Shown here piece after piece: positions 1 through 64,000 of a stretch of 64,000 nt of DNA. The DNA is taken from the IMG/VR virus record IMGVR_UViG_3300037805_000644, positions 62,001-126,000 of that record. One strand, given 5' to 3'. How positions within the stretch are numbered: the first letter of the stretch is position 1; every line of letters starts with the position of its first letter. The notes under the pieces were generated by a model, which did not search any database, had not been told where the DNA came from, and worked only from the letters and a program-made list of their open reading frames with translations. The translations under genes were made by a program, and so were the position numbers.

Positions 1-1
1 C

Positions 2-1228
2 CAGGGCATCCCACTGAGTCACACCCGAGGTGCAATCCAGTTCCCTGATGCGGAGCATCAGGCCAACATCGTTGGCGGCGGGCAGCCGCTCACCTGGCGT
101 GGCGTGGACCACCCATTTCCCCAGGTCTGAGACGACGAGGACATGGTGTGGTCCTGGAAGCTCTGCACGGAAATGATCCGTGGAATACGGGATGGGGGTT
201 GGAGGTGCGTACTGGTACAGGAGCGGGTCGCCTGCATTCTCGCTGAAAGCATAGCCGGGATGCAGGCGAGCACCAAGGGGGTACTCCTCAGCCATCGGCC
301 AGAAATCACCCGTCAGGGCGGCTTTCGGGGGGAGGAAAGCGAACACCTTGTCGCCGGAGCCGGGCACGGGGGCCAGGCGGGCAGCCGCTGGCTTGATCAG
401 GGCAACCGCACGGATGACAGGGTTGGCACCGAAAGTGTAATAATCCGACAGCCGCTTCCCAGAGTCCAGGATCAGCGTATCGCCAGCGATATCCACCACC
501 CTGAAAATCTCGTACTTGGAGTTGCCGTCCTTGGGTGTGCCCGCATTGCGGGTGATCAGGTTGTCCTGACCCAAGGTGCCGTCACCTACCCCACCCCCCA
601 CAATCAGGGGGGTCTGTGTAACCAACTCACCCTCGGAGCCAGAGTCGAGAACATACAGATACAACCCCTCATTGGGGATAGCGGTGATCCCGTAAATGTC
701 TCCCACGGTGATGTAAGTCGGGGCCACGACCGTGTTGAAGGTTGAGTTGAAGGCCACCGTATCGATGGTCAGGGTGTCCTCGGAGGCACCGACGGTCACC
801 GACCATTGGTGATCCATGTTGGATTTGGTGGCCGTGTTGGTGCCTTTGAGTGTCGGGCCGACGAACTCAAAAGAGATGGGGTGGCCCAGCAAGGACGGGC
901 CATTGCGCCCACTCATCAGGGTGTGCTGATCGTAAGGCCGGAAGTTGATCTCCGGCCAACCATCATGCCCAAGCCGGTTGCGCTTGACCTGCACTGCGGG
1001 TGCAGCACCCGAGGCGACACTGCCGCCCGTAGATGCCGATTCCTCCAGAGCCCACTGGCCTGCCCAGGAACCCGCGAAACCTTTAAGGATCTCAGGGGCC
1101 TGGCTGGACTTGCCGGCGGGGACGGTCTGATAACGAGCAAAGGGCTCCTGCCACACCATCCGGTCATCGGAGGTGGCAGCGACCGCTGCATTGGCCTTGG
1201 CCAGCTTGTTCTTGGGGTCGATTGCCAT
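2..1228 (-). CDS. Large virion or tail-associated protein, 3'-truncated by the window edge (at least 409 aa; MAIDPKNKLAKANAAV...)
   Basis: Translated by hand; it is missing from the ORF track because it has no stop in the window. ATG at 1228 follows GGAGAG, and the frame is open to position 2. It is collinear with the upstream structural genes. Confidence 0.8.
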   Translation of the reverse strand, partial: MAIDPKNKLAKANAAVAATSDDRMVWQEPFARYQTVPAGKSSQAPEILKGFAGSWAGQWALEESASTGGSVASGAAPAVQVKRNRLGHDGWPEINFRPYDQHTLMSGRNGPSLLGHPISFEFVGPTLKGTNTATKSNMDHQWSVTVGASEDTLTIDTVAFNSTFNTVVAPTYITVGDIYGITAIPNEGLYLYVLDSGSEGELVTQTPLIVGGGVGDGTLGQDNLITRNAGTPKDGNSKYEIFRVVDIAGDTLILDSGKRLSDYYTFGANPVIRAVALIKPAAARLAPVPGSGDKVFAFLPPKAALTGDFWPMAEEYPLGARLHPGYAFSENAGDPLLYQYAPPTPIPYSTDHFRAELPGPHHVLVVSDLGKWVVHATPGERLPAANDVGLMLRIRELDCTSGVTQWDAL

Positions 1229-1284
1229 GTCTCAGTTCTCTCCGTGCCTCTTCACCGTCAGCACTATAGCCAGCTCACCGGCCC

Positions 1285-4200
1285 TCACACCTCTGAGAGG
1301 CGAAGGACCTCCATGCGAACCAGCCCGCGCCGACGACCAAGAGAGGTGCCGGGGGTCGCTGCACCGACGAACGTCGCGCCGTCGTGCTCATTTTCCAGGT
1401 TGTACAGGTCGCCGCCCGATGTTCCTCGCATCGTGACCTTGACCAGCACAGGGACCTCATTTGAGGGGGAGTCGCCGCCGTCGTAGTTTCCACCGATGGC
1501 ACCGACATTCTTGAACAAGTTCACTGCCGGTCCGACATTGCACTTGACCTGGCAGTAAACCATACCCGAGGCGTCATCCACCCCGTCAAAGGTCTTGGGG
1601 CCTGCAACCTGGCAGCCGCCACCATCCAGTGCCACATCCTGCTTGGAGGGGCCTGCGCCATCGGCACGCCCAACATCCATCCAGGTCGTCAGACCAGGAA
1701 CCTTGAGGAGCACTGAGACTCTACCGTCTTCTTGGCCACCAGGGCCTGGTGCGGCATAGGTGAGATCTCGAAGCTGCACACCCAGAAGCTTGAGGTAGAC
1801 GAACGGCTGCCCGTCCACACCCACCTCCGGGGAAGCATCCTTGCTGAACGCGGCATCAAAGGTGCGCAGGTATGTCAGCACGTCGTCCACTGCGGGGAAC
1901 GCTGAGTAATCCGGCTGGTTGCCCGTGAAGTCCGTGCCCCCGTCCGTGTTGCCCAGCGGACGGGTGAGCGGATCCCGCAGATCGTCCTGCGGGTACATGA
2001 GCAGACCTGAGGAGGGGAACCGGGCATCTGCCGCATCCGTGACCGGACCATTGATGTCGGGCAAACCCGACACCTGGAGACCCGAGTTCTCACTAAAGGT
2101 CTTGAGGATCAGGGTGTGCATCCCTGTCTGGAGCCAGGAGATGTCCTCCCAGCTTGTGTGGTTGCCAATACGCACAGGAATCTCGACGGGGCCTCCCGCC
2201 CAGGCACCCAGACCGGGACCCTCAAGGGCCGGGCCTGCGAGGGCAGAGCCATATAGTGGCGCCAAGTCAGTACCGCTGATGAAGCTGTTGACCCGGTAAG
2301 TCTCGTCGAGGAACGACTCAGTCGTATCCTTGGAGCTGGCAAACTGCTCAGCGAACCCGACCGAAGGGAAAGCACCCAGGTGGCCGGCTGCGGTGAAGTT
2401 GCCGAACAGGCCGATCTTGTTGACCTCATCCCACCGGGTGGTGTGAAGCAAAATGGTCTCACCGCTGGTCTTGGCCAAGGCCACACCATGTCCATCCACC
2501 GCCGTGTACGGCAGTGCCGATCCCAGAGCCGTCAGGTGCCCTAGAGGGCGGCGGAAGTACGCACGGACCCCCGCGTCCTTGGAGAACGCTGAGTCGCTGC
2601 TATCGCCTTCCAGCTCCCAAGCTGAGATCAGGCCGTAATTCAGAGGATCAACCTCTGCGGGCCCATTGGCTGCGTTGTACTGACCCGAGCCGTTCGAGCC
2701 CAGGTACGTGAACGGAAGCTCAAGGCGATGATGCCGGACGTTGCGGACCTCACCCTCACCCACACCGGGGACACCCAACGGGAGGGTGATGGAGAGGCCC
2801 GAGCCGTTGGAGGGGTGGGCGCCGTACCCGAAAGCCTCCAAGCCCAAGAACATGGGGTTGGGGCTAGAGATCAGAGCCGGCGCCGCACTGCCTCCCGTCA
2901 GGGAGTCCGAGTCCACCCGGTAACTGGCGTCCCAGAACCCATGAGGGGCGTCCGAGGACACCTCCAAGGTGTCAATGAAGAAGTTTCTAGCACCCGTGAA
3001 AATGTTCCTGGGCGTGAAGTACGCCACGCCCGAGATGAACGTGATGTGCTCTGTACCTGCGCCCACCGCATTGGTGACGGACCACTCGAATGCCGTGGTG
3101 AAGGCCGGCAGGGTTGTCGGGTCATTTGGGTCGAGGAGGAAAGACGCCCGGAGCGGGTGGTAGCTGTCAGCACCCATCCCATAGCTCGGTGCGGGCCCCG
3201 CAGGGGCAGCGACGGTTGAACTCGTCTCCTGGTTGACCAGGTTGGCCTGGGCCTCAAAGTCAGTTGTCGAGATCAGGCTGGATCCGTAAATCTCATAACC
3301 ATCCGTGGCGTCCCAGGGCATGACCCCGTCACGCACGAATGCCTCGAAATCCTGCTCGCGCTTGAAATGAACCAGCCAGTAAGACCCGATGTCCTCTTTC
3401 TCGCCCACAGCCGCTGCTGACGGCAGCATGAACATGTGCCGGAAACGGGCAATCTGCCAGGGCCAGAAATCCTCGGTGAAAGGGTTCTGGTAATGACCAG
3501 CAGTGTCCAGGGTCGCGGGTACGGCTGTACCGTCCCGGAACGTGCCCGCAGAGAAAGCTGCTGGAGTGAAATACCGCGCTTTCTCCCGAGTCACCGTCGG
3601 GTCGTTACCCTGAGGGGTCCACTTGAGCCCATCAGTGGTGTAATCCTTGAGATACGGCAGACGGTACTGGAAGAAACCAGGAGCCTCCCCGAGGTTCGTC
3701 AGGATGACGGTATCACCCAAGTCGTTGGCGTTCTGGCCCACCGTTGTCTCCCAGCCCTCGGAGGGGTTGGGGATGTACGCGAACTGGGAGCCGCCGAGGA
3801 TGGGGATGCCGTAAGGCATCGCGGGGAATGCATACGTGCTGTTGGTATCCGCAGCCGGGTCTGTGCCCAAACGGACCTGGCCTGCACCAGGGATCTCACT
3901 GTTGATGTGCCTGGCGCCATCGCCGAGCCCCGTGAAGTCATCGAAAGGCGCCTTGAGGGCGTTGCCGTCGATGCTGTCGATGCCGCGATGGATCTCAGTC
4001 AGGTTGTACTGACCACCTGCCTGGCTGGGGTAGCTGAACGGGTCGTACTTACCATCCGCGTCCAGGCCCGGGGCAAACATGCCACCTGCCTCTCCGTCAC
4101 AGACGTGGGCGCCGCACTGGTCGTTGTGGATGCACTTGTCCCCAAGAACCCCCTGCCCGAGCAAGAGAGCAGCCACGACACGCTCACCTGGATCAACGGC

Positions 4201-5091
4201 CAGGAAATCGGCGGGGGTTGCTGCCACGGCCCGAATGCCCGCAGGCCAATGGATGAGGGCGAGGACACCTCGGTCTGCTGGGAACACTGCCCCAGACACA
4301 ACCACCTCTTGCCGGACAGGGAGACCTGTCCCAGGGCCTGCTACGGCCAAGGCAGCGGGTCGGGTGCCTACCCGCAGAGTTTCGATGACCGGGTCATCTG
4401 CACCGATGCCGTCACGGGTGAACCCGCCGGCGAAGACCTGGCCTCCGCCAGACCCCGCGAGGGTGGAACCCGTGTTGAACAGCCAGTCGGTATCCGGGTC
4501 GAGCCCGGGATGGGCGATGAACCATGCGGTGGCGTCTGGGGCCGTGACCTCATCCCACTCGGGGTCCCGATTGTCGAGGGTGGGTGAGGGCGCTTCCCAG
4601 TAATAGGGGAACATGTCCGCACCGGCCGTCGTCGTGCTACCGATCAGGCTTCGGGTCTCTAGCTCACCATCACCCAGCTTAGCCCAACCCCAGTCGGGGA
4701 TGGCCGTGAAGTGGGTCCATGCCTGCCACTCACCAAGGAGCGGTGGGCGTGGCGGGACTCGGCCTGTCAGCTCATCGATAGCCGCCTCCACATTGGTGGC
4801 GTACAGCGGGAGCGTGGGGTGGCCGTCGAGCGAGATAGCACTCGCCTCGTGGGCATTGTTCGGGGCGTCCGTGTGGCTGAACAGGCTACCGCCTGTTGCT
4901 TCGATCATAGCACGGATGTAATCCGGCAGATCCCGAGCAGGGAGGCCGGGGCCAGTCCACCCAGCGGTGCCCACCAGCTCCCCAGGGCCAACCATTCCGG
5001 TGCCGCTCAGTACGACCTTATTTGTCCAGGAGGCCGGGGCTTTCTTACCAGGTCCGGTCCTGAGATCAGCCGGGTTCTTGCTTACAGGCAT
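1285..5091 (-). CDS. Putative tail fibre or baseplate-associated structural protein (1268 aa)
   Basis: Long Gly/Pro/Asp-rich ORF. The N-terminal AHEASAISL...TNVEAAIDEL motif resembles trimerisation repeats of phage fibres. It overlaps the upstream gene by 10 bp. Confidence 0.7.
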   Translation of the reverse strand: MPVSKNPADLRTGPGKKAPASWTNKVVLSGTGMVGPGELVGTAGWTGPGLPARDLPDYIRAMIEATGGSLFSHTDAPNNAHEASAISLDGHPTLPLYATNVEAAIDELTGRVPPRPPLLGEWQAWTHFTAIPDWGWAKLGDGELETRSLIGSTTTAGADMFPYYWEAPSPTLDNRDPEWDEVTAPDATAWFIAHPGLDPDTDWLFNTGSTLAGSGGGQVFAGGFTRDGIGADDPVIETLRVGTRPAALAVAGPGTGLPVRQEVVVSGAVFPADRGVLALIHWPAGIRAVAATPADFLAVDPGERVVAALLLGQGVLGDKCIHNDQCGAHVCDGEAGGMFAPGLDADGKYDPFSYPSQAGGQYNLTEIHRGIDSIDGNALKAPFDDFTGLGDGARHINSEIPGAGQVRLGTDPAADTNSTYAFPAMPYGIPILGGSQFAYIPNPSEGWETTVGQNANDLGDTVILTNLGEAPGFFQYRLPYLKDYTTDGLKWTPQGNDPTVTREKARYFTPAAFSAGTFRDGTAVPATLDTAGHYQNPFTEDFWPWQIARFRHMFMLPSAAAVGEKEDIGSYWLVHFKREQDFEAFVRDGVMPWDATDGYEIYGSSLISTTDFEAQANLVNQETSSTVAAPAGPAPSYGMGADSYHPLRASFLLDPNDPTTLPAFTTAFEWSVTNAVGAGTEHITFISGVAYFTPRNIFTGARNFFIDTLEVSSDAPHGFWDASYRVDSDSLTGGSAAPALISSPNPMFLGLEAFGYGAHPSNGSGLSITLPLGVPGVGEGEVRNVRHHRLELPFTYLGSNGSGQYNAANGPAEVDPLNYGLISAWELEGDSSDSAFSKDAGVRAYFRRPLGHLTALGSALPYTAVDGHGVALAKTSGETILLHTTRWDEVNKIGLFGNFTAAGHLGAFPSVGFAEQFASSKDTTESFLDETYRVNSFISGTDLAPLYGSALAGPALEGPGLGAWAGGPVEIPVRIGNHTSWEDISWLQTGMHTLILKTFSENSGLQVSGLPDINGPVTDAADARFPSSGLLMYPQDDLRDPLTRPLGNTDGGTDFTGNQPDYSAFPAVDDVLTYLRTFDAAFSKDASPEVGVDGQPFVYLKLLGVQLRDLTYAAPGPGGQEDGRVSVLLKVPGLTTWMDVGRADGAGPSKQDVALDGGGCQVAGPKTFDGVDDASGMVYCQVKCNVGPAVNLFKNVGAIGGNYDGGDSPSNEVPVLVKVTMRGTSGGDLYNLENEHDGATFVGAATPGTSLGRRRGLVRMEVLRLSEV

Positions 5092-8000
5092 GTGCGGTCT
5101 CCCACCGTGAGCAGCAGGTTCCTCGTGCGGTACACAGCCGCCAGAGTGCGGTTGGCCCCCGTATCATCGAGGAAACGGACGTTGTTCTCATCATCCAGCT
5201 CAGCGAACCGAGTCAAGACCACGAGCACCAACTCCGACTTACGGAACAGAATGCCCCCGGCGACACCGGTCACATCCTCAACGGCCCGCACCAACATGGG
5301 TGCCATGACCTTGTGCCGGGTCGCCCCATGGAGCGGCTGGCTGAGGATGGTGGGCCGGTATGAGGACACATCGGCGTAAGGGTAAAAAGCTCGGAACTCA
5401 GCGTCCTTACGTGGCTTCTCGTCATTACCAGCCCCGCCGAAGCTGAGGATGTTCTGGACATCCCCCTGGACGAAGGGGTGGAGGGCAAGGAGGCCCGTGC
5501 TGGCGTTGAAGTCGTCAATGGCAACCATCGCCGAAGCGGCAAAGTACCACTCACGGACGGTGCCCGCTTGCTGGTTGATGTTGCCGGGATCAAGCGGAGT
5601 CCCATCATTGATGGGGATCTGGTCGAGCGGGACCGCATAAGGGAAGCCGTTGTGGCTCGCACCCACACCCACCTGCCCAGTCCATACATTTGGGCTCATG
5701 AGAAGGGGCTCGACCTGGAGCGTCGTCGGAAGGACGCCGTCCCCAGTGTTGCCGATGTCGCCTTCCTTGACGCCTGCCGTCTGGGGGGCGTTGGTGCGGA
5801 AATAAACGCCCACCTGGTAACCACCACCACTGACGCCGTAGTTGGGGACCGGGTCCTGAGCGAAATACTGGATGTCACACAGAGTCTGCCCGTTGCCGGA
5901 GAGCCCACTGTCCAAAACCACCAGCCGGCTGGAGCTGCCGAATTCCGTCAGGGTGTCGTCCACTGCCTGGGCTGCGGGAACCACCGCATCCACTACAGCC
6001 GTCTGGTTGGCCATCGGCCCCGCAGAGGTGCCGAAGACACGACGAGGGAACCGAAGGTTGAGGCGGTCCATGCTGACAAGCTGCTCGCCGGTGACTCCGC
6101 CGATGGGTGTCCCTGCCGCAGGGACACCATGAGCCACCGTGTCGTTGGCCACATATTCGACCTGGGTCTCGCGGTAACCGTTGCGGAACCGAGGGGCCAG
6201 AAGGCTCTCAAAGTCCGCCGGGCGCTGGCTCGTGGTTGTCTCGATGATGGGCCCTGGCCCCTGACCTGTGCCGTCGTAGACCACGGCTGATGGGGTCACC
6301 TCATGATCCGGGGTGTCTGTCAGACCAACCCCGATGGGGTACGTGATCTCCACCTCCACGAACACTCGCCGCTGAGAACCGAAATGCTCAGCCAGTGAGG
6401 GGACCTGGGCCAGGGTCGTGATGGAGGCTGTGAGATCGTTGGGCTCCGCCGTGAGGGAGTCCGCCACAATGAGCGTCAAGGTGCCTGCCGCTACGCCACC
6501 CACACCGATGGTGTACGTGCCGTTGTTGGCCGGGTTGGTGGCGGAGGCGATGACAAGCTGCATCCCATCGACGAAACCGTCCGCGATGAAGTTACCTGCA
6601 TCGTTTCGGGTGATGGTGTCGGGGTTGGTATCCGCAAACGTGAAGTCTGTCCCTGCGGGGAGGGACAACACCAAATCGCTACCGACCATGACCTGATCGG
6701 GGTTACCTGAGTCACCACCGTTGACCGCTTGCCCGTTACCGTCGAGGGTGATCTCCACCTTCTGGGTGCCGAGGCCCAAGATGGTCTTGGCCTGAACATC
6801 CTGAATGACCGCTGTCGTGTAGTGGCCGTCATCGTGCCACATCCCGAGGATGTCGGTGATGACGGTGCCTGGCGGAGCGAAATCAGTGAAGTTCGAGGCT
6901 GGGAGACCCGCCGCCGAAGGGCCGTCTCCGTCAAGTCCCTGCCAGATCCCACCAAGGGTGGAGGCATCAAACTCTTCCAGATCGAGAACCAGGACATCAT
7001 CCTCATACCAGGCATCCGTATCTACGGGGGTGCCAGGGATGTCCTCATGCTTAGTGGTGTACTTGCCCAGGTTCTCCAGGCCAGGTGCCACCGGGCCGCC
7101 CTGGGTGATGCCGTCCGGTCGGTCACCGGGGTAAAAGGCCACCACCATACGCTCCACGACCGGCTGGTCACCAAAACGGCGAGCAACGTGATCGAAGTTG
7201 CGGACAAAGGTGCCTCGGTCCGTATCACCAGAGAAGGGGGCGTTGCCGCCCTGGGCCAGCGAGCGGCCGATCTCGTTGCACACCAGGAAACGGGTGCTCA
7301 CATCACCGGAATCACCACCAAGGGTCTGCTTGTCTGCGGCATCCACCGACCAGCTCCGCAGGGAGCCGTCAAACAGGCTTTGCATCTGGTACTGGAGTTC
7401 AGCAGCCAGATCCATGCCTGGGAATACCACATGGCGACGGAGGTCCAGCAGGTTCTCCTGAGTGATGACATCGCAGAAATGACCGTCGGGTCGATCCGAC
7501 TCACCAGCAGCAATGACACCGAGCGGGCCGTTGTACCCGGCATGATCGTAGGTGGGTGCGCCGTTGGCGTTGTTGACCGGGTCGAAACCTTTGAACCCCG
7601 CCAGAGAGTCCGAGACGTTGTTGTGCCGGTGGACGAAACACACCGGGATGGCGTAAACGAAACCGTCTACCGCGCCCAGGGCCTGAGCGGCGGCCTCGGA
7701 GCCGTCACCCGCAATCCAGAGACCATCGTCCACGATCTCGAATACCGAAGCATCCGAGTCGAGCCAGGTCGCCACACCGTCCGCCTTGACAAAGGGGTAA
7801 GACAGGGTGTCGCCGTTGGCGTTACCCGCATAGACCCCCATATCCCGGTTACCTTGGCCAAAGATGGAGGCGTCGTTGGGACCACCGCCAGACCGAAGAC
7901 TGCTGAACCCATCAGGGTGCTTCTTGTAGCCGACCTGCTCAGTCACATCCGTTGCACGGATGCGGTACTGGAGCTGGATACGTTGGCTACTCTCGGCGTC

Positions 8001-9014
8001 GATGATCGGGTCAACAAGCTCATCATCCAACCACACGAGGCTGGGGCTCAACACGTTGCCGTGGCGGAAAAGCTTGTCTTGCTCGGAGGGCTTGTTGGGG
8101 CGGTCGGAACCCCCCACCAAGTTCGGGCCAGAGGCGAGCATGGCGCCAATGGTGGCCACCGTAACACTCAACGTGATGTAGTTGCCCGTCAGTGGCGGCC
8201 CAAGAGGGTCCCCGTCACCAACATCAACCGACTTGATGGTCACGATGTCCACAGCAGAGGTGGCAGACACCACCGCTGCGAAGCTGTTGGCAATGGCGTT
8301 GAGCGCGATGGCGATGTTTGAGGCCGTGGTGGCCTCGTTGGCGCCGATCTGGAACTCGTCTACTGCGGGGGCTCCTGCAACTGCCGTCAGAGGTGTGCCG
8401 TTGATGTCGATGGTGTCACCGACATTGAGGTCAGCGTTGGACACGATCTGCACGAACCCACTGGCTCGGGGGCTCGGGGCCACAAGGGCCTTCCAGACCT
8501 CCAAGAACACGAAATCAGTACGCTTCACCGTGGTGTTGGTGCCGTCGTAGATCGTGGCGTCCGAGAGACCGACAAGGTTGTAGCCCTTGGTCCCCGTATT
8601 CGTGTACTCAACCACTACGGGCCTGCCCGCCACATGGGCAACCAGCCGGGGAAGAACGAGACTGCTGACGAGGGTGTCATCTGCATGAACGAGGTCACCC
8701 CCGTTGTCGTCAGTGACCCCGCCAGGGGCGGTTCCCAAGGAGTAATCGCAGTACCCGTCAAGGTGCGTACGCCCTCGGACCCAGCCGGAGGGGGCCTGCT
8801 GCTGACGCAACAGGTAACTCTCCATGAACTGGGCATCTGAGTGCAGATTCAGCTCAGCGTCCAGCACCGGCTTCCCTGACTCAGACACGATCCCCGTGAA
8901 AGCCCGATCTCCCGTCTTGGCGTGCCGAGACACGGTGTTGGGAACCTGGAGATCAGCCGGCGTGGGGGCCACCTGGAGTCCAGGGAAGTGCTTGTTGTGA
9001 TCCTTCAAAGCCAT
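5082..9014 (-). CDS. Putative tail fibre or baseplate-attachment protein (1310 aa)
   Basis: The N-terminal GKPVLDAELN motif is typical of fibre and baseplate anchor domains. It has two apparent inserted beta modules and lies directly after the tail-collar-like gene. Confidence 0.7.
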   Translation of the reverse strand: MALKDHNKHFPGLQVAPTPADLQVPNTVSRHAKTGDRAFTGIVSESGKPVLDAELNLHSDAQFMESYLLRQQQAPSGWVRGRTHLDGYCDYSLGTAPGGVTDDNGGDLVHADDTLVSSLVLPRLVAHVAGRPVVVEYTNTGTKGYNLVGLSDATIYDGTNTTVKRTDFVFLEVWKALVAPSPRASGFVQIVSNADLNVGDTIDINGTPLTAVAGAPAVDEFQIGANEATTASNIAIALNAIANSFAAVVSATSAVDIVTIKSVDVGDGDPLGPPLTGNYITLSVTVATIGAMLASGPNLVGGSDRPNKPSEQDKLFRHGNVLSPSLVWLDDELVDPIIDAESSQRIQLQYRIRATDVTEQVGYKKHPDGFSSLRSGGGPNDASIFGQGNRDMGVYAGNANGDTLSYPFVKADGVATWLDSDASVFEIVDDGLWIAGDGSEAAAQALGAVDGFVYAIPVCFVHRHNNVSDSLAGFKGFDPVNNANGAPTYDHAGYNGPLGVIAAGESDRPDGHFCDVITQENLLDLRRHVVFPGMDLAAELQYQMQSLFDGSLRSWSVDAADKQTLGGDSGDVSTRFLVCNEIGRSLAQGGNAPFSGDTDRGTFVRNFDHVARRFGDQPVVERMVVAFYPGDRPDGITQGGPVAPGLENLGKYTTKHEDIPGTPVDTDAWYEDDVLVLDLEEFDASTLGGIWQGLDGDGPSAAGLPASNFTDFAPPGTVITDILGMWHDDGHYTTAVIQDVQAKTILGLGTQKVEITLDGNGQAVNGGDSGNPDQVMVGSDLVLSLPAGTDFTFADTNPDTITRNDAGNFIADGFVDGMQLVIASATNPANNGTYTIGVGGVAAGTLTLIVADSLTAEPNDLTASITTLAQVPSLAEHFGSQRRVFVEVEITYPIGVGLTDTPDHEVTPSAVVYDGTGQGPGPIIETTTSQRPADFESLLAPRFRNGYRETQVEYVANDTVAHGVPAAGTPIGGVTGEQLVSMDRLNLRFPRRVFGTSAGPMANQTAVVDAVVPAAQAVDDTLTEFGSSSRLVVLDSGLSGNGQTLCDIQYFAQDPVPNYGVSGGGYQVGVYFRTNAPQTAGVKEGDIGNTGDGVLPTTLQVEPLLMSPNVWTGQVGVGASHNGFPYAVPLDQIPINDGTPLDPGNINQQAGTVREWYFAASAMVAIDDFNASTGLLALHPFVQGDVQNILSFGGAGNDEKPRKDAEFRAFYPYADVSSYRPTILSQPLHGATRHKVMAPMLVRAVEDVTGVAGGILFRKSELVLVVLTRFAELDDENNVRFLDDTGANRTLAAVYRTRNLLLTVGDRTCL

Positions 9015-9025
9015 CCGTCAAGTCC

Positions 9026-9718
9026 TTAGAACGTGAGCCGCCAGGTGATAGAGAGCACCGCCGTGGCAGGCTTGGTCACGACGGAGAACGTCAGGTAGTT
9101 GACCATGAGGTCGAAGCCACTCACATCAATGGACGAATCGTAGTTGGTCGGTCCATTGTTGATCGGGTTCGTAACCGTCGGGTTCAGTGACGCCGTGCTC
9201 ATCAGCCCCATCTCATTGAGGGGGCCAACCGCTTCGGACTCTCCGTAAGTGGTTGTGAAGTCCACGATGTTGGTGGGGTACGAGACTGCCACCCCAGATC
9301 CGTTTCGGAACGTGGTCGAGGCAAACGTCTTGCGTGCGATCTCATTGTTCAGCTTGCGCTGACCAGCCTGAGGGGCATCGGGGGATAGCAAGTTGCCTGT
9401 CGCCCCCGTGCCCACTGCCAGCATTGTCACGCCGTTGCTCTGGATGGCACTGGGGTCGAGGGAGTTACGGAACAGCCGTGCCGCCAAGATCCCTGCATCA
9501 TAGGTGATGATGTTGTCCAATTCCTCATGATGCAGGATCTCGCCCGTCTGGGCGTCCCGCATGTCGATGATGAACCGGCCCTTGGCCTTCCCCACAAGCC
9601 CGACAGCATCGGAGTGGTTGAGCCCGAGCCCAAGTTTCACTGCCGAGCGGGTCCTGTTGAGCTTTTCCTGGTGGATGGACATGTACGAGCCTCGCAGTTT
9701 CTTCTTCTGGCGGCCCAT
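9026..9718 (-). CDS. Tail-collar or fibre-attachment protein (P2 gpH N-terminal-like, 230 aa)
   Basis: Motif series NIITYDAG...LAVGTG...KLNNEIARK...FTTTYGESEAVGPLNEMGL...LSITWRLTF; GAGAGG RBS. Confidence 0.75.
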   Translation of the reverse strand: MGRQKKKLRGSYMSIHQEKLNRTRSAVKLGLGLNHSDAVGLVGKAKGRFIIDMRDAQTGEILHHEELDNIITYDAGILAARLFRNSLDPSAIQSNGVTMLAVGTGATGNLLSPDAPQAGQRKLNNEIARKTFASTTFRNGSGVAVSYPTNIVDFTTTYGESEAVGPLNEMGLMSTASLNPTVTNPINNGPTNYDSSIDVSGFDLMVNYLTFSVVTKPATAVLSITWRLTF

Positions 9719-9733
9719 AGCCTCTCTACCGGA

Positions 9734-12700
9734 CTAGGGGACGTGTAGAATCGTTTCTGTCACGACACCGGCAGGCAGCACACTACCTCCGAGTGCCACC
9801 ATACCCAGCAGCGAATCGTGCTGACCGTTCAAGTCCACCGACCCAGCCCCTCCGTGGAGCAGAGAAGACTGGAGAATCTTGGCACCCCCCGAGAGGAGGG
9901 AGATGGTGGTCACGCCATGCACGAACGGGATTGTCCCGAGCAAGAGAATACCCCCTGCTCCTGTAACTCCCCGAAGCCCGACATAGACCCCCTGGGCGAC
10001 CACTTCTTGTGCTTCCAGCAAGACTGCGAAGTTCCCAGCCCAGGTCAAACCTGCGGTTGCAGCAGAGAACCAGGGGGAGGTGATGGCGTCCGCCATGATC
10101 GCAGCAGCCAGGTCCACATGAGGCTGGGGTGCCACGGCGAAATCCCGTGGGCCGACAGGAACAGCCTTGGCGGTGAAGATCTCCGGCAAAGCGATCCCGT
10201 TCTTGTACACCTCGACGGTGTCTCCGTCCTGGAGGGTGTTGCGGAACTCGATGTAAGCGTCATCACGCCGAGGGGAGAGGCTGTCTAGGCCACCCCAGGG
10301 CCCATAACGGCTGTAATCCCCAGCACCCTCCATGAGGGCAAAGGCTGCCCCGTCGAGGTAACCAACACCATCCGGGTTGATCAGCGCGGTATGGGGCTCC
10401 GAGGGCGGAGCGGCGTCGGAGAACAACCCGAGTGCCGAGAAATCCTCCACCAGGTCCTGGGTGTCAGCCGCCTCAATGGGGGCTCCATCCGGGACGTTGA
10501 TGACCACAGACTCCAGCCGGATGTACCAGTCGGTTCGCTGGTAAATACGGCCTTCTCCCCGACCCCGTTGAACCCCTGGAGACTGAGCGGGGTACGAGGG
10601 CCAGAGAACCGCAGATCCTGGGGCCAGGGTGCCGCCCAACGGGTCATTGCCGTTGATGATGGCCCCTGAGCCGTTGACGGTCGGCCCTACAAACCCACCG
10701 CCCGAGGCGTACAGGTAACCCTTGGGCATCCCACCCTTCTGCGGGAAAGCAGACGACTGCGGGCCCATCTTCTGCTCGGTGAACTTGGTTCCCGACAGCT
10801 CCAGGACGTGGCCGCCGAAAGCACGCCCCGTGAGGGTCCCCGTGTCCGTGTGGTTGGCGCTGGCACCCACACCGCCGAGGGCAGCCCCAGCACCCCCAAC
10901 CTCATAGATGGGGTCGCCTTCCTGATCCGTAAACCCGCTGATGCCGTCCAGCTCGGTAGCCTCACAGGGGAACTGGATGAGTCCCGTCTCCCCGCCGTTG
11001 TCCACCTCGAAGAAAGACATCTGCTCGTAGTACGTGTCCAGGTCGCCGTTGCCGGGCACCCCGTGCCCAAGGAACCTGTCAGCATCCGCCAGCACATTAG
11101 CTGCCAGGACTGCGTCCGGGTCATCCAGCTCCCGGAGGTCGTTGGCGACGGCTACCCGTTTCTCGGTCTGGGCAACCTGGCTCTTGGGATACGCGGGAGT
11201 GCCCTCATTGAGGCGGGTCAAGCTCTGCAACAGCTCCTGGCTCTTGAGGTACGTCTCGGTAACCGGCTTACCAGGAACGAAAAGCACCGTGACCTTGGCG
11301 TGATCCGCCGAGAACGTGCGGGGGTTGCCCTCACTGTCCGGGGTCAGGGTCAGGGTCTGGCTGCCCGTGTCGAAGTCCCACATCTCATCAGTGAGGATGG
11401 GCTCTATCAACCCCGAGTCTACGACCTTGTAGACTCGGCTGGCGTAAATGTGGAACGGCTTGAGGGTGAGGCGCCGGTTGTCCAGCGTCTCGGTCTCGAC
11501 CGTCTCCATCACCTTGTCTTCACCCAGCTCAGCCGAGGTGATGATGTTGAACTTGTTGAGAACCATCCCCTCCGGCTGCTTGAGGTCGTCTTTCCAGTGG
11601 CGGTAAATCTCGTAGCTCAGCTCAGCCCACCGGGTCTGCCCCACTTTCTGGGCCAAGTGCCCGAAAAGAACCGATCCGAACCGGCGGCGATCCTTGGGCA
11701 GGTTGCCGTACTCGACGTTAATCCAGGCCGCCGAGGGCTCTACCTTCCGAGTATGGAAGCCGGTACCGGGGGTGCCTGCGTCCTCAGGGGTGTAACCCCC
11801 AGGGAGTGCCAAGTCCGGCCGAAGCACCGAGAGACCCCACAGAGGGTCCAACACCATGCGGACTTCCATGTTGTTTCGCCAGTCCCACTCGACGAGGACC
11901 GCCGAGGTAGAGCTGTTGGGCACAGAAAGGCCGTCCGTACGAGGCACCACAAAATCGTTGATGCTGACCGCTGAGTAATCGCTGGTGGGCAGGCGGAGCG
12001 CCACACCCAGAGCCCGCTTGATCGTGCTGAGGGGTGAGGTCTCCACGGAGACTGCACGCCATACCACGGTAGCAGAGATCGCAGCATCGTCAGCCCCTGC
12101 GAGATCCGTCCCGAAAGAGCCAACCGAGCAGGCAGTATTGCCGGAACCCGCTGAGGTAAACAGCGTGAGATCCAGGGTGGCCTTCAATACGTCGTCCACA
12201 TACACCAGCACTGTGTCCGTGGACGCATCCACCACACAGCGGTAAAGGTGCAGCTCCCCCCCTGTCCAGTCAAAGTCAAACTGCCCGACAATGGTTGACC
12301 CGCTGATCGCCCGAACCCCCGGCGTGACGCCACCCCTGAGGGTCAGCGTAACCGCACGGTACGTCCCGATCCCAACCTCAGCCGTCATCTCAATGCCGGT
12401 GTCGCCATTGACGTTGGCGGTGAAGGTGGGGACCGCAATGTGCAGCACCATCACCCGACCGCCGCTATCTGCTGCGGTGTCCAGTGGGATAGCTTGCTGG
12501 TCCAGGTAAGAAATCCACCCGCCTTCTCCCGAGGTGGTGAAAGACTGCTGGCCGAACGTCTTGTCCAACACGCCGCCTGCCTCCACCCAGCTTTGGGCGG
12601 AGGGGTTGAGAATGCCGGTGAAGGAGGCCGCCGACATCGAGACGTAACGGTTCTCCCCTGCATCCTCGGCGTATAGGATCGTCTCAAGAGAGGCCATGCG

Positions 12701-15700
12701 CTGGCCGTTGAACAGGGAGACCTGGGAGGTGCCGCCGGAGCCAAACTCCTGGCGGTAAGTGGTCCTCAGATCGACCCCTGCCTGAGGAGTCAAGAAAGGC
12801 TCACTCCTGGCGTAAGCGAAACCGCCACCTGGGAAAGCAGAATCAGAGGCGGCCGTCATCAGGAGGCTGCCTCCAGACAGCATCTCCTGGCCGAAACTCC
12901 CTGTCCGCCACCAGCCGTAACTTGCATCCTCATCGGGAAGGTTGGCGGTGAAATCCGGGGAAACTGTCTGGACATGACCGCGCACGGAGGACGCGTCTGG
13001 GGTGACCCCATACCGGAAAAAGGACCACTCGGCTTGATTCGATGCCTGGCGGCTAAGGGAGCCCCAAAACACCTTGCCATGAGTGCTCGCCACATTCGAC
13101 TTGGCGCCATCCAGCACCACACCCTCGTCAGGCAGGGCCAGGGAGGTCTCTGCCCAGGTCGGGAGGAGATCAGGAGCTGTACCATCCACCTCGGTGAGGG
13201 TTGCCGTGCGGTCACCAGACATCTGGAGCACCGCCACCTCTTGGGTGGGGTCTGCCGTCAATCGGTACGTGGCGGGCTTACCCGACCACTTCGTCTCAAA
13301 GATAGCAACGGGGAACTTGTTACCCCAGAGGTCGTGGAACTCGGGGAACTCGGGGGAGACCCCGAGCGTCGAGGTTCCATTGGTCTGGTGGACCACGCTG
13401 GTCAGGGTGTATGCCCCTGCCTGAGTGCCCTCCAGGATTTGGAAACGGTCGCCCACCGCCACATCCTGAGGGATCTCTGCGGTCACTGCGCCACAGGCGC
13501 CTTGCCCCGCGTTGACCGTCAAGGTGGTCTGGGGGCCGATCTGCCAACTACCCACCAGGTCAGGGGAGTCGGGGTTGAGCAGCAAGCCGACATGCTCCAG
13601 CTCATTCACCAGGAGGGCACCAGCCAGGTACATCTTCACGTCGTCATGGAAACCGAACCCGATGCCCGTCCAAATGCCGTCCGGGGTCGGCGTGGTGTCC
13701 ACCGTGAATCGACCGACCACGAACATGGAGGCGGGGAAGCTGAGATCGATGTCACGATGATACACTGCGACAGGCTCTACACCCGTGGGGTCAGGGTTGC
13801 CCGCAGTATCGATGACCGTGTAGGTCCCTGCCCCAGGGTTCTGCTGCCCCGCGTCCGACCCGAACAGCTCCCAAGCCTGGGGAGCTGCTTGGGGTGTGGT
13901 GTCCCCCGCGAAGGCCACCGAGGCCGCCACGGTCTGATGGGCGAACCCCGCGACCTGAGACCGATGGGGGTGGTTGTTCAGCCTCAGTGTGGTGCTGCTG
14001 TTCAACAGGGCACTGTAAGCCCTCTCAAAGCCCATGTAGCGGTGGCCGATGAGCTTGGGGGTGGGGCGGCCCTTGGGGGGGCCCAGGAGAATGGTGTACG
14101 GGTAACACTGGGTTGGCGCCGAGCCCTTGGGGTGGTCCGGGAGGTCTTGGTTCTCCTGACCACGGCCCACAGGGTTGTGGTGTCCCCGAGGGTTGTCGTA
14201 CTTGTTCAGCACGACACCCTTGGTGTTCAGCCCACCCATGTACATCCGGGGGCTGGCCATCCACTGGTAATCCACCGCCACATCGATCTGCCCTGGGGGC
14301 ATTCGAGGGATGGGGATGCTCACCTCAACTCGGCCGGTATAGGGGTTGACTCGGTTGACTGCAACCTCAACCCCGTTGACCTCAACCGTCACGTCCTGCT
14401 TGCTGGCAGGGGTCCCGTCACCGTGTCCCTTAACCAGGGGGCCTCGGAAAGTCTTGAGCCAGTCCTTAGTCAGGGCCCCTGAGCCCGTGAACTGGGCGGT
14501 TTTCTCGTGCAGGAAGTTCCAAGCCCCTGAGTACACCGTTGAGCTTGCGGTCAGGTGCAGGCGGGTGGTGTCCAGGGTGAGGGTGCCTGCCAATGCAGAC
14601 TGGTCCACAACCACCTGAGCAGTGCCGCCCGCCAGGGCCACCGGAGGTGCCACCAGGTTGATCAGATCGGTGGAGTAAACCGGAAGCTCATCGAACATCC
14701 AGACCGCTTTGTCCGATTTCTGGTTCATCACCAGAGAAAGGGTGTGAGATCCGGCCGTCCAATCGTAACCCGTGAGCTTGACGCTGATCCCTGCCAGGCC
14801 CGAGATCACCCAGAGTGTGGGCACCCCACCAGGGCCATCCCAACCACAAACCAGGCGCATCTCAAAGAGAGCCCCGAAACCATAGGCGAGCCCGAAAACA
14901 CCGGTGTCTCCCACAGGTGCAGTGAACGAGACCTGGTTGAAATCCAGGTCTACCCGGACGGTGGCTCCATCAGCAGCGTTACCCGTCTGGTCCAAGAAAT
15001 CTAGGCTGACCTCGCCGACACCAGGATCTACCGCCAGCCGGTACACCGATCCCGTGATGACGCCTGTGATGGCGCCCGTGAGCCCGGAGACGTAGTCCGC
15101 CGACACGAGGGAGGTGGGGTCACCCTGGGAACTGTCCCAGTCAGATACGAACGAGGGTGAAATCCGGCTCCGGTACAGGATAGAGGTTTGCCCGAGGGTG
15201 GTGACCTCTGCCTTGGTGTTGTCTCCCTGATAGGGGAACTCCACCGACTGGGCCGTCAGGAGTACGGGGTATGCTGGGGTGATTCCCCGGTCATCCTCGA
15301 AAGCCCACTCTTCCGGGTCCTCAATGGTGAGCCGAGCATTGTCTGCTGGGGTTGTCGGGTATGCCGAGGGGTCCAGCATGGGGTGCTCAAAGGTCACCAA
15401 GAGCTTGTCACCCGCACTCGGGGTGATGGTGTGGGCCGGGGCCTCTCCTCGCGTGAGGATGGAGACATCGCTGGCCTGCATGGCGTTGCCACCCAGGTCG
15501 CGGGGGCCGTCCCCCCTGATCGTGTATGTGCCCCCCAGCGTGGTGCCGCTGTGACGGAGGATGACCGAGGTAACCTCAGCCACGGTGTCGCCTGCGGTGA
15601 CATCCACAGAGCCCACCGTCTCCACGGTGACGCCTGTGAGAGTGGCGGGGGCCGCACCACTCACAGGGATGAGGGTGTAGCTCGCCGGGTCAAGCAAAGC

Positions 15701-16060
15701 GGGGTCATCCGGCTGCATGCCCTCAGAGAAAAATACCTCGATCTCGTACCCACTCAGGCTCAACGCCGAGCTGATTTGAGGGCCCACGGCATCCGTTGAA
15801 CCGTAAGGGCCCAGGCCGTAAGGATCCCCACCATAGCCGCCGTCAAGCGCCACGGGACTGGACGGCCAATGGGAAGAGCCACCATAGCCCGCCAGCCCGA
15901 ATCCGGTGCCGCCTTGCTTGGTGTCGTGGGGGCCATAGCCGACCCCCCCGTAACCGGCACCCGGGGGGTGCGGGACACAGGGGAGCGTTCCCCCTTCAAC
16001 GGGGAAGGGGCCGAAGCCAAAGGGGCTTTGGCTAAAGCAGACGCTGGGGTCGGTGCTCAA
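9734..16060 (-). CDS. Very large baseplate or receptor-binding protein (2108 aa) with N-terminal GYG/PYG repeats and lectin-like beta segments
   Basis: TTG start with GGAGG upstream. It contains GYGGVGYG, GFGLAGYGG and GYGGDPYGLGPYGS repeats, and segments such as HLYRCVVDASTDTVLVYVDD resemble ConA/LamG beta-sandwiches. Confidence 0.7.
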   Translation of the reverse strand: MSTDPSVCFSQSPFGFGPFPVEGGTLPCVPHPPGAGYGGVGYGPHDTKQGGTGFGLAGYGGSSHWPSSPVALDGGYGGDPYGLGPYGSTDAVGPQISSALSLSGYEIEVFFSEGMQPDDPALLDPASYTLIPVSGAAPATLTGVTVETVGSVDVTAGDTVAEVTSVILRHSGTTLGGTYTIRGDGPRDLGGNAMQASDVSILTRGEAPAHTITPSAGDKLLVTFEHPMLDPSAYPTTPADNARLTIEDPEEWAFEDDRGITPAYPVLLTAQSVEFPYQGDNTKAEVTTLGQTSILYRSRISPSFVSDWDSSQGDPTSLVSADYVSGLTGAITGVITGSVYRLAVDPGVGEVSLDFLDQTGNAADGATVRVDLDFNQVSFTAPVGDTGVFGLAYGFGALFEMRLVCGWDGPGGVPTLWVISGLAGISVKLTGYDWTAGSHTLSLVMNQKSDKAVWMFDELPVYSTDLINLVAPPVALAGGTAQVVVDQSALAGTLTLDTTRLHLTASSTVYSGAWNFLHEKTAQFTGSGALTKDWLKTFRGPLVKGHGDGTPASKQDVTVEVNGVEVAVNRVNPYTGRVEVSIPIPRMPPGQIDVAVDYQWMASPRMYMGGLNTKGVVLNKYDNPRGHHNPVGRGQENQDLPDHPKGSAPTQCYPYTILLGPPKGRPTPKLIGHRYMGFERAYSALLNSSTTLRLNNHPHRSQVAGFAHQTVAASVAFAGDTTPQAAPQAWELFGSDAGQQNPGAGTYTVIDTAGNPDPTGVEPVAVYHRDIDLSFPASMFVVGRFTVDTTPTPDGIWTGIGFGFHDDVKMYLAGALLVNELEHVGLLLNPDSPDLVGSWQIGPQTTLTVNAGQGACGAVTAEIPQDVAVGDRFQILEGTQAGAYTLTSVVHQTNGTSTLGVSPEFPEFHDLWGNKFPVAIFETKWSGKPATYRLTADPTQEVAVLQMSGDRTATLTEVDGTAPDLLPTWAETSLALPDEGVVLDGAKSNVASTHGKVFWGSLSRQASNQAEWSFFRYGVTPDASSVRGHVQTVSPDFTANLPDEDASYGWWRTGSFGQEMLSGGSLLMTAASDSAFPGGGFAYARSEPFLTPQAGVDLRTTYRQEFGSGGTSQVSLFNGQRMASLETILYAEDAGENRYVSMSAASFTGILNPSAQSWVEAGGVLDKTFGQQSFTTSGEGGWISYLDQQAIPLDTAADSGGRVMVLHIAVPTFTANVNGDTGIEMTAEVGIGTYRAVTLTLRGGVTPGVRAISGSTIVGQFDFDWTGGELHLYRCVVDASTDTVLVYVDDVLKATLDLTLFTSAGSGNTACSVGSFGTDLAGADDAAISATVVWRAVSVETSPLSTIKRALGVALRLPTSDYSAVSINDFVVPRTDGLSVPNSSTSAVLVEWDWRNNMEVRMVLDPLWGLSVLRPDLALPGGYTPEDAGTPGTGFHTRKVEPSAAWINVEYGNLPKDRRRFGSVLFGHLAQKVGQTRWAELSYEIYRHWKDDLKQPEGMVLNKFNIITSAELGEDKVMETVETETLDNRRLTLKPFHIYASRVYKVVDSGLIEPILTDEMWDFDTGSQTLTLTPDSEGNPRTFSADHAKVTVLFVPGKPVTETYLKSQELLQSLTRLNEGTPAYPKSQVAQTEKRVAVANDLRELDDPDAVLAANVLADADRFLGHGVPGNGDLDTYYEQMSFFEVDNGGETGLIQFPCEATELDGISGFTDQEGDPIYEVGGAGAALGGVGASANHTDTGTLTGRAFGGHVLELSGTKFTEQKMGPQSSAFPQKGGMPKGYLYASGGGFVGPTVNGSGAIINGNDPLGGTLAPGSAVLWPSYPAQSPGVQRGRGEGRIYQRTDWYIRLESVVINVPDGAPIEAADTQDLVEDFSALGLFSDAAPPSEPHTALINPDGVGYLDGAAFALMEGAGDYSRYGPWGGLDSLSPRRDDAYIEFRNTLQDGDTVEVYKNGIALPEIFTAKAVPVGPRDFAVAPQPHVDLAAAIMADAITSPWFSAATAGLTWAGNFAVLLEAQEVVAQGVYVGLRGVTGAGGILLLGTIPFVHGVTTISLLSGGAKILQSSLLHGGAGSVDLNGQHDSLLGMVALGGSVLPAGVVTETILHVP

Positions 16061-16114
16061 AGGGGATTCCTCCAGTCCTACCGTACCGGACTCATACGGA
16101 GACCGGCGGAATCA

Positions 16115-19100
16115 TCAGACGATGAACCAGTTAGTTCCGTCCGAGTACACCGTTGCCGAAGCCCAGTCTGCAATGAGCACCAGAGGCGCTACGGCCCCGT
16201 CGATGGTCTCTGCCGCAGGAACCTGGATGTTGACGGCGTGGGTGGCAGCGTTGCCGACCTCGTCCTTGATGGTCACCCGACGACCAGCCGAAGCTGCGGG
16301 GAGGGTGATGTCCAGGGGGGCTGCCCCTGTGGCCGTGTCCACCCCGATGATATCCTCGGTGGTGATCACCAGGTTGACTACGGTGTGGGCATAAGGGGGG
16401 CTAACCGAAGCGGAGAGGGTGCCTGAGACAACCACATCCCCATCGAAAGTGATCTCCCCAGATGCGGAACACCGGAAGGTGCTCACATCGGGGTAAGCAC
16501 CGGGGACCTCAACGGCACCTGAGGCGAGACGCAACTCCCCCAGGGCAATCAGAAGGTCTCCAGGTGCCCCCGCCGGAACATTGTCCCCCACAACCATCAG
16601 GGCAGAAAGGGTACCCACACTGCCCGAAGTCAGCCGGAGGGTGCCGCCATTATCCGAAGCCACGATGTGGCCGGCAGAAGCTGTCGTGATACTGGATTGC
16701 ACCGTGGCGTAGTTGGTCCCGTCCGGGATGCTCACCGCAATGATGGAGCCGTCAGCAGCCTGGAGGAACAAGGTCCCCCCCGAGTTCACGGGGATGTTCC
16801 CGGGGAAAGGGTTGGCCGCGTCCAAGGTCATGGACGTGCCCGTGTCGGGGCACGCCACGATCACGACACCATGGTTGGCGTTGGCAGCGTAGCCCGGCGC
16901 CAGCAAGAGATCCCCTGCCTCACCTACCAGGTCAGTGGCGTCCATGTGGTCACCCGCACGGACCACGGCATCACCGGCAGTTCGGGCGGTTCCGGCTGCG
17001 GTGTCCAGACGTGACCCACCTGCCAGAATGGCCGAGCCCAGTTCGCCTTGGTTGGCGTCTCCGAGATCCCGGGACCCTACTTTCATGTTGTAGGCGTTGA
17101 GTTCAGTGGCTGTGCCAAGCTGAGGGCCCGCAATGACCCGAGCCACGGCATTGACCGAGGCAGCCGCGCCGTATCCGGGCGGGTACACCGTACGCCCAAA
17201 CCGCAAGATCGGACCCCCACCCCAGGTGTTGGGGTCGAGGGTGATCTCCGAGCCTTTGCCGTCCACCCCGAACGACCCGACATCAAGCTGACCTTCCACC
17301 TGGAGGCCGCCGTTGAGGTCGGCGTCAAACCCAGTGGTGAAACCGACAGGACTGCTTGCCCCGGTGATCTGCACAGCACCATCATCCGCCAGGATGGATC
17401 GCCCCAGCCCAGCGCCCAGGGTGAGGGGGCTCGGGTTTGCCAGGCCGTTGTAGGCTGTGGTGAGGCTCCAGAAGGGGGAGATGCCCAAAGGCATCACCAG
17501 ATTCAGCAGGATGTCAAGAACATCCTGGACATTCTTGTTACCCACCTGGGCCGTCGCCGGCACTGCGGGAGACACGTCTGTGCCGTCCCACCCTTGCCAG
17601 TCCCCGTCATAGCCCAGGGAGAACGCCCGGAGGGTGTGCTCCATGGTTGGGGTGCCCGTGGTGAGCAGGAACGGTGAAGGGGGCGTTGCATTGCGGGGCA
17701 TCGTGAGCCCCGAGGTGGTGACGGTGACCGCGCCCACAGCCTGGATATCATCCACCGTGATCTGGCCTGCAAGGACCACATTGGTGAGGGATACGGGAAC
17801 GCCCCCAGGCTTTGTGGCTGCACCTGCACCGAAGCCGTCCAGGACGAGGCCCTGGGCTGCGGTAGCACCCTGGAGGACGCCACCCGTGAACTGAGCCGGA
17901 CCATACACCCGAGCTGCAATACCATTGGAGGACACCAGGTCACAGTCCCGGAGGGTGATCTGGGCAGCCGGCATCTCAAAGAGGGATGCGTTGACCTCAA
18001 AGGCAGTGCGGACCGCCTTGAGATCCACGTCCACCAGCTTGACAGTGGTGGCATTGAGGTCAATCTTCAAGGCCACGTCGGTGTCAGCGTTGTCCTGGTA
18101 GCTCACCACGGAACTACTGAACAGGAGCAGGGAGGCGTAGTTGGCTCCCGTTACCGAGAGAGCGGCACCAGGCCCGATGGCCGTTGCCATTTGGGCGATG
18201 ACACAGCCCTCGGCTCGGAAGACCCCCCGATCCACCAGGAGCACAGGAGCCACAGCAGCGGCGTCAGTGTTCTCCAGACGGAGGTTCATCAGGTGGACCT
18301 GATCCGTGTCGGCCGAAGGCTGGAACCGGTGAGACTGACCCGCAGCGTTGGCCGTGCGGAGCACCACCTCGTGTGAGCCCTCAGCCGGAGTCGATGCCGA
18401 GGCCCACTGAGCCGTGCCCTCACCCATGAGGTGGATCCAGGGCTGGAAAACCAGGTCCTCAGAGTACAGACCCGGCTTGATCTTGATGAGCCAGGGCTCT
18501 CCCTGAGAGGGGGCGGGCTCACCTCGCCCAACCGAACCGGCAGCGTAAGTGATGGCCTCGCCGACGGTAGAGAAATCCCCATGCTTCTCAGCAGTGATGA
18601 TCAGCTCGTCTGCTGTACCTGAGGTGTCGGACCCAGGCAGCTCGAACGTGTTGGTCGCGTCGTCAGAGTTGGCCGTGCGGTCACGTCCCCGGTTGGAGTC
18701 CACGTACAGGACTCGACCCGAACTGGCCGTTCTGCGCATGATGCCCAGAATGCGCTGGATGTTCTCGTTCTGGATGCCGCTCCACCCCTTGGCAGACGCA
18801 TCGACCGGAATGGTGCCGGTCTCATCACGCCGCTCGCCCGCAGCAACCATCAAGATGTTGCCGAACTTGGTCTTGTAAGCGGTGCGGATGAACTGGGTGC
18901 TCTCCGTCGGCAGGCCCTGATCAACGACCAGGCGGACAAGGTAAGCACCTTCATTGTCCACGATGAAGCGGGCCGTGGAGGTGTTGGAGTTTTCGGGGGC
19001 CAGGAGGGCTGCCACTGAGGCGGTGCCGTCCGGCGCATTCGGGGTGTCGGCCAGAGTCCAGGCGTAAGTGGTTGCGGCGTCCAACGACTCCAACACCACC

Positions 19101-19204
19101 TCATTGCCCTTGCGGAGGTCCGCACGACTAACTTCCGAGAGGGGCGCCCCTACCTGGACGCCACCCGGGGTCTCATTTACTGTGCTGCGGATACGAGCGG
19201 GCAT
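16115..19204 (-). CDS. Tail fibre or tailspike-like receptor-binding protein (1029 aa)
   Basis: PKD/Ig-like N-terminus (TYAWTL...EGAYLVRLVV). The GDFSTVGEAI...IKIKPGLYSEDL motif typically opens a pectin-lyase-like beta-helix. The C-terminal DITLPAASAGRRVTIKD...TIDG...TVYSDGTNWFIV domain is typical of fibres. Confidence 0.75.
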   Translation of the reverse strand: MPARIRSTVNETPGGVQVGAPLSEVSRADLRKGNEVVLESLDAATTYAWTLADTPNAPDGTASVAALLAPENSNTSTARFIVDNEGAYLVRLVVDQGLPTESTQFIRTAYKTKFGNILMVAAGERRDETGTIPVDASAKGWSGIQNENIQRILGIMRRTASSGRVLYVDSNRGRDRTANSDDATNTFELPGSDTSGTADELIITAEKHGDFSTVGEAITYAAGSVGRGEPAPSQGEPWLIKIKPGLYSEDLVFQPWIHLMGEGTAQWASASTPAEGSHEVVLRTANAAGQSHRFQPSADTDQVHLMNLRLENTDAAAVAPVLLVDRGVFRAEGCVIAQMATAIGPGAALSVTGANYASLLLFSSSVVSYQDNADTDVALKIDLNATTVKLVDVDLKAVRTAFEVNASLFEMPAAQITLRDCDLVSSNGIAARVYGPAQFTGGVLQGATAAQGLVLDGFGAGAATKPGGVPVSLTNVVLAGQITVDDIQAVGAVTVTTSGLTMPRNATPPSPFLLTTGTPTMEHTLRAFSLGYDGDWQGWDGTDVSPAVPATAQVGNKNVQDVLDILLNLVMPLGISPFWSLTTAYNGLANPSPLTLGAGLGRSILADDGAVQITGASSPVGFTTGFDADLNGGLQVEGQLDVGSFGVDGKGSEITLDPNTWGGGPILRFGRTVYPPGYGAAASVNAVARVIAGPQLGTATELNAYNMKVGSRDLGDANQGELGSAILAGGSRLDTAAGTARTAGDAVVRAGDHMDATDLVGEAGDLLLAPGYAANANHGVVIVACPDTGTSMTLDAANPFPGNIPVNSGGTLFLQAADGSIIAVSIPDGTNYATVQSSITTASAGHIVASDNGGTLRLTSGSVGTLSALMVVGDNVPAGAPGDLLIALGELRLASGAVEVPGAYPDVSTFRCSASGEITFDGDVVVSGTLSASVSPPYAHTVVNLVITTEDIIGVDTATGAAPLDITLPAASAGRRVTIKDEVGNAATHAVNIQVPAAETIDGAVAPLVLIADWASATVYSDGTNWFIV

Positions 19205-19256
19205 GGTGTCTCCATCGGGTTAGTCGGCCCTCACCTCACAGGTGGGTATAGGCCAA

Positions 19257-20687
19257 CTACAGGAAGAACAGGTTTGAGGCATCCTCAGCCGCAATTCCCT
19301 TGGGTTCTTGTATGCCAAGGCGGTCCACCTCGACATAATAGCTTTGCCCGGTCACCGACTCAGGCATTCGGCTATCCAGGCGCAGGATGCTGGGTGCCAC
19401 ACGCACTCCGGTCGCAGGGCCTGATGCAAACCCTACCCGCCCACCAGCAGCACCCAACACCGTCTTGAGACGATAGCTGCCTGCATTTGCCCCTGTGGCG
19501 AACGTCAGCACCTCCCCCTCAGCAGCAAGGGCCCAGTCTTGACTGGAGTCCGTGATGTCGTCCCCGCTCACTGTGGCGGACCCTGAGAGCCCTGTGGGGC
19601 TTGTGGTGTACGCCCTGGCGGTACTGTCGTCCCCCCCAGGGAACACGATGCGCTCCACCACTCGATAGCGACCCAGTTCCCGGCGGTCTGTCGAGGCCAC
19701 TGTCCCCTCTTGACCCCCGGCATGGATGCCGTTTGGTCCCGAGGTGACCACCAGAGGTGCGGCTGCCGAGATGTTGGAGAAGTCCCGGTTCACGTCCTGG
19801 AACAAGCTCCGATCTGACAGGGTCTCCCCTTGAGTGCCGGATACGCTCTTGGCGCCGTGGCAATAACGCCGGAAATCCTCGTAGTAATACGAGTGCATGT
19901 CCCAGCTCAGGGTCCCTGCAAACAGCTCACCGAAAGTCTCCGTGAATTGATGCCGGTACTCATACAGGGTGTGGGCCGGCTTCAAAGCCCTCATGACAAT
20001 TCGGACGTTCTCCATCAGGATGAAAGGATCCTCAGGGAACCGCTCCAGCCCTGACCCTGCATCGAGGTAATTTGCGCTGACCTCAAAGCAAAACTGATCG
20101 TCGAGCCCCCAAGCCGAACCTGAGCCCAGCTTCCGGGCCTCGACGGCTTTCTCCAACACCGTGTAAGCGATATCCTGAACCAGCCCGGGGTTCTCACACC
20201 TCGCCAACCCCTGGGTCGCCCTACCAACCTCAGCCAGGGACTCCTCAATGGTCCCCTTGGTTGCCCCCTGCAAGAGGAACCGGACCATGCTCTGGAGGAA
20301 CTGACGGTAAGTCAGGTCGCCCTGGAGGTCGGGGTATCCATCGGTCTGGGCATCCGGGAACACGAGCTGGCCCAGCATTTGGAACAGGAACTCCGACCGG
20401 GTGTAATCGTACATCGTATCCGCCCAGACCTCCTGAGCGGTGATCTGGAATTCTGCGATCTGTTCAGCGGCGGCCTGGAACTGGAGGGTGTAAAAGGGCC
20501 CCGTCACCTGCGAGATGTAGTTGCTCGGCAGGAGCTGGAGGAACACCTTCATGATGTTGTCCACCTGGTCTCGGACTTGCTGCTTGTGCTCCTGGGACCC
20601 TTGGGCTTTCTGATCCGTATGGACAGGGGCAGGGTTCTGGGCTACGAGCCCAGGGAGGAGGTTCTTGTTGACGGGCTTGTCTGCCAT
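19257..20687 (-). CDS. Baseplate wedge protein, P2 gpI-like (476 aa)
   Basis: Follows baseplate J once the GNAT-like insert is ignored. LLQLLPSNY at the N-terminus and RIVMRALKPAHTLY match the gpI-type KPAH motif. Confidence 0.7.
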   Translation of the reverse strand: MADKPVNKNLLPGLVAQNPAPVHTDQKAQGSQEHKQQVRDQVDNIMKVFLQLLPSNYISQVTGPFYTLQFQAAAEQIAEFQITAQEVWADTMYDYTRSEFLFQMLGQLVFPDAQTDGYPDLQGDLTYRQFLQSMVRFLLQGATKGTIEESLAEVGRATQGLARCENPGLVQDIAYTVLEKAVEARKLGSGSAWGLDDQFCFEVSANYLDAGSGLERFPEDPFILMENVRIVMRALKPAHTLYEYRHQFTETFGELFAGTLSWDMHSYYYEDFRRYCHGAKSVSGTQGETLSDRSLFQDVNRDFSNISAAAPLVVTSGPNGIHAGGQEGTVASTDRRELGRYRVVERIVFPGGDDSTARAYTTSPTGLSGSATVSGDDITDSSQDWALAAEGEVLTFATGANAGSYRLKTVLGAAGGRVGFASGPATGVRVAPSILRLDSRMPESVTGQSYYVEVDRLGIQEPKGIAAEDASNLFFL

Positions 20688-20699
20688 CAGTTACGCCCC
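20684..20699. repeat. 16-bp direct repeat CCATCAGTTACGCCCC, copy 1 (GNAT-like stop and gpI-like start junction)
   Basis: Exact match to 21253-21268. The minus strand reads GGGGCGTAACTGATGG (Gly-Arg-Asn-stop overlapping ATG). Confidence 0.95.
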
Positions 20700-21256
20700 C
20701 ACACCAAGAAACCCTCATGGGGGTACCTGCGGCGAATCGAGTTCCAAACCCTAAAGGCGGCAGGCTTAGTGGGCTCCCCTGCACATACCCCAGGCCCAAT
20801 AGCCGCTCGGTGCTTGGTGGCCATCTGAATGATCTCTGCATAAAACAGATTGCCCAGACCTCTCCGCCTCAGCTCAACATCCAGCATGGTGTGCCCGATG
20901 AACCAAAGGTTCTGGATCTGGGGGTGCTTTGAGGTCAGGGTATCGAAATCTGTGCGGCACTGGCTTGTGGTGTAGGACGCCCGCCGCCGGCGAGGCAGCG
21001 GGGGGATGCCAGACCTCACCTGCTCCATCGCATGATCGTCTTTCTCCTGGGAGGTCATATGCAGATCGGTAGCATACACCCACCCCACTGCCCGCCGACC
21101 CTCCAAAATCTTCACTACCCCTCCCTTGGGGGAGTCCTTGCGGAATACCTTGAAGTCCCGATCCAACTCCTCCGCAATCTGAGCAACTACCTGGTCAAGT
21201 TCCGCGCCCGCTTGGCGCTGCAACCACTGCCCCGCAACCCGTGTGACTGAATCCAT
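20687..21256 (-). CDS. GNAT-fold acetyltransferase-like protein (189 aa) with a short N-terminal leader
   Basis: HTMLDVELRRRGLGNLFYAEII matches GNAT motif A (R/Q-x-x-G-x-G). It is followed by TKPAAFRVWNSI, resembling the motif B helix. TGATG coupling occurs at both ends. Confidence 0.6.
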   Translation of the reverse strand: MDSVTRVAGQWLQRQAGAELDQVVAQIAEELDRDFKVFRKDSPKGGVVKILEGRRAVGWVYATDLHMTSQEKDDHAMEQVRSGIPPLPRRRRASYTTSQCRTDFDTLTSKHPQIQNLWFIGHTMLDVELRRRGLGNLFYAEIIQMATKHRAAIGPGVCAGEPTKPAAFRVWNSIRRRYPHEGFLVWGRN

Positions 21257-21268
21257 CAGTTACGCCCC
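21253..21268. repeat. 16-bp direct repeat CCATCAGTTACGCCCC, copy 2 (baseplate J stop and GNAT-like start junction)
   Basis: Exact match to 20684-20699. Confidence 0.95.
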
Positions 21269-24200
21269 TGTACCCGAGCCAAGAAATCGGTGTCCTCGTC
21301 AAAAGTGAGGTCGATCTCACCAATCTCCAGGTATTCCGTGGGACCCGGCTCAATGTTCTTGACTCCCGCATCACCCTGCACCTGGTAAGTCACCGTGTAC
21401 TGGTGATCCAGAGGGGTGTCGTCCTTGGTCAGGGACACCAAGATCCGGTTGGCTGTGATCTCCCGACGTTTCTCGATGATCTCCGCCCCGGAGGCAAACG
21501 GGTAAGCCGCCTGGAGGGTGGCGTCGTCAGAAAAACCGGGGATCTCCAAACCCTGGGCACCGATGATGAAGGCAGAACCGGACCCGTTGAGCATGGGCAC
21601 CCCGTTGATGTTCGGAGCGATCACCTTGTTCTCCAGCAGATCCTCATCTGCGAAAACGCCCCGGAACTTGGTCTCCTCACCACCACTGTCGATGGTGGAT
21701 GCCTCCAGGGGGTTCTTGAGCAACCACACGTTGACGGCACCTGAGGTGGCGTTCCAGGTATCCACAGCAAACACGTCTGAGGACTGGGTGGTTGTGATGA
21801 ACTCCCGCACCACCAGGGCACCGTCTCCCTTGGACATCTTGGTGAGGGGGACGACGGGGTAAGCTACGCCGGACACGTTCTCGATGACCCCAAGAACATC
21901 TGCCTGTCGGACGGGCTCCCCAAGCACCAGTGCGCCAAAGTAGCGGTCCAGAGCCGTTCGGATAGCCCCATCCACGGTGTCCACGGACACCCTGCGTTGG
22001 TTGGCATTCTCCAAGACCACTGTCACCGTGAGGTCCACGGGCACGTTGACCGCCTCCTTGGCGACCACATCAGCGGTGATGTGGCGATCCGGGTTAATGG
22101 CGCTCTCCGTCAGGGACACCAGCGCATTGGTGGTGTACAAAACGGTGAAGTTCTCATCGTACTTGTAGCTGATGAGCAAGGTCTGCCCCTCAGAGATCGG
22201 TGAGCCCGAGGTCACCTGGATACCCAGAGGGGTCGCGGAGTCGCCGGTGATGATGGTGTACTCAGGGGTCAGTGAGGCGAAGGGGCCAACGTAAGTCGTC
22301 GCCCCGGTCTCATCCGTGACGACCACAGAGTAAGGGTTGGCCCCGAGGCGGTTAACATACTCAACGCCATCCAGGATCACATGCTGCTCACCGGTCACCT
22401 CAATGGGCGTCCCACTCGGGATGGTATCCCCGGCATCCGTCAGGGGTTCCGTCACCTGAACATAGTCCCCAGCTTCGGTCGAGCGGCCCAGCTCCAACGG
22501 GTCGCTGGCCTGGTACAGGTCGAAGATATCTTCGTCCAGCTCACCGCTGACCTCTCCAGTCATGTCCCCCACAGAGCGGACAGGCTGCCTAGCAAAGGTG
22601 TGCTTGTTGCTTGTCCGGTAACGGTAACTGCCCTTGACCACGTCCAGCAGGCCCAGGATTGCGGGGTCATTGAGGGCGGTGTCAAGCTGGATGACGTTGT
22701 AAGCCACCACGGTGGTGTTGGTCAGGTCAAAGGTGGCGCCCTTGGTCTCGTTGACCAGCTCAATGTCGAACTCAGGGTAATCCAGCATCTCAATGATGGG
22801 GTTGTCCTCAGAGAGGCTGGGGTCAACGGCCCGGAGTCTGAGATCCTTGGGGTCCCCAACCGGCTCGAACTGCACGCCCGTCTTACTCTCAAAGGAGAAA
22901 GCAAAACTGTCCGTGACTGTGCTCAGGTTCTCCCCTCTCAGCCAGATATCCACCTTGCCGCCCACATGGCGCCCGCTCTCGTTGCGGTCTCGCTGCATGA
23001 GGGGGTGGCCGGCGTCCACCACATTGACCTGCTCGACCCCAGGGACATCCACGGCATTCTTCACGTAACCCCGGAGAGTGCCAGAGTCCACCGAAGACAG
23101 GGCGTTCATGCCCCGGGCTGCCAGGTCTCGGTTCGACTCCTCAGTCAAGCCGCCACTGATAGCCGAGTCGTTGGTGACCTCGACGCCCACGGGAGCACCC
23201 GAGACGGTGCCGTTCTGGCCTGGGGCCAGGTTGCTGCCCAGCCCCACGTCCTCAGCCTGCACGAAGGCTGTGGCAGAGTAACGGCCGGTGATCGGGTTGA
23301 AGAAAGAACCTGCACCTGAGCTGGTGATAGATACGGAGCTGGTGAGGCGGTAACCCACACCACCCAGCACCACCCTTGTGCCGATGCCGAAGCTGAGGCT
23401 CGTGGTCGGGCGGGAGCGGGTGTAGATGGTCACAGATCCTCGGGCTCGGCGACCACTCCGCCGTGTCTTCCCGTAGTTGCTCGCCAGCTTTTCAAAGGTG
23501 TTGTCAATGAGCTGCTGAACCGAGCTGGTGCTCTCCAAGAAGAACGCCTGCTTGAGTGCGATCTTGTAGTCCGACTGCTCAACCGGAATGGACACCCCAG
23601 ACAGGCTGGGGTCGTCGATGGGGAGCAACGTGGCGAAGCTGCCGGCGCGATGCAAGAAATCGATGATGAACCGCTGGCGCTCCGCCTCCGTGGAGAAGGG
23701 GTCAATGAATGTGTCCCGCAATACAGAGCCGGGCTTCACGTCAATCTGAGGCTGAGCCCGGAAAATGCTAAGCACCGTGTCACGCACGATATTCTGGCGG
23801 CTCACCGCAGGGAATGTACCGACGTTGGGGACCAACTCCAGAGGGGAACCCGACAGCTCGGGGCTAAACGCGGTCTCGTACTCGGTGCCCTCGGTGAAGT
23901 AAACCGCCGTCACCACATAGTAAACGGGATCTGACTTGGGGATGGCGTTGAAGGCCGCGTTTGGGATGGCCGGGTTGGTGGGTGAGTTGAAGCTCGCCAG
24001 CCGGTCGTGGACGAAGCTGTACCTAGAAAGGCTCCGCACTGCCTCCACCGAGATGGTTGAGCGGACTCGGGTGGTGTTGTCGGGGATCTCCAGAGCCTGA
24101 TCGAAATCAGTCTGGAGGACCGTGTCGTCCTGGTCCTCCTGGGTGGCCTTGTAGACCATGAATAGGGGGTCCGCCGCAGGGGAGCCGTCGTTGAGGGTGG

Positions 24201-24768
24201 CCACGTTGGCATCCACCGTCAGCTCCGCCAGGGTGGTCAAGTCCTCGATCTGCTCACCCGAGATAACCAGGGAGGGGTTGATGCGGGAATAGCCCTCAGC
24301 CCCACCACCGGGCTGGGTTGAGGCATAGAAGTTGTACCCGATGACCTCAGAGGCATCGAGACCATCCACAGTGACCTTAATGGCCTCGTTGAACCGCTCA
24401 AGGAACACGCCGGTGGGCTCGTCGAGGGACACTCCAAGGTCACTGTCCTGCACAAGCCGGGCAGTGATGCGGCTCGGCTTTGAGACCGTGCCGTTGGAAA
24501 AGACCGCCTTGACCTGGATGTCGTTATCTCCAGCCAAGAGCTGGATCCCGTCAGGGAAAGCAGAGGGGTTGGGCACCACGAAAGTCGTGCCCTCAAAAGC
24601 GATCAGGTCTGGATCGGAGGTGAAAGCCGCGCCACGGACAGACACCTGCATGTCCACCGTGTCCGCGTCCATCTCCCCTGAGAAGTGCCGGGAATCAATA
24701 GTAGTCGAGAAGGTGTAATCCTCTCGGAGGACTGCATCAGGACCCTCAAACTTGGGCAGGGTGGGCAT
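21256..24768 (-). CDS. Baseplate J-like wedge protein (1170 aa) with N-terminal Ig/FN3-like extension
   Basis: Classic J series: RARGSVTIYT...VQAEDVGLGSNL...VTNDSAISGGLTEESNRDL...GTLRGY...VPGVEQVNVV...GGKVDIWL. Confidence 0.9.
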   Translation of the reverse strand: MPTLPKFEGPDAVLREDYTFSTTIDSRHFSGEMDADTVDMQVSVRGAAFTSDPDLIAFEGTTFVVPNPSAFPDGIQLLAGDNDIQVKAVFSNGTVSKPSRITARLVQDSDLGVSLDEPTGVFLERFNEAIKVTVDGLDASEVIGYNFYASTQPGGGAEGYSRINPSLVISGEQIEDLTTLAELTVDANVATLNDGSPAADPLFMVYKATQEDQDDTVLQTDFDQALEIPDNTTRVRSTISVEAVRSLSRYSFVHDRLASFNSPTNPAIPNAAFNAIPKSDPVYYVVTAVYFTEGTEYETAFSPELSGSPLELVPNVGTFPAVSRQNIVRDTVLSIFRAQPQIDVKPGSVLRDTFIDPFSTEAERQRFIIDFLHRAGSFATLLPIDDPSLSGVSIPVEQSDYKIALKQAFFLESTSSVQQLIDNTFEKLASNYGKTRRSGRRARGSVTIYTRSRPTTSLSFGIGTRVVLGGVGYRLTSSVSITSSGAGSFFNPITGRYSATAFVQAEDVGLGSNLAPGQNGTVSGAPVGVEVTNDSAISGGLTEESNRDLAARGMNALSSVDSGTLRGYVKNAVDVPGVEQVNVVDAGHPLMQRDRNESGRHVGGKVDIWLRGENLSTVTDSFAFSFESKTGVQFEPVGDPKDLRLRAVDPSLSEDNPIIEMLDYPEFDIELVNETKGATFDLTNTTVVAYNVIQLDTALNDPAILGLLDVVKGSYRYRTSNKHTFARQPVRSVGDMTGEVSGELDEDIFDLYQASDPLELGRSTEAGDYVQVTEPLTDAGDTIPSGTPIEVTGEQHVILDGVEYVNRLGANPYSVVVTDETGATTYVGPFASLTPEYTIITGDSATPLGIQVTSGSPISEGQTLLISYKYDENFTVLYTTNALVSLTESAINPDRHITADVVAKEAVNVPVDLTVTVVLENANQRRVSVDTVDGAIRTALDRYFGALVLGEPVRQADVLGVIENVSGVAYPVVPLTKMSKGDGALVVREFITTTQSSDVFAVDTWNATSGAVNVWLLKNPLEASTIDSGGEETKFRGVFADEDLLENKVIAPNINGVPMLNGSGSAFIIGAQGLEIPGFSDDATLQAAYPFASGAEIIEKRREITANRILVSLTKDDTPLDHQYTVTYQVQGDAGVKNIEPGPTEYLEIGEIDLTFDEDTDFLARVQGRN

Positions 24769-24771
24769 GGT

Positions 24772-25884
24772 CTATCGACCTCCGAGGAACAGGCCGTTCG
24801 AGCCCATCAGAGCGACGACCTCGGGAACCGTGAACACGGTGTTGAGTTGAATAGGTTCGGATGAGGCGTTCTGGACCCACACATCCACGAGGAACGTCGT
24901 CAGATCTTGCTCATGGGGCAGTACCTGGATGCTGAGCACCGCATACAGGCGCTCCTTGGGGCTGACCGGCTGTACCTCAGCCTGTGCCTTCTGGAGCCGC
25001 TGGTAACGGGTCAGTGCCCGCCGGATGTCATCCTGGAGGGCGGCGGCCACATTACCAATGGCCTTGCTCCCAATACGGGAGCGGATGGTGGTCCCGTACC
25101 AGTTGTGGTACGGGTTTGAGCCCCGATCCGTCAGAATCACCTTGAGGGCCGCCTGCTGGAGCAGATCCTCGTCGTCCACAAAGACGGGGTTCCCGTCCAC
25201 AGAGAACCGGATATCGTTCTCGACGTAAGTGGCGCGGCATCGAAGACACCGAGAGACCGGCACCGAGTAAGTCACCTTGATGGTGGGGTTGCTCCTAACC
25301 CTCGAAGTGAATTTGGGGGCCCTGTTGGTGATGGTGTCCGGTCGGATCTCCAGGTTCCAGGAGGGGTACAGGCGGCGTCCTCGGGCAGACCTTTGCCGGG
25401 TGTTGCCTGTGGCACCGAAACCCAGACTCTCAGCACCAGTGCCCGAGATCCTGACGAAACTATCGGGGCCCACCGTGTTGGTGTCCGAGATGAGCAGATG
25501 GCCGTTGATGTTCTCCGCCAGGGCGAGCTGGCTGGTTAGACCTTGCCGCATGAGCTTCTGAATGACCTGGTCAGCACCCCACCGGACCTTACCCGTGATG
25601 CCGAGGGAGGCCGTGAAAGACCCTGCGGGTGTCTCAATGGTGAGGGTGTCCTCACCTTGGGTGAGGGTGAACGGGCCGGAGTCGGTTGAGAAGATCTGGG
25701 CCACCGAGGAGAGCCCTGTCTGGGGGATCACCAGGCCCGGGTCATCATTGAGCATAACCCGCACGGTCCCCGCCGTCGCCACGGGCTGACGGGTCAAGAG
25801 CGTTCTGCGATCCGTGTCCAGGCGCACCACTTCCTCCACCGTCAGGTGAGGACACGCCCATCCCAGTTGAAAATCTTGGCTCAT
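24772..25884 (-). CDS. Baseplate wedge initiator, T4 gp25 / P2 gpW-like, with N-terminal extension (370 aa)
   Basis: The C-terminal DIRFSVDG...LLQQAALKVILTDRGSNPYHNWYGTTIRSRIG is gp25-like. The gene lies immediately upstream of baseplate J. Confidence 0.8.
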   Translation of the reverse strand: MSQDFQLGWACPHLTVEEVVRLDTDRRTLLTRQPVATAGTVRVMLNDDPGLVIPQTGLSSVAQIFSTDSGPFTLTQGEDTLTIETPAGSFTASLGITGKVRWGADQVIQKLMRQGLTSQLALAENINGHLLISDTNTVGPDSFVRISGTGAESLGFGATGNTRQRSARGRRLYPSWNLEIRPDTITNRAPKFTSRVRSNPTIKVTYSVPVSRCLRCRATYVENDIRFSVDGNPVFVDDEDLLQQAALKVILTDRGSNPYHNWYGTTIRSRIGSKAIGNVAAALQDDIRRALTRYQRLQKAQAEVQPVSPKERLYAVLSIQVLPHEQDLTTFLVDVWVQNASSEPIQLNTVFTVPEVVALMGSNGLFLGGR

Positions 25885-25931
25885 GCAGGTCTCCGGGGGG
25901 CCACCAAGCGCCGCTTCATTCTACCGAACCT

Positions 25932-25937
25932 TATAGG
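25932..25937 (-). promoter_or_regulatory. Candidate late-promoter element CCTATA (also 19247-19252, 61202-61207; variants at 1265-1270 and 29111-29116)
   Basis: An AT-rich hexamer recurring 27-58 nt upstream of minus-strand starts in five intergenic gaps of a GC-rich genome. Confidence 0.45.
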
Positions 25938-25952
25938 CTGCGAATCGGGCAA

Positions 25953-25964
25953 CTTTCCGGGTAA
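25953..25964 (+). promoter_or_regulatory. Candidate regulatory motif CTTTCCGGGTAA (exact copy on minus strand at 59965-59976; core also at 61759-61766 and 28311-28318)
   Basis: Exact 12-mer shared between two intergenic gaps. 59969-59980 and 61759-61770 also share CCGGAAAGGTTC exactly. Confidence 0.4.
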
Positions 25965-26012
25965 CGATCTGACGGCAGGTGGTAGTTAGGGTGAGACACA
26001 AGGAGATCCAGC

Positions 26013-26276
26013 ATGTACCGAGACGTTGAGGGTGTGGCAGAAGACTGGGGAACACGCGGGAGTGGGACCCCCTCCAAGAGGATCGCCGACGGGGTGTTCC
26101 AGATGGTCACCGACGCAGGAGCGCCCAACCTCACCACGGTGGAGGTGGAGACCCCGGAGGATGCCCTGGTCCTCATCATCGAAGCGAAAGTGTTCGAGTT
26201 GAAGTACCCCTTCGACGATGACGACATCCAAGACAAGATCAACGCCTTCCTCGACGGTGAGCCCGGGGACCGCTAG
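26013..26276 (+). CDS. Small acidic hypothetical protein (87 aa)
   Basis: AAGGAG RBS, ATG start; its stop overlaps the next GTG start (TAGTG). Confidence 0.75.
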   Translation: MYRDVEGVAEDWGTRGSGTPSKRIADGVFQMVTDAGAPNLTTVEVETPEDALVLIIEAKVFELKYPFDDDDIQDKINAFLDGEPGDR

Positions 26277-26545
26277 TGGGTCTGCAAGGCCGGGTTGCAG
26301 GCATCTGCACAGGTTGCGGGTCCCGGCCCGGTGATCCTCCGATCACTTGGGGCGGGGGTGGTGTATTCTGTGCCTCCTGCGTGGACCTCTTTGGGGGAGC
26401 CGATCTAGCCAGACAGCGGCAAAAACAGAAGCGGGAAAAAGCCTTGAAATGGAGATCCGAAGGGCTCTCTTACCGCAAGATTGGAGATAAGCTGGGGATC
26501 AGCCTCCAAGCCGCCGCCCAGCTCATCAAGCGAGCTGGCGGGTAA
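26276..26545 (+). CDS. Zinc-finger plus helix-turn-helix protein (89 aa)
   Basis: CTGC...CASC pairs followed by RSEGLSYRKIGDKLGISLQAAAQLIKR, a sigma70-region-4 or homeodomain-like HTH. Confidence 0.75.
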   Translation: MGLQGRVAGICTGCGSRPGDPPITWGGGGVFCASCVDLFGGADLARQRQKQKREKALKWRSEGLSYRKIGDKLGISLQAAAQLIKRAGG

Positions 26546-26559
26546 CTGACAGGAGAACC

Positions 26560-26964
26560 ATGGATCGCCGTACCTTACGAGATAAAGACCCCGACATCAA
26601 AGATGCAGCCCTTGCGGCGGCACTGGGTCGGGATGCGGCTGTCCTTGCGGTCGGCCCACCCCCCCAGGCAAGCCAGGACATCCCTTGGGAGGACACGGCC
26701 CGGCTGACCGACAACTTCATCGGCACCCTCCGTGGGCTGTTTGGTTTTGTGGGCGTCAAGATGCTTACCGAGGGGGAGGGCGGTGACCTCCTCATTGATC
26801 GGGTTGAGGGGATGCTCCAGGAGGCTTACCTGCTTGGGGTGAAAGCAGCACAGAACACCCGGCTCGATTATGACATCGCCCAGAGCAAGGCATCTACCGC
26901 CGGGATCTTGAAGGGCCTTCTCGGCAACATAGGCGAGGATTCTGAGGATGACGGAAACGATTGA
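26560..26964 (+). CDS. Hypothetical protein (134 aa)
   Basis: AGGAG RBS, ATG start, operon-like spacing. Confidence 0.7.
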   Translation: MDRRTLRDKDPDIKDAALAAALGRDAAVLAVGPPPQASQDIPWEDTARLTDNFIGTLRGLFGFVGVKMLTEGEGGDLLIDRVEGMLQEAYLLGVKAAQNTRLDYDIAQSKASTAGILKGLLGNIGEDSEDDGND

Positions 26965-27190
26965 TCGGAAACTCAATCAGATGATCCCGGGTGCCCGCGT
27001 GTTTGCCCGGGGTGATGCGGATGACCTCGGAACTGTCGTGGCTGGCAAGCACGGGGAGCCCTGGGTTATCTGGGATTCGGGGGAGCATGATGCTCTCACG
27101 GGGTGTCAGTGTGACATCGGGTGCCAGTGCTTCGGGGACGTTCAGACTTCTTTCGGGATCAAGGTGATCCCAACCTCGGAGGACCCATGA
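26948..27190 (+). CDS. Hypothetical Cys-containing protein (80 aa)
   Basis: GAGG before ATG. It overlaps both neighbours and contains GCQCDIGCQC. Confidence 0.6.
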   Translation: MTETIDRKLNQMIPGARVFARGDADDLGTVVAGKHGEPWVIWDSGEHDALTGCQCDIGCQCFGDVQTSFGIKVIPTSEDP

Positions 27191-27348
27191 CCGAGGCTTG
27201 GACATTCGCGTGGGCCTGTGGGGGTTACATCTCCACGCTGTGCGCTGATTTCGACACCCTTTTCATGGAGCTTGTCGCGCAATACGGAGCACCCGATAGC
27301 GTGACAGCCAGCACCGCCGCTATGCCTCAAAACGTGACCAAGGGCTGA
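27187..27348 (+). CDS. Small hypothetical protein (53 aa; MTEAWTFAWACGG...)
   Basis: ATGA overlap with the upstream stop and GGAGG RBS favour 27187 over the track's 27121 start. Confidence 0.55.
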   Translation: MTEAWTFAWACGGYISTLCADFDTLFMELVAQYGAPDSVTASTAAMPQNVTKG

Positions 27349-27355
27349 TCAGCCC
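27342..27355. repeat. Perfect 14-bp palindrome GGGCTGATCAGCCC formed by two abutting convergent stop codons
   Basis: TGA at 27346-27348 (+) directly abuts TGA at 27351-27349 (-). Both are preceded by GGC Gly codons. Confidence 0.85.
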
Positions 27356-28218
27356 AGCGGGATCTCTTCGGGTTCATCCTCGAATGAGAAATCCAAAAAC
27401 CCCACCTTGAAGCCGGAGCGGAACGCGAGAACTTTCTCCGGCCCTTCCATCTCAAACAACATGTCGTAAAAATCGTTGACCAAGCTCTGCACCGTCAGGC
27501 CCGGGTTGAAGCGTTCTGCATCCAGCACAGGTGTCGTATCTGAGGAGCCGCCGAAAGCCTGGGTGAGGACACGGTCCCGCTCCTGCTCAAGTTGCTCTCT
27601 CAGGTCCATCTGCTTGATGATGCGCCACTCGATGTCCTGGAGCTTGTGCTTGATGGACTGATTGGCCCAGTCCCGCATCTTCCGCATCGCCTTCGCCGTG
27701 GTGAGATCTTTCTGGGTGACTCGGCCGCCCAGCCGGGCTGGGTAATAGCGGGAGGTGTTGAGGTAGCCGCCCTCATAGCTCTGGTAACCCGTGCCCTGCG
27801 GGTCCTGCGCGGGGTTGTTGGGCTCCACACTCTTGGGGGCCACTACACCCCCGAACGGGTAAGTCTCGCCCACCCGGGCCTCCCCGCCGTCGCTCATGTC
27901 CATCACGGTGCTCTGGTCGGGCATCCAGAAAGGGCTGATGTCCAGGGGGTTGCCCCCGTTGGCGACATACGCCTGAACCAGCTTCTCCAGGGTGGACTTG
28001 GGGGTGACGCTCACCCCCATGCGCTCTTCGGTCACGTAATAAGAACCGTCGGGGTTTTGGGCCTGACGGTAAGCCACCGTGACAAACCCGATCCGCTCGA
28101 TCTCAGCGTTCATCACGTTAATGCGGCGGGACAGATCCCGCTTCTCCCGCAAGAGCCAGGAGCTGAACACCCGGAAATAACCGGAGGGAAAGAAACTCAT
28201 CTTGGAGAAAGAAGCCAT
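27349..28218 (-). CDS. Hypothetical virion-associated protein (289 aa) with coiled-coil segment
   Basis: In-strand ORF within the baseplate module; KHKLQDIEWRIIKQMDLREQLEQERD is heptad-like. Confidence 0.7.
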   Translation of the reverse strand: MASFSKMSFFPSGYFRVFSSWLLREKRDLSRRINVMNAEIERIGFVTVAYRQAQNPDGSYYVTEERMGVSVTPKSTLEKLVQAYVANGGNPLDISPFWMPDQSTVMDMSDGGEARVGETYPFGGVVAPKSVEPNNPAQDPQGTGYQSYEGGYLNTSRYYPARLGGRVTQKDLTTAKAMRKMRDWANQSIKHKLQDIEWRIIKQMDLREQLEQERDRVLTQAFGGSSDTTPVLDAERFNPGLTVQSLVNDFYDMLFEMEGPEKVLAFRSGFKVGFLDFSFEDEPEEIPLG

Positions 28219-28226
28219 GGCTCACT

Positions 28227-29084
28227 CTACCGAGAGGGGGTGCCTCGGAGCACAGGGAGCAGGCTCGACCGGAGTTCGGGGTGCTGATGGGCCAGGCGGG
28301 TCAGGTCTTCCCGGAAAGCTTTCTTGAAGTCAGGGCTCCAGTCCACCTCACCCCTCTGCAAGGATTTGGCGGCTGCGGGCACCTCTCCGGGGTTGATCAC
28401 AGGCATGTCGGGGCGGGCCGGGGCCCAAGAAGGGACGGACTTGGTGATGAGGTCGGCATTTGACGAAATCTCGGCGATACCTGCCTCAACCGTCCCAAAG
28501 GACGACTCCAAGACCGACTTCACATCCTCAGGCTTCCAGGGGAACTGCCCCGGGATCCCCTCAACCGTGAACTTCTGGAGCATTGCACGGGTTTTGCTGG
28601 GGGTGTAACCCGAGAGGGATCCTGACCCCGCGTTCCCTTTGTTCCTCTTGAACTTCCCCACGGTGAGGACATTCAGAACTTTGAGCAAATCCTCACCACG
28701 AACCCGAGCCATGTAACCGCCTACCTGAGCAGACTTCCCGCCAGCCAACACGGCAGCGGACCAACGGTGGTGGCCGTCCATGATGTAATTGTCGGCAGAG
28801 ATCAGAGCACCGAGGTCACCACCCACCTGGCCTTTCTTCAACATGAAAAGCGCCATCCCGAGGGACTTCGCCAAGACCATCGTGGTCTGGGAGGGCTTGA
28901 GTCGGCTCGCAGGGATGGTTTTCTTGGAGACCTGGATCTTGTCGGTGTCGCCGTTGCCCGACTCGACCATTTCCCTGGCGATTGCGGGATCAACCTGGCT
29001 GAGTTGATTCGCCTTTTCCATCTGCTGCTCGTGAATACTGCGAGCTTTCGCCCACATACGCCTCATCTGGTCAACTTGGTTCAT
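28227..29084 (-). CDS. ParB/Sulfiredoxin-fold protein (285 aa) with a C-terminal helical tag
   Basis: IPASRLKPSQ...LISADNYIMDGHHRWSAA is the ParB/Srx signature. AAGGAGG precedes ATG 29084, preferred over the track's 29129. Confidence 0.8.
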   Translation of the reverse strand: MNQVDQMRRMWAKARSIHEQQMEKANQLSQVDPAIAREMVESGNGDTDKIQVSKKTIPASRLKPSQTTMVLAKSLGMALFMLKKGQVGGDLGALISADNYIMDGHHRWSAAVLAGGKSAQVGGYMARVRGEDLLKVLNVLTVGKFKRNKGNAGSGSLSGYTPSKTRAMLQKFTVEGIPGQFPWKPEDVKSVLESSFGTVEAGIAEISSNADLITKSVPSWAPARPDMPVINPGEVPAAAKSLQRGEVDWSPDFKKAFREDLTRLAHQHPELRSSLLPVLRGTPSR

Positions 29085-29125
29085 GTGACCCTCCTTTACT
29101 AGAGAAACTGCCATAGACAGAAAAT

Positions 29126-32100
29126 TCAAAGGACATCGGGCTCATCATCCGGTGGGGGATTGTTGGGGGCTTCCAGATTCTCCAAGCCAAACAGTGGCCC
29201 TGGGGATGTGACACTGGCGTCCTGTTTGGGGTCACTGTCTTGCCCCATTGCCACTTGCAGCAACTCGATCAGAAAAGTCGGAGCACCACCCGCCAACACC
29301 GCCACCCCTCCTCCATAGGCGGCAAGCTCACGCGCTTCATCGAGCATGGTCTGCGTGACGGGTGCGCCCACCGCGGGGTCAAGCGCGGCGGCCTGCTCGA
29401 CAGCGATGCGCTCCGCCTGCTCGCGCTTCCCTCCTCCATAGGCGAGGGGGCTGTCTGAGGGCTTGTTGTCCGCCGTGATGAACTGCCGGGTGATGTCGTC
29501 AGTGCCCTGGCCCACCAGCAGCAACCCCGAGCATTGGGGGATCCCCACGGTGAACCCAAGGATGCTCTGAATCAGGGAGTTCAACCTACGGATCAGGTTC
29601 TGCAACTCGACGATGCGGTCCTCCACGAACTCGATGTACTGGACAATGGCGTCCGTCACCGACTTGATGGACTCCGCCAAGGCATCAAGCCATTGCTGGA
29701 GGGTTTCAAAGAACCCGTCCAGAGCAGGGAAACTGTCGAGGAAACGGATAGCGATCCACTCCCCGTCTTGGGGGTGGCGGAGTCCCGCAGCAGCGGCCAC
29801 ACCCAACACCAAGGCCGACTGGGAGTACAAGAGGCCACCCTCCCACTCCCGGAACATGGTCCGCAGGTACCGGGCGCCGAACGCGTCCTGAACATTAACG
29901 GGGACCACCCCCGTTTGGGCTGCCGCCCTCATCTTGTCCGCCCCGAAATAGAACACTGGAGACAGGTCCGCCGAGCCGACTTTCCTCTCCTGGGCCGCCA
30001 AGGCGTCCATGTAGGACAGGACCTTGGTGGGCACCAGGATGGAGCCGTCTGCCTGGAGGTACTTCTCGTAAAACATGCGGAGGGAAGGTGGGGAGTCTGC
30101 AAGAACTTGGAGCGCCGAACTCGCTGGAATCTGGCCCTTCACCTCCCAGTCAGCCACGTCTGCCGGGGTGACCTCAATGAAGTCGCCTTTGCGGCCTCGA
30201 ATAACATCGGGGATCCCTGCCGACATCAGCTTGCCCACCAGGGCCTCAGGCACCTCCATGCTGTAAGGGTTGGGGGCGAAACCGATGCTTCGCCAGGCCC
30301 CGAGCTGGGGGGCTGGCTCTGTGGACAAGTTCGGGAACTCAGGGGGCTTATCCACTGAGGCCGCCAGATCGTTGTTCCGTTGCTTCAAAGCCAGCGTTTC
30401 AGTGTCCAGCTCAGTGCTCAGGGCAGCAAGCAGCAAGAAATCAGCAGAGGCATCGTTCATGCTGGGAAGGTCGGAGATCCGCCTCATCTCCTTAATGGCT
30501 CCGGTCTCCCCAACCCCGAGGAGCAAAGCCTGCACGCTGGCTTCGTTTCGCATCTCCAGAGTGTTCTGGGCGATGAACTCATGAAGCTCGGGACGGGCAC
30601 CAAGTTTGTCGCACAGCTCCTTGGCAAAACCCCGCACCCGGGTCAGCAGCTCCTGGCGGAACCTCTGTGGGTTTTGACCCTTGGTCTCGATGAACTGCTT
30701 GAACCCTCCGGGGAACATCTGCTCCAGAAGGCCCTTGTAAGGCTCCAAACCCGTGGCCAGGAGTGCCACCCCGGGGATGAGCTTCTTGTGCTCCTTAGCC
30801 AGCTCAATAGCCTCCTCTGGCCACCCCTCCACCTCGTCGATGAGGGGGAGATCGGAACGGCTCAGGACCAGCACCATCAGGGCAATCGACACAGCGTCGA
30901 GGAAATCTCCGGTGTTGGAGTTAGGGATGGTGGCCTTGAATGCGGGACTCCAGGCTGACCTCTTCGCCTGCCCCTTTTGGGGGATACGGAACAGCTCCCC
31001 CGGGTTGTTTCCCAGGTCCCGGACCTTAGAGAAATCCAGGGCATAACTCTTGCTGATCGTCCGATCTCCGAGTGGGGTCGCCAAGGTGTACTCTGCATTA
31101 TCGGTGGAGGCGATGCGGACATAGTAAGTGCTCAGCCGGCCGAGGTCCCGGACAGTGACCTGGCCGGTCAGGTTGTCCACTTTGAACTCAGCATCATGAG
31201 GCAGGTCATCGAAATTGAGGACCAGGCTGTACTCCTGCTTGACCCAGGCACTGATCTGCCCGGGGTCCACCGCAAAGGTCCGTTGGAGCAGGTAAGGGTT
31301 GTCGATGTCCTCACCCTCTCTGAGCAGATCGAGATCGATGACCTCCCCCGAGGCGCGGCTCTTCAACCCATAAACGGCGGTGTGGCCGTCCCGGAACTGG
31401 TTTGGCCCCTCAACAACACTGTTCCAGGAGTGCTCATCCAGGGGACCGTCAAGCATATCGGACCCACCGTACAGGATGTAAGGCTGACCCTTCCTGTCGA
31501 GGACCTTACCGGCCTCCCGTGAGGACCGGCGTGCCGTGTCACCACCCTCGGGCTCTCTCTTCTTGGCGTCGTTCTCGGGCCGGTTGAAGGCAAGGGGGAT
31601 CCCCTCCTCCCGTGTGCCGACGGTCACCAGGAATCCCTGAGGCCCCACCGGAGGGAACGGGTTGAACGGGCTCGTCAGGTTGGTCGGCTGGACTTTCCAG
31701 GTGATCTTCACCTTCTCAGGTGGGGTGTCCTCAAAACGCACCAGGTTCTCGAACGAGTCAAAAACATCACCGTTGGCCTGGGTCCCAAACTGGATCCCCG
31801 TGACGATGGGCACCGGGGGTGTGCCTGAGGGGTTGAAGCTCTGATTGAACAGGTCCAGGAGTTGTTCAACGAACTGCACCAGCCGGGAGATCCCACTGTA
31901 GTCTACCGAGAGATAAAAGAAAGCCCCGAGCACGGAGGCGTTGCCTGAGATGTCGGGTCGGGTGGGGTCGGTCTTGTCGGTGAGGCGGGCGATCATCCGC
32001 CGCTCGTACTCCGAGTAACCACCCCGGAGATCCTGATAGGGGCTCTCCAAGAGAGCCCAATCACCCGTGATGTAGATCCCCAAGTTTTGGAGATCTGCCA

Positions 32101-32314
32101 GCAAAGTGCTGACCTGGTCGATGATCGCCTGGACAAGGGCAGCAATGGGATCAAGGGACCCCACTGCAAAGGCTTTGAGGAGCTGGAGGGCGGACAAGGC
32201 GATGTCCAAAAACTCCAGCAAGAACTCTGCGACGCTGTTGATCGACTCCCGGGTGTCCTCCAGGAAATCAGGCAGCTCGAAACTGACTGTCCCCCACTCT
32301 CCGAAATCAGACAT
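29126..32314 (-). CDS. Large hypothetical virion-associated protein (1062 aa; MSDFGEW...) with amphipathic helical termini
   Basis: TGATG coupling to the upstream 78-aa gene and AGGAGG-like RBS support ATG 32314 rather than 32380. Confidence 0.75.
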   Translation of the reverse strand: MSDFGEWGTVSFELPDFLEDTRESINSVAEFLLEFLDIALSALQLLKAFAVGSLDPIAALVQAIIDQVSTLLADLQNLGIYITGDWALLESPYQDLRGGYSEYERRMIARLTDKTDPTRPDISGNASVLGAFFYLSVDYSGISRLVQFVEQLLDLFNQSFNPSGTPPVPIVTGIQFGTQANGDVFDSFENLVRFEDTPPEKVKITWKVQPTNLTSPFNPFPPVGPQGFLVTVGTREEGIPLAFNRPENDAKKREPEGGDTARRSSREAGKVLDRKGQPYILYGGSDMLDGPLDEHSWNSVVEGPNQFRDGHTAVYGLKSRASGEVIDLDLLREGEDIDNPYLLQRTFAVDPGQISAWVKQEYSLVLNFDDLPHDAEFKVDNLTGQVTVRDLGRLSTYYVRIASTDNAEYTLATPLGDRTISKSYALDFSKVRDLGNNPGELFRIPQKGQAKRSAWSPAFKATIPNSNTGDFLDAVSIALMVLVLSRSDLPLIDEVEGWPEEAIELAKEHKKLIPGVALLATGLEPYKGLLEQMFPGGFKQFIETKGQNPQRFRQELLTRVRGFAKELCDKLGARPELHEFIAQNTLEMRNEASVQALLLGVGETGAIKEMRRISDLPSMNDASADFLLLAALSTELDTETLALKQRNNDLAASVDKPPEFPNLSTEPAPQLGAWRSIGFAPNPYSMEVPEALVGKLMSAGIPDVIRGRKGDFIEVTPADVADWEVKGQIPASSALQVLADSPPSLRMFYEKYLQADGSILVPTKVLSYMDALAAQERKVGSADLSPVFYFGADKMRAAAQTGVVPVNVQDAFGARYLRTMFREWEGGLLYSQSALVLGVAAAAGLRHPQDGEWIAIRFLDSFPALDGFFETLQQWLDALAESIKSVTDAIVQYIEFVEDRIVELQNLIRRLNSLIQSILGFTVGIPQCSGLLLVGQGTDDITRQFITADNKPSDSPLAYGGGKREQAERIAVEQAAALDPAVGAPVTQTMLDEARELAAYGGGVAVLAGGAPTFLIELLQVAMGQDSDPKQDASVTSPGPLFGLENLEAPNNPPPDDEPDVL
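29306..29321. repeat. 16-bp direct repeat CCCTCCTCCATAGGCG, copy 1 (encodes AYGGG)
   Basis: Exact match to 29429-29444, 123 bp (41 codons) away. Confidence 0.9.
29429..29444. repeat. 16-bp direct repeat CCCTCCTCCATAGGCG, copy 2
   Basis: Exact match to 29306-29321. Confidence 0.9.
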
Positions 32315-32550
32315 CAGGAACCTCCACCGTGCTTGATGAGGGCGAGTTTCTGCAACGCCTCCGCCTTCTTGCCCTCCCACTCTGCAAGCTGCTGCTGGAG
32401 GATGCTCCGCATGGCCAACAGAGCCTGAGCCTGCTCATCGGCGAAAGCCGGGCGGATCTGCTTGTTGCTTCCGGCGGGAGACCAGGTGCCTACGTCTCTG
32501 CCGGTCTCGGCCAGCAACTCACCAGCTTCTTTGGGGGTCAAGGGCTTCAT
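32314..32550 (-). CDS. Small coiled-coil hypothetical protein (78 aa)
   Basis: ATGA overlap with the giant gene's stop and TGATG overlap with the next start. Confidence 0.75.
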   Translation of the reverse strand: MKPLTPKEAGELLAETGRDVGTWSPAGSNKQIRPAFADEQAQALLAMRSILQQQLAEWEGKKAEALQKLALIKHGGGS

Positions 32551-35500
32551 GCGTTCTCCGCTGCCTCTTCCAGGCGTGCTGCCCGCTCAGCCTCCGCCAG
32601 GCGCTTGGGCAGATCCTGGTCAAACAACTCAATGCGGCGCAAGGTGCCCTGAATTGTGTTGGTTCGGTAAGCCAACCAGGCATACCGAGCCGGGCGGAGC
32701 TGATCCTCAGTGTCCTGGATGATATCAACCCGCTCAGGCAGCACAGGGCGGACAGCCTCACCAGAGGTGTCCGAATATGCGGTGTAAGGGCCCCCCGCAA
32801 GCGGGAAGGCCGGGTCTGCACCCGAATCGAAGGTCCGGTAACCGATGTTGCTGTCAGGCACGAGCGAGTCCAGCCTCCGGTCGAGGATCCAGAACCGCCT
32901 GTCTAGGATCGACAGGCAGTCCGAGGTGTTCATGAACGGGGAGGTGTTGGTCTCTCCGATCAAGCTCTCCACGGTCACATTACCCAGGACCCCGAGGCCG
33001 TCGATGGGATCGCTGGGCGATCCAATGTCACGGCAGTGCTGTTCGTCCTGGAACACCCAGTAAGTGCCGGACTTGTTGCCACTCATGATGACCCTCAGCT
33101 CCTGAATCCAGGAAAGGATCCGCTCTCGGTTCATCAGCACCAGGTCCACCGCATCTTCTGAGAAGAGTTGGCTTGGTCGAATGATGCGGTAACCAAACGG
33201 GCGGATAGAGTGCGTGTCCCCCGTGTATGTGTCGGCACCCGCGATGTTCTCCCGCTTCTTGGTGGGCCGGAGGTCCATCTGACCCTCCCGGCTGTCCGGT
33301 GTGAGCACCGAGCCAGAAATGGTTGGCATGATGCTGTACCCCAAGGTCGCCTGAAATGTCGGGTCCTCGGGGAACACCACGTCAGAGGTCGCCCCACTGA
33401 TCCGGGCACCCGCCAAGGTGTTCAAGCCGTCTACCACCAGAACCGCAGGGCTCACGCTGTCGTCGATGTCAACGACCCTGTAAAACCCACGGTTGTCATC
33501 CAGGGAGTTGGGCTCCCCTGCGGAATGCCCTGCACGCTGCGGGCCCGAGGACAGGAAAGCGCCGATGTCCCCGATAGGTCGGGAGCCCCGCTCACCCGTC
33601 TGAGAGATCGTGGGGGTCGGATCTACAACCACGATGTCACCGCGCTGTACGCCCTTGCCACCCCAAGTACCCGGGTTGGCATCGTCCGACATGCGGTTGA
33701 CCACCGAGTCGTAGTCCACAGTGATCTGGTTGACATACCCGCCCGTCTCAGTGGCGTAGTCTGCTTTGGTCTCAGTGACCGTTTTGAAGGTCACCAGCTC
33801 CAGGAGCTGTTCATTGCTCTGCTCATGGGGGACAGGGGCCTGGCGAAGCCAGATCTCGAACCGCATCCCCGAGTTGGACTCCAGGGTCGCCTTGGGGGTC
33901 TGGAGCCCGGGGGCCTCCAACTTGACCTCCGAGGAAGAGGTCGCCCCGACAATGGCTACCTGCTCCAACAGGTTCCCGTCCTCATCCAAGAGGCGGAACA
34001 GATCACCGGCATTGATGTTCACATCGAGGTTATCGAATGGCCCCAGGTTGGTTCCGATGAGGCCCACCTCACCCGTGTTCCATACATCCGGTGCCAAGGG
34101 TGCTGCACCCCAGTCGTTATTGAAGTCCATGTCGAAGCCGTTGGCCTCCACAAGACCGAACTGCTTTGCCGTGGCGGTGTACTGGGTGATGCGCCCACGG
34201 CGGATCTCATAAGCGAAACGCAGCGGGGCGAACTGAGCTGAGATGTCGTCAAGCAGTCCGTGGAAGCGGCGGATGCGTCGAACCTCGAACTCCACCGGCT
34301 CGGGGGTCGTCACCGCAACACCACTGGTGTTGAAGGCGGCGAAGTCCCGGGCTCCGATGTTGGCGTAAGCTGCTGCACCTTGCTCTACGACATTGGCTTG
34401 GCCTGCGTCGTACTGCTCAACGGGGGTGGGGAAGCTAGGCTCCAGGAAGATACCCGCTTGTGCCCAGAACCCGCTGGTGGGCCCCACGGGGTCACCCAGG
34501 GTGACCTCTGTGTTCGGCAAGAGAGCCGCCACCCACTGGGGGGCCGCCGAGTGCCCATTGGGGTCATTCAGTGTGGCCCAGTCGGCATCGGGCACATTGG
34601 CGATGTTGATGGCGACGGGGACGTGGTCGTACACCACCGGATCCTCATCCGGGTTGTACAGGGTGTTGTTGATAGGGGTGCCTTCATCCACCTCAACCTG
34701 ACCGCCGCCACCAGGCACGGTAATCTCACCAGCGGTCGCATCGTACAGGACGGGGGCGCCGGGGCCTGCTGCACCCTCGAAATTGATCAGGCGGACCCCA
34801 TGGATCACCTCGGAGCCCAGGGTCAAGTCATGATGACCAACCACGGACCAGGAGTCTGGCAGGTCACCGCCACGAACACCCACCACCAGCGAGTCCAAGC
34901 CCGCCACCGGCAAGCCCACCCAGGGCTCCAAGTCCCCGAGGAGTGCGGGCGCTCCCGTGGCGTCCAGGAGGTTATTCAGGGTGAACGTGGTGAGCGTCAT
35001 GCCAGTTACGGCACCAGACCAGAACGCAGTGGCGTACTCCGCAGCCGTGGCGGCTGTGAGCTTGGACAGGTCACGGCAAATGAAGACCCGGTTACCCACA
35101 CCAGGGAACCCCGAGGTGCTGGTCACCGTCAGGGTGCTTCCGTCGAAACGCACCACCTCGGGGAACGTCTGCATGATCCAGCCGTTACCCCCACCCACCA
35201 CACAGGTTTGGGTGGTCTGGAGGGTGTGGCTCAGGGCATCATTCTCTGCAATGGCGTGCTTGACCAGGTAAGTCCCCGCCTTAGTGCAGGCATCATGCGC
35301 GGCGTCTCCTGACTTCTTGATGGTCAGGATGTCACCAGGTTCCACCTGCCCCACCAAACCGGCTGAAACCACCGGCTCGGTCACCCGGTCGTCCGACAAC
35401 AAGGCCACGGCGGCAGGGATGTCCCCATTGGCCTTGGACTCCATGAGCCCCGACCCTTGGCAGATGACACCCGAGGGCCCGTTAGGCGAAGAGGGGACAC

Positions 35501-38500
35501 CTGCAAACCGCACGTCGGTGCCGGGAAGGTTGACGTTCAGATGCCCCTCCAAGGCTACTGCCTTGAGGGATCCCCCTGCCGGAGAACTCCAAGCTCCGCT
35601 CGCCAGCTCATTGCCCACATCCGCTGCTGTGCGGCCGATGAACGTGAGGGGGTCACCGCCGTTGATGCGGTTGACTGAACTGGCGGTGTTCGGCGCACAG
35701 GTGACCTCCTCCACGAGGAGCCGTGTCTCCAGCACTGTGCCCGCTGCTTGCGGGTGGGTGCTACCCCTCTGGCGAGAAAGGCGGAAATCAAGAACCTCAT
35801 GGAAAGTCAAACGGTCCCCTGCAACATACGCGGTGTCACTCTCACCCCGAGGAGCAGCGTTGTTGTAAGTGTCCACATCCACAGAGAAATCGTAACTGTA
35901 AACCGTCTCCCGCTTGTACCCCGGCGCTGCCAGGTTGGTCTCCACGTAAGGCACGAACCATTGAGCCGGTGTAGGGCCGGGCCAGATGTGCCCGCCAATG
36001 CCGAAGCCTGTGATCACGATGTGCTTGTTCGCCGCTGGGCTACCCAGCGGTGCTGGGTCATTGGTGCCGAACTCGACATTGGTCACCACCACCGTGGTGG
36101 GCGCATTGCCGGACACCGTATCAGTGATGGTGACGTTGAGACCCTGGATTTCGATGCTGAACAGCTCGGTGCCCGGTGCCGCCATGGGGTTGGCACCCGG
36201 CGTATCCACCACACCGACATCATCCCGGGCCCAACACCGGAGGGTGATCCTGTTGTTGGCCTTGGAGCCGGCTGCGCCCCAGATGTCATTGAGGTTACCC
36301 GCAGCCGCCGCTACGCCGTCGTTGAGTGCAATCGAACCCAAGTCCACGAAAGAGAGGACTGTGGTGTCGAGGGCGGCATCACCGCTCTGGTCATATTCGT
36401 ACAGGCGAACCCCGCTCGGCTGATCCACCGTGGGGTCATTGCCCAGGTACCCATCCACATGAACCAGGGCGTTGTCAAGGACATACCGAACAGGGGAGCC
36501 TGTCGGGCCACCTGCAACTGCGGGTGCCGTTGTGGGGGTGATAAACCGAGGGGGCTCGATGAAGCCCACCCCGCCCGCTTCTTGTCGAACGGCACCCACA
36601 TTGAGGAGCCCCTGAGCACCTGCATTGATGCCACTCTGGCCACACTCCACCAGGAGGAGATCAAAGGGCTCAAGGCTTTCCTGACCAACCCCAACGGGGA
36701 ACGGGTCCTGGAGGGTCATGATAACCCCAGCCTCTTTGGTGGCTCCACCTGATCCAAAGGGATCACCCACATCCGAGAAATCGTGATTGATTCCATCGTG
36801 GGTGTCGATGACCTCCCCATCCAGGGCCACAATCTCGTCAGGGTAGGTGTACAGGCCCCCATTCTGAGAGAACACCCCGAACAGGTTGGACATCAGGGTG
36901 GGGTCCCCAAGGCGATCCAGTTCTGTGTTGCCAGTCCTCAGGTAAGGGATGCTGTAATCCCCGTCGTCGTCGGTGACCTGGCCCAGGAGGGCCGGGATCT
37001 CCAGCGGGAGGGGGTTGGCATACACGAACTCAACCGGGCCCTCGATGCCGCTCAGCGGGTCGGGAGCCTTCTGGCCGAAAATCTCTTTGAGCCCGTAAGG
37101 GTGCGGGTCATTGAAACTCGGGAGCGTCTGGTCTAGCACCCGGCCGTCAGGGCGGATGGAGAGGTCGAACCCATTGCGGTACACGTCGATGGAGCTGCCC
37201 ATCGCCCTCAGCTCACTGATGGTTGGGGGATCCGAGATCTCCACACCTTGCCCAAGAGACGGGATAACCAGGATGGTGTCCCCCTGGCTCAGCGGGAAAT
37301 CCTGGAGGGGGGTGCCGCTTGCGGCCCCTGTCCCGACCAGGATGCGGCTTGGATCATCCAACAGGGAGCCTTGGCTGTCCGCGAATCGAACGACGCAACC
37401 GTACTGCACATCAAGCACATGCAGGCTATCCAGCAAGGGGATGCCGAAAACCGTGAAGCTTTTCTGGCTGTGCGCCTGGTAAAGGCTTCCGTCAGGCTGG
37501 CCCCAGGAGAGTTGGTCACCGGGGGCAAAGCCCGGGAGGGCCAGCTCTGGGTCACCCGCCTCGGCATCCGCGATCTCCCCGCCCTGAGAACGGAGCTTGG
37601 ACACATCGACGAACCCGGTATCAGGGTGGACCGGAACCTCCGAGAGGGGGGTCTGCACCACGATCATGCAGGGTTCCAGGATAGCTGCGGGGGGCACCGC
37701 ACCGAACACATTGGCGGCCAAGCCGTCTGGGAAATAGCCCCAGACCCGGGCTCGGGCTCGCCGGGGGGTCAGGGCAGACTCGCTGATGTTGGTGATACCG
37801 CCCAACACGGGGTTGCTCACCGATGCGATCTCGGACTGGTTGGTGCTCTTCCGCTCTCCATCGACCGTGCGCCCCCAGGTGTAAGAGCCGGGATCCCCAG
37901 TGGCCTCGTCTGCCCCGATACCCGGGAAAGTCAAGAAAAATGCCTTGGCCTGGGTTGGGTAAATCCGGCTCAGGGCATGGCTGTCGGCCATCCGCTTGAA
38001 GTCGGCCAGGGCCTGGATCGAGAAAAACGGGGACACAGGTAGGAATTTGACGGTCGGGCGCTGCTTTGAGGTTACGACAAGGTCATCGACATCGTTGGTG
38101 ACCAAAACCGCCTGACGGGCGATGAGCTGCTGGAGTCGATCTGCGGTTGGGAACACCCCCGCCAGAACGCCACCCGCCAAGGTGGCCGAAGTGGGCTCCA
38201 CGAGAGGGTCCGCCTCCAAGAAAATGAGGTCATTGGCGGGGTTGGCCTCATTGACCACCATGCTCCACAGGTTCTTGGGCAGGAGGTGCCCTGAGATCTC
38301 ATCCTCATAGCCAGGCGTGGGCCACTCAAGCCCTTTGCCGATGAAGAAACGGAACTTGCCATCTCGGTCGCCAACGAATCGGCCGTCAATGGTCTCGTTG
38401 ATCTGCTCGAAAGCAACAATGGCCTGGTTGTAGAAATCAAGGAAAGTCCGGGAAGCCCGGTCCTTGTCCATCAGGTGTCGGCGCTCCCAGATGAGGCCCG

Positions 38501-41500
38501 TACTGCCTTGATCCCAGTTGTCCTCACCGGGTGTGCTGATGACCATCGGCCCGTTGCCGGTCTGCTGAGCCTGGATGTCCTCCACGGCCTCCTGGATGGC
38601 CTCGGCCAGGAATTGAGTGAGGGTTGGGATGCGGAAATAAAACGTATCTGGGCTGCGGAAGGTGTAAGTGGCCTGGAGGAGCGCACCCTCCAACCCGTTC
38701 TCCCCATCCGGGATGGTGTTGTACAGGTAGGTGGCAAATGCTCGCGGCTCATTGACCACGCCATCCCGAATGCTCGGGCTGAGGGTCCGGTTGCGGGTGT
38801 GGCTGAGCACGAGGCGCTGCCCTGCACCCAAAGGCGCCTGGTTGGGCTCCAGAAGCTCGATAGACCCCGAGGCAGGGTCCAAGCTGTACTCGACGCTGGG
38901 CGTCAGTGTACGGCCCGCCAGGGCCGCCCCAGAGGCGTCCTGCTCCCCGAATAGGACCAGCTCGAAGGGTTCGGTGCTTACCATCGGCCCCAGCGGCAGG
39001 AACGACCGTACACTTGGTGGGTAAACCGGTCGGTAGCTCAGCTTCACCGAAGTCACGGTGTCCATGGACACCCCCGTACGGAACGGGGCCGTGAGGGTGA
39101 TCTTGGTGTAAGTCCCTTCGGGATTCAGCTCAGACCCACTGATCGTGAAGGGGTAACCCCCGACCTCCATGATGTGGCCGGGCACGGCAAACGTGGTCAG
39201 GTCCCCTCGGAAATTGACGGTCTTCTGACCCCGGTTGACCGGCTCAAAGGGAAACTCTGTCAGCGGCACCTCTTGCATGAACCCGGCGGGGGCCCCTGTT
39301 GCAGTCGGGCTGGCCCCTTCGGGATCCACCACCGTGGTGAGAGCGCCGGCCGAGATGACCGTCAGGACATCATGACCCGGGGCTCGGGAACCCACCTCCC
39401 GCACCGTTGAGGGGAAAAGGTGGATCTTGGTGACGTTGCCCGCCTTGACGATGGGCTTCGCTGGGTTGAGGGGGTTCTTCTCTTCGAGAGGGGTAACCCG
39501 GGTTGGGAAATACTCGACCTCTCGCACATAGAAACACTCGGCGCCCAGGCGGATGATCTGGCCGGGGAGGAAGTCCCCGGTCCGGTCACCCTGGAGACCG
39601 AAACTGTCTGCACCTGCCTTGAGGAAAAACGGCGGGCGGTAAACCGGAGTGGTCGAGACAGTGTATGACCGCTCCCCACCGTTCGCCTCGAAAGCAGCAA
39701 AGCTCACCTTGACGGTGACGTGGTCAGGGATGACCTTGGAGAGGAACTGAATGGTGAAAGGCTGAGTTGGATCAGCAGGCGCCTCCAAGACGTAGTCCTG
39801 GACCTGGAAGTTCTGGATCATTGCCCCAATGAACACGGTGGGGGCAATCCGGGTGTCTACATTGCGCCCGTCGTTGTTAAACGTGAACGTGAAATGGTTG
39901 ACCCGAGTGGCCTCAGCCTTGGTCACGAACACCGGCAGGAACTCTTGGATCAGCTCCCCCTCTTTCCGGCCTTCGAGATCCGCCTGGTGATAGCACACCT
40001 CGACCGACTGACCCTCCTGGAGGGGCTGCTGGAACCCGATTGCCCCTGCGAGTGGGTTCATTGACACGTCGAGGGTATTCTCTGAGATCATGCGCTCGGT
40101 GAAATAAACCACCTTGCCCGCATGGGCGGCCTGGTCCGCAGTACCAATGTTGAGGTCCCCGGTGTCCGGGTTGTACTCCACAGCGCCGGCCGCCACGTCA
40201 GTGGCCCCCAGGAACTCTTCCTGGTAGGTCACGGTGGCCTTGGCGTAGTCCGCCAAGAGGTTACCCCCGAATTGAAGGTTCCCGGAGGGATCCACCTCGA
40301 CGGTATCAGGATCCTGCGGCGAGGAGAACACCGCCACAGGGATAGGGGTGAGCTTGTCTGCACCCACCCGGAGAGAGTAGGCCACACTGGTGAACCGGGT
40401 GGAGCCGGCATCGGGAACAACCAACAGGCCGTTGGCCACGATCCCCAGGGTTGCCCGAGTCAGGGCAACCAGATCTGCCGAATTCGTGTTGTCCTCATGT
40501 GCCAGCCCATACCGGATGGAGGTGGCCCGACCTCGGGAAACAGCACCCTCCACCGATGCCGCCAACGTGACATCGGGAGTGCCCAGAGGAGTGAGCACGT
40601 TGACCTTGAACGGCTCCTCGGGGAGGTGGTTGAAGTTCAGGTAAACCTGGTCAGCCACGACGGCCGGATCATACACCTCTGCGGTGAACCCCCGGTACAT
40701 CTCCCAAGGGGTCGAACGGAGGGCATCACCCAGGAAAGGAGGATCGACCGCCAGTTCGGTGGCGCTGTTGACTGAGGTGATGAGGTAAGAGCCGGCCTCC
40801 TCACCCGACAGAAGCTTGATCCGATAGCCCTCTTGAGCCACAGGGAGATAAACGGGCTGCCCGCCAGAGAAAAGAGGGTTACCGTCCCCATCAAGGGCCT
40901 GCTCTTCGGAGGGTGCTAGGAAGTTGGCCTCGGGATCCTGGAATGCACCCCCAACCGTGTACGTCCCTCGACCACCAGACAAAACGCCATCGCCGTAACG
41001 CCGGATGAGCACCACATTCCCGGAAATGCCGTCCTGAGGCAGGAGGTAATCGGTGTCCAATTCCTGGAATTCAAAGGCACCCCCATCCGAAATGAGAAGC
41101 CCTCCGCCAATGCCTGGTGCGTTGAGCAAGGAGTTGCCCGCCACAGAGGGCTGCCCCAGCCCAATGGTCGTCACAGGCTGCTGGAAGGGGGTACTCAGAG
41201 AGCCCGCATCCAACCAGAGGAACCGCCGCTCCGCAAAATCGTGGAGGATGTCCTCGTAGTGCTCCAGCGGCTTGTTCACGATGAGCACACCATCAGGGTC
41301 CTCAATGACCGTGACGATGTTGAAGAACACTCCCTCGTCGTATCCTGCGATGTCCTGGATCGGCGGGTTCTGGAAGAACACGAACGGTGCAGGCTGCACG
41401 GATCCCTGGAGGATCACATCCTCAACCCGGCTGTATGCCTTGAAGTCGGGAACTCCGGTGACCCGCTGGAGGTTGCGAGGGCTTCGGTACAGACCAAGGC

Positions 41501-43814
41501 TCACACCTGAGTCTACCACCCAGTTGTCCGACCCACCAACCACACGCCAGCCTGGGAGGAATCCCAGCTTCTCGGCACCCGAGAGGTCCTTGGGATCCCC
41601 ACCCCACCCGATCTCAACCATGCCGACCGCAGAGTCTGCCGCCAGAACCACTGACCCGTTCAAGGTGGTGGCAGAGCCGACACCAGGGCCCGCGTCGATG
41701 GCCAACTGAATGGAGGCGGCCACCTCCTCGGGGGTGAAAAACTCGTTGTCGGGGAGGGCAGCGAGGAGCGTGTTGGAGTCCCACTGGTAGCTGTTGCCCT
41801 CGATGTCGAAGTACAGGGTCTCCCCGCCATCGAACCGGAACACGAACCGGGTCTTAGAGAAAAGCTTGGCCTCCGCCGTGAATGCTGCCGGGGTCAGGCT
41901 GCTCTGGAGGAAATAAGCCGGGTCCGAGCCCTTGTCCTTGAGGTCCGCCCGTCCGATCTTGAGCACGGATCCTGTGGCGTCGCTGTACTCCCGGGCAATG
42001 TAACAAACCCCTTTGGGGATCTTGTGCTTGTCCGTGGGGAGATCTGCCTCCAGGTCGACCACAATGACCGACATGGCGCCCTTGCGGGTGAACACCATCG
42101 TGTCCGACACGCCATCAACCACCTGGCGGATCCGCCCCTTGGTGCTGGCCGCAAAGGTGTCCCCACCTGGCCGCACGTCTGCCTCACCTGCACCACCGGG
42201 GATGGCACCAGTGCCGTCAGGGGCATCAAGGATGCCTGAGATGGCCAGAGGCAGGGTCTCAGCATTGGGAATGTACAGCTTGCCATTGGCCTCAATGACC
42301 TGCACGGGCTCAGTGGAAGCCTGGGGGCGGCCCGACAGACTCACACCATCATAAACCACCTTTGAGCCTAGGTAATGCTTGTTGAAATCCTGATGGTCAG
42401 GGTCTGCCTTTGCGAGGAGCCCTGCCGAGAACTTGATCTTGCCTGTGGACAGGGAAACACCCACCTGACCCTCAGCCACCACCAGCTCACCCAACCCGCC
42501 AGGGCCGTCCTCACCGGGAGTGAGCACCGGGCTGAGGTACAGCCGAGAACCTACTCGGAGAAGGGGGCGGTCTGCCGGCCCTGGGATCGGCGAGAGGTAC
42601 AGGTCTCCCTGGCCCAACTCCCCTACGATCCCGTCACTGTCCGGGTTGAAGTCCCGGTTGGCGTACCAGATATCTTTCCCCGCGTGCTGCTCGATGTAAG
42701 CAGGGTTGAACACCAGGAGGCCATTGGTCATCCCAACAACCCCAGCCAAGCTGGGTTCGGTGGAGAAATCGAACCCCTCCTCCACCTGCTTATCCGAGCG
42801 AACCCCGACCCCAGAGAAAGTACCGTCAGGGGCCACCGCTGTGCTCGTGAAGCTCGGGGCGGACCCCAGCCGGATCATCGAGTAACTATCTGCGGTGAAA
42901 CCGTCCCCAGGCAGGGTGAAGCCGATCTTGAGCCCTCGGGGCTTCGGGTCGAGCTGGTACTGTTCATCGAAGCTCAGGCGGCCCAGGTTGAGGGTGTGAG
43001 CGCCTTTGTAAGGCCCCCACCGCTGGTTGGCACCATCCCACCCAAACCGGAGCTGGTAACGGTCGTTGCGGGTCCAGAAAAACCTGGGTGCCGCAACCGT
43101 GTACCGCGCATCCCGAATGCTGTCTCCCCGAAGCTGGCTCAGGCCGCCCTCAAGGCTTGCTGCAACGGTCGTGGCGATCAGGCTGCCAGAGGTAGCTGTG
43201 AACAGGTTGCTGTCGGTGACCGTGGCCAGGCCAGCGGCTGCATCAGAATCACCACCTTGGAGCTGAACCACCAGGTAAGGGCGGGAGCCCTCTCGGCCCT
43301 TAGTGGGGTCTTCTGAGTCGGTCCAACCCGCATCGTCATACCCCGACTCGTCACCCCGAGCCACCACCAGGAACAGGATGGATCCGATGCTGCGGAACCC
43401 TTCATCCTTCACCACCACATTGAGGGTGCCGTCCGTCCGGGTGCCGTAACCAGGAGGTGCCGGCTGACCCGCTGGGAGAGGGTCAGGGTCGTTGTCCGTA
43501 ACCGTCAGGGTCCCTTGGGGGATGGTGCCTGCACCCGTATCCGTCCACCAGGTGAGGTCATCCACGAGGGCAAGGTTAGACGTGTTGTCCGCCCAGAACA
43601 TGTACTCGACAGGTGTGGTGCCCGGAGCATTGGAGATCGACGTGCGATACTGGTCGCCTCGGGCATCCACAAAGGGGGGGCTGGCGAGAGCGTAAATGCC
43701 AGGAAGGGCATCCGCAGTGCGGAGCACCCCGCTGCCAGCATCCGCCGTCTGGGGGGAGTTCGTCGGTGCCGTTCGGGGGGCCCGGAGTACGTGTCCTGAA
43801 AAATTGAAAGCCAT
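32547..43814 (-). CDS. Giant virion structural protein (3755 aa), probably baseplate-associated
   Basis: 11.3-kb uninterrupted ORF, Gly/Pro/Asp/Val-rich and beta-like, between the spike and wedge genes. No family was recognised. Confidence 0.8.
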   Translation of the reverse strand: MAFNFSGHVLRAPRTAPTNSPQTADAGSGVLRTADALPGIYALASPPFVDARGDQYRTSISNAPGTTPVEYMFWADNTSNLALVDDLTWWTDTGAGTIPQGTLTVTDNDPDPLPAGQPAPPGYGTRTDGTLNVVVKDEGFRSIGSILFLVVARGDESGYDDAGWTDSEDPTKGREGSRPYLVVQLQGGDSDAAAGLATVTDSNLFTATSGSLIATTVAASLEGGLSQLRGDSIRDARYTVAAPRFFWTRNDRYQLRFGWDGANQRWGPYKGAHTLNLGRLSFDEQYQLDPKPRGLKIGFTLPGDGFTADSYSMIRLGSAPSFTSTAVAPDGTFSGVGVRSDKQVEEGFDFSTEPSLAGVVGMTNGLLVFNPAYIEQHAGKDIWYANRDFNPDSDGIVGELGQGDLYLSPIPGPADRPLLRVGSRLYLSPVLTPGEDGPGGLGELVVAEGQVGVSLSTGKIKFSAGLLAKADPDHQDFNKHYLGSKVVYDGVSLSGRPQASTEPVQVIEANGKLYIPNAETLPLAISGILDAPDGTGAIPGGAGEADVRPGGDTFAASTKGRIRQVVDGVSDTMVFTRKGAMSVIVVDLEADLPTDKHKIPKGVCYIAREYSDATGSVLKIGRADLKDKGSDPAYFLQSSLTPAAFTAEAKLFSKTRFVFRFDGGETLYFDIEGNSYQWDSNTLLAALPDNEFFTPEEVAASIQLAIDAGPGVGSATTLNGSVVLAADSAVGMVEIGWGGDPKDLSGAEKLGFLPGWRVVGGSDNWVVDSGVSLGLYRSPRNLQRVTGVPDFKAYSRVEDVILQGSVQPAPFVFFQNPPIQDIAGYDEGVFFNIVTVIEDPDGVLIVNKPLEHYEDILHDFAERRFLWLDAGSLSTPFQQPVTTIGLGQPSVAGNSLLNAPGIGGGLLISDGGAFEFQELDTDYLLPQDGISGNVVLIRRYGDGVLSGGRGTYTVGGAFQDPEANFLAPSEEQALDGDGNPLFSGGQPVYLPVAQEGYRIKLLSGEEAGSYLITSVNSATELAVDPPFLGDALRSTPWEMYRGFTAEVYDPAVVADQVYLNFNHLPEEPFKVNVLTPLGTPDVTLAASVEGAVSRGRATSIRYGLAHEDNTNSADLVALTRATLGIVANGLLVVPDAGSTRFTSVAYSLRVGADKLTPIPVAVFSSPQDPDTVEVDPSGNLQFGGNLLADYAKATVTYQEEFLGATDVAAGAVEYNPDTGDLNIGTADQAAHAGKVVYFTERMISENTLDVSMNPLAGAIGFQQPLQEGQSVEVCYHQADLEGRKEGELIQEFLPVFVTKAEATRVNHFTFTFNNDGRNVDTRIAPTVFIGAMIQNFQVQDYVLEAPADPTQPFTIQFLSKVIPDHVTVKVSFAAFEANGGERSYTVSTTPVYRPPFFLKAGADSFGLQGDRTGDFLPGQIIRLGAECFYVREVEYFPTRVTPLEEKNPLNPAKPIVKAGNVTKIHLFPSTVREVGSRAPGHDVLTVISAGALTTVVDPEGASPTATGAPAGFMQEVPLTEFPFEPVNRGQKTVNFRGDLTTFAVPGHIMEVGGYPFTISGSELNPEGTYTKITLTAPFRTGVSMDTVTSVKLSYRPVYPPSVRSFLPLGPMVSTEPFELVLFGEQDASGAALAGRTLTPSVEYSLDPASGSIELLEPNQAPLGAGQRLVLSHTRNRTLSPSIRDGVVNEPRAFATYLYNTIPDGENGLEGALLQATYTFRSPDTFYFRIPTLTQFLAEAIQEAVEDIQAQQTGNGPMVISTPGEDNWDQGSTGLIWERRHLMDKDRASRTFLDFYNQAIVAFEQINETIDGRFVGDRDGKFRFFIGKGLEWPTPGYEDEISGHLLPKNLWSMVVNEANPANDLIFLEADPLVEPTSATLAGGVLAGVFPTADRLQQLIARQAVLVTNDVDDLVVTSKQRPTVKFLPVSPFFSIQALADFKRMADSHALSRIYPTQAKAFFLTFPGIGADEATGDPGSYTWGRTVDGERKSTNQSEIASVSNPVLGGITNISESALTPRRARARVWGYFPDGLAANVFGAVPPAAILEPCMIVVQTPLSEVPVHPDTGFVDVSKLRSQGGEIADAEAGDPELALPGFAPGDQLSWGQPDGSLYQAHSQKSFTVFGIPLLDSLHVLDVQYGCVVRFADSQGSLLDDPSRILVGTGAASGTPLQDFPLSQGDTILVIPSLGQGVEISDPPTISELRAMGSSIDVYRNGFDLSIRPDGRVLDQTLPSFNDPHPYGLKEIFGQKAPDPLSGIEGPVEFVYANPLPLEIPALLGQVTDDDGDYSIPYLRTGNTELDRLGDPTLMSNLFGVFSQNGGLYTYPDEIVALDGEVIDTHDGINHDFSDVGDPFGSGGATKEAGVIMTLQDPFPVGVGQESLEPFDLLLVECGQSGINAGAQGLLNVGAVRQEAGGVGFIEPPRFITPTTAPAVAGGPTGSPVRYVLDNALVHVDGYLGNDPTVDQPSGVRLYEYDQSGDAALDTTVLSFVDLGSIALNDGVAAAAGNLNDIWGAAGSKANNRITLRCWARDDVGVVDTPGANPMAAPGTELFSIEIQGLNVTITDTVSGNAPTTVVVTNVEFGTNDPAPLGSPAANKHIVITGFGIGGHIWPGPTPAQWFVPYVETNLAAPGYKRETVYSYDFSVDVDTYNNAAPRGESDTAYVAGDRLTFHEVLDFRLSRQRGSTHPQAAGTVLETRLLVEEVTCAPNTASSVNRINGGDPLTFIGRTAADVGNELASGAWSSPAGGSLKAVALEGHLNVNLPGTDVRFAGVPSSPNGPSGVICQGSGLMESKANGDIPAAVALLSDDRVTEPVVSAGLVGQVEPGDILTIKKSGDAAHDACTKAGTYLVKHAIAENDALSHTLQTTQTCVVGGGNGWIMQTFPEVVRFDGSTLTVTSTSGFPGVGNRVFICRDLSKLTAATAAEYATAFWSGAVTGMTLTTFTLNNLLDATGAPALLGDLEPWVGLPVAGLDSLVVGVRGGDLPDSWSVVGHHDLTLGSEVIHGVRLINFEGAAGPGAPVLYDATAGEITVPGGGGQVEVDEGTPINNTLYNPDEDPVVYDHVPVAINIANVPDADWATLNDPNGHSAAPQWVAALLPNTEVTLGDPVGPTSGFWAQAGIFLEPSFPTPVEQYDAGQANVVEQGAAAYANIGARDFAAFNTSGVAVTTPEPVEFEVRRIRRFHGLLDDISAQFAPLRFAYEIRRGRITQYTATAKQFGLVEANGFDMDFNNDWGAAPLAPDVWNTGEVGLIGTNLGPFDNLDVNINAGDLFRLLDEDGNLLEQVAIVGATSSSEVKLEAPGLQTPKATLESNSGMRFEIWLRQAPVPHEQSNEQLLELVTFKTVTETKADYATETGGYVNQITVDYDSVVNRMSDDANPGTWGGKGVQRGDIVVVDPTPTISQTGERGSRPIGDIGAFLSSGPQRAGHSAGEPNSLDDNRGFYRVVDIDDSVSPAVLVVDGLNTLAGARISGATSDVVFPEDPTFQATLGYSIMPTISGSVLTPDSREGQMDLRPTKKRENIAGADTYTGDTHSIRPFGYRIIRPSQLFSEDAVDLVLMNRERILSWIQELRVIMSGNKSGTYWVFQDEQHCRDIGSPSDPIDGLGVLGNVTVESLIGETNTSPFMNTSDCLSILDRRFWILDRRLDSLVPDSNIGYRTFDSGADPAFPLAGGPYTAYSDTSGEAVRPVLPERVDIIQDTEDQLRPARYAWLAYRTNTIQGTLRRIELFDQDLPKRLAEAERAARLEEAAENA

Positions 43815-43820
43815 GCTTAT

Positions 43821-44417
43821 CTACACCACCACCGAGGTCGTAGTTGTCCCTGCCGGAGAAGGGCCTGGGACACCCACCACATTACCGAACCCGAACCCTA
43901 GAAGGACGCACCGGGCAATTCCGTTCCCCAAGCCATTGGCCATCTGAGCCAATGCGGGGCCCCGCCCTGAGAAAGCTGCGAGGTTTGAGATGAGCAGGGC
44001 CACCAGACTCGGGGCGTTGCTCAGCACCACCTTAGCCACATCAGCCCCCACCCCTACACCCGGGGACACCCCCACATACATCCCTGAGGTACTGAACGTC
44101 TTAGGTACGGCGATCCCCACGATGGTCCCGAGAGATATCGCCAAAGGCCCCACCATGCCCGCAGCGTTCAAGGAAGCGATCATCACCGCTGGATTGGGGG
44201 GGATCACCAGCTTACCTGTGGGCACCACCCCCCCGCCAGTCGCCCCAGCGGCAGCTCCTTGCAAGAGCACATTCTGGGGCTGTCCTGCTGCCCATAGGTG
44301 TACGGCAGTGGCGATCCCGAGGGCCATCCGGTCGAACTGCACCCCTGCCATGGGGAAAGGTGCAGCCGTCCGAGCGGCCACTAGGTCAGCGTAAAACAGA
44401 GCGGGGGTCAGCGGCAT
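43821..44417 (-). CDS. Gly/Ala/Val-rich protein following the spike (198 aa); possible spike-tip or spike-associated protein
   Basis: Directly downstream of the spike gene; GxGxG strands; no PAAR motif seen. Confidence 0.6.
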   Translation of the reverse strand: MPLTPALFYADLVAARTAAPFPMAGVQFDRMALGIATAVHLWAAGQPQNVLLQGAAAGATGGGVVPTGKLVIPPNPAVMIASLNAAGMVGPLAISLGTIVGIAVPKTFSTSGMYVGVSPGVGVGADVAKVVLSNAPSLVALLISNLAAFSGRGPALAQMANGLGNGIARCVLLGFGFGNVVGVPGPSPAGTTTTSVVV

Positions 44418-44424
44418 GGGTTCC

Positions 44425-46821
44425 TCAGCCGGGGGTGATTAGATGGCCTTTAGCCCCCAACCCCCAGGTCAGGTAAGGGAGGTTGGTGAAAGGTTCCCGA
44501 GTTCCGGCGCAGAGGATCGGCCCCAACTCGCCACCATAAATGGGGCCGCTCAATGCGACCCCCAAGGCACCCCTCACAATAGCTACTCCCGCATCGGCCG
44601 AAATGTATACCCCCGCAAGAGCAGTCATCGAAGCGGTACCTGCGGGGGCACTCAGGCTGACGTTGCCAACCAGAGCTGTTCCGGTGATCCCCGTGGGGCC
44701 CACCTCCACCGTGGATGTAGTGCCCTTGAGGGTGACCGTCCCCACAAGGGACTCATAGGTCTGGTCCCCGATGAGGATGGTGGTTGTGTGGTTGCCCAGG
44801 TTGAACCGCTCTTCCCGGTCCCCGAACGTGAAATTCACCCGCTTCGCCACGATGCCTGGTGCGCTGGGGGTGTACGTCTGGGAGTGCAAGGGTGCATTCG
44901 TCAGCCTGAAACCCTTAGGCCCACTGTACTCCTCGGTGGCCTTGGCGGTGACCACCAGCTCCAGAGTCTCTGCGGTGGTCCTGATCTTCTTGGCTGTTGC
45001 CAACTCGATGAGGTCATGGCCCTTGATGCGGGTCGTGGTGGCCTCCACGTCAATAGCAGCCCCCTTGACAAACACCTTCTTGGTGGCCTTGAGCCGCATG
45101 TTGGTGCGGGCAACAATATCCACTGCGGGGAGATTGTCGTTCTTCTCACCCCGTGACTCGGGGCCGTCCGAGGACCCCCCACCGAAAATCGTGACAGGGC
45201 CCTTCTCGGACACCAGGTTAAACGAGCCTCGGCTCTTGGTGCCGAGGGAAAGACCCCCATCCAGCATGAGCTGGAGGGCCCCTGCCACCTTGAGTTTGAG
45301 GCCCCCCGCGAGAGCCAGCTCCACCGAGTTTTCTTTGAGGGGACCTCCGATGAACCCCCGGAACTGACCTTTCTTGTTGACACTCCAGAATGTGGGGCGC
45401 CCGTTGTCCAACGGGTTGAGCTTGAACAACGTGGCAGCGTGGTTCTCAAGGGGCTCAGGGGATGCGCCCCGCCCTTCCTCCGCAGCCAGCCCGACTGGCT
45501 CAAGGCGGGGGTTCGGGGCATCCCCGTCGAAGATCTTAGGCACCAGGGGCCGCCCGTAAGCCAACCGGCCTCGGGGGCTGAACGGATCATTGCCGATCAC
45601 CGAGCCCATTACCCACTCGATGAAGGGGGCATTGTCGGAACCACCTGGAGCCTCGAACCCGCTATCAGGGAGCCGGTCCGCATCGAACATGTCGGTCTGT
45701 TCGGTCACCGGCAACCGGCCATCCGAAGTGTGGGTGATCTCCAGCCGGTGCTCCGTCAGCGTGGGGATGCTGGGATCAAGTACCGCGTTTTTCCTGCTCT
45801 GGGCAGCTACTCGGTAAACTGGCTTCCCGCCGTAAATGGCGTCTGCCTGATGGAGATCATCCTCCGCCATACCGGAGGCGTCGATGAAACCACCTCGGAT
45901 CAGGAACAGGAAAGGATCGATGTTCTCACTGAACTGCAACCCTGTCTTGCCGGGGTTGCCGTCCTCGTCAAAGTCCCGACCGAACGGCCTTGCCGGGGTG
46001 AGGAACCCCTCGGGGGATTCTTGCCCAGTACGCTCCAGGTCTCCCTCAGACAGGGGGACACCGTTGAGGACCACCTGCTTGCCGTCCCACACCCGCCCGT
46101 CAGAGAACATCTGGGTGGCCAGGAAAGTGGCATCTCGCTGGACCATCCCGCTGTAAATCCGAGTCCCTGCCAGAGCATCGAACCTCTGGAGAGCCCGGAG
46201 CACCGCAGCCTGGTCCTGATCCCTCAGGATGAACTCGTTACCTCGTCGGTTGGAGAGCTGCACACTCTCGTCAAGCACCAGGTCAGAGCCCTGAGAGGAA
46301 CTGGCCAGGATGCTTCCGGGCTGCATGTGCCGGAGCTTGTGCCTGATGCGGGGGAGCACCCCGCCCACCACATCATGCTGGTACTCCGAGCCGAAATCCA
46401 TCTCATCGTTGGTGAAGTTGGCAGTGGTCATCCACTCCCGACCGGGCCATACACCTGGAACAATCCAGTTGAGGATGACCGGCGTGCGGTTGCGGGGGTT
46501 TGAGGACTCCTGGGGCATCCAGCCGACCACACAGTAATCACCTGCCTGGGGCAGGGCGCCGAACATGTGACGAGCCCCTGCACCCGGGAACGAGAGCGGG
46601 ATGGGCACACGTTCGGAATCACCACTACCACCCACCAGGATCTGGAGAGTGATCAGGAACTCTTCGTAGTCTACCTCAACCACACGGCCGACTCCGAGCC
46701 CCCACTGGGTCTCGGGGTCGGAAGCGCCGATCTTCGCCTTGGCGAACATCGTCGAGTTGCGGATAGCACCCGTCGAGATCGCAGACAAGGCACTGACGGG
46801 CCTACGCCCTTCGCTGGCCAT
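44425..46821 (-). CDS. Baseplate central spike (T4 gp5 / P2 gpV / VgrG C-terminal-like, 798 aa)
   Basis: N-terminal OB-fold pattern GVGRVVEVDYE...PLSFPGAG...ALPQAGDYCVVGW; C-terminal short beta-strand repeats; follows the hub gene with TGATG coupling. Confidence 0.8.
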   Translation of the reverse strand: MASEGRRPVSALSAISTGAIRNSTMFAKAKIGASDPETQWGLGVGRVVEVDYEEFLITLQILVGGSGDSERVPIPLSFPGAGARHMFGALPQAGDYCVVGWMPQESSNPRNRTPVILNWIVPGVWPGREWMTTANFTNDEMDFGSEYQHDVVGGVLPRIRHKLRHMQPGSILASSSQGSDLVLDESVQLSNRRGNEFILRDQDQAAVLRALQRFDALAGTRIYSGMVQRDATFLATQMFSDGRVWDGKQVVLNGVPLSEGDLERTGQESPEGFLTPARPFGRDFDEDGNPGKTGLQFSENIDPFLFLIRGGFIDASGMAEDDLHQADAIYGGKPVYRVAAQSRKNAVLDPSIPTLTEHRLEITHTSDGRLPVTEQTDMFDADRLPDSGFEAPGGSDNAPFIEWVMGSVIGNDPFSPRGRLAYGRPLVPKIFDGDAPNPRLEPVGLAAEEGRGASPEPLENHAATLFKLNPLDNGRPTFWSVNKKGQFRGFIGGPLKENSVELALAGGLKLKVAGALQLMLDGGLSLGTKSRGSFNLVSEKGPVTIFGGGSSDGPESRGEKNDNLPAVDIVARTNMRLKATKKVFVKGAAIDVEATTTRIKGHDLIELATAKKIRTTAETLELVVTAKATEEYSGPKGFRLTNAPLHSQTYTPSAPGIVAKRVNFTFGDREERFNLGNHTTTILIGDQTYESLVGTVTLKGTTSTVEVGPTGITGTALVGNVSLSAPAGTASMTALAGVYISADAGVAIVRGALGVALSGPIYGGELGPILCAGTREPFTNLPYLTWGLGAKGHLITPG

Positions 46822-49800
46822 CAGCCGTCCTCCTCATCTGTGATCCCCTGGGCTGCCCGGTTGGCCTGCTCAATGGCGTTGTTGAAGTTGGTCACTGCCT
46901 GCTTTTGACGCTGACCTTCCCCAGCCAACCCCTGTGCCGCATCTCTACGGAGGTCCTTAAAGGGCGTCCGCACATTACTGCTGGCTCGCTCCATTGCCGT
47001 ACCGCGAAGGGCATCCTGGCGTTGCTTCCAGGGGACCGATTTCGCCATGGCCTGGTTGGTCAAGAACTGGGTGGCCTTGTCCTCAGCACCAGTGCCGTAA
47101 CCCTGGGGGAGGAGGGCACCGGGTGCGGCGAACTGCAAGAATTCAGAATCCACAAAAGCGTCCAAGAGCAAATCAGCCTCTGCTGCCTTGCACGAGCACA
47201 CCCGTCCGTCTTGCTGGTCATTGAGGTCAGCTAGGGTAAATGCAGCGTTGTTGACCGGCAGCTTGTGGACCCCTTCCTTGTTTCCGTCAGAGAACCAGTT
47301 GCTCAGGTTGAGCTGGAGCAGGTTGGGATCCTTTGAGTTGGGGATTGCCAACCCCAGGTCCAGAATCTGCCTGTCCGTCAGGTTGCGGCGGAGCTGGTTG
47401 AGAGCCCTTTTCTCCACGTCTCTGACGGCCTTCTCTCCCTGGAGGGGCACCTGAACCTTGATCTTTTTCCCGCCGTTCACGGTCTCCTCACGCTCAACCA
47501 GGATCCTCTTCCCTGAGATGATCCCGTCCACGATGTCCTCAACGGTCTTGCGATCCAGGAATTGGAGGGGGTCCTGCTGATGCAACGAATCCCACACACC
47601 GCCGGGCTCAATACCCACATCCCGCCCGTAACGGTACGATCCGATCACCTCGTAACCCCGGGCATCGGAGACCGGGAAAACGGGGCTCTGTACTTGGCGC
47701 TTGATTGCCGACTTGTTCTCAGACCGAGTCGTGCTGGCACCCTTGACCGAAATCCGCCACCGTGCGGCCAAGGCGGCGTTCATCTCCGACATGATCTGCT
47801 CAATGTGTACGTCACTGTAACCACCGACGGACTTCAAACGAGTGCGCCAGTTACCCCGCATTTCCTCGATACGCCTCAGCATGATCGAGGTCAGCTTCGT
47901 GCCCATGGTGTTCAGGAACTCCCCAAGACTGCTCTTGGCCCACTTCCCGCCCAGGCTTTCCACACCATCAGTGCCCTCCAGCTTGTAGGTCCCCACTGCT
48001 ACGTCTGTGGGGACAACCTTCCCCTTGCGGAGAGGCAAGCTCTCAGGGAACCCCGGCAAAGAGTCGGGGAGGGGCATGGTCTTGGTGCTGTCCAGGTCCC
48101 GAGCCTTGCGGTCAGCCGCAACGGCGGAGTGGGTGATGTCCCCCAGGATGCTGCCCCAGGCCCCCAGGAAGAAATCGTGGATGGACTCCTCAGGTTTCGG
48201 GGTCTTCCCCACCGACTTGATGTTGAACCGCTGATTGAACCGCCACCGAGGCCCGTCCCCGAGGGATATGGGCTTGTCATCGGCGGAGCTGTCTGTGGTC
48301 CCCTTGGTCTGGGTCACATCCTGGACAGCGAACATCAGCTCCCGAATCTGAGAGGTCGGGACAATCTCCCCATTGGGCTTCGCCGGGTTTGAGGTGAGCA
48401 CCCGCACACCACGGGTTGGGCGCACATCCCCCAGCTCAGCCTCGGGTCGTTCCGCCCCTGGGATGCTTGCTGTGGGCGTCTGGAGAAAGCCCTGAACCAC
48501 AGTGCCTTGCCACTCAGCGTCGAGGAAGCTGTTCTTGCGGATGATTTTCGGAGCCTCGCCGTCTGGCGGGTTGCTGTAAGCCACCACGTCTTGGCCCTGG
48601 TGGCTGGGGTCCGGGTGTGAGGCCGAGTAATATCGGTACTCGCCGGGCTGTGTGCCGTTAGACAGGATCGCCTTCTTGTCCGACAACATGTCGAGCAAGC
48701 TGTGCGTCTCGGGGATGCGGCGAAGGTCTTGACCACCGCTCAGGAAATGCCTCTCACCAATGGTCTTGATGAGCAGGCTGAGCTGGTACACCCCATCCTG
48801 CTTGTCCTCCTGGAACGACGCCTCCGTCTCAGCCTTGGTGGCTTCCACCTGCTTGTTGACCTCTGCGATGCTTTGGTCCAGGAGAGCTTTCTTGGTGCGA
48901 AGCTTGTCTTTCTTCGCATCATCAGAGGCACGCAGGATCTGAGCGGTCACCGCGACGAGCTGGCGCTGGAGCTTCACGATCTCCTTGACTTTCCCTGCGA
49001 TCTTCTCGTTTGCAGCGGTTTTGCGGCTGGTGTAAGTCTCCCCCGCCGCAATGATGTCCACCGTAGTTTTAGGGATGCTCTTGGGCTTCCCCTTGCGTCG
49101 ACTCTTCTGCCTCTTGATCTTTTCGGGCAGCCGGGTGTCGTCTGAAAGGTAAAACTCTACGGTATCTGCCTTGTCCTCCCCATCCTCGCCGACCTTGGTG
49201 GGCAGCGTGAGGGTGTACCGGCCCTTACCGTCATCCCGGATGACGCCAATGCCTTTCTGGGACCCCATGTGCAAAAGGTTTCGCAAAACAACAGGGTCGT
49301 CCAACCGCTCAATGTCGGCACCCACCACCCAGAACATGGGGTTGATGGCGAAAGGATCCAGGGCCATCACCACATTGGGGAACCCGGCCAGCCGGGGGTG
49401 CCCATCATGGCCTGCCACTTGGAGAGGTCGGGCCGGCAAGATGGTGTTCTTGAGGTCAATGGCGTCGATGCCCTCCTTGCGAGGATGGCCTGGCGCGTAA
49501 AACTTGGCACGCTTCCCCACGAGCTGGAGGCTCGTAGTACACTGCCCCCCTACGCTGTGGCTGTGGCCAAAACTGTTGCAGTAATAGAAAGCGTCCAGGT
49601 ACGGGATGTAGACAGGGTACCCGGGCCTCAGCTCGGCCCGGACGGGGATTGTCACTGACGCCGCCTTGCTTGGGGCGTTCATGATGTCCAGCCGGTTGAT
49701 TGCCGAGAAAAACATGGACTTGGGATCGTTGAAATAAGCCGTCTCGTACTGAACAGGACGCCAACCGTACTGGGCCACCAGCCGGTAATCAATGTACTGA

Positions 49801-52016
49801 CCCTTGGCGCCCCACTCATTCTCGACGCCGGTACCCTGAATGGGGCCGAAATGGCTGCCCTTGACCGTGGCGTAGGTGGCCTGGGGCTCCTTTTCATCCG
49901 TAGAGATGCTGATGAGGTCGATGTCCTCGATCCGGTAAATACGAGAGGTGGAGGTGTCCAGGTTGTACATGGGTGGCTTGAAGACAAAGTCCCCGTCCAC
50001 ATCCTGGTAAAACTCGAACCCTGTGACCTCCATAACTTTTTGGGCAATATCCAGCTTAGACTCGTACACCGACTCGAAAAAGGCGGGCTGGCCCCAGTTG
50101 CCGATGTTGCTGACGAATGCCTGCATCTCGGCCAGGTTCAGCTCGAACTTGGTCTTGCCCTTTGACCCCGTGTTGCCATTGGTGCTTCGGGCAAACAGCA
50201 TCGCCTCCAGCTTGCGCAGGTTGAAGAGGCCCATCGAGATGGCATCTTCCATGATCCCCTTGGCACCGCCCCGACGGGAGCTGGGGTCCGAGAACCTGTG
50301 ACGTACCAACTGGGTGAGCGAGTCACTGCTGTTGCGGCCCAGGAAAGTGCTCTGGGCTGCCGAGAACAAGGTGCCGCTCGCACCGTGCATCCGCAGCTTG
50401 ACCATCCGCTGAGAGAACCGTTGCTCCCAGTACCTGATGTTGAGGCTGAACAGGGACTCCCCTGCCACCTCGGATGCCGCTGACTGGTTCGTCTTGCTGG
50501 AGAGAGCCCAGCCTACCCCACCGGCTGCACCCACCATGTCGTGATGCAGCGTGTACATGATCTGGTAAGGGTGCATCCCTGTAAAGTTGTGGCCCACCAT
50601 TGAGGTCTTGAGCTTGGAGTTGGTCGGGCGGGAACCGAACACCGAGGCATTGGTGGAGATCGTGTGGTACTGCCAGAAATGCAGCATCGAGACGGCATTG
50701 ACCGTCACCGAGTTAACCCCGCCAGACCAGGCATGGGAAACCTGGGTCACCACCCCGTGGAAGACGTGGTAATAGGGGTAGCTGAGCATGTTCTCGATGC
50801 CCTTGCCGCCCAGACCATACTGGTCCAACAGGGAATCGCCGACCGGGATGTCGTGAGCCAGGGGAGGCTCGCCCGAGGTCCCCACCTCAACGCCGATCCC
50901 CTGAGAGCGGTACTCCTCGGATCGCCCGCCACCCAGATGTTTTGACCAGGGGCTGACGGTGCTGTCGGGGTTGGGGAGGCCGCCGGGGCCGCTGATCCGA
51001 CCCTCCAAACCAGACTCCCACGCCTCCTTTTCCTCCCTGCTCACAGGCTCCCCACCTGCCCACACCCAACTGCGCTGGTTACCGTGATCAATGTGGGGGA
51101 CATCACTCCACACGGGGTCAGAGTTGGGTGCCTGACCTTTTTGGAGGTACATACCCACCCCACCCGGAGGGAGATGGCCTGTGCGCTGGAGCTTGCGGGC
51201 GGAAGCCCACACCGTCGTGCGGTTCACGGGCCTCCCGTTGGAGGTCACGAACACATCAGCAGCGGACCCCGTGTTGTGAGACGAGTGGCGGACCCTGGAA
51301 TCAGGGGCTCGGGCAGCCAGGCCGCCGTTTCCGGTGACCCTGATCCGCACGTTCGTGAAACCTTGCTGCTCCAGGTACTGGTGCAGGGTATTCAGGACGG
51401 CGGCGGACTTGTCGAGGTTGTCCCCAAGCTGTTCCCGGCTCACCCCTGTGGAGGCAACCCACTTATCCGTCATGTGGGGCGGCTTCTGGCCGGGCTCGAT
51501 GTCGCCACCTGCCCGCAAGTCTGAGATGCCCCGGGATCCGAAAAGGGCTTCTCGGGTGTACCCGGGCCCAGGAACCCCACCTTTTTTCTCAGCGGAGAAC
51601 TGGGAAGGGTTGGCCCCGGCGGCGTTTGCCTGGGTGCTCCCTGCCACACCCAGCTCTCCTGCCAATGGAGCTTCGGCCAGGTTGCGGAACATGCCCCGAA
51701 CAGGGAAATAGCCCCGCATGTAAACATGGATCTCCAGACCGGGGGTCAGGATGAACTTGGCGTCTCGGGCGAAACTGTCGGTGTGGTGCAGCGGGATGCT
51801 GAGGGTGAAGCTCGCAGAGGCACTACCGGGATCCGTCCCCGCATCAACGCTGACCTCGGTGATAAATTTCTGGATGTCGATCCGACCGTTACATTTCGGG
51901 CAGCCCGGGAGCGTGGTGTCCCCGTTGACGTACACCAAAGCGTCAGGGGTGTGCTGCACCAACTCTCGGCTGTCCAGCCGCCAGGTGCCCACATAGGGGC
52001 GATTCTCAATGCTCAC
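46821..52016 (-). CDS. Baseplate hub (T4 gp27 / VgrG N-terminal-like, 1731 aa) with an inserted peptidase M15-type domain
   Basis: Hub-like segments (ITEVSVDAG...SASFTLSI; GFEFYQDVDGDFVFKPPMYN; SVTIPVRAELRPGYPVYIP). The M15 signature SHNTGSAAD...GGVGMY...PHIDH lies at about 51060-51420. GTG start overlaps the upstream TGA. Confidence 0.8.
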   Translation of the reverse strand: MSIENRPYVGTWRLDSRELVQHTPDALVYVNGDTTLPGCPKCNGRIDIQKFITEVSVDAGTDPGSASASFTLSIPLHHTDSFARDAKFILTPGLEIHVYMRGYFPVRGMFRNLAEAPLAGELGVAGSTQANAAGANPSQFSAEKKGGVPGPGYTREALFGSRGISDLRAGGDIEPGQKPPHMTDKWVASTGVSREQLGDNLDKSAAVLNTLHQYLEQQGFTNVRIRVTGNGGLAARAPDSRVRHSSHNTGSAADVFVTSNGRPVNRTTVWASARKLQRTGHLPPGGVGMYLQKGQAPNSDPVWSDVPHIDHGNQRSWVWAGGEPVSREEKEAWESGLEGRISGPGGLPNPDSTVSPWSKHLGGGRSEEYRSQGIGVEVGTSGEPPLAHDIPVGDSLLDQYGLGGKGIENMLSYPYYHVFHGVVTQVSHAWSGGVNSVTVNAVSMLHFWQYHTISTNASVFGSRPTNSKLKTSMVGHNFTGMHPYQIMYTLHHDMVGAAGGVGWALSSKTNQSAASEVAGESLFSLNIRYWEQRFSQRMVKLRMHGASGTLFSAAQSTFLGRNSSDSLTQLVRHRFSDPSSRRGGAKGIMEDAISMGLFNLRKLEAMLFARSTNGNTGSKGKTKFELNLAEMQAFVSNIGNWGQPAFFESVYESKLDIAQKVMEVTGFEFYQDVDGDFVFKPPMYNLDTSTSRIYRIEDIDLISISTDEKEPQATYATVKGSHFGPIQGTGVENEWGAKGQYIDYRLVAQYGWRPVQYETAYFNDPKSMFFSAINRLDIMNAPSKAASVTIPVRAELRPGYPVYIPYLDAFYYCNSFGHSHSVGGQCTTSLQLVGKRAKFYAPGHPRKEGIDAIDLKNTILPARPLQVAGHDGHPRLAGFPNVVMALDPFAINPMFWVVGADIERLDDPVVLRNLLHMGSQKGIGVIRDDGKGRYTLTLPTKVGEDGEDKADTVEFYLSDDTRLPEKIKRQKSRRKGKPKSIPKTTVDIIAAGETYTSRKTAANEKIAGKVKEIVKLQRQLVAVTAQILRASDDAKKDKLRTKKALLDQSIAEVNKQVEATKAETEASFQEDKQDGVYQLSLLIKTIGERHFLSGGQDLRRIPETHSLLDMLSDKKAILSNGTQPGEYRYYSASHPDPSHQGQDVVAYSNPPDGEAPKIIRKNSFLDAEWQGTVVQGFLQTPTASIPGAERPEAELGDVRPTRGVRVLTSNPAKPNGEIVPTSQIRELMFAVQDVTQTKGTTDSSADDKPISLGDGPRWRFNQRFNIKSVGKTPKPEESIHDFFLGAWGSILGDITHSAVAADRKARDLDSTKTMPLPDSLPGFPESLPLRKGKVVPTDVAVGTYKLEGTDGVESLGGKWAKSSLGEFLNTMGTKLTSIMLRRIEEMRGNWRTRLKSVGGYSDVHIEQIMSEMNAALAARWRISVKGASTTRSENKSAIKRQVQSPVFPVSDARGYEVIGSYRYGRDVGIEPGGVWDSLHQQDPLQFLDRKTVEDIVDGIISGKRILVEREETVNGGKKIKVQVPLQGEKAVRDVEKRALNQLRRNLTDRQILDLGLAIPNSKDPNLLQLNLSNWFSDGNKEGVHKLPVNNAAFTLADLNDQQDGRVCSCKAAEADLLLDAFVDSEFLQFAAPGALLPQGYGTGAEDKATQFLTNQAMAKSVPWKQRQDALRGTAMERASSNVRTPFKDLRRDAAQGLAGEGQRQKQAVTNFNNAIEQANRAAQGITDEEDG

Positions 52017-53365
52017 CGACCACTCCTGAACGGCTCTGGATCAGTGGCCAATGCCACTGAGGTTTCCGTCTCCTCAGCAGATGCCTGGAACCCTGCCCTC
52101 CCTTTGCGGGGGGGCGGGGCAGCACCCTGGGAAGCACCCAGGGTCTGAGAGGACGCCTGTCCTCCCCACCTGCGGGGCTTGTTGCCGGGGCCGAAGAGCC
52201 GGTTATCCACACTACCGTCGAGACCCACACTGAGCGTCCCTTCCCGGTTGAGATCACCCCTCTGAGCCAGACGGAAATCAGAGAGGCTGCGGGTGGGGGA
52301 CTTCATGGGGCTGACCACAGGGCTGGCCTTGGAGGCGTCCACCATGGCTGAGACCTTGAAGCTCATCTCAAACACCATGCCGCCAAGCTGGTTCTGCTCA
52401 TCGTAGGCGTAAGAGAATGTCTCCATGTTGCCGTAGTAAATCCAACCGTCATAGTGGATGCTGAGTACACCCACGAAATGGTGGGCCTGGGACTCCCCGA
52501 CGGTGTCGTAAATGTAACCGTTGTTCCTGTAAAACGTCAGCGCGTTCATCAGGTTTTGCCAGCTTGCAGAGTCCCGCTTGCTTGCGAACTGCACCCCTCT
52601 CTGACCTGAGTAAAAGGCGCCACACTTGGCACTGATGTTGAGAGTCGGCTGCTCCTCACCCCATGCCTGGAACACGAACCCAGATCGAGTCCGATCCGCG
52701 AACTGCTGGATCTTGTTCATGCCCATTTGCAAGGAAGTAGGGTTGATGAGGAGGACCAGGGGCGGGGTGTTGAGGGCCGCCTGGAGCTGCATCGAGATGT
52801 CCACCGCCGTGTACAGGTCTGCGATGGCAGGGGCACCCATCGAATCAGGGGCCGTGCCGTCCACCGTGATGCGGTTACTGGGGTCACTGCCAACCTGGGT
52901 GTCTTTCCCCGAAGGGTCCTTGATGGGGCGTCCATTCTTTGAGATGAAGCCGGATGCCGTCGCTGAGCTGCCCATGTCTCCGAAAGCAAACTGGCGGCCA
53001 ATGGCCCCTCGGGCGCTCTCGAAACCCCGAGAGGAGCGCATGGCGTTGGAGTAGGTGCCCACACCCTTGTCGTTGGCCTGGTCAATGAACGCGGGATCAT
53101 TGGCAAACACAAAGGGGGGTTCGACCCGAAACACAAAGGGGCTGAGACTTCTCAGGAGCTGATTTGAGCCGTCCACTGGGATGGTGGTGTTGGGCTCGTA
53201 CTCGATGTTGAGCCGAGGACCTACCTGCAACCCCTCATATGCCATGGGGGGCGGGGGGTTGCGGAGGGCCTTGTCCTCTACGATCTTCGGCTTAAAGTTG
53301 GCGTGCCCAATGGTGGGGTTGGACTGCCCCTGGGACCTGGCTGCCTTGTCTTTGATGATGCTCAT
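52013..53365 (-). CDS. Tail-tube initiator-like baseplate protein, paralogue 2 (450 aa)
   Basis: LLINPTSLQ...FQAWGEE...LSIHYDGWIYYGNMETFSY aligns by eye with the neighbouring 257-aa protein. Its position after the tape measure matches T4 gp48/gp54-type genes. Confidence 0.65.
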   Translation of the reverse strand: MSIIKDKAARSQGQSNPTIGHANFKPKIVEDKALRNPPPPMAYEGLQVGPRLNIEYEPNTTIPVDGSNQLLRSLSPFVFRVEPPFVFANDPAFIDQANDKGVGTYSNAMRSSRGFESARGAIGRQFAFGDMGSSATASGFISKNGRPIKDPSGKDTQVGSDPSNRITVDGTAPDSMGAPAIADLYTAVDISMQLQAALNTPPLVLLINPTSLQMGMNKIQQFADRTRSGFVFQAWGEEQPTLNISAKCGAFYSGQRGVQFASKRDSASWQNLMNALTFYRNNGYIYDTVGESQAHHFVGVLSIHYDGWIYYGNMETFSYAYDEQNQLGGMVFEMSFKVSAMVDASKASPVVSPMKSPTRSLSDFRLAQRGDLNREGTLSVGLDGSVDNRLFGPGNKPRRWGGQASSQTLGASQGAAPPPRKGRAGFQASAEETETSVALATDPEPFRSGR

Positions 53366-53368
53366 TGC

Positions 53369-54142
53369 TCAGTTCCTCGATGACCCGTCAGGGTTCACCA
53401 ACTCCTCTGCGGCACCCCTGATCCTGTCTGTGCGGGCCACAGTCTCGTCAGGGTTCACAGAGTCAATGGTGCCGTCCAGGTTCCGCACACCAAACACCTC
53501 ACCCCGCCCTGAAACACTGGGCTGCCGGTTCGGGGGGTTGTAGGGCATCGTGCGAAGGCGCAGGATCTCATGGCTGATGGTGAACTCGGAGGAGAGGTCA
53601 AACATGAAAGGCTTCTCCGCAGACTCCTCCACGTTAAACGTGTTGAACCACCCGAAATAGATGCCGCCGTCGAAGGTGATCTTGATGATGCCCTGGAAAG
53701 CGATCTGACCGTTCTGATCGTACACCGACCCGTTGTTGTGGAACAGGGCCATCATGTCGAGGTATTTGTCGTAAGCAATGGTTTCCCGACGAGTACCCCC
53801 CGTGTCGACCCCCCCACCTGTGACATTGCTCAGCCCCGTGTAAAGACGTTTGAAGCCTCCGGTGACCATCTGGAAGCTCACCGTTCGGGCACCATCACCC
53901 CAGTGCTGCTCAACCCACCCACCCTTAGTCTGGATCCGCTCGATCTGCTTGGAGTAACTAAACGAGATCTGGGAGGGGTTGACGTGCAGAACCATCTTGA
54001 CCCCTTCGGGCAAGATGGAGGTCTCCAGATCTGGCGCCAGGATGTCAAACACCACGGGCCTTGTTCCCAGGTTGGGATCAAACTCATCGTCTGGGCTGCG
54101 AAACGCAGATTTGAACACCGGGATGGGGGCTCGGTTGGCCAT
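53369..54142 (-). CDS. Tail-tube initiator-like baseplate protein, paralogue 1 (257 aa)
   Basis: LHVNPSQISFSY...EQHWGDG...IKITFDGGIYFGWFNTFNVEESAEKPF is a tube-fold baseplate pattern. Confidence 0.7.
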   Translation of the reverse strand: MANRAPIPVFKSAFRSPDDEFDPNLGTRPVVFDILAPDLETSILPEGVKMVLHVNPSQISFSYSKQIERIQTKGGWVEQHWGDGARTVSFQMVTGGFKRLYTGLSNVTGGGVDTGGTRRETIAYDKYLDMMALFHNNGSVYDQNGQIAFQGIIKITFDGGIYFGWFNTFNVEESAEKPFMFDLSSEFTISHEILRLRTMPYNPPNRQPSVSGRGEVFGVRNLDGTIDSVNPDETVARTDRIRGAAEELVNPDGSSRN

Positions 54143-54147
54143 CTAGA

Positions 54148-57100
54148 TCACCCACCCAAACCCGCGAACACTTGGCGGAACCGCTCCAGGTTGTTCATCC
54201 AGCCTCGGGTGTCATTGTAGTTGTGCATGTGGACCTCCACCTTGCCCGAGGCGGCCTTGTCAGGCTTGGTGGTCCTGGGCCAGGCACCTGTCTGCTCTGG
54301 GGCGGTGACGCGCTGACCCGTGGCGGCAGTGGATGCAGTGTAACCAAGCACGGGCATTGCACCGCCAAGCCTTTCGATCACTGAGGATTTGCCGGAACGA
54401 AGACCGTACTTACTGCGGATCGCCTCGGGCATCACGCCGGTCTGCCGGTACTCCGACGCGAGACCCTTGGCCTCCTCCATGGACACATCCACATCCGCAC
54501 CACCAAGGACCGACTTGAATTTCCTCCCGAGGTCCAGGGTACTCATCCGCTCCAGGACTTTCTGGATCTCCGCTGCCGATGCCTTGGGTGCCTTGCCGCC
54601 CGTGCCATGCAGCTTCTCCTGGTCTCCCAGGTCTTTCTTTTGGTAAGCCTCAAGCGCCTCGTGGTATTTCTTCTCCGCCTCGACACGAAACGGGCGCATG
54701 ATGGTCTCTTGAATCTCAGGAGAGGCCCAGTCCAGGGTGCTTTTCTTCTTGTCGTGCTCGCGGTAAGCCCTCGACCGGATCTGGCTCTCGGCCTCAGAGC
54801 TGATAGCACCTTCACCAACCAACCGGCTGCCCAAGGCTTTGCTCGACACCCTCGCAGCGTTGGCCCGCTCGAAATCCGCGCTCGTGCGGTCAGTCCAACC
54901 GGAAGTGTTGTCTCTTCGCATCTCCTCAAGGATCAGAGTCTTGTGGGCTTTCAGTTTCTGGATGCCGAAAAGTTCGGACTCAGCCTTTGCCAGCCGCCGT
55001 TGGGCCTTCTCTCGATCCATGCCGGTAGAGGAAGACACCTCTGCCCCAAGGGCAGAGACCTCACGGGTCTTTCGCCGCTCTTGCCGTTGCAGGCTTCGGA
55101 TCTCCTTGGCGTACTGACCTACGGCCTGGCCCTTGGCGATTTTCTCATCCCCAGAGAGACCCCCCAGCATGCCCCGGATGTCTTGCACCGCTGAGTTGAT
55201 CTGCACAAGCCAATACTCCACCCCCTGCTCAAGAATCTTGTTCATGTCCGTCGTGTTGGTGGCGATCTGTGTGGCGAGCTGGATGTCCGCCGGGACACCA
55301 TCCTTGGCAGCTTTACGGAAAGTGTCCCCCTGGGTCTGGAGGTAGTCTCCAAAGTCCTTGATCTCCTTACCGAAATCGAGATACCCGTCCTCAGTGATCC
55401 GAGCGGACACGATCTGACCATCCTTGATGGTGACACCGAGCTGTTCCGCCAGGTTCCTCTGCTCTTTGTCTGAGACGCCCTTGCTCGCCAGGCGCTGAAG
55501 CATATTGAAGTCGCCAGACATGGCCTCCGAAAGACGGGCACGCTCCTCTCGTCTCTCGCCCGTGACGCCCGTCACACTCTCGTATGCCATGGTCTCCTTT
55601 AGGGATAGCATGTGCAGTTCTTTGCCGAAAATAGTCTGAGCCGCTGCGAGCTGGGCCGCGAACTTGCCCCCCATGTCAAGAGAGCCCATCCGCATGGCCT
55701 GCATCCCCTTGCCGCCGGCGGCACCCTGAGACACATCCGTCAGGTTGGCCAAAGACCGTACAAGATCATCCTCACCCGAAAGACGGGCGTTGGCGAGCAT
55801 GGACTCCCGCTGGCCCGCCCCCATCCCCCCCAGGTGGCCTGCCAGCCCCTTACCGCCCATACCCTGAACCTGTTTCTCGCTGAGTCCCATTGCTGAAAGG
55901 ATCTGGGCTCTCTTGCCGGGATCCTTCACGCCTCCCAACTTACGCAGAAAATCGTCACCGATGTTGGTGGCCGACCGACGGAAAATGCCCTTCATGCCCT
56001 TGGTGTGCATGGTGCGTTTATACCGCTCCTGCATCCCTTCGCCAGAGAACCCCTTGGTGAGCTGCTGGAGGAAATCCCCACCCACCTTGGCGCCCAGGAT
56101 CTTGCCCAGTCGGATGAGCAAGCTGCCTGCCTCTTCGAGCCGCACGTTGTACATCGACATCCCGGAGGTGGCCTGAAGCACCATCGAGAAGAAACGCTTG
56201 ACACCGAACCCTGAGTCCCGGGCGGCCATCGTCACCGCAGAGAGCCCCTGCTGGACTCCGTTGATGTTCTCGCCCAGGTCCTCCATCCAAGAGGCCATGT
56301 TGCCCGCAAGCTCCTGAGCGGAGACACCGAGGAGCTTTGAGTAAGCAAGGGCTGCCTGGGTGTGGTCCCGGAGCTGTTTCATCTCCATCTGGGCGTTCCG
56401 GGCCCCGGCGGTCATCTCCTTGAGGGTCTGGCCGGCTTGGGCATAGGCACCCAGGATCTGAAGGTGATCCTTGGCTGTGGTGCCCCAGATGCGGTTGAAA
56501 GCAAAGGCCCCCTGCCCGTTGGTGAACGTGCGCTGCACCTTCTCCATGATTTTGTGGGCATCCCCATAACGACCAACCAGGTCTGCCCCGGCCACCCCAC
56601 TCTCCATGAGGGTTCTGTTCAGCTCCTTGAACTTACCATCCGCCATGATAACCGCAGAGACCAGGACGCCGATGGCGCCCATCAAAGCACCAACGGCCAG
56701 AATCACGGGACCAAGGGCCGACATGAGCTTCCCGATGCCGGCTAGGGCCTCACCCATCCCTCCGCCTTTCTGCCCACCCTTTAGGGCTGCCCCGCCGGCG
56801 GCTTGGGCCCCTTTGCCGATCCCCCCAAGCACACCGGCTAGGTCACCACCCTTGAGGGACCCGAAGGCGCTCTTGAGACTCTTGGCAAAACCCTCAGCGA
56901 TCTCTGCCTGGTTCTTCCCCTGCCAACGGCCTGCCTCCTTGAGGGCCGCCATCCGCCGCTTGTTGATCTTCCCGACCTGATGGTTTTCCTGCTTGAACCG
57001 CTTCTCCAGCCCCTGGAGGTGGATCTTGGAGGCAGCGGTCGCCCCATCCTTCTGTGCCTCTTCAATCTTCTTTGACAGATCGGCGTAAGCATTGGTCAGA

Positions 57101-57327
57101 CCCCGGAGATTCTTGGACGACACCCCCATCTTGAGGGCATCCCTGATAGTCTCCCCGAAAGCGGAGCCTGCCTTTTTCTGTACACCCTTCCACTTCGACA
57201 GGAAATCGTTCGCGTCGAACTCAATCGAGGCGTCCTTGGTGAGCTTCTGGATCTGCTTTACGGCCTGGGGCAAGCCAGCAAGCTCAAGGTCCGCAAGTAC
57301 GCGAATGACTGTGTCGTTAGTGGACAT
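54148..57327 (-). CDS. Tape measure protein (1059 aa)
   Basis: Ala/Gly/Lys-rich and alpha-helical, with a hydrophobic segment (LGPVILAVGALMGAIGVLVSAVIMA). It sits in the canonical position between the chaperones and baseplate genes. Confidence 0.8.
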   Translation of the reverse strand: MSTNDTVIRVLADLELAGLPQAVKQIQKLTKDASIEFDANDFLSKWKGVQKKAGSAFGETIRDALKMGVSSKNLRGLTNAYADLSKKIEEAQKDGATAASKIHLQGLEKRFKQENHQVGKINKRRMAALKEAGRWQGKNQAEIAEGFAKSLKSAFGSLKGGDLAGVLGGIGKGAQAAGGAALKGGQKGGGMGEALAGIGKLMSALGPVILAVGALMGAIGVLVSAVIMADGKFKELNRTLMESGVAGADLVGRYGDAHKIMEKVQRTFTNGQGAFAFNRIWGTTAKDHLQILGAYAQAGQTLKEMTAGARNAQMEMKQLRDHTQAALAYSKLLGVSAQELAGNMASWMEDLGENINGVQQGLSAVTMAARDSGFGVKRFFSMVLQATSGMSMYNVRLEEAGSLLIRLGKILGAKVGGDFLQQLTKGFSGEGMQERYKRTMHTKGMKGIFRRSATNIGDDFLRKLGGVKDPGKRAQILSAMGLSEKQVQGMGGKGLAGHLGGMGAGQRESMLANARLSGEDDLVRSLANLTDVSQGAAGGKGMQAMRMGSLDMGGKFAAQLAAAQTIFGKELHMLSLKETMAYESVTGVTGERREERARLSEAMSGDFNMLQRLASKGVSDKEQRNLAEQLGVTIKDGQIVSARITEDGYLDFGKEIKDFGDYLQTQGDTFRKAAKDGVPADIQLATQIATNTTDMNKILEQGVEYWLVQINSAVQDIRGMLGGLSGDEKIAKGQAVGQYAKEIRSLQRQERRKTREVSALGAEVSSSTGMDREKAQRRLAKAESELFGIQKLKAHKTLILEEMRRDNTSGWTDRTSADFERANAARVSSKALGSRLVGEGAISSEAESQIRSRAYREHDKKKSTLDWASPEIQETIMRPFRVEAEKKYHEALEAYQKKDLGDQEKLHGTGGKAPKASAAEIQKVLERMSTLDLGRKFKSVLGGADVDVSMEEAKGLASEYRQTGVMPEAIRSKYGLRSGKSSVIERLGGAMPVLGYTASTAATGQRVTAPEQTGAWPRTTKPDKAASGKVEVHMHNYNDTRGWMNNLERFRQVFAGLGG

Positions 57328-58691
57328 TAACGATTACCTCCGAACACGTCTGGATTCACAAGCCCGTCTACGCTGGCCTTTTCGGCCAGACGTTGCTGGT
57401 TCTGGTGGTAGGCCCGGACCTCAGGGTTCGGGTGGTTCAAATGGGGGTGCGGAGGTGCAGCGGGGGCAGTCTGAGGGGCTTCCTCTGCACTCATCTGAAC
57501 CTGCCGGGTCTCCAAGGTGTCCTGGAGGCTCTGGTGTCTGGTCACGGCGTTGGGGTCGGCGTCCAGGACGCGACCCTCCCGGTCCTTCTTGAGCTGGCCC
57601 CGACGCTGTTCCTTGACGAGGAAATTGGTGACATACCGCTCGGTCTTCCCACGGGAGTCGTCGTAAACACGGCGACCTCGCCCGGACCCTGCCTTACGGT
57701 CAGCCAGGATTTGAGCAAGCTGGTCCGGGTGGTAAGCCACCATCTGCATCGGCTCCATGTCGGCATCCTCCCGGCGGGTCAGCTCTTCCTGTAGGGCAAC
57801 ACGGCGTTGCTCGCGCTCCAGGCCCTCAGCCTCACGGCGAGCCGTGATCTGATTCTTGTAGTTCTCGACGATCATATCGTGCTGGTCCTGGTCACCCTCA
57901 ACCCACCGACGCATCTCGTCAGAAAGCTGATCCGCCGTCTTGGGCTGGTGGATGACTGCACCCTCAAGATCACGGTTCCGATCCTTCCGGTAGCCTTCCT
58001 CGTCTACCAACCCCGCCCGATAGTAGTAGTACCGATCCATGACCGACTGCCGGCGAGCATCCTCTTCCCGAGATCGCTGCTTGTCCTTGGTGTCCATTTT
58101 CTGGACACCCTTAGGTGCATGGGTTGAGGCAACCAGCTTGAACCCGTCCCACTGCCGCTCGGAAGCAAACCTTTCATCCTCAACTTGATTGAAGGCTGTC
58201 CAGATTTGTTGGACGAAATTCGAGCCCAAGGACTCGGATCCGGGCACCCCCAGATGTGCACCAAATTTGGTCTTGCCCATCATCCGCCAACGGGACCGGG
58301 AGCTTTCCTCGTACAGGTAAGATTCCACGCCCTCCCCTGCCTTCTCGGCCCGGGAGAACAAACCGATGACGGTACTGTACAGGATGCGGCGGACTTGCCG
58401 GGGGAGCCGCCGGACCATGTCATACAGGCGGGGGGTGTAATTGCGCTCTTCGAGGAGGTTGTACCCGTCTACCATCCAGATGGAACTGGCGATGGCCCAG
58501 TGCTGCCAGTCTCCCTCAGGGAGACCGGATGCCCGCGACTTGAGGAGGAACAGGTCACCTGGGGACAGCGTCCGCAACGCAATCCGAGTCCCCCCCACTG
58601 ACATCGTGGCGGAGATGAACCCCGGATTGAGGAGAGCCCCTACATCGTCGTAGTTGACTTTCCGCTGAGTTGCGGTCGTGTGCTGGAGCAC
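57327..58691 (-). CDS. Tail or baseplate assembly chaperone-like protein 2 (454 aa)
   Basis: N-terminal IALRTLSPGD... resembles the neighbour's FTLRVLLPEE...; immediately upstream of the tape measure; GTG start with GAGGGTGA RBS. Confidence 0.6.
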   Translation of the reverse strand: MLQHTTATQRKVNYDDVGALLNPGFISATMSVGGTRIALRTLSPGDLFLLKSRASGLPEGDWQHWAIASSIWMVDGYNLLEERNYTPRLYDMVRRLPRQVRRILYSTVIGLFSRAEKAGEGVESYLYEESSRSRWRMMGKTKFGAHLGVPGSESLGSNFVQQIWTAFNQVEDERFASERQWDGFKLVASTHAPKGVQKMDTKDKQRSREEDARRQSVMDRYYYYRAGLVDEEGYRKDRNRDLEGAVIHQPKTADQLSDEMRRWVEGDQDQHDMIVENYKNQITARREAEGLEREQRRVALQEELTRREDADMEPMQMVAYHPDQLAQILADRKAGSGRGRRVYDDSRGKTERYVTNFLVKEQRRGQLKKDREGRVLDADPNAVTRHQSLQDTLETRQVQMSAEEAPQTAPAAPPHPHLNHPNPEVRAYHQNQQRLAEKASVDGLVNPDVFGGNR

Positions 58692-58703
58692 TTCACATCA
58701 CCC

Positions 58704-59933
58704 TCAGCGATTGTCGCCGCTGAACCGAGGGTTGCGGGAGCCGCCCTGCTTGGGGTTGAGGGCGGCCTGACCTGGGACATGGCGCCGTCCGGGGTTCTGC
58801 TCGATGACCTGGGGAGTCTTCGGACGGAACACCGGGGCATCCCCGATGGTGCCCACCTGGGTGTGCTGGGCCTCAGCAAGGGCCTCTGTCAGTTGCTCTT
58901 GCGGGCGCACTTCATGGTCCACCCGTCGAGCGGCATGATGCGGTGCGGGGCGGCGGCCCATGCCTGCTTGGCGAGCCGCAGATAGGGCGGAGCCGTCCGG
59001 GTTGAGCGGGTCCACGTTGTGCATGGGCAGCCCGGATTGGGCTCGCCGCTGAGCCAGGCGGGCATTTTCAGCAGCTACTGCTGAGGCGAGCCCATCCGTA
59101 TCACCCGGGTCCACAAACGAGTTCTGCACCTGAGGGAGGAGGTCTACAGGCTCATCACCCTCCTGGGGGGGTCGAGCCTGTCGCTGTGGGGGGGGTGGCG
59201 CTGCCTGCTGGGGCACTGCCGAACGGCGAGGCTGAGGCTCCTCGGGGGTGTACGGGATGAACTCTTCCACCGTCTCTTGTGCCGGTGCTGCCTCAGCAGG
59301 GGTTTCCATCCTCTCAAGGTTGCCTTTCCGCTCCTCGTCGCTGGAGAGGTTGAAGTCTGCCATGCGCTCGACGCGCTCGGCGAAAGGAGCTTTCTCAGGG
59401 CCTGCCTTTTGCTGGCGCTGCGCCTCACGCAGCTCCGACAGCCGGCCCTCCAACCGATTGATCTCGGCGTCGAGATCCACCGGCTCGAACACGATGGCTG
59501 CCTCAGCATCTTTCTCAACCTTGGCCAGGAGTTCCGCATACTTACGGAACACGCCCGTCAGGAGATGTCGGCCCCATTCGCGAATGAGGCCCGTGAGGGC
59601 ATCTGGCTTGGGGATCTTGACGGGCTGCCCATTGGGCAAAGTTTCGCCTGTCTCGATGAACTTCTCATGCCGGAGATCCAGCTCATTGAGCTGGATGATG
59701 GCGTGGGAAAGCAGAGAGGTCTGGAAACGGTCCATGAAAGACATGGCCGTATGCTGCTCTTCCTCGTCTCCCGTGCTCAAGGCTGTGGCCGCATACTTCT
59801 GAACCTCCACCTCCTCCTCAGGGAGGAGGACCCGAAGGGTGAAGGAGGTGCCGTGGATGGTGAAAGAGTGCTCACCTTTACCCACCTCTTCGACGGCGGA
59901 GAGAGCCTTTTCCAGTGCAGCGAGATTGATCAT
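58704..59933 (-). CDS. Tail assembly chaperone-like protein 1 (409 aa) with a long disordered C-terminus
   Basis: Lies between tube and tape measure. The first ~170 aa look folded and the remainder is P/Q/A/E-rich. Confidence 0.6.
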   Translation of the reverse strand: MINLAALEKALSAVEEVGKGEHSFTIHGTSFTLRVLLPEEEVEVQKYAATALSTGDEEEQHTAMSFMDRFQTSLLSHAIIQLNELDLRHEKFIETGETLPNGQPVKIPKPDALTGLIREWGRHLLTGVFRKYAELLAKVEKDAEAAIVFEPVDLDAEINRLEGRLSELREAQRQQKAGPEKAPFAERVERMADFNLSSDEERKGNLERMETPAEAAPAQETVEEFIPYTPEEPQPRRSAVPQQAAPPPPQRQARPPQEGDEPVDLLPQVQNSFVDPGDTDGLASAVAAENARLAQRRAQSGLPMHNVDPLNPDGSALSAARQAGMGRRPAPHHAARRVDHEVRPQEQLTEALAEAQHTQVGTIGDAPVFRPKTPQVIEQNPGRRHVPGQAALNPKQGGSRNPRFSGDNR

Positions 59934-59991
59934 GCGGTTCCTCGGTGAAGATTATGTCCTCACCTTACCCGGAAAGGTTCGGGAGGTGCCG

Positions 59992-60309
59992 CTAGGTGTG
60001 GTTGCTGAGGCGGGCTTGCTTCCAGATCTCACGCATCTGCTTGATGCTTGCACGGGGTCGCATAAGGCGGACACGCTTAACGGGCTCTGCCACCAGGGAC
60101 ATGGAGACCTTGAAGAGGTCAACCACCTGACGGGATTCCCGAGTCAATGCCTCAAACTCCCGGGGGTGTGGCATCTGCCGGAGCAGATTCGCATAAGCCT
60201 CCTCGAAAGCTAGGATGGCACTCAAGAGATGCCTGTGGCCCGCTACATCTTCTTGACGCAAGGGGCCTTCGGTCATCTTTTTCAGGTATGCCTTGGCGCG
60301 TTCCCGCAC
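59992..60309 (-). CDS. Hypothetical basic helical protein (105 aa)
   Basis: GTG start 4 bp after the tube stop; fills the gap in the operon. Confidence 0.6.
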   Translation of the reverse strand: MRERAKAYLKKMTEGPLRQEDVAGHRHLLSAILAFEEAYANLLRQMPHPREFEALTRESRQVVDLFKVSMSLVAEPVKRVRLMRPRASIKQMREIWKQARLSNHT

Positions 60310-60313
60310 TGGA

Positions 60314-61144
60314 TTACACGTTCAAGCTGACGGCACCACCGCCACCAACACCGTTACCGACCGAAGCCGAGGCGGCGAAGGGGTTGCCAGCCTCGATGGC
60401 GTTCTCCGAGAACCGGATGGACCCGAGCTGGCCGATGGTCGGGTCGTTACCCGTGGCCAGGAACTCGCCGTACACGCTCGCGAAATCGTGGACATCGGAG
60501 ATCATCACGTCCCCGCTCTCCATGATCATGCCGCTGTCCTTGGCGAAAGTCGTGGACCAACTCGTGAACCAGCAGGCTTCATAGATGGTGATCACTGCAC
60601 TGTGGCCTCGGTTGGTCGGGAACCCGGAGTTGTCCGGGGTGACCTCGGGGAAACCAACCTTGCTCACGCCACCATCAAACTGGCCGGGGGTCCCGCCGAT
60701 ACCGACGTTGGCAGCCTGGAGATCCGCATCCACGAGGGTGCTGAATACGAGCTGCTGCTCAATATCGAAGGGCCAACGGTGGTGCTTGAGCGAACGCACA
60801 GGGCCGTCCACGCCTGAGGCGTAACCGGTGGCCTGCCACAGGTTGCACAGGTACAGGAGGGCACGCTCGAAACTGGCGGTCATCGGCTCAGTCACACCGG
60901 GAACCAGCTCAGCGACCTGGTCGCCAAAGCCAACGCCACGCACAGGCTCGACCGTCCGGGATTCATTCGGGTTGAAGCTGGAGACCACGCCCATCTGGTG
61001 CAGGGCGGTCGAATCTCCGTAGGCCGGGGTCAGAAGGCGCACCTTCTGAGACACAGCCGTCCTCGTGTTCGGCGAGGTGCCGAAATCGTAGACGTAGCTG
61101 GTCCCCTGGAGCCCATTCTGGGGGTTGTTGTCGAGGTTCGGCAT
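60314..61144 (-). CDS. Contractile-tail tube protein (276 aa)
   Basis: MGVVSSFNPNESRTVEPVRGVGFG...ELVPG...SFERALLY...WPFDIEQ...ITIYEACWFTSWS...MESGDV is a myovirus tube pattern; GGAGG RBS. Confidence 0.8.
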   Translation of the reverse strand: MPNLDNNPQNGLQGTSYVYDFGTSPNTRTAVSQKVRLLTPAYGDSTALHQMGVVSSFNPNESRTVEPVRGVGFGDQVAELVPGVTEPMTASFERALLYLCNLWQATGYASGVDGPVRSLKHHRWPFDIEQQLVFSTLVDADLQAANVGIGGTPGQFDGGVSKVGFPEVTPDNSGFPTNRGHSAVITIYEACWFTSWSTTFAKDSGMIMESGDVMISDVHDFASVYGEFLATGNDPTIGQLGSIRFSENAIEAGNPFAASASVGNGVGGGGAVSLNV

Positions 61145-61242
61145 CTCAGTCCTCCACGAGGGGTAGTATGAGCACGGCGGCTCTGCTTAGTATTGGGGGG
61201 CTATAGGATCCGAACCGAGAAACGTCTACCTGACTTGAATGA

Positions 61243-61701
61243 GTGTTCCCCCAGGGTGAATTTCCGATGCAGCCCCTCAAAACGGGACAGCCTCCAGGAG
61301 AGGCCCACCCCAGTGCAAAGCTGACTGAGGCCGAGGTCCGGGCCATCCGCCGCCGCACAGCCGCAGGGGAACGCCAAAAAGACCTAGCTGCTGAGTTCCA
61401 CGTCAGCCCCTCCTCCATCTCCAAAATCGCCAACGGGAAATCTTGGGCCCATCTTGGCCCCACCCCCGGGCCGCTGAAAGCCCGAGGCAGTGACCGCCCC
61501 GCATCCAAGCTCACTGAGGGCGACATTGCACCTATCTGCCAGGCCATCAGGAGAGGGTTGGGGGTTCGGGCCGTAGCCCGGCACTATGGGGTGAGCCCCG
61601 CCACGATCTCCAAGATCTGGTCGGGCCTGACCTGGACACATGTACCCCGACCAGGATCCCCGTCTGAAAGCCCGCCCCGGAAACGGGTGTGGGAACGCTG
61701 A
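61243..61701 (+). CDS. Tandem HTH DNA-binding protein (NUMOD1/IENR1-like repeats) lacking a nuclease domain; start 61243 (GTG) or 61267 (ATG)
   Basis: Two repeats: GEAHPSAKLTEAEVRAIR...LAAEFHVSPSSISKIANGKSWAHL and GSDRPASKLTEGDI...VARHYGVSPATISKIWSGLTWTHV. Confidence 0.75.
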   Translation: MFPQGEFPMQPLKTGQPPGEAHPSAKLTEAEVRAIRRRTAAGERQKDLAAEFHVSPSSISKIANGKSWAHLGPTPGPLKARGSDRPASKLTEGDIAPICQAIRRGLGVRAVARHYGVSPATISKIWSGLTWTHVPRPGSPSESPPRKRVWER

Positions 61702-61827
61702 AAAGCAGGGAGGCCCCGAAATAAGGGGGGTTCCTTAGCTTCTCTTGAGGGTATCCTGCCGGAAAGGTTCCTGGCTCGACTTCCTGTCCCTGCCTCTGAA
61801 CCTTCACAACTAGGCAAGGGTCCGGTC

Positions 61828-62733
61828 ATGCCCGAGAGAAAAGATAACAGCCGAGTCAGCTCAAATGAGTTCGTCATCCTCCACCACATCAACCAAATGG
61901 CAGGCGGGACGGCTCGCCCCATCGTGGTTGAAGATCTTCGGGTGGCCTGTGACGTGGGTCCTTACTTTGACGCCAACCTCACCACACTGCATGAGACTCG
62001 GGGGGTCATCCACCTGGTGAACGTGGAGGGCGGGACCACCTGGGTCAACCTGTCCGACCAGGGTCGAGAGATTCTTGGGAATTATGGTCCGGGTTGGGAT
62101 CCCACAGCGCACTTTTACCAGGGCCACATCGGAACCGCTGTAGTGATCTGCGATGTCCTCCGGGAATTGGGCCGTGAGACCGACCTGGAAGAACTCGTCA
62201 GGCTGACGGGCTGGAAAACGGTCGGCAGCAAGATCAGAGACTGGGAGCTGGATCACGCAGGCGTTGTCCTCATCGGGAAAAAGAACACCGGACGCTGCCT
62301 CACCTACCAGCTTATCGGGAACCCCACCCCCCAGGAAGCTTACGCCCGGATCGACGCCCAGCGGGAGATTCGGAAGGCTCGGAAGGCGGCGAAGAGGGCG
62401 GCAGCAGAGGCTTTGGTGATCGAGGCCGACACCCCGATCACCAAAGCCTCCGCCCTATGGGCCGCCCAGCTCTGGAAAACGAAACCAGCGGGCACCGAGA
62501 CGAAAGGGGAGGAGGATCTGGATCTCCTGGTGAACTCCCTCCCGGATAGCCCGGAAACTCTGCACACCTCTCAGGGGTACAGCATTCAGGTTCTCCTGAC
62601 CCGAGCCGTCCGTGTGGAGGGGGTTCATTTCACCACTCCGGCCGGCACACCCCTTTTGGCAGATAACCTGTCGGAGAAAGAGGCCCGCTCCCTACTTGAT
62701 GTTTTTCGGGAAACCCTGAAAAACATCAAGTAG
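61828..62733 (+). CDS. Hypothetical protein (301 aa), possibly two winged-helix domains
   Basis: Segments ending ...WVNLSDQGREIL and ...DLEELVRLTGW...GVV...TYQL resemble wHTH wings; there is a basic linker RKARKAAKRAAA. Confidence 0.6.
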   Translation: MPERKDNSRVSSNEFVILHHINQMAGGTARPIVVEDLRVACDVGPYFDANLTTLHETRGVIHLVNVEGGTTWVNLSDQGREILGNYGPGWDPTAHFYQGHIGTAVVICDVLRELGRETDLEELVRLTGWKTVGSKIRDWELDHAGVVLIGKKNTGRCLTYQLIGNPTPQEAYARIDAQREIRKARKAAKRAAAEALVIEADTPITKASALWAAQLWKTKPAGTETKGEEDLDLLVNSLPDSPETLHTSQGYSIQVLLTRAVRVEGVHFTTPAGTPLLADNLSEKEARSLLDVFRETLKNIK

Positions 62734-62804
62734 GGGGGCCCACCCCCCCTATCGTAGAGTAATCCCCAAACCCGGGCTCCGGCCCACCCCAAAGGAGCAA
62801 CGCC

Positions 62805-63008
62805 ATGAGCGTGCAAAGCGAAGTTCAGGACCTCATCACTATCCTCACCAACTCCCTGGAGGACGCAGGCAAGGTGGACCTGGGGGTCAAGGCCGCCTCC
62901 CCCCGCCTCCGCAAGGAGCTGGCCTATGTCCGCGACACCTGCCAGGAACTGCGGAAAGCGTCCAGTGACGCCACCCGGAGCGTGAAGAAAGAAACTGTCG
63001 CGGACTGA
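62805..63008 (+). CDS. Histone H1-like (Hc1-family-like) small nucleoid protein (67 aa)
   Basis: DAGKVDLGVKAASPRLRKEL...QELRK resembles the G-N-K-A-A-G-x-R-x-R-K core of short Hc1-like proteins; AAAGGAG RBS. Confidence 0.6.
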   Translation: MSVQSEVQDLITILTNSLEDAGKVDLGVKAASPRLRKELAYVRDTCQELRKASSDATRSVKKETVAD

Positions 63009-63020
63009 GAACCCCAAGCC

Positions 63021-63070
63021 GAAAAAACAAAGCCCCCGTCTGGTCCTCCAGGCGGGGGCTTTGTTTTTTC
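63021..63070. terminator. Bidirectional-type intrinsic terminator
   Basis: 23-bp inverted repeat GAAAAAACAAAGCCCCCGTCTGG-TCCT-CCAGGCGGGGGCTTTGTTTTTTC with one G-U pair and A/T tracts on both flanks. Confidence 0.9.
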
Positions 63071-63095
63071 TGACCCTACACCAGAGGAGACAACA

Positions 63096-63308
63096 ATGGA
63101 CCAGCAAACCCGAGACCTGCTGAACGCAGCAATCAACGGAGCCCGAATGGCGGCTCGACGCGCCCGTCAGCCATTCGAGGGGCAGCGCAATGATCAGGCC
63201 CGTATCGCAAACGCTGCGGCCACCCAAATTGAGATGGCAGGGCTGGCCCTAGCCGGCCTGCGAGAGCAAGCCGATGCGGGGCCCGACCTTTTTGAGAATA
63301 GGGGGTAA
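63096..63308 (+). CDS. Hypothetical protein (70 aa)
   Basis: GAGGAG RBS, ATG start, Ala/Arg-rich helical composition. Confidence 0.7.
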   Translation: MDQQTRDLLNAAINGARMAARRARQPFEGQRNDQARIANAAATQIEMAGLALAGLREQADAGPDLFENRG

Positions 63309-63352
63309 CAATCCGGCTTTCGGTAGTAGGTGAGGTGAACGAAGGAGGCCAC

Positions 63353-64000
63353 ATGAGCCAGGACACCACCCGCTGCTACACCATCCCAGCCCACAATGAG
63401 GCCGAGTTGCAGAAGCGCCTGAACCTCATGGGTCGACGGGCGGCCAAGCTCGGTCTCCCTGCCCCCACGGCAACTCAGACGGCAGTCGAGTTCCGCCCCG
63501 TTCGGAAAAACGGCAAGCCCGTCCTCACCAGCTCGGGTGAAGCCGTCACCTCCAAGTGGCTCACCTTTGAGGTGAGCGCGGCCATTGTCAAGCTGGCCGG
63601 TTGGACCTTCCTGGGCACCGTCGAGCACACCCCCCATGGGAACATCCTCCGGGCCACTCCGGCGGGTGGTGACCTGGACCTCACCAAGTTCCGCAAGGAC
63701 AAGCCCACCTGCGACCACTGCAACACAAACCGGCAACGCAAGGACACCTACCTGGTTCTCCACGAGACCGGGGAGATTCGGCGAGTTGGCAAGAGCTGCA
63801 TCCAGGCGTTCCTGGGCAAGGATGCCCTGTCCAGCCTGACCTATGAGATTCAGCTCGATGATCTCGATGAGCTGGAAGAGTTCGGCGGGTTCGGGCGCTG
63901 CACGCCCTTCTACGGCATTGGGGATGTCTTGAGCACCACTGCCACCACCATCCGCCGCTTGGGGTGGGTGCCCCGCAGCAAGGCAGATGAGGGCTCCTGG
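63353..64000 (+). CDS. Phage-type hypothetical Zn-binding protein, 3'-truncated (at least 216 aa; MSQDTTRCYTIP...)
   Basis: Translated by hand and missing from the track because it has no stop. AAGGAGG RBS. It contains PTCDHCNTNRQRKDTYLV...GEIRRVGKSCIQAFLG. Confidence 0.8.
   Translation, partial: MSQDTTRCYTIPAHNEAELQKRLNLMGRRAAKLGLPAPTATQTAVEFRPVRKNGKPVLTSSGEAVTSKWLTFEVSAAIVKLAGWTFLGTVEHTPHGNILRATPAGGDLDLTKFRKDKPTCDHCNTNRQRKDTYLVLHETGEIRRVGKSCIQAFLGKDALSSLTYEIQLDDLDELEEFGGFGRCTPFYGIGDVLSTTATTIRRLGWVPRSKADEGSW

What the first reader, a model, noticed from the sequence alone, without database searches (positions are those of the whole stretch)
20684..21268. GNAT-like gene precisely bracketed by a 16-bp direct repeat that duplicates the J/gpI coupling junction
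Seen: CCATCAGTTACGCCCC occurs at 20684-20699 and 21253-21268, 569 bp apart. Baseplate J ends ...QGRN* and the GNAT-like protein ends ...WGRN*, using identical DNA that includes the TGATG stop/start overlap. Deleting one repeat plus the intervening DNA would exactly restore J coupled to the gpI-like gene, the normal myovirus order. TGATG itself is common here (32314, 46821), but 11 further identical bases are about 1 in 4^11 by chance for a given pair of junctions. The core GTAACTGA also sits at the 26542-26549 junction of the plus-strand cassette. Inference: a cassette inserted or excisable by microhomology recombination without disturbing translational coupling, meaning a plug-in cargo slot in the baseplate operon.
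Basis: partly seen in the sequence, partly recalled or inferred. Interest (0 to 1): 0.8.

Follow-up and report, generated by a model that had tools for sequence, protein, structure and literature searches.

The report
Cargo-gene slot in phage baseplate operon
In a huge marine phage, a small acetyltransferase-like gene sits exactly at the stop/start overlap of two baseplate genes, flanked by a duplicated 16-base copy of that overlap; most related phages have this junction empty, and about a quarter carry different small genes there.

Summary
CCATCAGTTACGCCCC occurs exactly twice in the window, at 20684-20699 and 21253-21268. Each copy covers a TGATG stop/start overlap on the minus strand: J/ORF189 and ORF189/the next gene.

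Comparative data bear out the slot idea.
- Of 80 non-redundant relatives, 60 have J coupled directly to the downstream gene. The other 20 carry at least 10 unrelated cargo families at that junction.
- The slot state changes at least 13 times on the tree.
- The sister phage (83% identity) has the same J end but a different, ART-like cargo. Homology breaks exactly at the repeat positions.

ORF189 is a divergent GNAT-fold protein. Its relatives lie outside baseplate operons, one as a domain inside a 2103-aa polyvalent protein. The family natively ends in ...VWG, so only the last two codons, the stop and the ATGG are copied from the J end.

My best reading is that the repeat is a footprint of microhomology-mediated insertion that duplicated the coupling junction. 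It is not an active cassette site: no other occupied slot has a repeat this long, no recombinase is present, and contigs from four samples show no deletion joint. The third GTAACTGA site is chance.

This is a new variant of a known kind (phage accessory-gene hotspot), of moderate interest.

The parts
21253..21268 (-). Left (upstream) copy of the 16-bp repeat. It holds the last codons of J (G-R-N), the TGA stop, and the overlapping ATG plus the first G of ORF189.
   Evidence: The sister phage L009 has the identical J end, CAGGGGCGTAACTGATG.
20684..20699 (-). Right (downstream) copy of the 16-bp repeat. It holds the last codons of ORF189 (G-R-N), the TGA stop, and the overlapping ATG plus the first G of the 476-aa gene.
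   Evidence: The GGGG overlaps the family-native W-G codons, and the remaining 12 nt look copied from the J end.
20687..21256 (-). ORF189, the cargo gene: a divergent GNAT-fold protein and the only one of its family found in the slot.
   Evidence: Sequence searches gave no Pfam or PHROG hit above threshold, but 61 homologues in a search of 1.84 billion proteins. Sub-threshold GNAT hits occur in 5 of 9 family members. The AF2 model has pLDDT 88.7. The top Foldseek hits are all GNAT in PDB and mostly N-acetyltransferase-domain proteins in the viral library, but weak.
20852..20869 (-). Residues R130-G135 (RRRGLG), matching the GNAT motif A (R/Q-x-x-G-x-G/A) that binds acetyl-CoA pyrophosphate.
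   Evidence: R130, G133 and G135 are invariant in the close family. G133 is invariant and G135 nearly invariant in 39 sequences. The weak Pfam and PDB GNAT hits map to this stretch.
21215..21253 (-). N-terminal leader motif of ORF189, DSVTRVAGQWLQRQ, with pattern [RK][VI]Axx[WY][LVMI]xR.
   Evidence: A six-frame regex over all loci finds it only in slot cargo (window, L002, L009, L032) and in the polyvalent-protein locus L174. It forms the first part of a long N-terminal helix in the model.
21256..24768 (-). Baseplate J-like gene (1170 aa), the upstream border of the slot.
   Evidence: PF04865 Baseplate_J, E = 7.4e-15. It is conserved upstream of the slot in nearly all relatives.
19257..20687 (-). 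Conserved 476-aa gene in the position that gpI holds in P2-like phages, the downstream border of the slot.
   Evidence: It has more than 320 homologues. There is no Pfam or PDB similarity to P2 gpI. In 60 of 80 lineages its start is coupled directly to the J stop.
24772..25884 (-). gp25-like sheath-initiator / baseplate wedge gene upstream of J, which sets the operon context.
   Evidence: PF10934 at 27.3 bits, below the 32.9-bit cut-off; PHROG 120, 975 and 2669 baseplate families.

Best explanation
The stop/start overlap between the baseplate J gene and the conserved 476-aa gene behind it is a recurrent insertion hotspot for small accessory genes in this family of very large, mostly aquatic phages. 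In the window phage the occupant is a solo, divergent GNAT-fold enzyme gene. Its family also occurs as a domain of giant polyvalent proteins, which are thought to be injected anti-host effectors. The 16-bp direct repeat is the footprint of that insertion. The cargo's native 5' end (ATGG...) and native 3' end (...TGG GGG, the conserved W-G) were joined to the original junction ...CAGGGGCGTAACTGATGGCAGAC... at two 4-nt microhomologies, ATGG and GGGG. The 12 nt between them (CGTAACTGATGG) were copied twice. One replicative event with two template switches would produce this; so would one illegitimate crossover with an empty-site relative. The outcome is that J keeps its own end, the cargo gains a stop codon from the J end, and both the cargo and the downstream gene sit behind the same G-rich, stop-overlapping start context. 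The cargo is therefore expressed late, as part of the baseplate operon, without its own promoter or terminator. Shown: the repeat, the hotspot, the cargo swap in the sister phage, the native family C-terminus, and the absence of promoter, terminator, inverted repeats and recombinase. Inferred: the recombination mechanism, the coupling function of the duplicated junction, the acetyltransferase activity, and any virion loading or injection.
For: Repeat: exact and non-random. Hotspot: 60 empty and 20 occupied among 80 lineages, with at least 13 state changes, 9 of them forced by well-supported branches. The occupants fall into at least 10 unrelated cargo families, almost all on the operon strand and overlapping both neighbours. 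Empty sites read like the predicted excision product, for example L010 CACCTGATGGCTGACAAGCC. Swap: sister L009 shares the identical J end; homology to the window stops at the ATG after the J stop and resumes at AACTRATGG before the next gene, with an unrelated 131-aa ORF in between. Native end: family members end ...EG[FY]V[VL]WG followed by 1-5 residues. P0123 ends TTG TGG GGC GGA CGA TAA and P0125 has TGG GGG TTT... So W-G is native to the cargo, while R-N-stop matches J. Foreign origin: the close homologues P0122 and P0125 lie beside helicase- or topoisomerase-like genes, and P0124 carries the domain inside a 2103-aa polyvalent protein. ORF189 is a singleton in the slot, and its GC3 is 0.695 against 0.736-0.773 for its neighbours. 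Not a classical mobile element: there is no minus-strand promoter or terminator and there are no terminal inverted repeats. GNAT fold. Polyvalent-protein context: PMC5512222.
Against: All three members of the window's own clade (window, L009, L002) have occupied slots. A recent insertion into an empty site therefore needs an unseen empty intermediate or an empty-site co-infecting relative. No other occupied slot shows a repeat this long. L019/L023 share only GCTGATG. L031 matches at 16 of 24 positions, but that could simply reflect the Shine-Dalgarno consensus. The microhomologies are only 3-4 nt, and the extra TTTCTTGG patch upstream of both copies is marginal (p about 0.03). GNAT assignment is weak: below Pfam cut-offs, with TM-scores of 0.3-0.4. 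No expression, virion or activity data exist.
Confidence: 0.6

Rival explanations
1. Allelic replacement. The repeat-flanked cassette arose earlier in another, related phage. It reached this genome by ordinary homologous recombination within the conserved J and downstream genes, so the 16-bp duplication was inherited with the cassette and no illegitimate event happened in this lineage.
For: All three clade members have occupied slots holding three different contents, which suggests exchange among relatives rather than repeated de novo insertion. The same small-protein family (family A) sits in the slot in distant lineages. The flanks are conserved enough to recombine, at 76-84% nucleotide identity.
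Against: No other phage with ORF189 in the slot was found among 5.8 billion clustered proteins, apart from the same phage in other samples. This model still needs the same microhomology event at the origin, so it moves the mechanism elsewhere without replacing it. The two copies are identical. Independent drift at the window-L009 divergence would predict about 2-3 differences over 16 bp.
Confidence: 0.22
2. Active cassette system. The 16-bp repeats are recognition or recombination sites that let cargo be excised and inserted repeatedly, in the manner of an integron or att site, possibly by a phage- or host-encoded recombinase.
For: The repeat brackets the gene exactly, and deletion between the copies would restore the canonical junction seen in 60 of 80 relatives. 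Slot turnover is high.
Against: The other 19 occupied slots lack any comparable repeat, and their junction sequences all differ. There is no recombinase, no inverted repeat and no attC-like structure in or next to the cargo. Contigs from four independent seawater runs show the occupied form with no joints or variants. The sister's right junction has already diverged.
Confidence: 0.06
3. Chance or convergence. Both junctions independently evolved the same sequence because both need a G-rich ribosome-binding stretch, a stop codon and an overlapping ATG.
For: TGATG overlaps preceded by G-rich or Shine-Dalgarno-like sequence are common in this genome and its relatives. The cargo family natively ends in W-G (TGGGG), which supplies part of the match.
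Against: Shuffles give 0.03 copies expected. None of 298 control junction pairs reaches 19 of 24 matches. Homologues end in G, GR, GK or FQASL, never in RN.
Confidence: 0.05

Closest known systems
Phage 'morons' and accessory-gene or hyper-variability hotspots between conserved structural genes (own knowledge of the moron concept from Hendrix and colleagues; hotspot survey in bioRxiv 10.1101/2024.10.15.618418, abstract seen)
   Same: An extra gene is present or absent between two conserved, syntenic late genes. Unrelated genes occupy the same position in different relatives, and the cargo plausibly serves host interaction.
   Different: A classical moron brings its own promoter and terminator. 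Here there is no intergenic space at all: the cargo overlaps both neighbours by one base and carries no promoter or terminator. The insertion point is the stop/start overlap itself, and the coupling junction is duplicated.
Polyvalent proteins of phages and conjugative elements, and their solo-domain versions (Iyer, Burroughs, Anand, de Souza, Aravind 2017, PMC5512222)
   Same: The ORF189 domain occurs (42% identity) inside a 2103-aa protein that also holds an ART-like N-terminus, several HExxH motifs and a Topoisom_I domain, next to an ART-PolyVal gene. The paper reports GNAT domains in polyvalent proteins, typically beside ART domains, and solo versions among late structural genes. The sister phage's cargo looks ART-like.
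   Different: ORF189 is a single-domain protein. Whether it belongs to either of the two GNAT families in that paper was not tested. Virion packaging and injection are unproven.
T4 Alt, a packaged and injected ADP-ribosyltransferase whose family is genomically associated with baseplate genes (as described in PMC5512222)
   Same: A host-modifying enzyme gene embedded among late or baseplate genes, which implies late synthesis and possible virion loading.
   Different: The fold differs (ART versus GNAT-like). Alt is loaded into the head by a known pathway, whereas nothing is known here.
Target-site duplications of transposable elements and integron cassettes
   Same: A direct repeat of target sequence flanks the inserted DNA exactly.
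   Different: The window's insert has no transposase, terminal inverted repeats, attC or integrase. Sixteen bp is long for a target-site duplication. Real mobile-element genes do sit in the same slot elsewhere (an RRXRR protein in L163 and a TnpB-like remnant in L141), but they are unrelated to ORF189.
Microhomology-mediated illegitimate recombination, template switching, and deletion between short direct repeats in phages such as T4 and T7 (own knowledge)
   Same: Both joints lie at 3-4 nt microhomologies, ATGG and GGGG. The result is a short duplication that could in turn mediate rare precise deletion.
   Different: The mechanism is inferred from the scar alone. No intermediate or deletion product was observed.

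Membership tests
GNAT (GCN5-related N-acetyltransferase) superfamily | Score above the curated threshold against a GNAT sequence model | tested here: not met
   ORF189's best hit is PF14542 at 12.7 bits (cut-off 30). The best score in the family is 17.3 bits for PF00583 (cut-off 20.7). GNAT models are nevertheless the only recurrent hits, in 5 of 9 members.
GNAT (GCN5-related N-acetyltransferase) superfamily | Motif A, R/Q-x-x-G-x-G/A, the acetyl-CoA pyrophosphate-binding loop | tested here: met
   R130-R-R-G133-L-G135 is present. R130, G133 and G135 are invariant in the 9-sequence alignment, and G133 is invariant and G135 nearly invariant in 39 sequences.
GNAT (GCN5-related N-acetyltransferase) superfamily | GNAT fold | tested here: inconclusive
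   The AF2 model is confident (pLDDT 88.7, pTM 0.81). All top 50 PDB matches, and most of the annotated viral matches, are GNAT or N-acetyltransferase proteins. They are weak, with E = 0.006-0.4 and TM-scores of 0.25-0.42.
GNAT (GCN5-related N-acetyltransferase) superfamily | Acyl-CoA-dependent acyl transfer activity | not testable with these tools
   This needs a biochemical assay.
Polyvalent-protein effector domains (Iyer et al. 2017) | The domain occurs within giant multi-domain proteins that combine disparate catalytic domains | tested here: met
   P0124 residues 667-837 are 42% identical to ORF189. The protein also has an ART-like N-terminus, several HExxH motifs and Topoisom_I, and its neighbouring gene hits ART-PolyVal.
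Polyvalent-protein effector domains (Iyer et al. 2017) | Solo versions are encoded among late or virion structural genes | tested here: met
   ORF189 lies between the baseplate J gene and the next conserved baseplate-operon gene, overlapping both.
Polyvalent-protein effector domains (Iyer et al. 2017) | Packaged in the virion and delivered into the host with the DNA | not testable with these tools
   This needs virion proteomics or infection assays.
Classical moron | Presence/absence polymorphism between conserved flanking genes in related phages | tested here: met
   60 empty against 20 occupied among 80 lineages.
Classical moron | Own promoter and terminator flanking the extra gene | tested here: not met
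   One-base overlaps on both sides leave no intergenic DNA. No minus-strand promoter-like or terminator-like site lies in 19200-22000.
Transposon / IS insertion with target-site duplication | A transposase gene and terminal inverted repeats inside the direct repeats | tested here: not met
   The single ORF is GNAT-like. No inverted repeat abuts the direct repeats.
Integron-type or site-specific gene cassette | A conserved recombination site shared by different cassettes, plus a cognate recombinase | tested here: not met
   The junction sequences of 19 other occupied slots differ and lack the 16-mer. No integrase or recombinase domain occurs in the operon genes scanned.
P2 gpI family (the downstream gene) | Sequence similarity to Tail_P2_I or to solved baseplate wedge proteins | tested here: not met
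   No Pfam hit for the protein or for 44 homologues, and the PDB profile hits are spurious. Only the gene order is gpI-like.

The most novel reading that the evidence does not exclude
The short N-terminal helix motif (D/P-x-x-x-[RK]-[VI]-A-x-x-[WY]-[LVMI]-x-R) may be a functional leader, for example a docking, virion-loading or processing signal. It is shared by three unrelated enzymatic cargos of the slot: the GNAT-like ORF189, the ~270-aa HExxH family in L032/L060, and the remnant fused to the ART-like gene in L009. It also occurs in front of the effector domains of a polyvalent protein and of its ART-PolyVal neighbour. If the motif is such a signal, the J|next-gene slot would be a dedicated position for exchangeable effectors that are made with the baseplate and delivered into the host at infection.
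Probability: 0.2. Interest if true: 0.75.

Novelty: new variant of a known kind. Interest (0 to 1): 0.5.

Why it matters
Accessory-gene hotspots in phages are well known. This one is unusually sharply defined: a single stop/start overlap inside a baseplate operon, conserved across a large family of 200-500 kb environmental phages. New genes are spliced into it so that they inherit late expression and translational coupling without any regulatory DNA of their own.

The 16-bp duplication is a rare, undecayed footprint that shows how such an insertion can be made without breaking either neighbour.

The cargo types (GNAT-like, ART-like, zincin-like, plus many tiny unknown proteins) overlap with the domain repertoire of polyvalent injected proteins. 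The slot is therefore a practical place to look for new anti-host or anti-defence effectors, and to test whether baseplate-operon cargo is loaded into virions.

Tried and rejected
Searches that found nothing useful:
- INPHARED phage genomes, by DNA and by protein: no match.
- The first metagenome scan, with a two-sequence profile: nothing.
- The genome collection: a single 59%-identity MAG contig.
- A word-indexed protein search for ORF189: only itself. The exhaustive phmmer search was needed.
- PHROGs: no match for any cargo.

Models that failed:
- Single-sequence AlphaFold was useless, at pLDDT 36.6. The alignment-based run succeeded.

Ideas considered and dropped:
- I first read the 27-aa ORF in L002 and the C-terminal tail of L009's cargo as vertically inherited remnants of ORF189's 5' end. 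I rejected this as stated. DNA identity of the motif region among window, L002 and L009 is only 42-51%, against 76-84% in the flanks, no closer than to L032/L060. L009's tail matches the N-terminus of the L032 family best. The motif is therefore a protein-level feature of several cargos.
- The blastn continuity between window and L002 for about 70 nt into the ORF is at that low identity and remains ambiguous.
- L031 (16 of 24 in-register matches between its two junctions) looked like a second duplicated junction. I do not rely on it, because GGAGGT[GA]A is the Shine-Dalgarno consensus itself.
- The GTAACTGA at 26542 as a related junction: rejected as chance.
- Transposon, integron and classical moron membership: rejected.
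- The TTTCTTGG patch upstream of both copies is only marginal, p about 0.03.
Full report
**Observation.** The 16-mer CCATCAGTTACGCCCC occurs exactly twice in the 64-kb window, at 20684-20699 and 21253-21268. No further copies appear at up to two mismatches. Shuffles give 0.03 expected, and 0 of 100 reach two copies.

All relevant genes are on the minus strand:
- a 1170-aa ORF at 21256-24768, with a Baseplate_J domain (PF04865, E = 7e-15);
- a 189-aa ORF at 20687-21256;
- a 476-aa ORF at 19257-20687;
- upstream, a gp25-like sheath-initiator gene at 24772-25884.

On that strand both repeat copies read GGGGCGTAACTGATGG, i.e. Gly-Arg-Asn-stop with the A of TGA shared with the next ATG. J therefore ends QGRN* and ORF189 ends WGRN*.

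Only one other exact 16-bp direct repeat within 3 kb exists in the window. The third GTAACTGA, at 26542, is at chance level: 3 copies against 0.55 expected. There it is an ordinary TAA stop followed by an AGGAG Shine-Dalgarno site and a separate ATG.

**Source and relatives.** The window is part of IMG/VR contig 3300037805_000644 (222,939 bp). The same arrangement is on a 240,846-bp contig of another JGI sample. Five seawater-metagenome runs hold the stretch. Nothing similar is in GenBank phages.

The 476-aa protein has more than 320 homologues. With a 44-sequence profile I fetched about 160 loci from IMG/VR and JGI metagenomes, plus three contigs by exact protein look-up.

**The slot.** A script located the J stop and the start of the 476-aa homologue in every locus.
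- In most loci the two genes overlap by one base (T[GA]ATG) or by four (ATGA). For example, L010 reads CACCTGATGGCTGACAAGCC.
- That is the structure that deleting one repeat copy plus the intervening DNA would create in the window.
- After removing duplicates, 60 of 80 lineages are empty (gap of 18 nt or less) and 20 are occupied (57-1272 bp).
- On a maximum-likelihood tree of the 476-aa protein, the state changes at least 13 times. Nine of those changes are forced by well-supported branches.

The occupants fall into at least 10 unrelated families:
- a family of small (69-108 aa) proteins, found in six loci and in three tandem copies in L051;
- three further families of small proteins;
- a ~270-aa HExxH family (L032, L060);
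- an RRXRR nuclease-like gene in L163 (PF14239, E = 2e-27);
- a TnpB-like remnant in L141;
- a 131-aa ORF in L009;
- ORF189, which occurs only in the window phage.

Almost all cargo genes are on the operon strand and overlap both neighbours, so coupling is preserved as a rule.

**The nearest relatives.** Window and L009 are sisters (83% identity, SH-aLRT support 96), and L002 is the next lineage out (support 100).
- L009 has the identical J end, CAGGGGCGTAACTGATG. DNA homology to the window stops at that ATG and resumes at AACTRATGG in front of the downstream gene, with an unrelated 131-aa ORF in between.
- That ORF begins ...VYHGTSS..., and its language-model look-alikes are RNA 2'-phosphotransferase, Arr and Tox-ART clusters. 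This is a lead towards an ADP-ribosyltransferase fold, not a demonstration.
- L002 has only 95 bp in the slot, holding a 27-aa ORF.

**What ORF189 is.**
- It has no Pfam or PHROG hit above threshold, and a word-indexed search of 5.8 billion clusters found only itself.
- Exhaustive phmmer against 1.84 billion representatives found 61 homologues. Four are close, at 38-53% identity.
- Their contexts are not baseplate slots. P0122 lies near a DEAD helicase gene and P0125 beside a topoisomerase-like gene.
- P0124 carries the domain at residues 667-837 of a 2103-aa protein. That protein also has an ART-like N-terminus, several HExxH motifs and a Topoisom_I domain, and it sits next to an ART-PolyVal gene. 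This is a typical polyvalent protein in the sense of Iyer et al. 2017. That paper reports GNAT domains beside ART domains in such proteins, and solo versions among late structural genes (PMC5512222).
- The GNAT evidence is uniform but weak. Sub-threshold GNAT Pfam hits occur in 5 of 9 members. A profile search of PDB sequences gives only weak hits (best E = 0.006), all to GNAT-type or uncharacterised proteins.
- The alignment-based AlphaFold model is confident (pLDDT 88.7). Its top PDB matches are all GNAT folds and its viral matches are mostly N-acetyltransferase-domain proteins, with TM-scores of only 0.25-0.42.
- The motif-A-like RRRGLG (residues 130-135) is conserved.

I therefore call it a divergent GNAT-fold protein. 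Acetyltransferase activity is inferred.

**Anatomy of the repeat.** The family alignment shows that homologues natively end ...YPHEG[FY]V[VL]WG, followed by one to five variable residues.
- At the DNA level, P0123 ends TTG TGG GGC GGA CGA TAA, and P0125 has TGG GGG TTT....
- J's end, DFLARVQGRN*, is native to J: it is identical in L009 and similar in L002.
- So in ORF189 the W-G codons (TGG GGG) belong to the cargo, while CGT AAC TGA and the following TGG match the J end.
- The 16-bp repeat thus consists of a GGGG microhomology, then 12 duplicated bases, of which the last four (ATGG) are also the start of both the cargo and the downstream gene.

This is what one replicative event with two template switches would leave: leave the recipient at ATGG, copy the donor gene to TGGGG, then re-enter the recipient 12 nt upstream at AGGGG. 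A single illegitimate crossover between the cargo's 3' end and the J end of an empty-site relative would leave the same structure.

An extra identical octamer, TTTCTTGG, lies 10 nt before the J copy and 4 nt before the cargo copy. It is only marginally unexpected, p about 0.03.

The mechanism is an inference from the scar.

**Is the repeat a general or active feature?**
- In-register comparison of left and right junctions in 19 occupied slots gives 19 of 24 matches for the window. The mean for 298 unrelated control pairs is 8.8 and the maximum is 16.
- L019/L023 share only GCTGATG. L031 reaches 16 of 24, but its shared sequence is essentially the Shine-Dalgarno consensus plus stop and start, so I do not count it.
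- No minus-strand promoter-like or terminator-like site, no terminal inverted repeat and no recombinase lies in or beside the cargo.
- Logan contigs of four independent runs laid on 19000-23000 are identical to the window, span both junctions, and show no joints. Contigs drop rare variants, so this does not exclude low-frequency deletion.
- ORF189's GC3 is 0.695 against 0.736-0.773 for its neighbours, a mild hint of foreign origin.

**Conclusion on mechanism.** The best-supported reading (about 0.6) is that the J|next-gene overlap is an insertion hotspot, and that the window's 16-bp repeat is the undecayed footprint of one microhomology-mediated insertion that duplicated the coupling junction.
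- The main caveat is that all three clade members are occupied, so an empty intermediate or an empty-site partner is unobserved.
- The chief rival (about 0.2) is that the repeat-flanked cassette arose elsewhere and arrived by homologous recombination in the flanks.
- An active cassette system and chance or convergence are each unlikely (about 0.05).

**A side finding.** A short N-terminal motif, pattern [RK][VI]Axx[WY][LVMI]xR, begins ORF189 (DSVTRVAGQWLQR).
- It also begins the HExxH family (L032; a close variant in L060), makes up most of L002's 27-aa ORF, and ends L009's ORF.
- In six-frame translations of all fetched loci, the strict pattern occurs only in these slot cargos and in the polyvalent-protein locus L174. 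There it precedes the ART-PolyVal gene body and occurs inside P0124. A close variant in P0124 sits just in front of the GNAT-like domain.
- DNA identity of the motif region among window, L002 and L009 is only 42-51%, far below the flanks. It is therefore a protein-level feature rather than inherited leftover DNA.

Its role is unknown. A docking, loading or processing signal for effectors is the most novel reading not excluded, at about 0.2.

**Verdict.** It is unsupported on excision and on the third site. The 'GNAT-like' and 'gpI-like' labels need qualification: the 476-aa protein has no detectable similarity to P2 gpI. This is a new variant of a known kind, the phage accessory-gene hotspot, and is of moderate interest.

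Noticed in passing
window 21215-21253 (-); L032:4188-4245; L060:3868-3925; L002:7914-7970; L009:5942-5998; L174:222 and 3424: An N-terminal motif, [RK][VI]Axx[WY][LVMI]xR, is shared by unrelated enzymatic slot cargos and by effector-domain boundaries in a polyvalent protein locus. In the six-frame scan of all loci it was found nowhere else.
   Followed up: partly
L009:5606-6001: The sister phage's slot cargo is a 131-aa ORF starting ...VYHGTSS.... Its language-model look-alikes are RNA 2'-phosphotransferase, Arr and Tox-ART clusters. Its last ~20 residues match the N-terminus of the L032 HExxH family (E = 0.004).
   Followed up: partly
L163:3860-4810 and L141:166-399 (-): Genuine mobile-element genes occupy the same slot in two distant relatives: an RRXRR-domain protein (PF14239, E = 2e-27) and a TnpB-like C-terminal remnant (...DIHRDVNAAINL...).
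   Followed up: partly
L051:4107-5002: Three tandem, overlapping paralogues (94, 108 and 100 aa) of the commonest small slot family fill one slot. The same family appears in six loci across distant branches of the tree.
   Followed up: partly
L174:1804-8115 (P0124): A 2103-aa polyvalent protein with an ART-like N-terminus, at least four HExxH motifs, the ORF189-like domain and a Topoisom_I domain. The upstream ART-PolyVal gene probably starts earlier than it was called (MNTTPSNSEAASRVASMWLRR...).
   Followed up: partly
window 29306-29321 and 29429-29444: A second exact 16-bp direct repeat (CCCTCCTCCATAGGCG), 123 bp apart, lies inside the 1084-aa minus-strand ORF 29126-32380. It may reflect an internal protein repeat.
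   Followed up: no
window 26013-27190 (+): A short block of plus-strand ORFs (87, 89, 134 and 80 aa) interrupts the otherwise minus-strand structural region between the gp25-like gene and the next minus-strand genes. One product has a weak HTH_23 hit in the precomputed annotation.
   Followed up: no
window 32547-43814, 9734-16060, 46821-52016 (-): The operon contains giant ORFs (3755, 2108 and 1731 aa). J itself is 1170 aa, several times the usual size, with the Baseplate_J match confined to residues 424-586.
   Followed up: no
window 20687-21256 (-), residues C100 and C158: Two cysteines are invariant or nearly invariant across the ORF189 family (C100, and C158 within a P155-x-x-C158 context). 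This is unusual for GNAT enzymes and might indicate a disulfide, a metal site or a thiol-based step.
   Followed up: no

What the first reader, a model, noticed from the sequence alone, without database searches (positions are those of the whole stretch)
20687..29084. Two enzyme-like passengers share a terminal T-R-[VL]-A-x-Q peptide beside a K/R-x-A site: candidate virion-cargo tag
Seen: the GNAT-like protein begins MDSVTRVAGQWLQRQA-G (21256-21209). The ParB/Srx-like protein ends ...DFKKA-FREDLTRLAHQHPELRSSLLPVLRG (~28322-28236). DSVTRVAGQ aligns with EDLTRLAHQ. Each tag lies outside the catalytic fold and is separated from it by RQA or KKA. Known: T4 internal proteins use a short capsid-targeting sequence removed by the prohead protease, and packaged enzymes such as T4 Alt are injected to modify the host. 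From memory, not checked, LxRLAxxxPELRxxLLPLL-like and RVAxxWL-like tails recur on unrelated proteins in large uncultured phages. Inference: a portable packaging tag that works at either terminus and loads an acetyltransferase and a ParB/Srx enzyme into the head for delivery at infection.
Basis: inference. Interest (0 to 1): 0.8.

Follow-up and report, generated by a model that had tools for sequence, protein, structure and literature searches.

The report
Portable terminal peptide tag of huge phages
The tail of the ParB-like protein is one copy of a widespread, unannotated 25-residue peptide that huge phages attach to the ends of many unrelated accessory proteins, probably as a shared address label, but the neighbouring acetyltransferase-like protein does not carry it.

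Summary
Their resemblance (T-R-[VL]-A-x-Q) is at chance level. It ranks 52nd of 1860 terminal pairs in this window, and the GNAT-like N-terminus scores -0.4 bits against a profile of the tag.

The ParB/Srx-like tail is real. It is a helix-Pro-helix module with consensus LR-x3-IRLAH-x2-P-x-LR-x2-LLPLLK. Among close ParB-like homologs it sits at the C-terminus, at the N-terminus, at both, or is missing. A profile of it finds 3763 protein clusters in 1.84 billion, on unrelated domains and on charged, probably disordered, proteins with 2-6 copies. Half of the copies are terminal, against 7% expected.

A related 485-kb phage genome has exactly 11 copies, 10 directly after the start Met. Codons differ at conserved residues, so selection acts on the peptide. 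Flanks show K-x-A-[SA] on both sides. No Pfam family, solved structure or searched paper describes it, and it is almost absent from cellular genomes.

Both enzyme-like genes are lineage-specific insertions in a baseplate operon. Virion loading is the best inference but is untested. Only one copy was found in about 135 kb of this phage lineage.

The parts
28242..28316 (-). Tag core, residues F272-G296 of the 300-aa ORF (FREDLTRLAHQHPELRSSLLPVLRG). A helix-Pro-helix copy of the LR-x3-IRLAH-x2-P-x-LR-x2-LLPLLK module.
   Evidence: Profile hit of 48.8 bits, E 3e-14, the only hit in the six-frame window. AF2 helices 269-282 and 284-295 with pLDDT 77-84, after a 10-residue coil. DNA read.
28317..28325 (-). 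K-K-A junction between the ParB/Srx-like core and the tag.
   Evidence: Logo of 419 tags: upstream K(-4) 40%, A(-2) 36%, S(-1) 39%; downstream K(+1) 49%, A(+3) 44%, A(+4) 34%. The register in the window copy is shifted by one or two residues. A role as a cleavage site is inference only.
28227..29129 (-). ParB/Srx-fold protein (300 aa from TTG; 285 aa from the ATG at 29084) with an invariant DGHHRW motif. It is the carrier of the tag.
   Evidence: 216 homologs. Invariant D118 G119 H120 H121 R122 W123. AF2 pLDDT 92. ParB/Srx matches. No homolog in the syntenic 485-kb relative.
20687..21256 (-). GNAT-like orphan protein (189 aa), inserted between the baseplate-J gene and the conserved 476-aa gene. 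No recognisable tag.
   Evidence: Only itself in 5.8 billion clusters. GNAT by ESM Atlas. RRRGLGN at residue 130. Five relatives have J and the 476-aa gene adjacent.
21209..21256 (-). Not a member of the tag family.
   Evidence: -0.4 bits against the tag profile. No recurrence anywhere. The AF2 single-sequence model is unusable, pLDDT 36.6.
21256..24768 (-). Baseplate J-like protein (1170 aa).
   Evidence: Pfam Baseplate_J 7.4e-15. 42-45% identical homologs in relatives.
24772..25884 (-). gp25-like sheath-initiator / baseplate wedge protein (370 aa).
   Evidence: Pfam Sheath_initiator 4.1e-6, below its cut-off. PHROG baseplate wedge families.
27349..28218 (-). Conserved 289-aa protein directly downstream of the ParB-like gene. 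The slot upstream of its homologs holds other tagged genes in relatives.
   Evidence: Homologs at LR745208 268846-269523, L045 1382-2029 and L035 2783-3601. Tagged genes at L045 627-1313 and L035 1420-2762.
29126..32380 (-). 1084-aa conserved structural-module protein. Its stop overlaps the TTG start of the ParB-like ORF.

Best explanation
Shown: the last 30 or so residues of the ParB/Srx-like protein are one copy of a widespread, unannotated 25-27-residue helix-Pro-helix peptide. Huge phages of this lineage fuse it, through a short K-x-A-[SA] junction, to unrelated accessory proteins and to charged low-complexity proteins. It sits mostly at the N-terminus, less often at the C-terminus or between domains. 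Selection acts on the peptide rather than the DNA, and its position relative to the cargo is free. Inferred: it is an address label that docks many clients onto one common phage-encoded partner. The most likely partner is the assembling virion (the capsid interior, or possibly the tail lumen). On that reading, tagged enzymes such as this ParB-like putative nuclease/NTPase are made with the late structural genes, loaded, and delivered with the DNA. Multi-tag charged proteins would act as multivalent scaffolds or fillers. The K-x-A-[SA] junctions may be sites where a maturation protease removes the tag. The GNAT-like neighbour is a separate orphan passenger without this tag. Whether it is packaged is unknown.
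For: Mobility within one family: of 120 ParB-like homologs, 18 have the tag at the C-end, 5 at the N-end, 1 at both, and the rest lack it or carry a variant.
Breadth: 3763 clusters at E<=1e-3 and 259 at E<=1e-10. Of the 149 best carriers, 116 have a tag within 12 aa of the N-end and 59 within 8 aa of the C-end. Half of their tags are terminal against 7% expected.
Viral loci: 88 of 126 tags follow a Met directly.
Whole genome LR745208: 11 tags at 38-49 bits, the next best at 7 bits, and 10 of 11 at the N-terminus.
Peptide-level selection: only 45% identical codons at conserved residues.
Genome-specific signatures: 72% identity within genomes against 68% between, p<0.0005. All five tags of L034 have K in place of the near-invariant R.
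Cargo types match domains described in injected polyvalent proteins: ART-PolyVal, ParB-like, GNAT, RelA_SpoT, 2H phosphoesterase. Carriers also include pentapeptide and RNA ligase domains (PMC5512222).
Tagged genes recur inside the tail/baseplate operon, including the same slot as here.
The tag is nearly confined to viral contigs: 62 viral loci against 4 MAG contigs among 185,579 species genomes.
Against: There is no direct evidence for virion location, a partner or cleavage.
Tagged genes are not clearly enriched near structural genes. About 30% of tag loci lie near them, against the 20-27% of a genome that the structural module occupies. ParB-like homologs lie among replication and RNA-metabolism genes in other phages.
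Only one tag was found in about 135 kb of this phage lineage, so a multi-client system is not shown for this genome.
K- and A-rich linkers could produce the flank pattern without any protease.
No cultured phage carries the tag, so no proteome exists.
Confidence: 0.45

Rival explanations
1. The tag is a docking peptide for a partner outside the virion. It could gather clients into an intracellular phage factory or condensate, with multi-tag charged proteins as sticker-and-spacer scaffolds, or bind a conserved host protein.
For: Carriers with 2-6 tags are separated by K/E/D-rich linkers. Most tagged genes in LR745208 and the ParB-like homologs in L063-L066 lie outside structural modules. The peptide is strongly conserved across thousands of clusters.
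Against: Cargo domains resemble those described for injected polyvalent proteins. Tagged genes are repeatedly inserted into baseplate operons. Genome-specific tag signatures fit a phage-encoded partner better than a host one.
Confidence: 0.3
2. The peptide is only a solitary LRV/HEAT-like helical hairpin that caps or stabilises proteins, or mediates self-association. It carries no address function.
For: Faint sub-threshold similarity to LRV_2 (E 0.098) and to DUF6193. In P0236 a tag abuts genuine LRV repeats.
Against: It is gained, lost and moved between termini among 60-65% identical orthologs. It is separated from the core by a coil. Its strong terminal bias and its presence on disordered proteins argue against a folding role.
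Confidence: 0.1
3. One reading: the GNAT-like N-terminus and the ParB-like C-terminus carry the same cargo tag, each followed or preceded by a K/R-x-A cleavage site.
For: Six residues of the GNAT N-terminus match profile positions 7-12. A post hoc half-pattern occurs only at these two sites. A GNAT domain is tagged in a relative, P0123. GNATs occur in injected polyvalent proteins.
Against: Profile score of -0.4 bits. The second half of the tag (P-x-LR-x2-LLPLL) is missing. Tag scores in a whole genome are sharply bimodal, with no half-tags. The 9-mer similarity ranks 52nd of 1860. The peptide recurs nowhere.
Confidence: 0.07
4. The recurrence is a DNA-level artefact: a mobile or regulatory repeat at gene boundaries that happens to be translated.
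For: It sits at gene ends, and tags within one genome look alike.
Against: Synonymous codons differ freely at conserved residues. The reading frame is always the same. The tag also occurs inside long ORFs. Conservation is at amino-acid level across 3763 clusters.
Confidence: 0.02

Closest known systems
T4 capsid targeting sequence (internal proteins IPI-III, Alt) and the P1 Dar proteins
   Same: A short terminal peptide on unrelated, non-structural proteins. The cargo includes host-modifying enzymes. Alt-family genes sit with baseplate genes, and P1 DdrB carries a ParB-like domain and is packaged (PMC5512222).
   Different: The T4 sequence is about 10 residues, strictly N-terminal, and removed at L/I-x-E (my own knowledge). 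This tag is about 25 residues, helix-Pro-helix, works at either end or internally, can be multi-copy, and has no sequence similarity. Packaging is not shown.
Encapsulin cargo-loading peptides
   Same: A conserved short terminal peptide, joined by a flexible linker, that marks diverse cargo for one shell. Some cargoes carry several copies (my own knowledge).
   Different: A different motif and a different host system. Binding to an HK97-fold shell has not been tested here.
P22 scaffolding protein C-terminal helix-turn-helix coat-binding domain
   Same: A small basic two-helix hairpin at a terminus that docks onto a capsid interior (my own knowledge).
   Different: It occurs on a single scaffold protein, not on dozens of clients. 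There is no sequence relation.
Bacterial microcompartment encapsulation peptides and CsoS2-type scaffolds
   Same: Amphipathic helices at the N- or C-terminus with poorly conserved linkers. Disordered multi-motif scaffolds (my own knowledge).
   Different: A cellular organelle and a different motif.
Polyvalent proteins of phages and conjugative elements (Iyer et al. 2017)
   Same: The same repertoire of effector domains. Multi-tag proteins such as P0123 (GNAT plus five tags) and the L018 864-aa protein (ParB-like plus three tags) look like polyvalent proteins with tags between domains.
   Different: In these phages most effectors are separate small proteins, each with its own tag. The paper's text has no hit for 'head-targeting', 'encapsidat' or 'N-terminal helical', and its 'packaged' passages concern other signals.
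LRV / HEAT-like repeats (PF01816, PF25591)
   Same: A similar helix-P-helix rhythm with leucines. There is a sub-threshold LRV_2 hit.
   Different: A single unit, terminal, below every Pfam cut-off.

Membership tests
Terminal tag family defined here (LR-x3-IRLAH-x2-P-x-LR-x2-LLPLLK) | Significant score against the profile built from ParB-family tags (A2) | tested here: met
   ParB-like tail 48.8-53.9 bits.
Terminal tag family defined here | The same profile applied to the GNAT-like N-terminus | tested here: not met
   -0.4 bits; only profile positions 7-12 align.
ParB/Srx superfamily | ParB/Srx alpha+beta fold | tested here: met
   AFDB clusters E 1.6e-13, TM 0.59/0.69 over residues 47-267. 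PDB ParB-N, Noc and Srx at Z 4.3-5.0.
ParB/Srx superfamily | Conserved active-site arginine motif | tested here: met
   D118 G119 H120 H121 R122 W123 are invariant in 37 sequences.
ParB/Srx superfamily | Match to a curated ParB sequence model | tested here: not met
   No Pfam ParB model matched any of 37 members at E<=1. The only hit is PHROG 2859, of unknown function.
DdrB-like ParB of polyvalent proteins | Sequence membership in the DdrB-like clade | tested here: inconclusive
   No Pfam hit. There are weak tblastn hits to large F116-like phage proteins annotated as structural protein or methyltransferase.
GNAT acetyltransferases | GNAT fold | tested here: inconclusive
   ESM Atlas feature score 0.94 to GNAT clusters, TM 0.45-0.52. 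The AF2 single-sequence model failed. Weak PDB hit to YjdJ, E 0.75.
GNAT acetyltransferases | Motif A, [QR]-x-x-G-x-[GA] | tested here: met
   RRRGLGN at residue 130.
GNAT acetyltransferases | Match to a Pfam GNAT model | tested here: not met
   No hit at E<=0.1.
T4-type capsid targeting sequence | N-terminal position, and removal by the prohead protease at its consensus site | not testable with these tools
   The window copy is C-terminal. K-x-A-[SA] flanks exist, but no protease or cleavage data.
Virion-packaged cargo (any system) | Presence of the protein in purified particles | not testable with these tools
   No cultured phage carries the tag.

The most novel reading that the evidence does not exclude
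Huge phages of this lineage use one position-independent, roughly 25-residue peptide as a general cargo-loading signal. It fills the virion with a changeable set of counter-defence and takeover enzymes and with multi-tag disordered scaffolds, in the way encapsulin loading peptides work. K-x-A-[SA] junctions would be cut on maturation. If so, any protein could be directed into these capsids by adding the tag.
Probability: 0.35. Interest if true: 0.85.

Novelty: new variant of a known kind. Interest (0 to 1): 0.7.

Why it matters
Which proteins huge phages carry into the cell, and how those proteins are chosen, is largely unknown for uncultured lineages. A sequence-recognisable address label would let the injected or co-localised proteome be read straight from metagenomes. 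At least 3763 clusters are already flagged. The label would point to new anti-defence effectors and could give a simple handle for loading foreign proteins. Even if the partner is not the capsid, one peptide shared by about 2% of a phage's genes defines a previously unnoticed interaction hub.

Tried and rejected
- Pfam and PHROG scans of both proteins and of most window proteins gave almost nothing.
- The AF2 single-sequence model of the GNAT-like protein was unusable, pLDDT 36.6. I therefore could not see whether its N-terminal helix packs into the fold.
- The model output gives no contacts, so packing of the ParB tail onto its core could not be read. I relied on family comparison and on the aligned ranges instead.
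- Literature searches by concept and by peptide strings found no description of the tag.
- The ESM Atlas search with a two-tag mini-protein gave only weak leads.
- The PDB sequence search with the tag profile gave only chance hits.
- Pfam finds no family for the tag.
- The upstream regions of the 11 tagged genes of LR745208 show no shared promoter by eye.
- A second tag variant was sought in the window, its flanks and LR745208, and not found.
- Walking the genome outward with eight look-ups found no further tag.
- The idea that tagged genes are enriched in structural modules was considered and not upheld.
- The DNA-repeat explanation was rejected on codon evidence.
Full report
**Setting**

The window is a block of genes on the minus strand (61% G+C) that encodes the tail and baseplate of a contractile-tailed huge phage.
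- It holds a Baseplate_J protein (21256-24768) and a gp25-like sheath initiator (24772-25884).
- It also holds a hub/lysozyme-like 798-aa protein, fibre-like proteins, and giant ORFs of 3755, 2108 and 1731 aa.
- Its proteins lie on metagenomic contigs of 222,939 to 240,846 bp.
- It is syntenic, at 25-64% protein identity, with LR745208.1, an uncultured 485,034-bp phage.

**The observation**

Both peptides are present as described.
- The GNAT-like ORF (20687-21256, 189 aa) starts with an ATG that overlaps the TGA of the baseplate-J gene.

The fold labels are reasonable.
- The ParB-like model has pLDDT 92. It matches ParB/sulfiredoxin clusters at E 1.6e-13 over residues 47-267, and solved ParB-N, Noc and Srx structures weakly.
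- DGHHRW is invariant in the family.
- The GNAT label rests on ESM Atlas features and structure and on an RRRGLGN motif.
- Neither protein reaches a Pfam model.

**Is the shared motif more than chance? No.**
- Among all pairs of terminal segments of 31 window proteins, the 9-mer DSVTRVAGQ/EDLTRLAHQ scores 21 and ranks 52nd of 1860.
- A profile built from the tails of ParB-like homologs finds only the ParB tail in the six-frame window, at 48.8 bits.
- The same profile gives the GNAT N-terminus -0.4 bits, and only six positions align.
- The GNAT protein is an orphan. A search with its first 40 residues, limited to proteins of 104-330 aa, found no other protein sharing even a 5-residue word.
- A half-pattern that fits both peptides occurs only twice in the window, against 0.1 expected. 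I wrote it after seeing both peptides, so I give it little weight.

**What the ParB tail is**

Aligning homologs showed that the tail is a module in its own right. Of the 120 homologs listed:
- 18 have it at the C-terminus;
- 5 have it at the N-terminus;
- 1 has it at both ends;
- about 20 carry a variant with a three-residue insertion;
- the rest lack it, or have other extensions.

Homologs only 60-65% identical to the window protein differ in all these ways. In the model the tag forms two helices (269-282 and 284-295) after a 10-residue coil. The best fold matches end at residue 265-267. The tag is therefore not part of the catalytic fold.

**How widespread it is**

A 29-position profile searched against 1.84 billion representative proteins found 3763 proteins at E<=1e-3 and 259 at E<=1e-10. 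Among the 149 best carriers:
- each has 2-6 copies;
- 116 have a copy within 12 residues of the N-terminus;
- 59 have a copy within 8 residues of the C-terminus;
- half of all their copies are terminal, against 7% expected from uniform placement.

Many carriers are short K/E/D-rich proteins with a tag at each end. Others carry unrelated domains: WGR, RelA_SpoT, pentapeptide repeats, zinc ribbons, ART-PolyVal, DUF2958, DUF5710, RNA ligase, 2H phosphoesterase and GNAT.

A strict pattern scan gave 62 loci in IMG/VR, on contigs up to 485 kb and often several per contig. The same scan gave only four MAG contigs among 185,579 species genomes. In the viral loci, 88 of 126 distinct tags follow a Met directly. 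Most of the rest are explained by alternative start codons or lie inside multi-tag proteins. Tagged genes often stand in tandem.

**A whole-genome test**

I fetched LR745208.1 whole and scanned it in six frames.
- It has exactly 11 tags at 38-49 bits, and the next best score is 7 bits.
- Ten tags are at the very N-terminus, and one is internal.
- At conserved residues only 45% of codons are identical between copies. Conservation is therefore at the peptide level, which rules out a DNA repeat.
- Tags within a genome are slightly but significantly more alike than between genomes: 72% against 68%, permutation p<0.0005.
- In L034 all five tags carry K in place of the near-invariant R. This fits co-evolution with one partner, although spread by recombination within a genome would look the same.

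**Flanks**

Across 419 tags the residues before the tag are K(-4) 40%, A(-2) 36% and S(-1) 39%. Those after it are K(+1) 49%, A(+3) 44% and A(+4) 34%. It could be a protease site, or only a linker and helix-cap preference. Nothing here decides between the two.

**The two genes as passengers**

In LR745208 and in four IMG/VR relatives the baseplate-J gene and the 476-aa gene are adjacent, so the GNAT-like gene is an insertion. LR745208 has no ParB-like gene at all.

In L045 and L035 the slot just upstream of the homolog of the 289-aa gene is occupied by other, unrelated genes carrying N-terminal tags. Other tagged genes sit elsewhere in tail modules (L004, L010, L023, L034, L041, L047, L049). 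However, ParB-like homologs in other phages lie among RNA- and DNA-metabolism genes. Most tags of LR745208 are also far from structural genes. Enrichment near structural genes is therefore not demonstrated.

**Mechanism**

What is shown is a portable, position-independent, peptide-level-conserved terminal module on many unrelated phage proteins. The rest is inference.

The best reading is a shared address label for one phage-encoded partner.

I favour virion loading, with confidence 0.45, for three reasons.
- The cargo repertoire mirrors that of injected polyvalent proteins and of the P1 Dar system, which includes a packaged ParB-like protein (PMC5512222).
- Tagged genes are repeatedly inserted in late baseplate operons, as the Alt-family genes are in T4-like phages.
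- Multi-tag proteins with domains between the tags look like polyvalent proteins.

A non-virion hub, such as a factory, a condensate or a host target, remains a serious rival at 0.3.

In the window's own lineage I found a single tag in about 135 kb. That stretch is the window plus eight walked loci, covering 27,924-163,124 of a 222,939-bp sister contig. A multi-client system is thus shown for relatives, not for this genome.

**Comparison with what is known**

No Pfam family, solved structure or searched paper describes the peptide. In logic it resembles the T4 capsid targeting sequence, encapsulin loading peptides, the P22 scaffold helix-turn-helix and microcompartment encapsulation peptides. 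It differs from all of them in sequence, length, freedom of position and multiplicity. There is a faint, sub-threshold likeness to LRV repeats.

**Verdict**

The recollection behind it is correct, and it points to a real, widespread and apparently undescribed tag. Its function is plausible but unproven.

Noticed in passing
window 26013-27190 (+): A cassette of four small plus-strand ORFs, one HTH-like (26276-26545), sits inside the minus-strand baseplate operon between the gp25-like gene and the 289-aa gene. LR745208 has only a 510-bp gap at that place.
   Followed up: partly
ParB-like homologs P0020, P0024-P0026, P0028, P0034, P0037, P0046-P0051, P0059, P0064, P0070, P0094: A second tag variant with a three-residue insertion (LIRLASxLPKGSxERRxLLxxL) also occurs at the N- and/or C-terminus. 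It was not found in the window, its flanks or LR745208.
   Followed up: partly
ParB-like homologs such as P0042, P0052, P0057 and P0023, P0029, P0035, P0043: Two further recurrent N-terminal extension types are seen (RDLEIRIAHLERKAR-like, and MDIERVNGVLVKAIGQFQ-like). They may be alternative labels in other lineages.
   Followed up: no
P0122, P0126, P0133, P0141, P0145, P0151, P0185, P0239: Multi-tag charged proteins share other short motifs (AGCEKLPEGPMRDNCEKKK; DEPYMKGxFTQQE; AMEHSSPEALKKYLKDHPNADKSKHTV). Their meaning is unknown.
   Followed up: no
P0123 (1780 aa): It has an N-terminal Pfam GNAT domain (residues 33-93) followed by five tags and long charged stretches, so it looks like a polyvalent protein. 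Its longest contig is 52,763 bp, the same length as that of the ParB-like homolog P0043, so the two may share a contig.
   Followed up: partly
L034 (IMG/VR 3300013131_000094): All five tags have K instead of the near-invariant R of IRLA. This is a coordinated, genome-specific change.
   Followed up: partly
window 53369-54142 (-), N-terminus: PVFKSAFRS resembles the PDFKKAFRE junction that precedes the ParB tag. The score of 30 is among the top five of 1860 terminal pairs. No tag follows it.
   Followed up: no
window 32547-43814, 9734-16060, 46821-52016 (-): Giant ORFs of 3755, 2108 and 1731 aa have no Pfam match where scanned (the 3755-aa ORF was not scanned), yet all three are conserved in LR745208 at 30-49% identity.
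   Followed up: no
L063/L064 8311-13583; L065 10862-13507 and 16593-18320: Intein-containing genes (AAA, Hint, dCTP deaminase-like) neighbour ParB-like homologs in other huge phages.
   Followed up: no

What the first reader, a model, noticed from the sequence alone, without database searches (positions are those of the whole stretch)
29306..29444. Second 16-bp direct repeat flanks an in-frame 41-codon insertion
Seen: CCCTCCTCCATAGGCG at 29306-29321 and 29429-29444, giving ...PLAYGGG-KREQAERIAVEQAAALDPAVGAPVTQTMLDEARELA-AYGGG-VAVL. The codons are identical, including GGA GGA GGG, although this genome prefers C/G-ending Gly codons. Deleting 123 bp keeps the frame. The repeat length equals that around the GNAT-like gene. 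Inference: a recent duplication-flanked insertion. Two such events in 10 kb hint at a recombination pathway leaving ~16-bp duplications. The minus-strand repeat also reads CCTATGGAGGAGG, resembling the promoter motif plus a strong RBS.
Basis: partly seen in the sequence, partly recalled or inferred. Interest (0 to 1): 0.6.

Follow-up and report, generated by a model that had tools for sequence, protein, structure and literature searches.

The report
Foreign gene fragment grafted into phage protein
A huge phage has copied about 110 bases from inside a gene of another phage in the same sample into one of its own conserved tail-module genes, in frame and flanked by an exact 16-base duplication of the target, so donor, recipient and empty site can all be compared.

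Summary
The exact 16-mer occurs only twice in the window, at 29306-29321 and 29429-29444, inside a minus-strand gene (29126-32314, 1062 aa). That gene sits in the contractile-tail and baseplate module of a huge phage (223-kb partial record; relatives 400-536 kb).

All 72 protein homologues and 74 related viral loci have one AYGGG-type motif with no 41-residue segment, and their codons vary. So this is a lineage-specific insertion with a target-site duplication.

I found the donor. The inserted piece matches 109 of 114 nt, in the same reading frame, the interior of an unrelated 160-aa gene. That gene belongs to a 67-68% GC, RecT-encoding phage-like element assembled from the same samples. Donor and target share at most 1-2 nt at the junctions, so the event was non-homologous.

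The second 16-bp repeat (20684/21253) is also a true target duplication. A 553-nt GNAT-like orphan gene was inserted into the ancestral stop/start overlap between the Baseplate-J gene and the next gene.

A genome-wide comparison with a 402-kb relative found no further such events. A third exact 16-mer pair elsewhere in the genome is not an insertion. The enzymology behind the 16-bp stagger is unresolved, and the read-level test could not be run.

The parts
29126..32314 (-). Recipient gene. It encodes a conserved 1062-aa protein of unknown fold in the tail and baseplate module (P0002; the ORF from the upstream GTG at 32380 is P0001).
   Evidence: ORF and translation. 74 homologues, E down to 1e-230. 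No Pfam or PHROGs family. No fold match in PDB or BFVD. Neighbours include a sheath-initiator-like protein and Baseplate_J.
29429..29444 (-). Copy A of the 16-bp target-site duplication (first AYGGG in reading direction).
   Evidence: Exact repeat. The blastn alignment to the nearest relative L002 ends exactly at 29429.
29322..29428 (-). Captured foreign fragment, 107 nt between the repeats. The alignment to the donor runs 29319-29429. It encodes about 36 residues that are predicted to form a helical hairpin.
   Evidence: phmmer match to P0080 residues 56-93: 95% identity, E 4e-9 against 1.84e9 proteins. DNA match 109/114 nt with one 3-nt gap, E 2e-50. GC is 71% against 61% for the genome. AF2 places helices at 961-977 and 980-995 in P0002 numbering.
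29306..29321 (-). Copy B of the 16-bp target-site duplication (second AYGGG). It leads straight into the conserved hydrophobic strand.
   Evidence: Exact repeat. All homologues have the motif once, directly followed by this strand.
21253..21268 (-). Second event, upstream copy of a 16-bp duplication. It carries the last codons and TGA stop of the Baseplate-J gene, overlapping the ATG now used by the inserted gene.
   Evidence: Relatives L012, L014, L031, L037 and L066 show the ancestral overlap: the Baseplate-J stop codon (TGA, or TAA in L066) overlapping the ATG of the next gene.
20700..21252 (-). Second event, 553-nt cargo. This is the body of a 189-aa GNAT-like orphan gene (ORF 20687-21256), which takes its ATG and its last three codons plus stop from the duplicated 16 nt.
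   Evidence: only itself among 5.8e9 proteins. Phage-like GC1/2/3 of 0.62/0.46/0.70. GNAT leads: feature score 0.94, TM about 0.5. Absent from 80 related loci.
20684..20699 (-). Second event, downstream copy of the 16-bp duplication. It restores the stop/start overlap for the 476-aa gene.
21256..24768 (-). Baseplate J-like gene (1170 aa). Its 3' end is the target of the second event.
   Evidence: Pfam PF04865, E 7.4e-15.
19257..20687 (-). Conserved 476-aa gene downstream of the second insertion.
   Evidence: Homologues lie directly after Baseplate J in most relatives.

Best explanation
The 123-nt unit is a recent, lineage-specific, non-homologous insertion of foreign DNA. While the huge phage and a second, GC-rich, RecT-encoding phage-like element were in the same cell, about 107-113 nt from the interior of that element's 160-aa coiled-coil gene (P0080) were inserted into the most conserved C-terminal motif of a tail-module gene. 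The insertion duplicated 16 nt of the target. It survived because its total length is a multiple of three, the donor's own reading frame was kept, and the duplication rebuilt the AYGGG context on both sides. As a result the protein gains a protruding helical hairpin without losing either half of the motif.

Shown: the insertion, the empty site in relatives, the duplication, the donor sequence and its co-occurrence in the same samples, and the absence of flanking homology.

Inferred: the enzymology. My ranking is as follows.
- About 0.4: a break with 16-nt staggered ends was filled in and joined to a donor fragment with 0-2 nt of microhomology.
- About 0.3: replicative template switching onto the donor and back, re-entering 15-16 nt behind the exit point.
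- About 0.15: an integrase-type enzyme with a fixed 16-bp stagger.

The GNAT-like gene 8.7 kb away was inserted the same way, with the same duplication length, so one pathway probably made both.
For: - Exact 16-mer pair; none of 100 shuffles reproduced it.
- Identical rare codons, P about 1.4e-4.
- A single motif and no insert in 72 of 72 homologues and 74 of 74 viral loci.
- The alignment to the nearest relative breaks at 29429.
- The same allele appears in three contigs from JGI and ENA assemblies, two of them identical over 9189 bp.
- Donor: P0080 matches all 37 residues at 95% identity, E 4e-9 over 1.84e9 proteins. The DNA matches 109/114 nt, E 2e-50, in the same frame.
- The donor contigs are 67-68% GC. 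They carry HTH_3, DnaB, a C5 methylase, a RecT-like protein and a RecU-like resolvase.
- The donor contigs occur in JGI 3300037805 and ENA ERZ4231634, the same samples as the phage.
- The insert's GC of 71% fits the donor, not the 61% phage.
- Only these 114 nt are shared between the two replicons.
- Second event: the ancestral stop/start overlap is intact in most relatives and duplicated here.
Against: - No reads could be examined, so fixation, heteroplasmy and chimeric molecules are untested.
- Only 42% of the phage genome is on record, so an own-genome copy of the donor gene cannot be strictly excluded. Donor contigs do differ from the phage in GC and in coverage (94x against 10.7x).
- The insert differs from all 11 sampled donor copies by a 3-nt deletion and 1-2 substitutions, so the true donor allele is unsampled or the insert has since drifted.
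- No nuclease, integrase, Ku, RT or Cas1 that would explain a 16-nt stagger was found in the 223 kb.
- Two events are too few to show a fixed 16-bp rule. An unrelated exact 16-mer pair exists in the genome without any insertion.
Confidence: 0.85

Rival explanations
1. Replicative template switching (copy choice, MMBIR-like). A polymerase copying the phage gene left the template just after the 16 nt, copied about 110 nt of the co-resident donor genome, and returned 15-16 nt behind its exit point. No break or ligation is needed for this to create the duplication.
For: A donor template exists and is copied colinearly and in one piece. The junctions show minimal or imperfect microhomology: one shared G on the left, and GC.GC on the right if one later G-to-C change is allowed. 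No integrase or end-joining gene was found.
Against: Microhomology of 1-2 nt is barely above chance. Re-entry at the same 16-nt offset in two independent events is not expected from template switching. The alternative junction using the 4-nt CTCG microhomology present in both sequences was not used.
Confidence: 0.3
2. Enzyme-catalysed integration by a transposase or Cas1/casposase-like integrase, from the phage, the host or a third element. The enzyme attacks the two target strands 16 bp apart and joins whatever 3'-OH ends are at hand.
For: The two events have the same 16-bp duplication length but unrelated cargos of 107 and 553 nt. Casposases make 14-15-bp duplications and can integrate varied DNA in vitro (PMC6977970).
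Against: The cargos have no terminal inverted repeats, no shared end motifs and no second copy. Cas1, reverse transcriptase and Ku models found nothing in the 223 kb. The 16 bp does not equal the 14-15 bp described. No further events appeared at about 140 indel junctions.
Confidence: 0.15
3. An old protein-level repeat. The helix and both AYGGG motifs are ancestral and were lost in relatives by deletion between the repeats.
For: Direct repeats do promote deletions, and deleting 123 nt keeps the frame.
Against: All 146 relatives lack the segment, including the two nearest at about 70% nt identity. This would need many independent precise deletions. The two copies are identical at all synonymous sites. 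The segment is 96% identical to a foreign gene.
Confidence: 0.01
4. An assembly artefact or chimeric contig that joins phage and donor reads.
For: Donor and phage are in the same assemblies, and the donor is at higher coverage.
Against: A 16-nt repeat is shorter than assembler k-mers. The same junctions appear in separate JGI and ENA assemblies. The insert is in frame, is not identical to the donor (3-nt deletion, substitutions), and returns precisely to the target with a duplication. A chimera would not produce that.
Confidence: 0.03
5. A functional recoding or regulatory element. Either matched GGA take-off and landing codons allow ribosomes to bypass the 123 nt, as in T4 gene 60, or the repeat acts as an internal promoter or RBS.
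For: There are matched GGA GGA GGG codons at both ends, and an SD-like GGAGG lies in the repeat.
Against: There is no stop or rare codon after the take-off site and the segment is an open frame. The structure is no more stable than shuffles, z = 0.71. There is no Rfam match. The motif is not enriched convincingly.
Confidence: 0.02

Closest known systems
Filler-DNA or templated insertions at repaired breaks, and illegitimate recombination between co-infecting phages (the classical source of phage mosaicism)
   Same: A piece of another replicon is inserted without flanking homology. The junctions have 0-2 nt of microhomology, and the donor is a phage-like element in the same community.
   Different: This insertion lands inside a conserved structural gene, in frame and in the donor's own frame, with a clean 16-bp target duplication. 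A second event nearby has the same duplication length. I know of no described phage pathway with a 16-bp duplication (own knowledge; the literature search found none).
Rickettsia palindromic elements and other MITEs inserted in frame into ORFs (PMC10969869)
   Same: A short insert of about 100-150 bp adds a peptide segment to an otherwise conserved protein without breaking it.
   Different: RPEs are multi-copy, palindromic, self-defined elements. This insert is single-copy, is no more stably structured than shuffled sequence (z 0.71) and is a fragment of an ordinary protein-coding gene.
Casposon / Cas1-type integration (PMC6977970)
   Same: A long target-site duplication of a defined length, and tolerance of varied substrates in vitro.
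   Different: Casposase duplications are 14-15 bp, with terminal inverted repeats and a Cas1 gene. Here the duplication is 16 bp, there are no inverted repeats, and no Cas1 was found in the 223 kb.
Relaxed homologous recombination by phage single-strand annealing proteins (PMC3945230)
   Same: The donor element encodes a RecT-like annealing protein two genes from the donor gene. The exchange is between co-resident phages.
   Different: That pathway needs short, diverged homology on both sides. Here donor and target share no similarity beyond the insert, and such exchanges do not duplicate the target.
Moron or gene-cassette insertion at gene boundaries in phages
   Same: The GNAT-like gene sits between two conserved baseplate genes at a junction that carries unrelated small genes in several relatives.
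   Different: The gene has no promoter or terminator flanks of its own. It borrows its start codon and stop codon from a 16-bp duplication of the ancestral stop/start overlap.

Membership tests
Insertion with target-site duplication (generic) | Direct repeat of target sequence immediately flanking the insert | tested here: met
   Exact 16 nt on both sides.
Insertion with target-site duplication (generic) | Related genomes show the empty site with a single copy of the repeat | tested here: met
   72 proteins and 74 loci have one motif. L002 is the nearest empty site.
Transposable element / MITE / RPE | Terminal inverted repeats or palindromic structure | tested here: not met
   Fold z-score 0.71. 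No similarity between the insert ends by inspection.
Transposable element / MITE / RPE | Several copies in the genome or in related genomes | tested here: not met
   No second copy in the 223 kb, in IMG/VR by degenerate pattern or in GenBank phages. The only other copy is the donor gene itself.
Casposase / Cas1-type integration | 14-15-bp duplication, terminal inverted repeats, Cas1 homologue | tested here: not met
   The duplication is 16 bp, there are no inverted repeats, and PF01867 is absent from the 223 kb. Only 42% of the genome was sampled, so the absence of the gene is weak evidence.
Templated or filler-DNA insertion (non-homologous) | Insert is a colinear copy of a sequence that exists elsewhere | tested here: met
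   109/114 nt to the donor gene, E 2e-50.
Templated or filler-DNA insertion (non-homologous) | Little or no homology between donor flanks and target | tested here: met
   1 nt on the left and an imperfect GC.GC on the right. Nothing else is shared.
Homologous or SSAP-mediated mosaic exchange | Flanking similarity between donor and recipient on both sides of the exchanged piece | tested here: not met
   blastn and tblastx of the donor contigs against the phage genome: only the 114 nt match.
T4 gene 60-type translational bypass | Matched take-off and landing codons, with a stop codon and a stem-loop at take-off | tested here: not met
   The codons match, but AAG follows with no stop, and the structure is not significant.
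GNAT acetyltransferase (cargo of the second event) | GNAT fold and acetyl-CoA motif | tested here: inconclusive
   No Pfam hit. Language-model hits score 0.94 and structural hits TM 0.45-0.55 to GNAT clusters.

The most novel reading that the evidence does not exclude
This huge phage, or its host, has an undescribed DNA-capture activity. It cuts targets with a fixed 16-bp stagger and inserts arbitrary foreign fragments, from about 100 nt to a whole gene. That would create new protein segments and new genes in structural modules in one step, a phage analogue of exon shuffling.
Probability: 0.15. Interest if true: 0.75.

Novelty: new variant of a known kind. Interest (0 to 1): 0.55.

Why it matters
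Phage mosaicism is usually inferred from old, blurred joints. Here the recipient, the empty site, the donor gene and both junctions are all available at base resolution, and donor and recipient come from the same samples.

This shows that a fragment from inside an unrelated gene can be grafted, in frame, into the most conserved motif of a virion-module protein and persist. That is direct evidence for domain-fragment shuffling by non-homologous recombination in phages.

The insertion also links two uncultured viruses to the same host cell. The repeated 16-bp duplication, seen again where a whole orphan gene was inserted into a stop/start overlap, hints at a defined mechanism worth looking for in other huge phages.

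Tried and rejected
- **Reads:** No read-level test was made and I did not try another route.
- **Donor by DNA:** A degenerate codon pattern found nothing in viral, metagenome or genome contigs. An exact 20-mer gave 65 loci, all chance seeds extending at most 40 nt. GenBank phages gave E of 0.3 or worse. Only the exhaustive phmmer search with the 37-residue peptide found the donor.
- **Protein function:** Pfam and PHROGs are blank for the recipient protein. The AF2 model (pLDDT 78.5) has no match in PDB or BFVD, so its role is inferred from gene order only.
- **More events of the same kind:**
  - The 16-mer pair at genome 25632/26781 lies in a LamG-like protein whose homologue spans both ends, so it is not an insertion.
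  - The 13-mer pair at window 6343/6748 does not bound the 84-residue extra segment there.
  - The 15-mer pair at genome 132132/132291 could not be tested because homologues do not cover it.
  - About 140 indel junctions against the 402-kb relative gave no other flanking repeat longer than 13 nt.
- **Enzymes:** Cas1, RVT_1 and Ku models found nothing in the 223 kb.
- **Donor of the GNAT-like gene:** None was found by word search or IMG/VR scan.
- **Donor element in IMG/VR:** Not found.
- **RNA element:** No Rfam match and no unusually stable fold.
Full report
**Observation.** The 16-mer CCCTCCTCCATAGGCG occurs exactly twice in the 64-kb window, at 29306-29321 and 29429-29444. There are no further matches even with two mismatches, and none of 100 shuffles gave two matches. 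Both copies lie in one minus-strand ORF. The two copies encode AYGGG with the same five codons. In 17 long genes of the window GGA is 7.3% of Gly codons and TAT is 21% of Tyr codons. An independent second AYGGG would share all five codons with a probability of about 1.4e-4. The repeat therefore arose at the DNA level.

**Context.** The window is bases 62001-126000 of a 222,939-bp virus record that CheckV rates 42% complete.
- Collinear relatives are 402 kb and 436 kb (both with terminal repeats) and 536 kb. This is a clade of huge phages.
- The gene runs 29126-32314 (1062 aa from the ATG that matches the family consensus, P0002). It follows a 3755-aa ORF and a 78-aa ORF.
- Downstream lie 300-aa and 289-aa genes, a sheath-initiator (gp25-like) gene and a Baseplate_J gene. 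So it belongs to the contractile-tail and baseplate module.
- It has no Pfam or PHROGs family. An AlphaFold model built on 73 sequences (pLDDT 78.5, pTM 0.67) has no significant match in PDB or BFVD. What the protein does in the tail is not known.

**Is it an insertion?** Yes.
- The word search found 74 homologues and I aligned 72 of them. Every one has a single [AS][YF]G[AG]G motif directly followed by the hydrophobic strand, and none has the 41 residues.
- The same holds in 74 related viral loci read at the DNA level, where the motif codons vary freely.
- The nearest relatives, at about 70% nucleotide identity, are L002 and the 402-kb genome. The blastn alignment to L002 stops exactly at 29429.
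- The insert-bearing allele is present in three contigs from JGI and ENA assemblies. Two of them are identical over 9189 bp. No insert-less allele is on record in its 90% cluster.
- The insertion sits inside one of the most conserved stretches of the family (invariant K951, P952 and G1003 in P0002 numbering).
- In the model it forms a helical hairpin (helices 961-977 and 980-995, pLDDT 62-70). The hairpin lies between the conserved loop and strand 1000-1009, which is modelled with pLDDT 88.

**Where the insert came from.** The 107 nt between the repeats have 71% GC, against 61% for the genome, which puts them in the top 0.8% of 123-nt windows. They have no second copy in the 223 kb.
- DNA pattern scans and BLAST against public phages found nothing meaningful.
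- An exhaustive phmmer search with the 37-residue peptide (P0001:985-1021) against 1.84 billion representative proteins returned the phage's own protein and one other strong hit.
- That hit is P0080, a 160-aa helical protein. It matches all 37 residues at 95% identity (its residues 56-93, E 4e-9), and its flanks are unrelated to AYGGG.
- At the DNA level the donor gene matches window 29319-29429 at 109 of 114 nt with one 3-nt gap (E 2e-50), in the same reading frame.

**The donor element.**
- The donor gene lies in contigs of up to 18.4 kb with 67-68% GC.
- These contigs carry a Cro/CI-type HTH regulator, DnaB, a C5 methylase, a RecT-like annealing protein two genes downstream, and a RecU-like resolvase. 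This is a phage-like element.
- It is a replicon distinct from the huge phage. In one ENA assembly its coverage is 94x against 10.7x for the phage.
- It was assembled from the same samples as the phage: JGI 3300037805 (contig 002202 beside the phage's contig 000010) and ENA ERZ4231634.
- All 11 donor contigs are identical in this segment.
- Nothing else is shared between the donor contigs and the 223-kb phage.

**Direction of transfer.** Transfer was from the donor element to the phage, on four grounds. All phage relatives lack the segment. The duplication flanks it in the phage. Its GC fits the donor element. In P0080 it is continuous with the surrounding coiled coil.

**Junctions and age.**
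- On the left, target and donor share a single G before the junction.
- On the right, the donor continues GCG GCG CTC where the recipient reads GCC GCC TAT. So either the join is blunt and the duplication is exactly 16 nt, or it used a 2-nt GC microhomology followed by one later change.
- A 4-nt CTCG microhomology available in both sequences was not used.
- The insert differs from the sampled donor by a 3-nt deletion and one or two substitutions, about 2-3%. The two copies of the duplication are still identical, including all synonymous sites.
- The phage is about 30% diverged from its nearest relative, so the event is recent on that scale.

**The second 16-bp repeat.** CCATCAGTTACGCCCC at 20684 and 21253 flanks the 189-aa ORF.
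- In most relatives the Baseplate-J stop codon overlaps the ATG of the next conserved gene. The window's two copies, collapsed to one, give exactly that ancestral junction.
- The 553-nt cargo has no start or stop codon of its own. It uses the ATG and the last three codons plus TGA supplied by the duplicated 16 nt.
- The ORF shows phage-like codon-position GC. It is an orphan in the word search and in IMG/VR. Language-model and structural leads make it GNAT-like.
- The same junction carries unrelated small genes or 100-800 nt of other sequence in several relatives, including a 131-aa gene in L002. It is therefore a hotspot.

**Is there a general 16-bp pathway?** Non-tandem exact repeats of 16 nt or more within 2 kb number four in the genome, against 0.275 expected.
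- One is a 22-nt intergenic promoter/RBS-like motif.
- One, at genome 25632/26781, lies at the two ends of a LamG-like protein whose homologue in a 536-kb relative spans both ends. It is not an insertion.
- I compared the whole 223 kb with the collinear 402-kb relative and tested about 140 indel junctions in both genomes, plus all gaps inside the alignments. The only long flanking repeat was the GNAT event. This scan cannot see the 123-nt event because the sequence around it is too diverged.
- So two events, 8.7 kb apart and both with 16 bp, are all there is. This is suggestive of a common mechanism but far from proof.
- Cas1, reverse-transcriptase and Ku models find nothing in the sampled 42% of the genome.

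**Mechanism.**
- Shown: a non-homologous insertion of donor DNA with duplication of 16 target bases.
- Inferred: how it happened. I favour a 16-nt staggered break that was filled in and joined to a donor fragment (about 0.4). Next comes template switching to the donor and back (about 0.3), then an integrase-type reaction with a fixed stagger (about 0.15).
- Casposases, the nearest enzymatic analogue, give 14-15 bp and need inverted-repeat ends (PMC6977970).
- Annealing-protein-driven relaxed recombination (PMC3945230) needs flanking homology, which is absent here. The RecT-like gene beside the donor gene is still worth noting.
- In-frame palindromic elements of Rickettsia (PMC10969869) resemble the outcome but not the nature of the insert. 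This insert is single-copy, folds no more stably than shuffled sequence (z 0.71) and derives from an ordinary gene.
- A gene-60-type bypass, an RNA element and a promoter role are not supported.

**Limits.**
- No alternative genetic code was used, and no contig was taken for human.
- The host, the full phage genome and the function of both proteins remain unknown.

Noticed in passing
window 25945-27352: A block of about 1.4 kb with five small ORFs on the opposite strand (one weakly HTH_23-like) lies between the 289-aa gene and the gp25-like gene. L002 has only 188 nt there and L042 has 1.9 kb of other sequence. No flanking direct or inverted repeat of 11 nt or more was found.
   Followed up: partly
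window 20684-21268 and loci L002, L007, L008, L025, L042, L048, L083: The junction between Baseplate J and the next gene is an insertion hotspot. Most relatives keep a TGA/ATG overlap, while others carry unrelated inserts of 100-800 nt. L002 has an unrelated 131-aa gene whose downstream junction looks like a decayed copy of the upstream one.
   Followed up: partly
genome 25632-25647 and 26781-26796 (L005 2632 and 3781): An exact 16-mer encoding DNEAG lies near both ends of a 415-aa LamG-like protein, 383 codons apart. A homologue in a 536-kb relative covers both ends, so this is not an insertion. Chance or a micro-conversion could explain it.
   Followed up: yes
genome 132132-132146 and 132291-132305 (L006): An exact 15-mer encoding YKVMG occurs twice, 53 codons apart and in frame, in a 904-aa helicase with helicase-associated domains. 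The flanks are unrelated. This could be a third in-frame insertion of the same style, but homologues do not cover the region.
   Followed up: partly
genome 39960-39981 and 40923-40944: A 22-nt exact intergenic repeat, with extended similarity upstream, sits just before two start codons and contains GGAGG. It is a likely shared promoter/RBS cassette.
   Followed up: no
window 29126-29200 and alignment A1: Almost all members of the recipient protein family end in the same C-terminal motif (..EPDVL). This suggests a conserved docking or processing signal. The whole family has no detectable fold relatives.
   Followed up: no
window 5082-9014 (residues 787-870 of the 1310-aa protein): An 84-residue segment is absent from the homologue in the 402-kb relative. 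A 13-nt exact repeat nearby (window 6343/6748) does not bound it. An extra repeated domain is a likely explanation.
   Followed up: partly
window 32547-43814: A 3755-aa ORF lies directly upstream in the tail module and has no Pfam family. Its position suggests a very long tape-measure-like protein.
   Followed up: no
genome 43842-44013: A perfect tandem array of a 12-nt unit (about 13 copies) lies outside the window. Several other short in-frame tandem arrays occur at genome 7537-7650, 49698-49760 and 181764-181820.
   Followed up: no
L161 7105-8803 (donor element): The donor gene P0080 (160 aa, helical, no family) lies between a Cro/CI-like regulator and a RecT-like gene. It may belong to the element's recombination module.
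   Followed up: no
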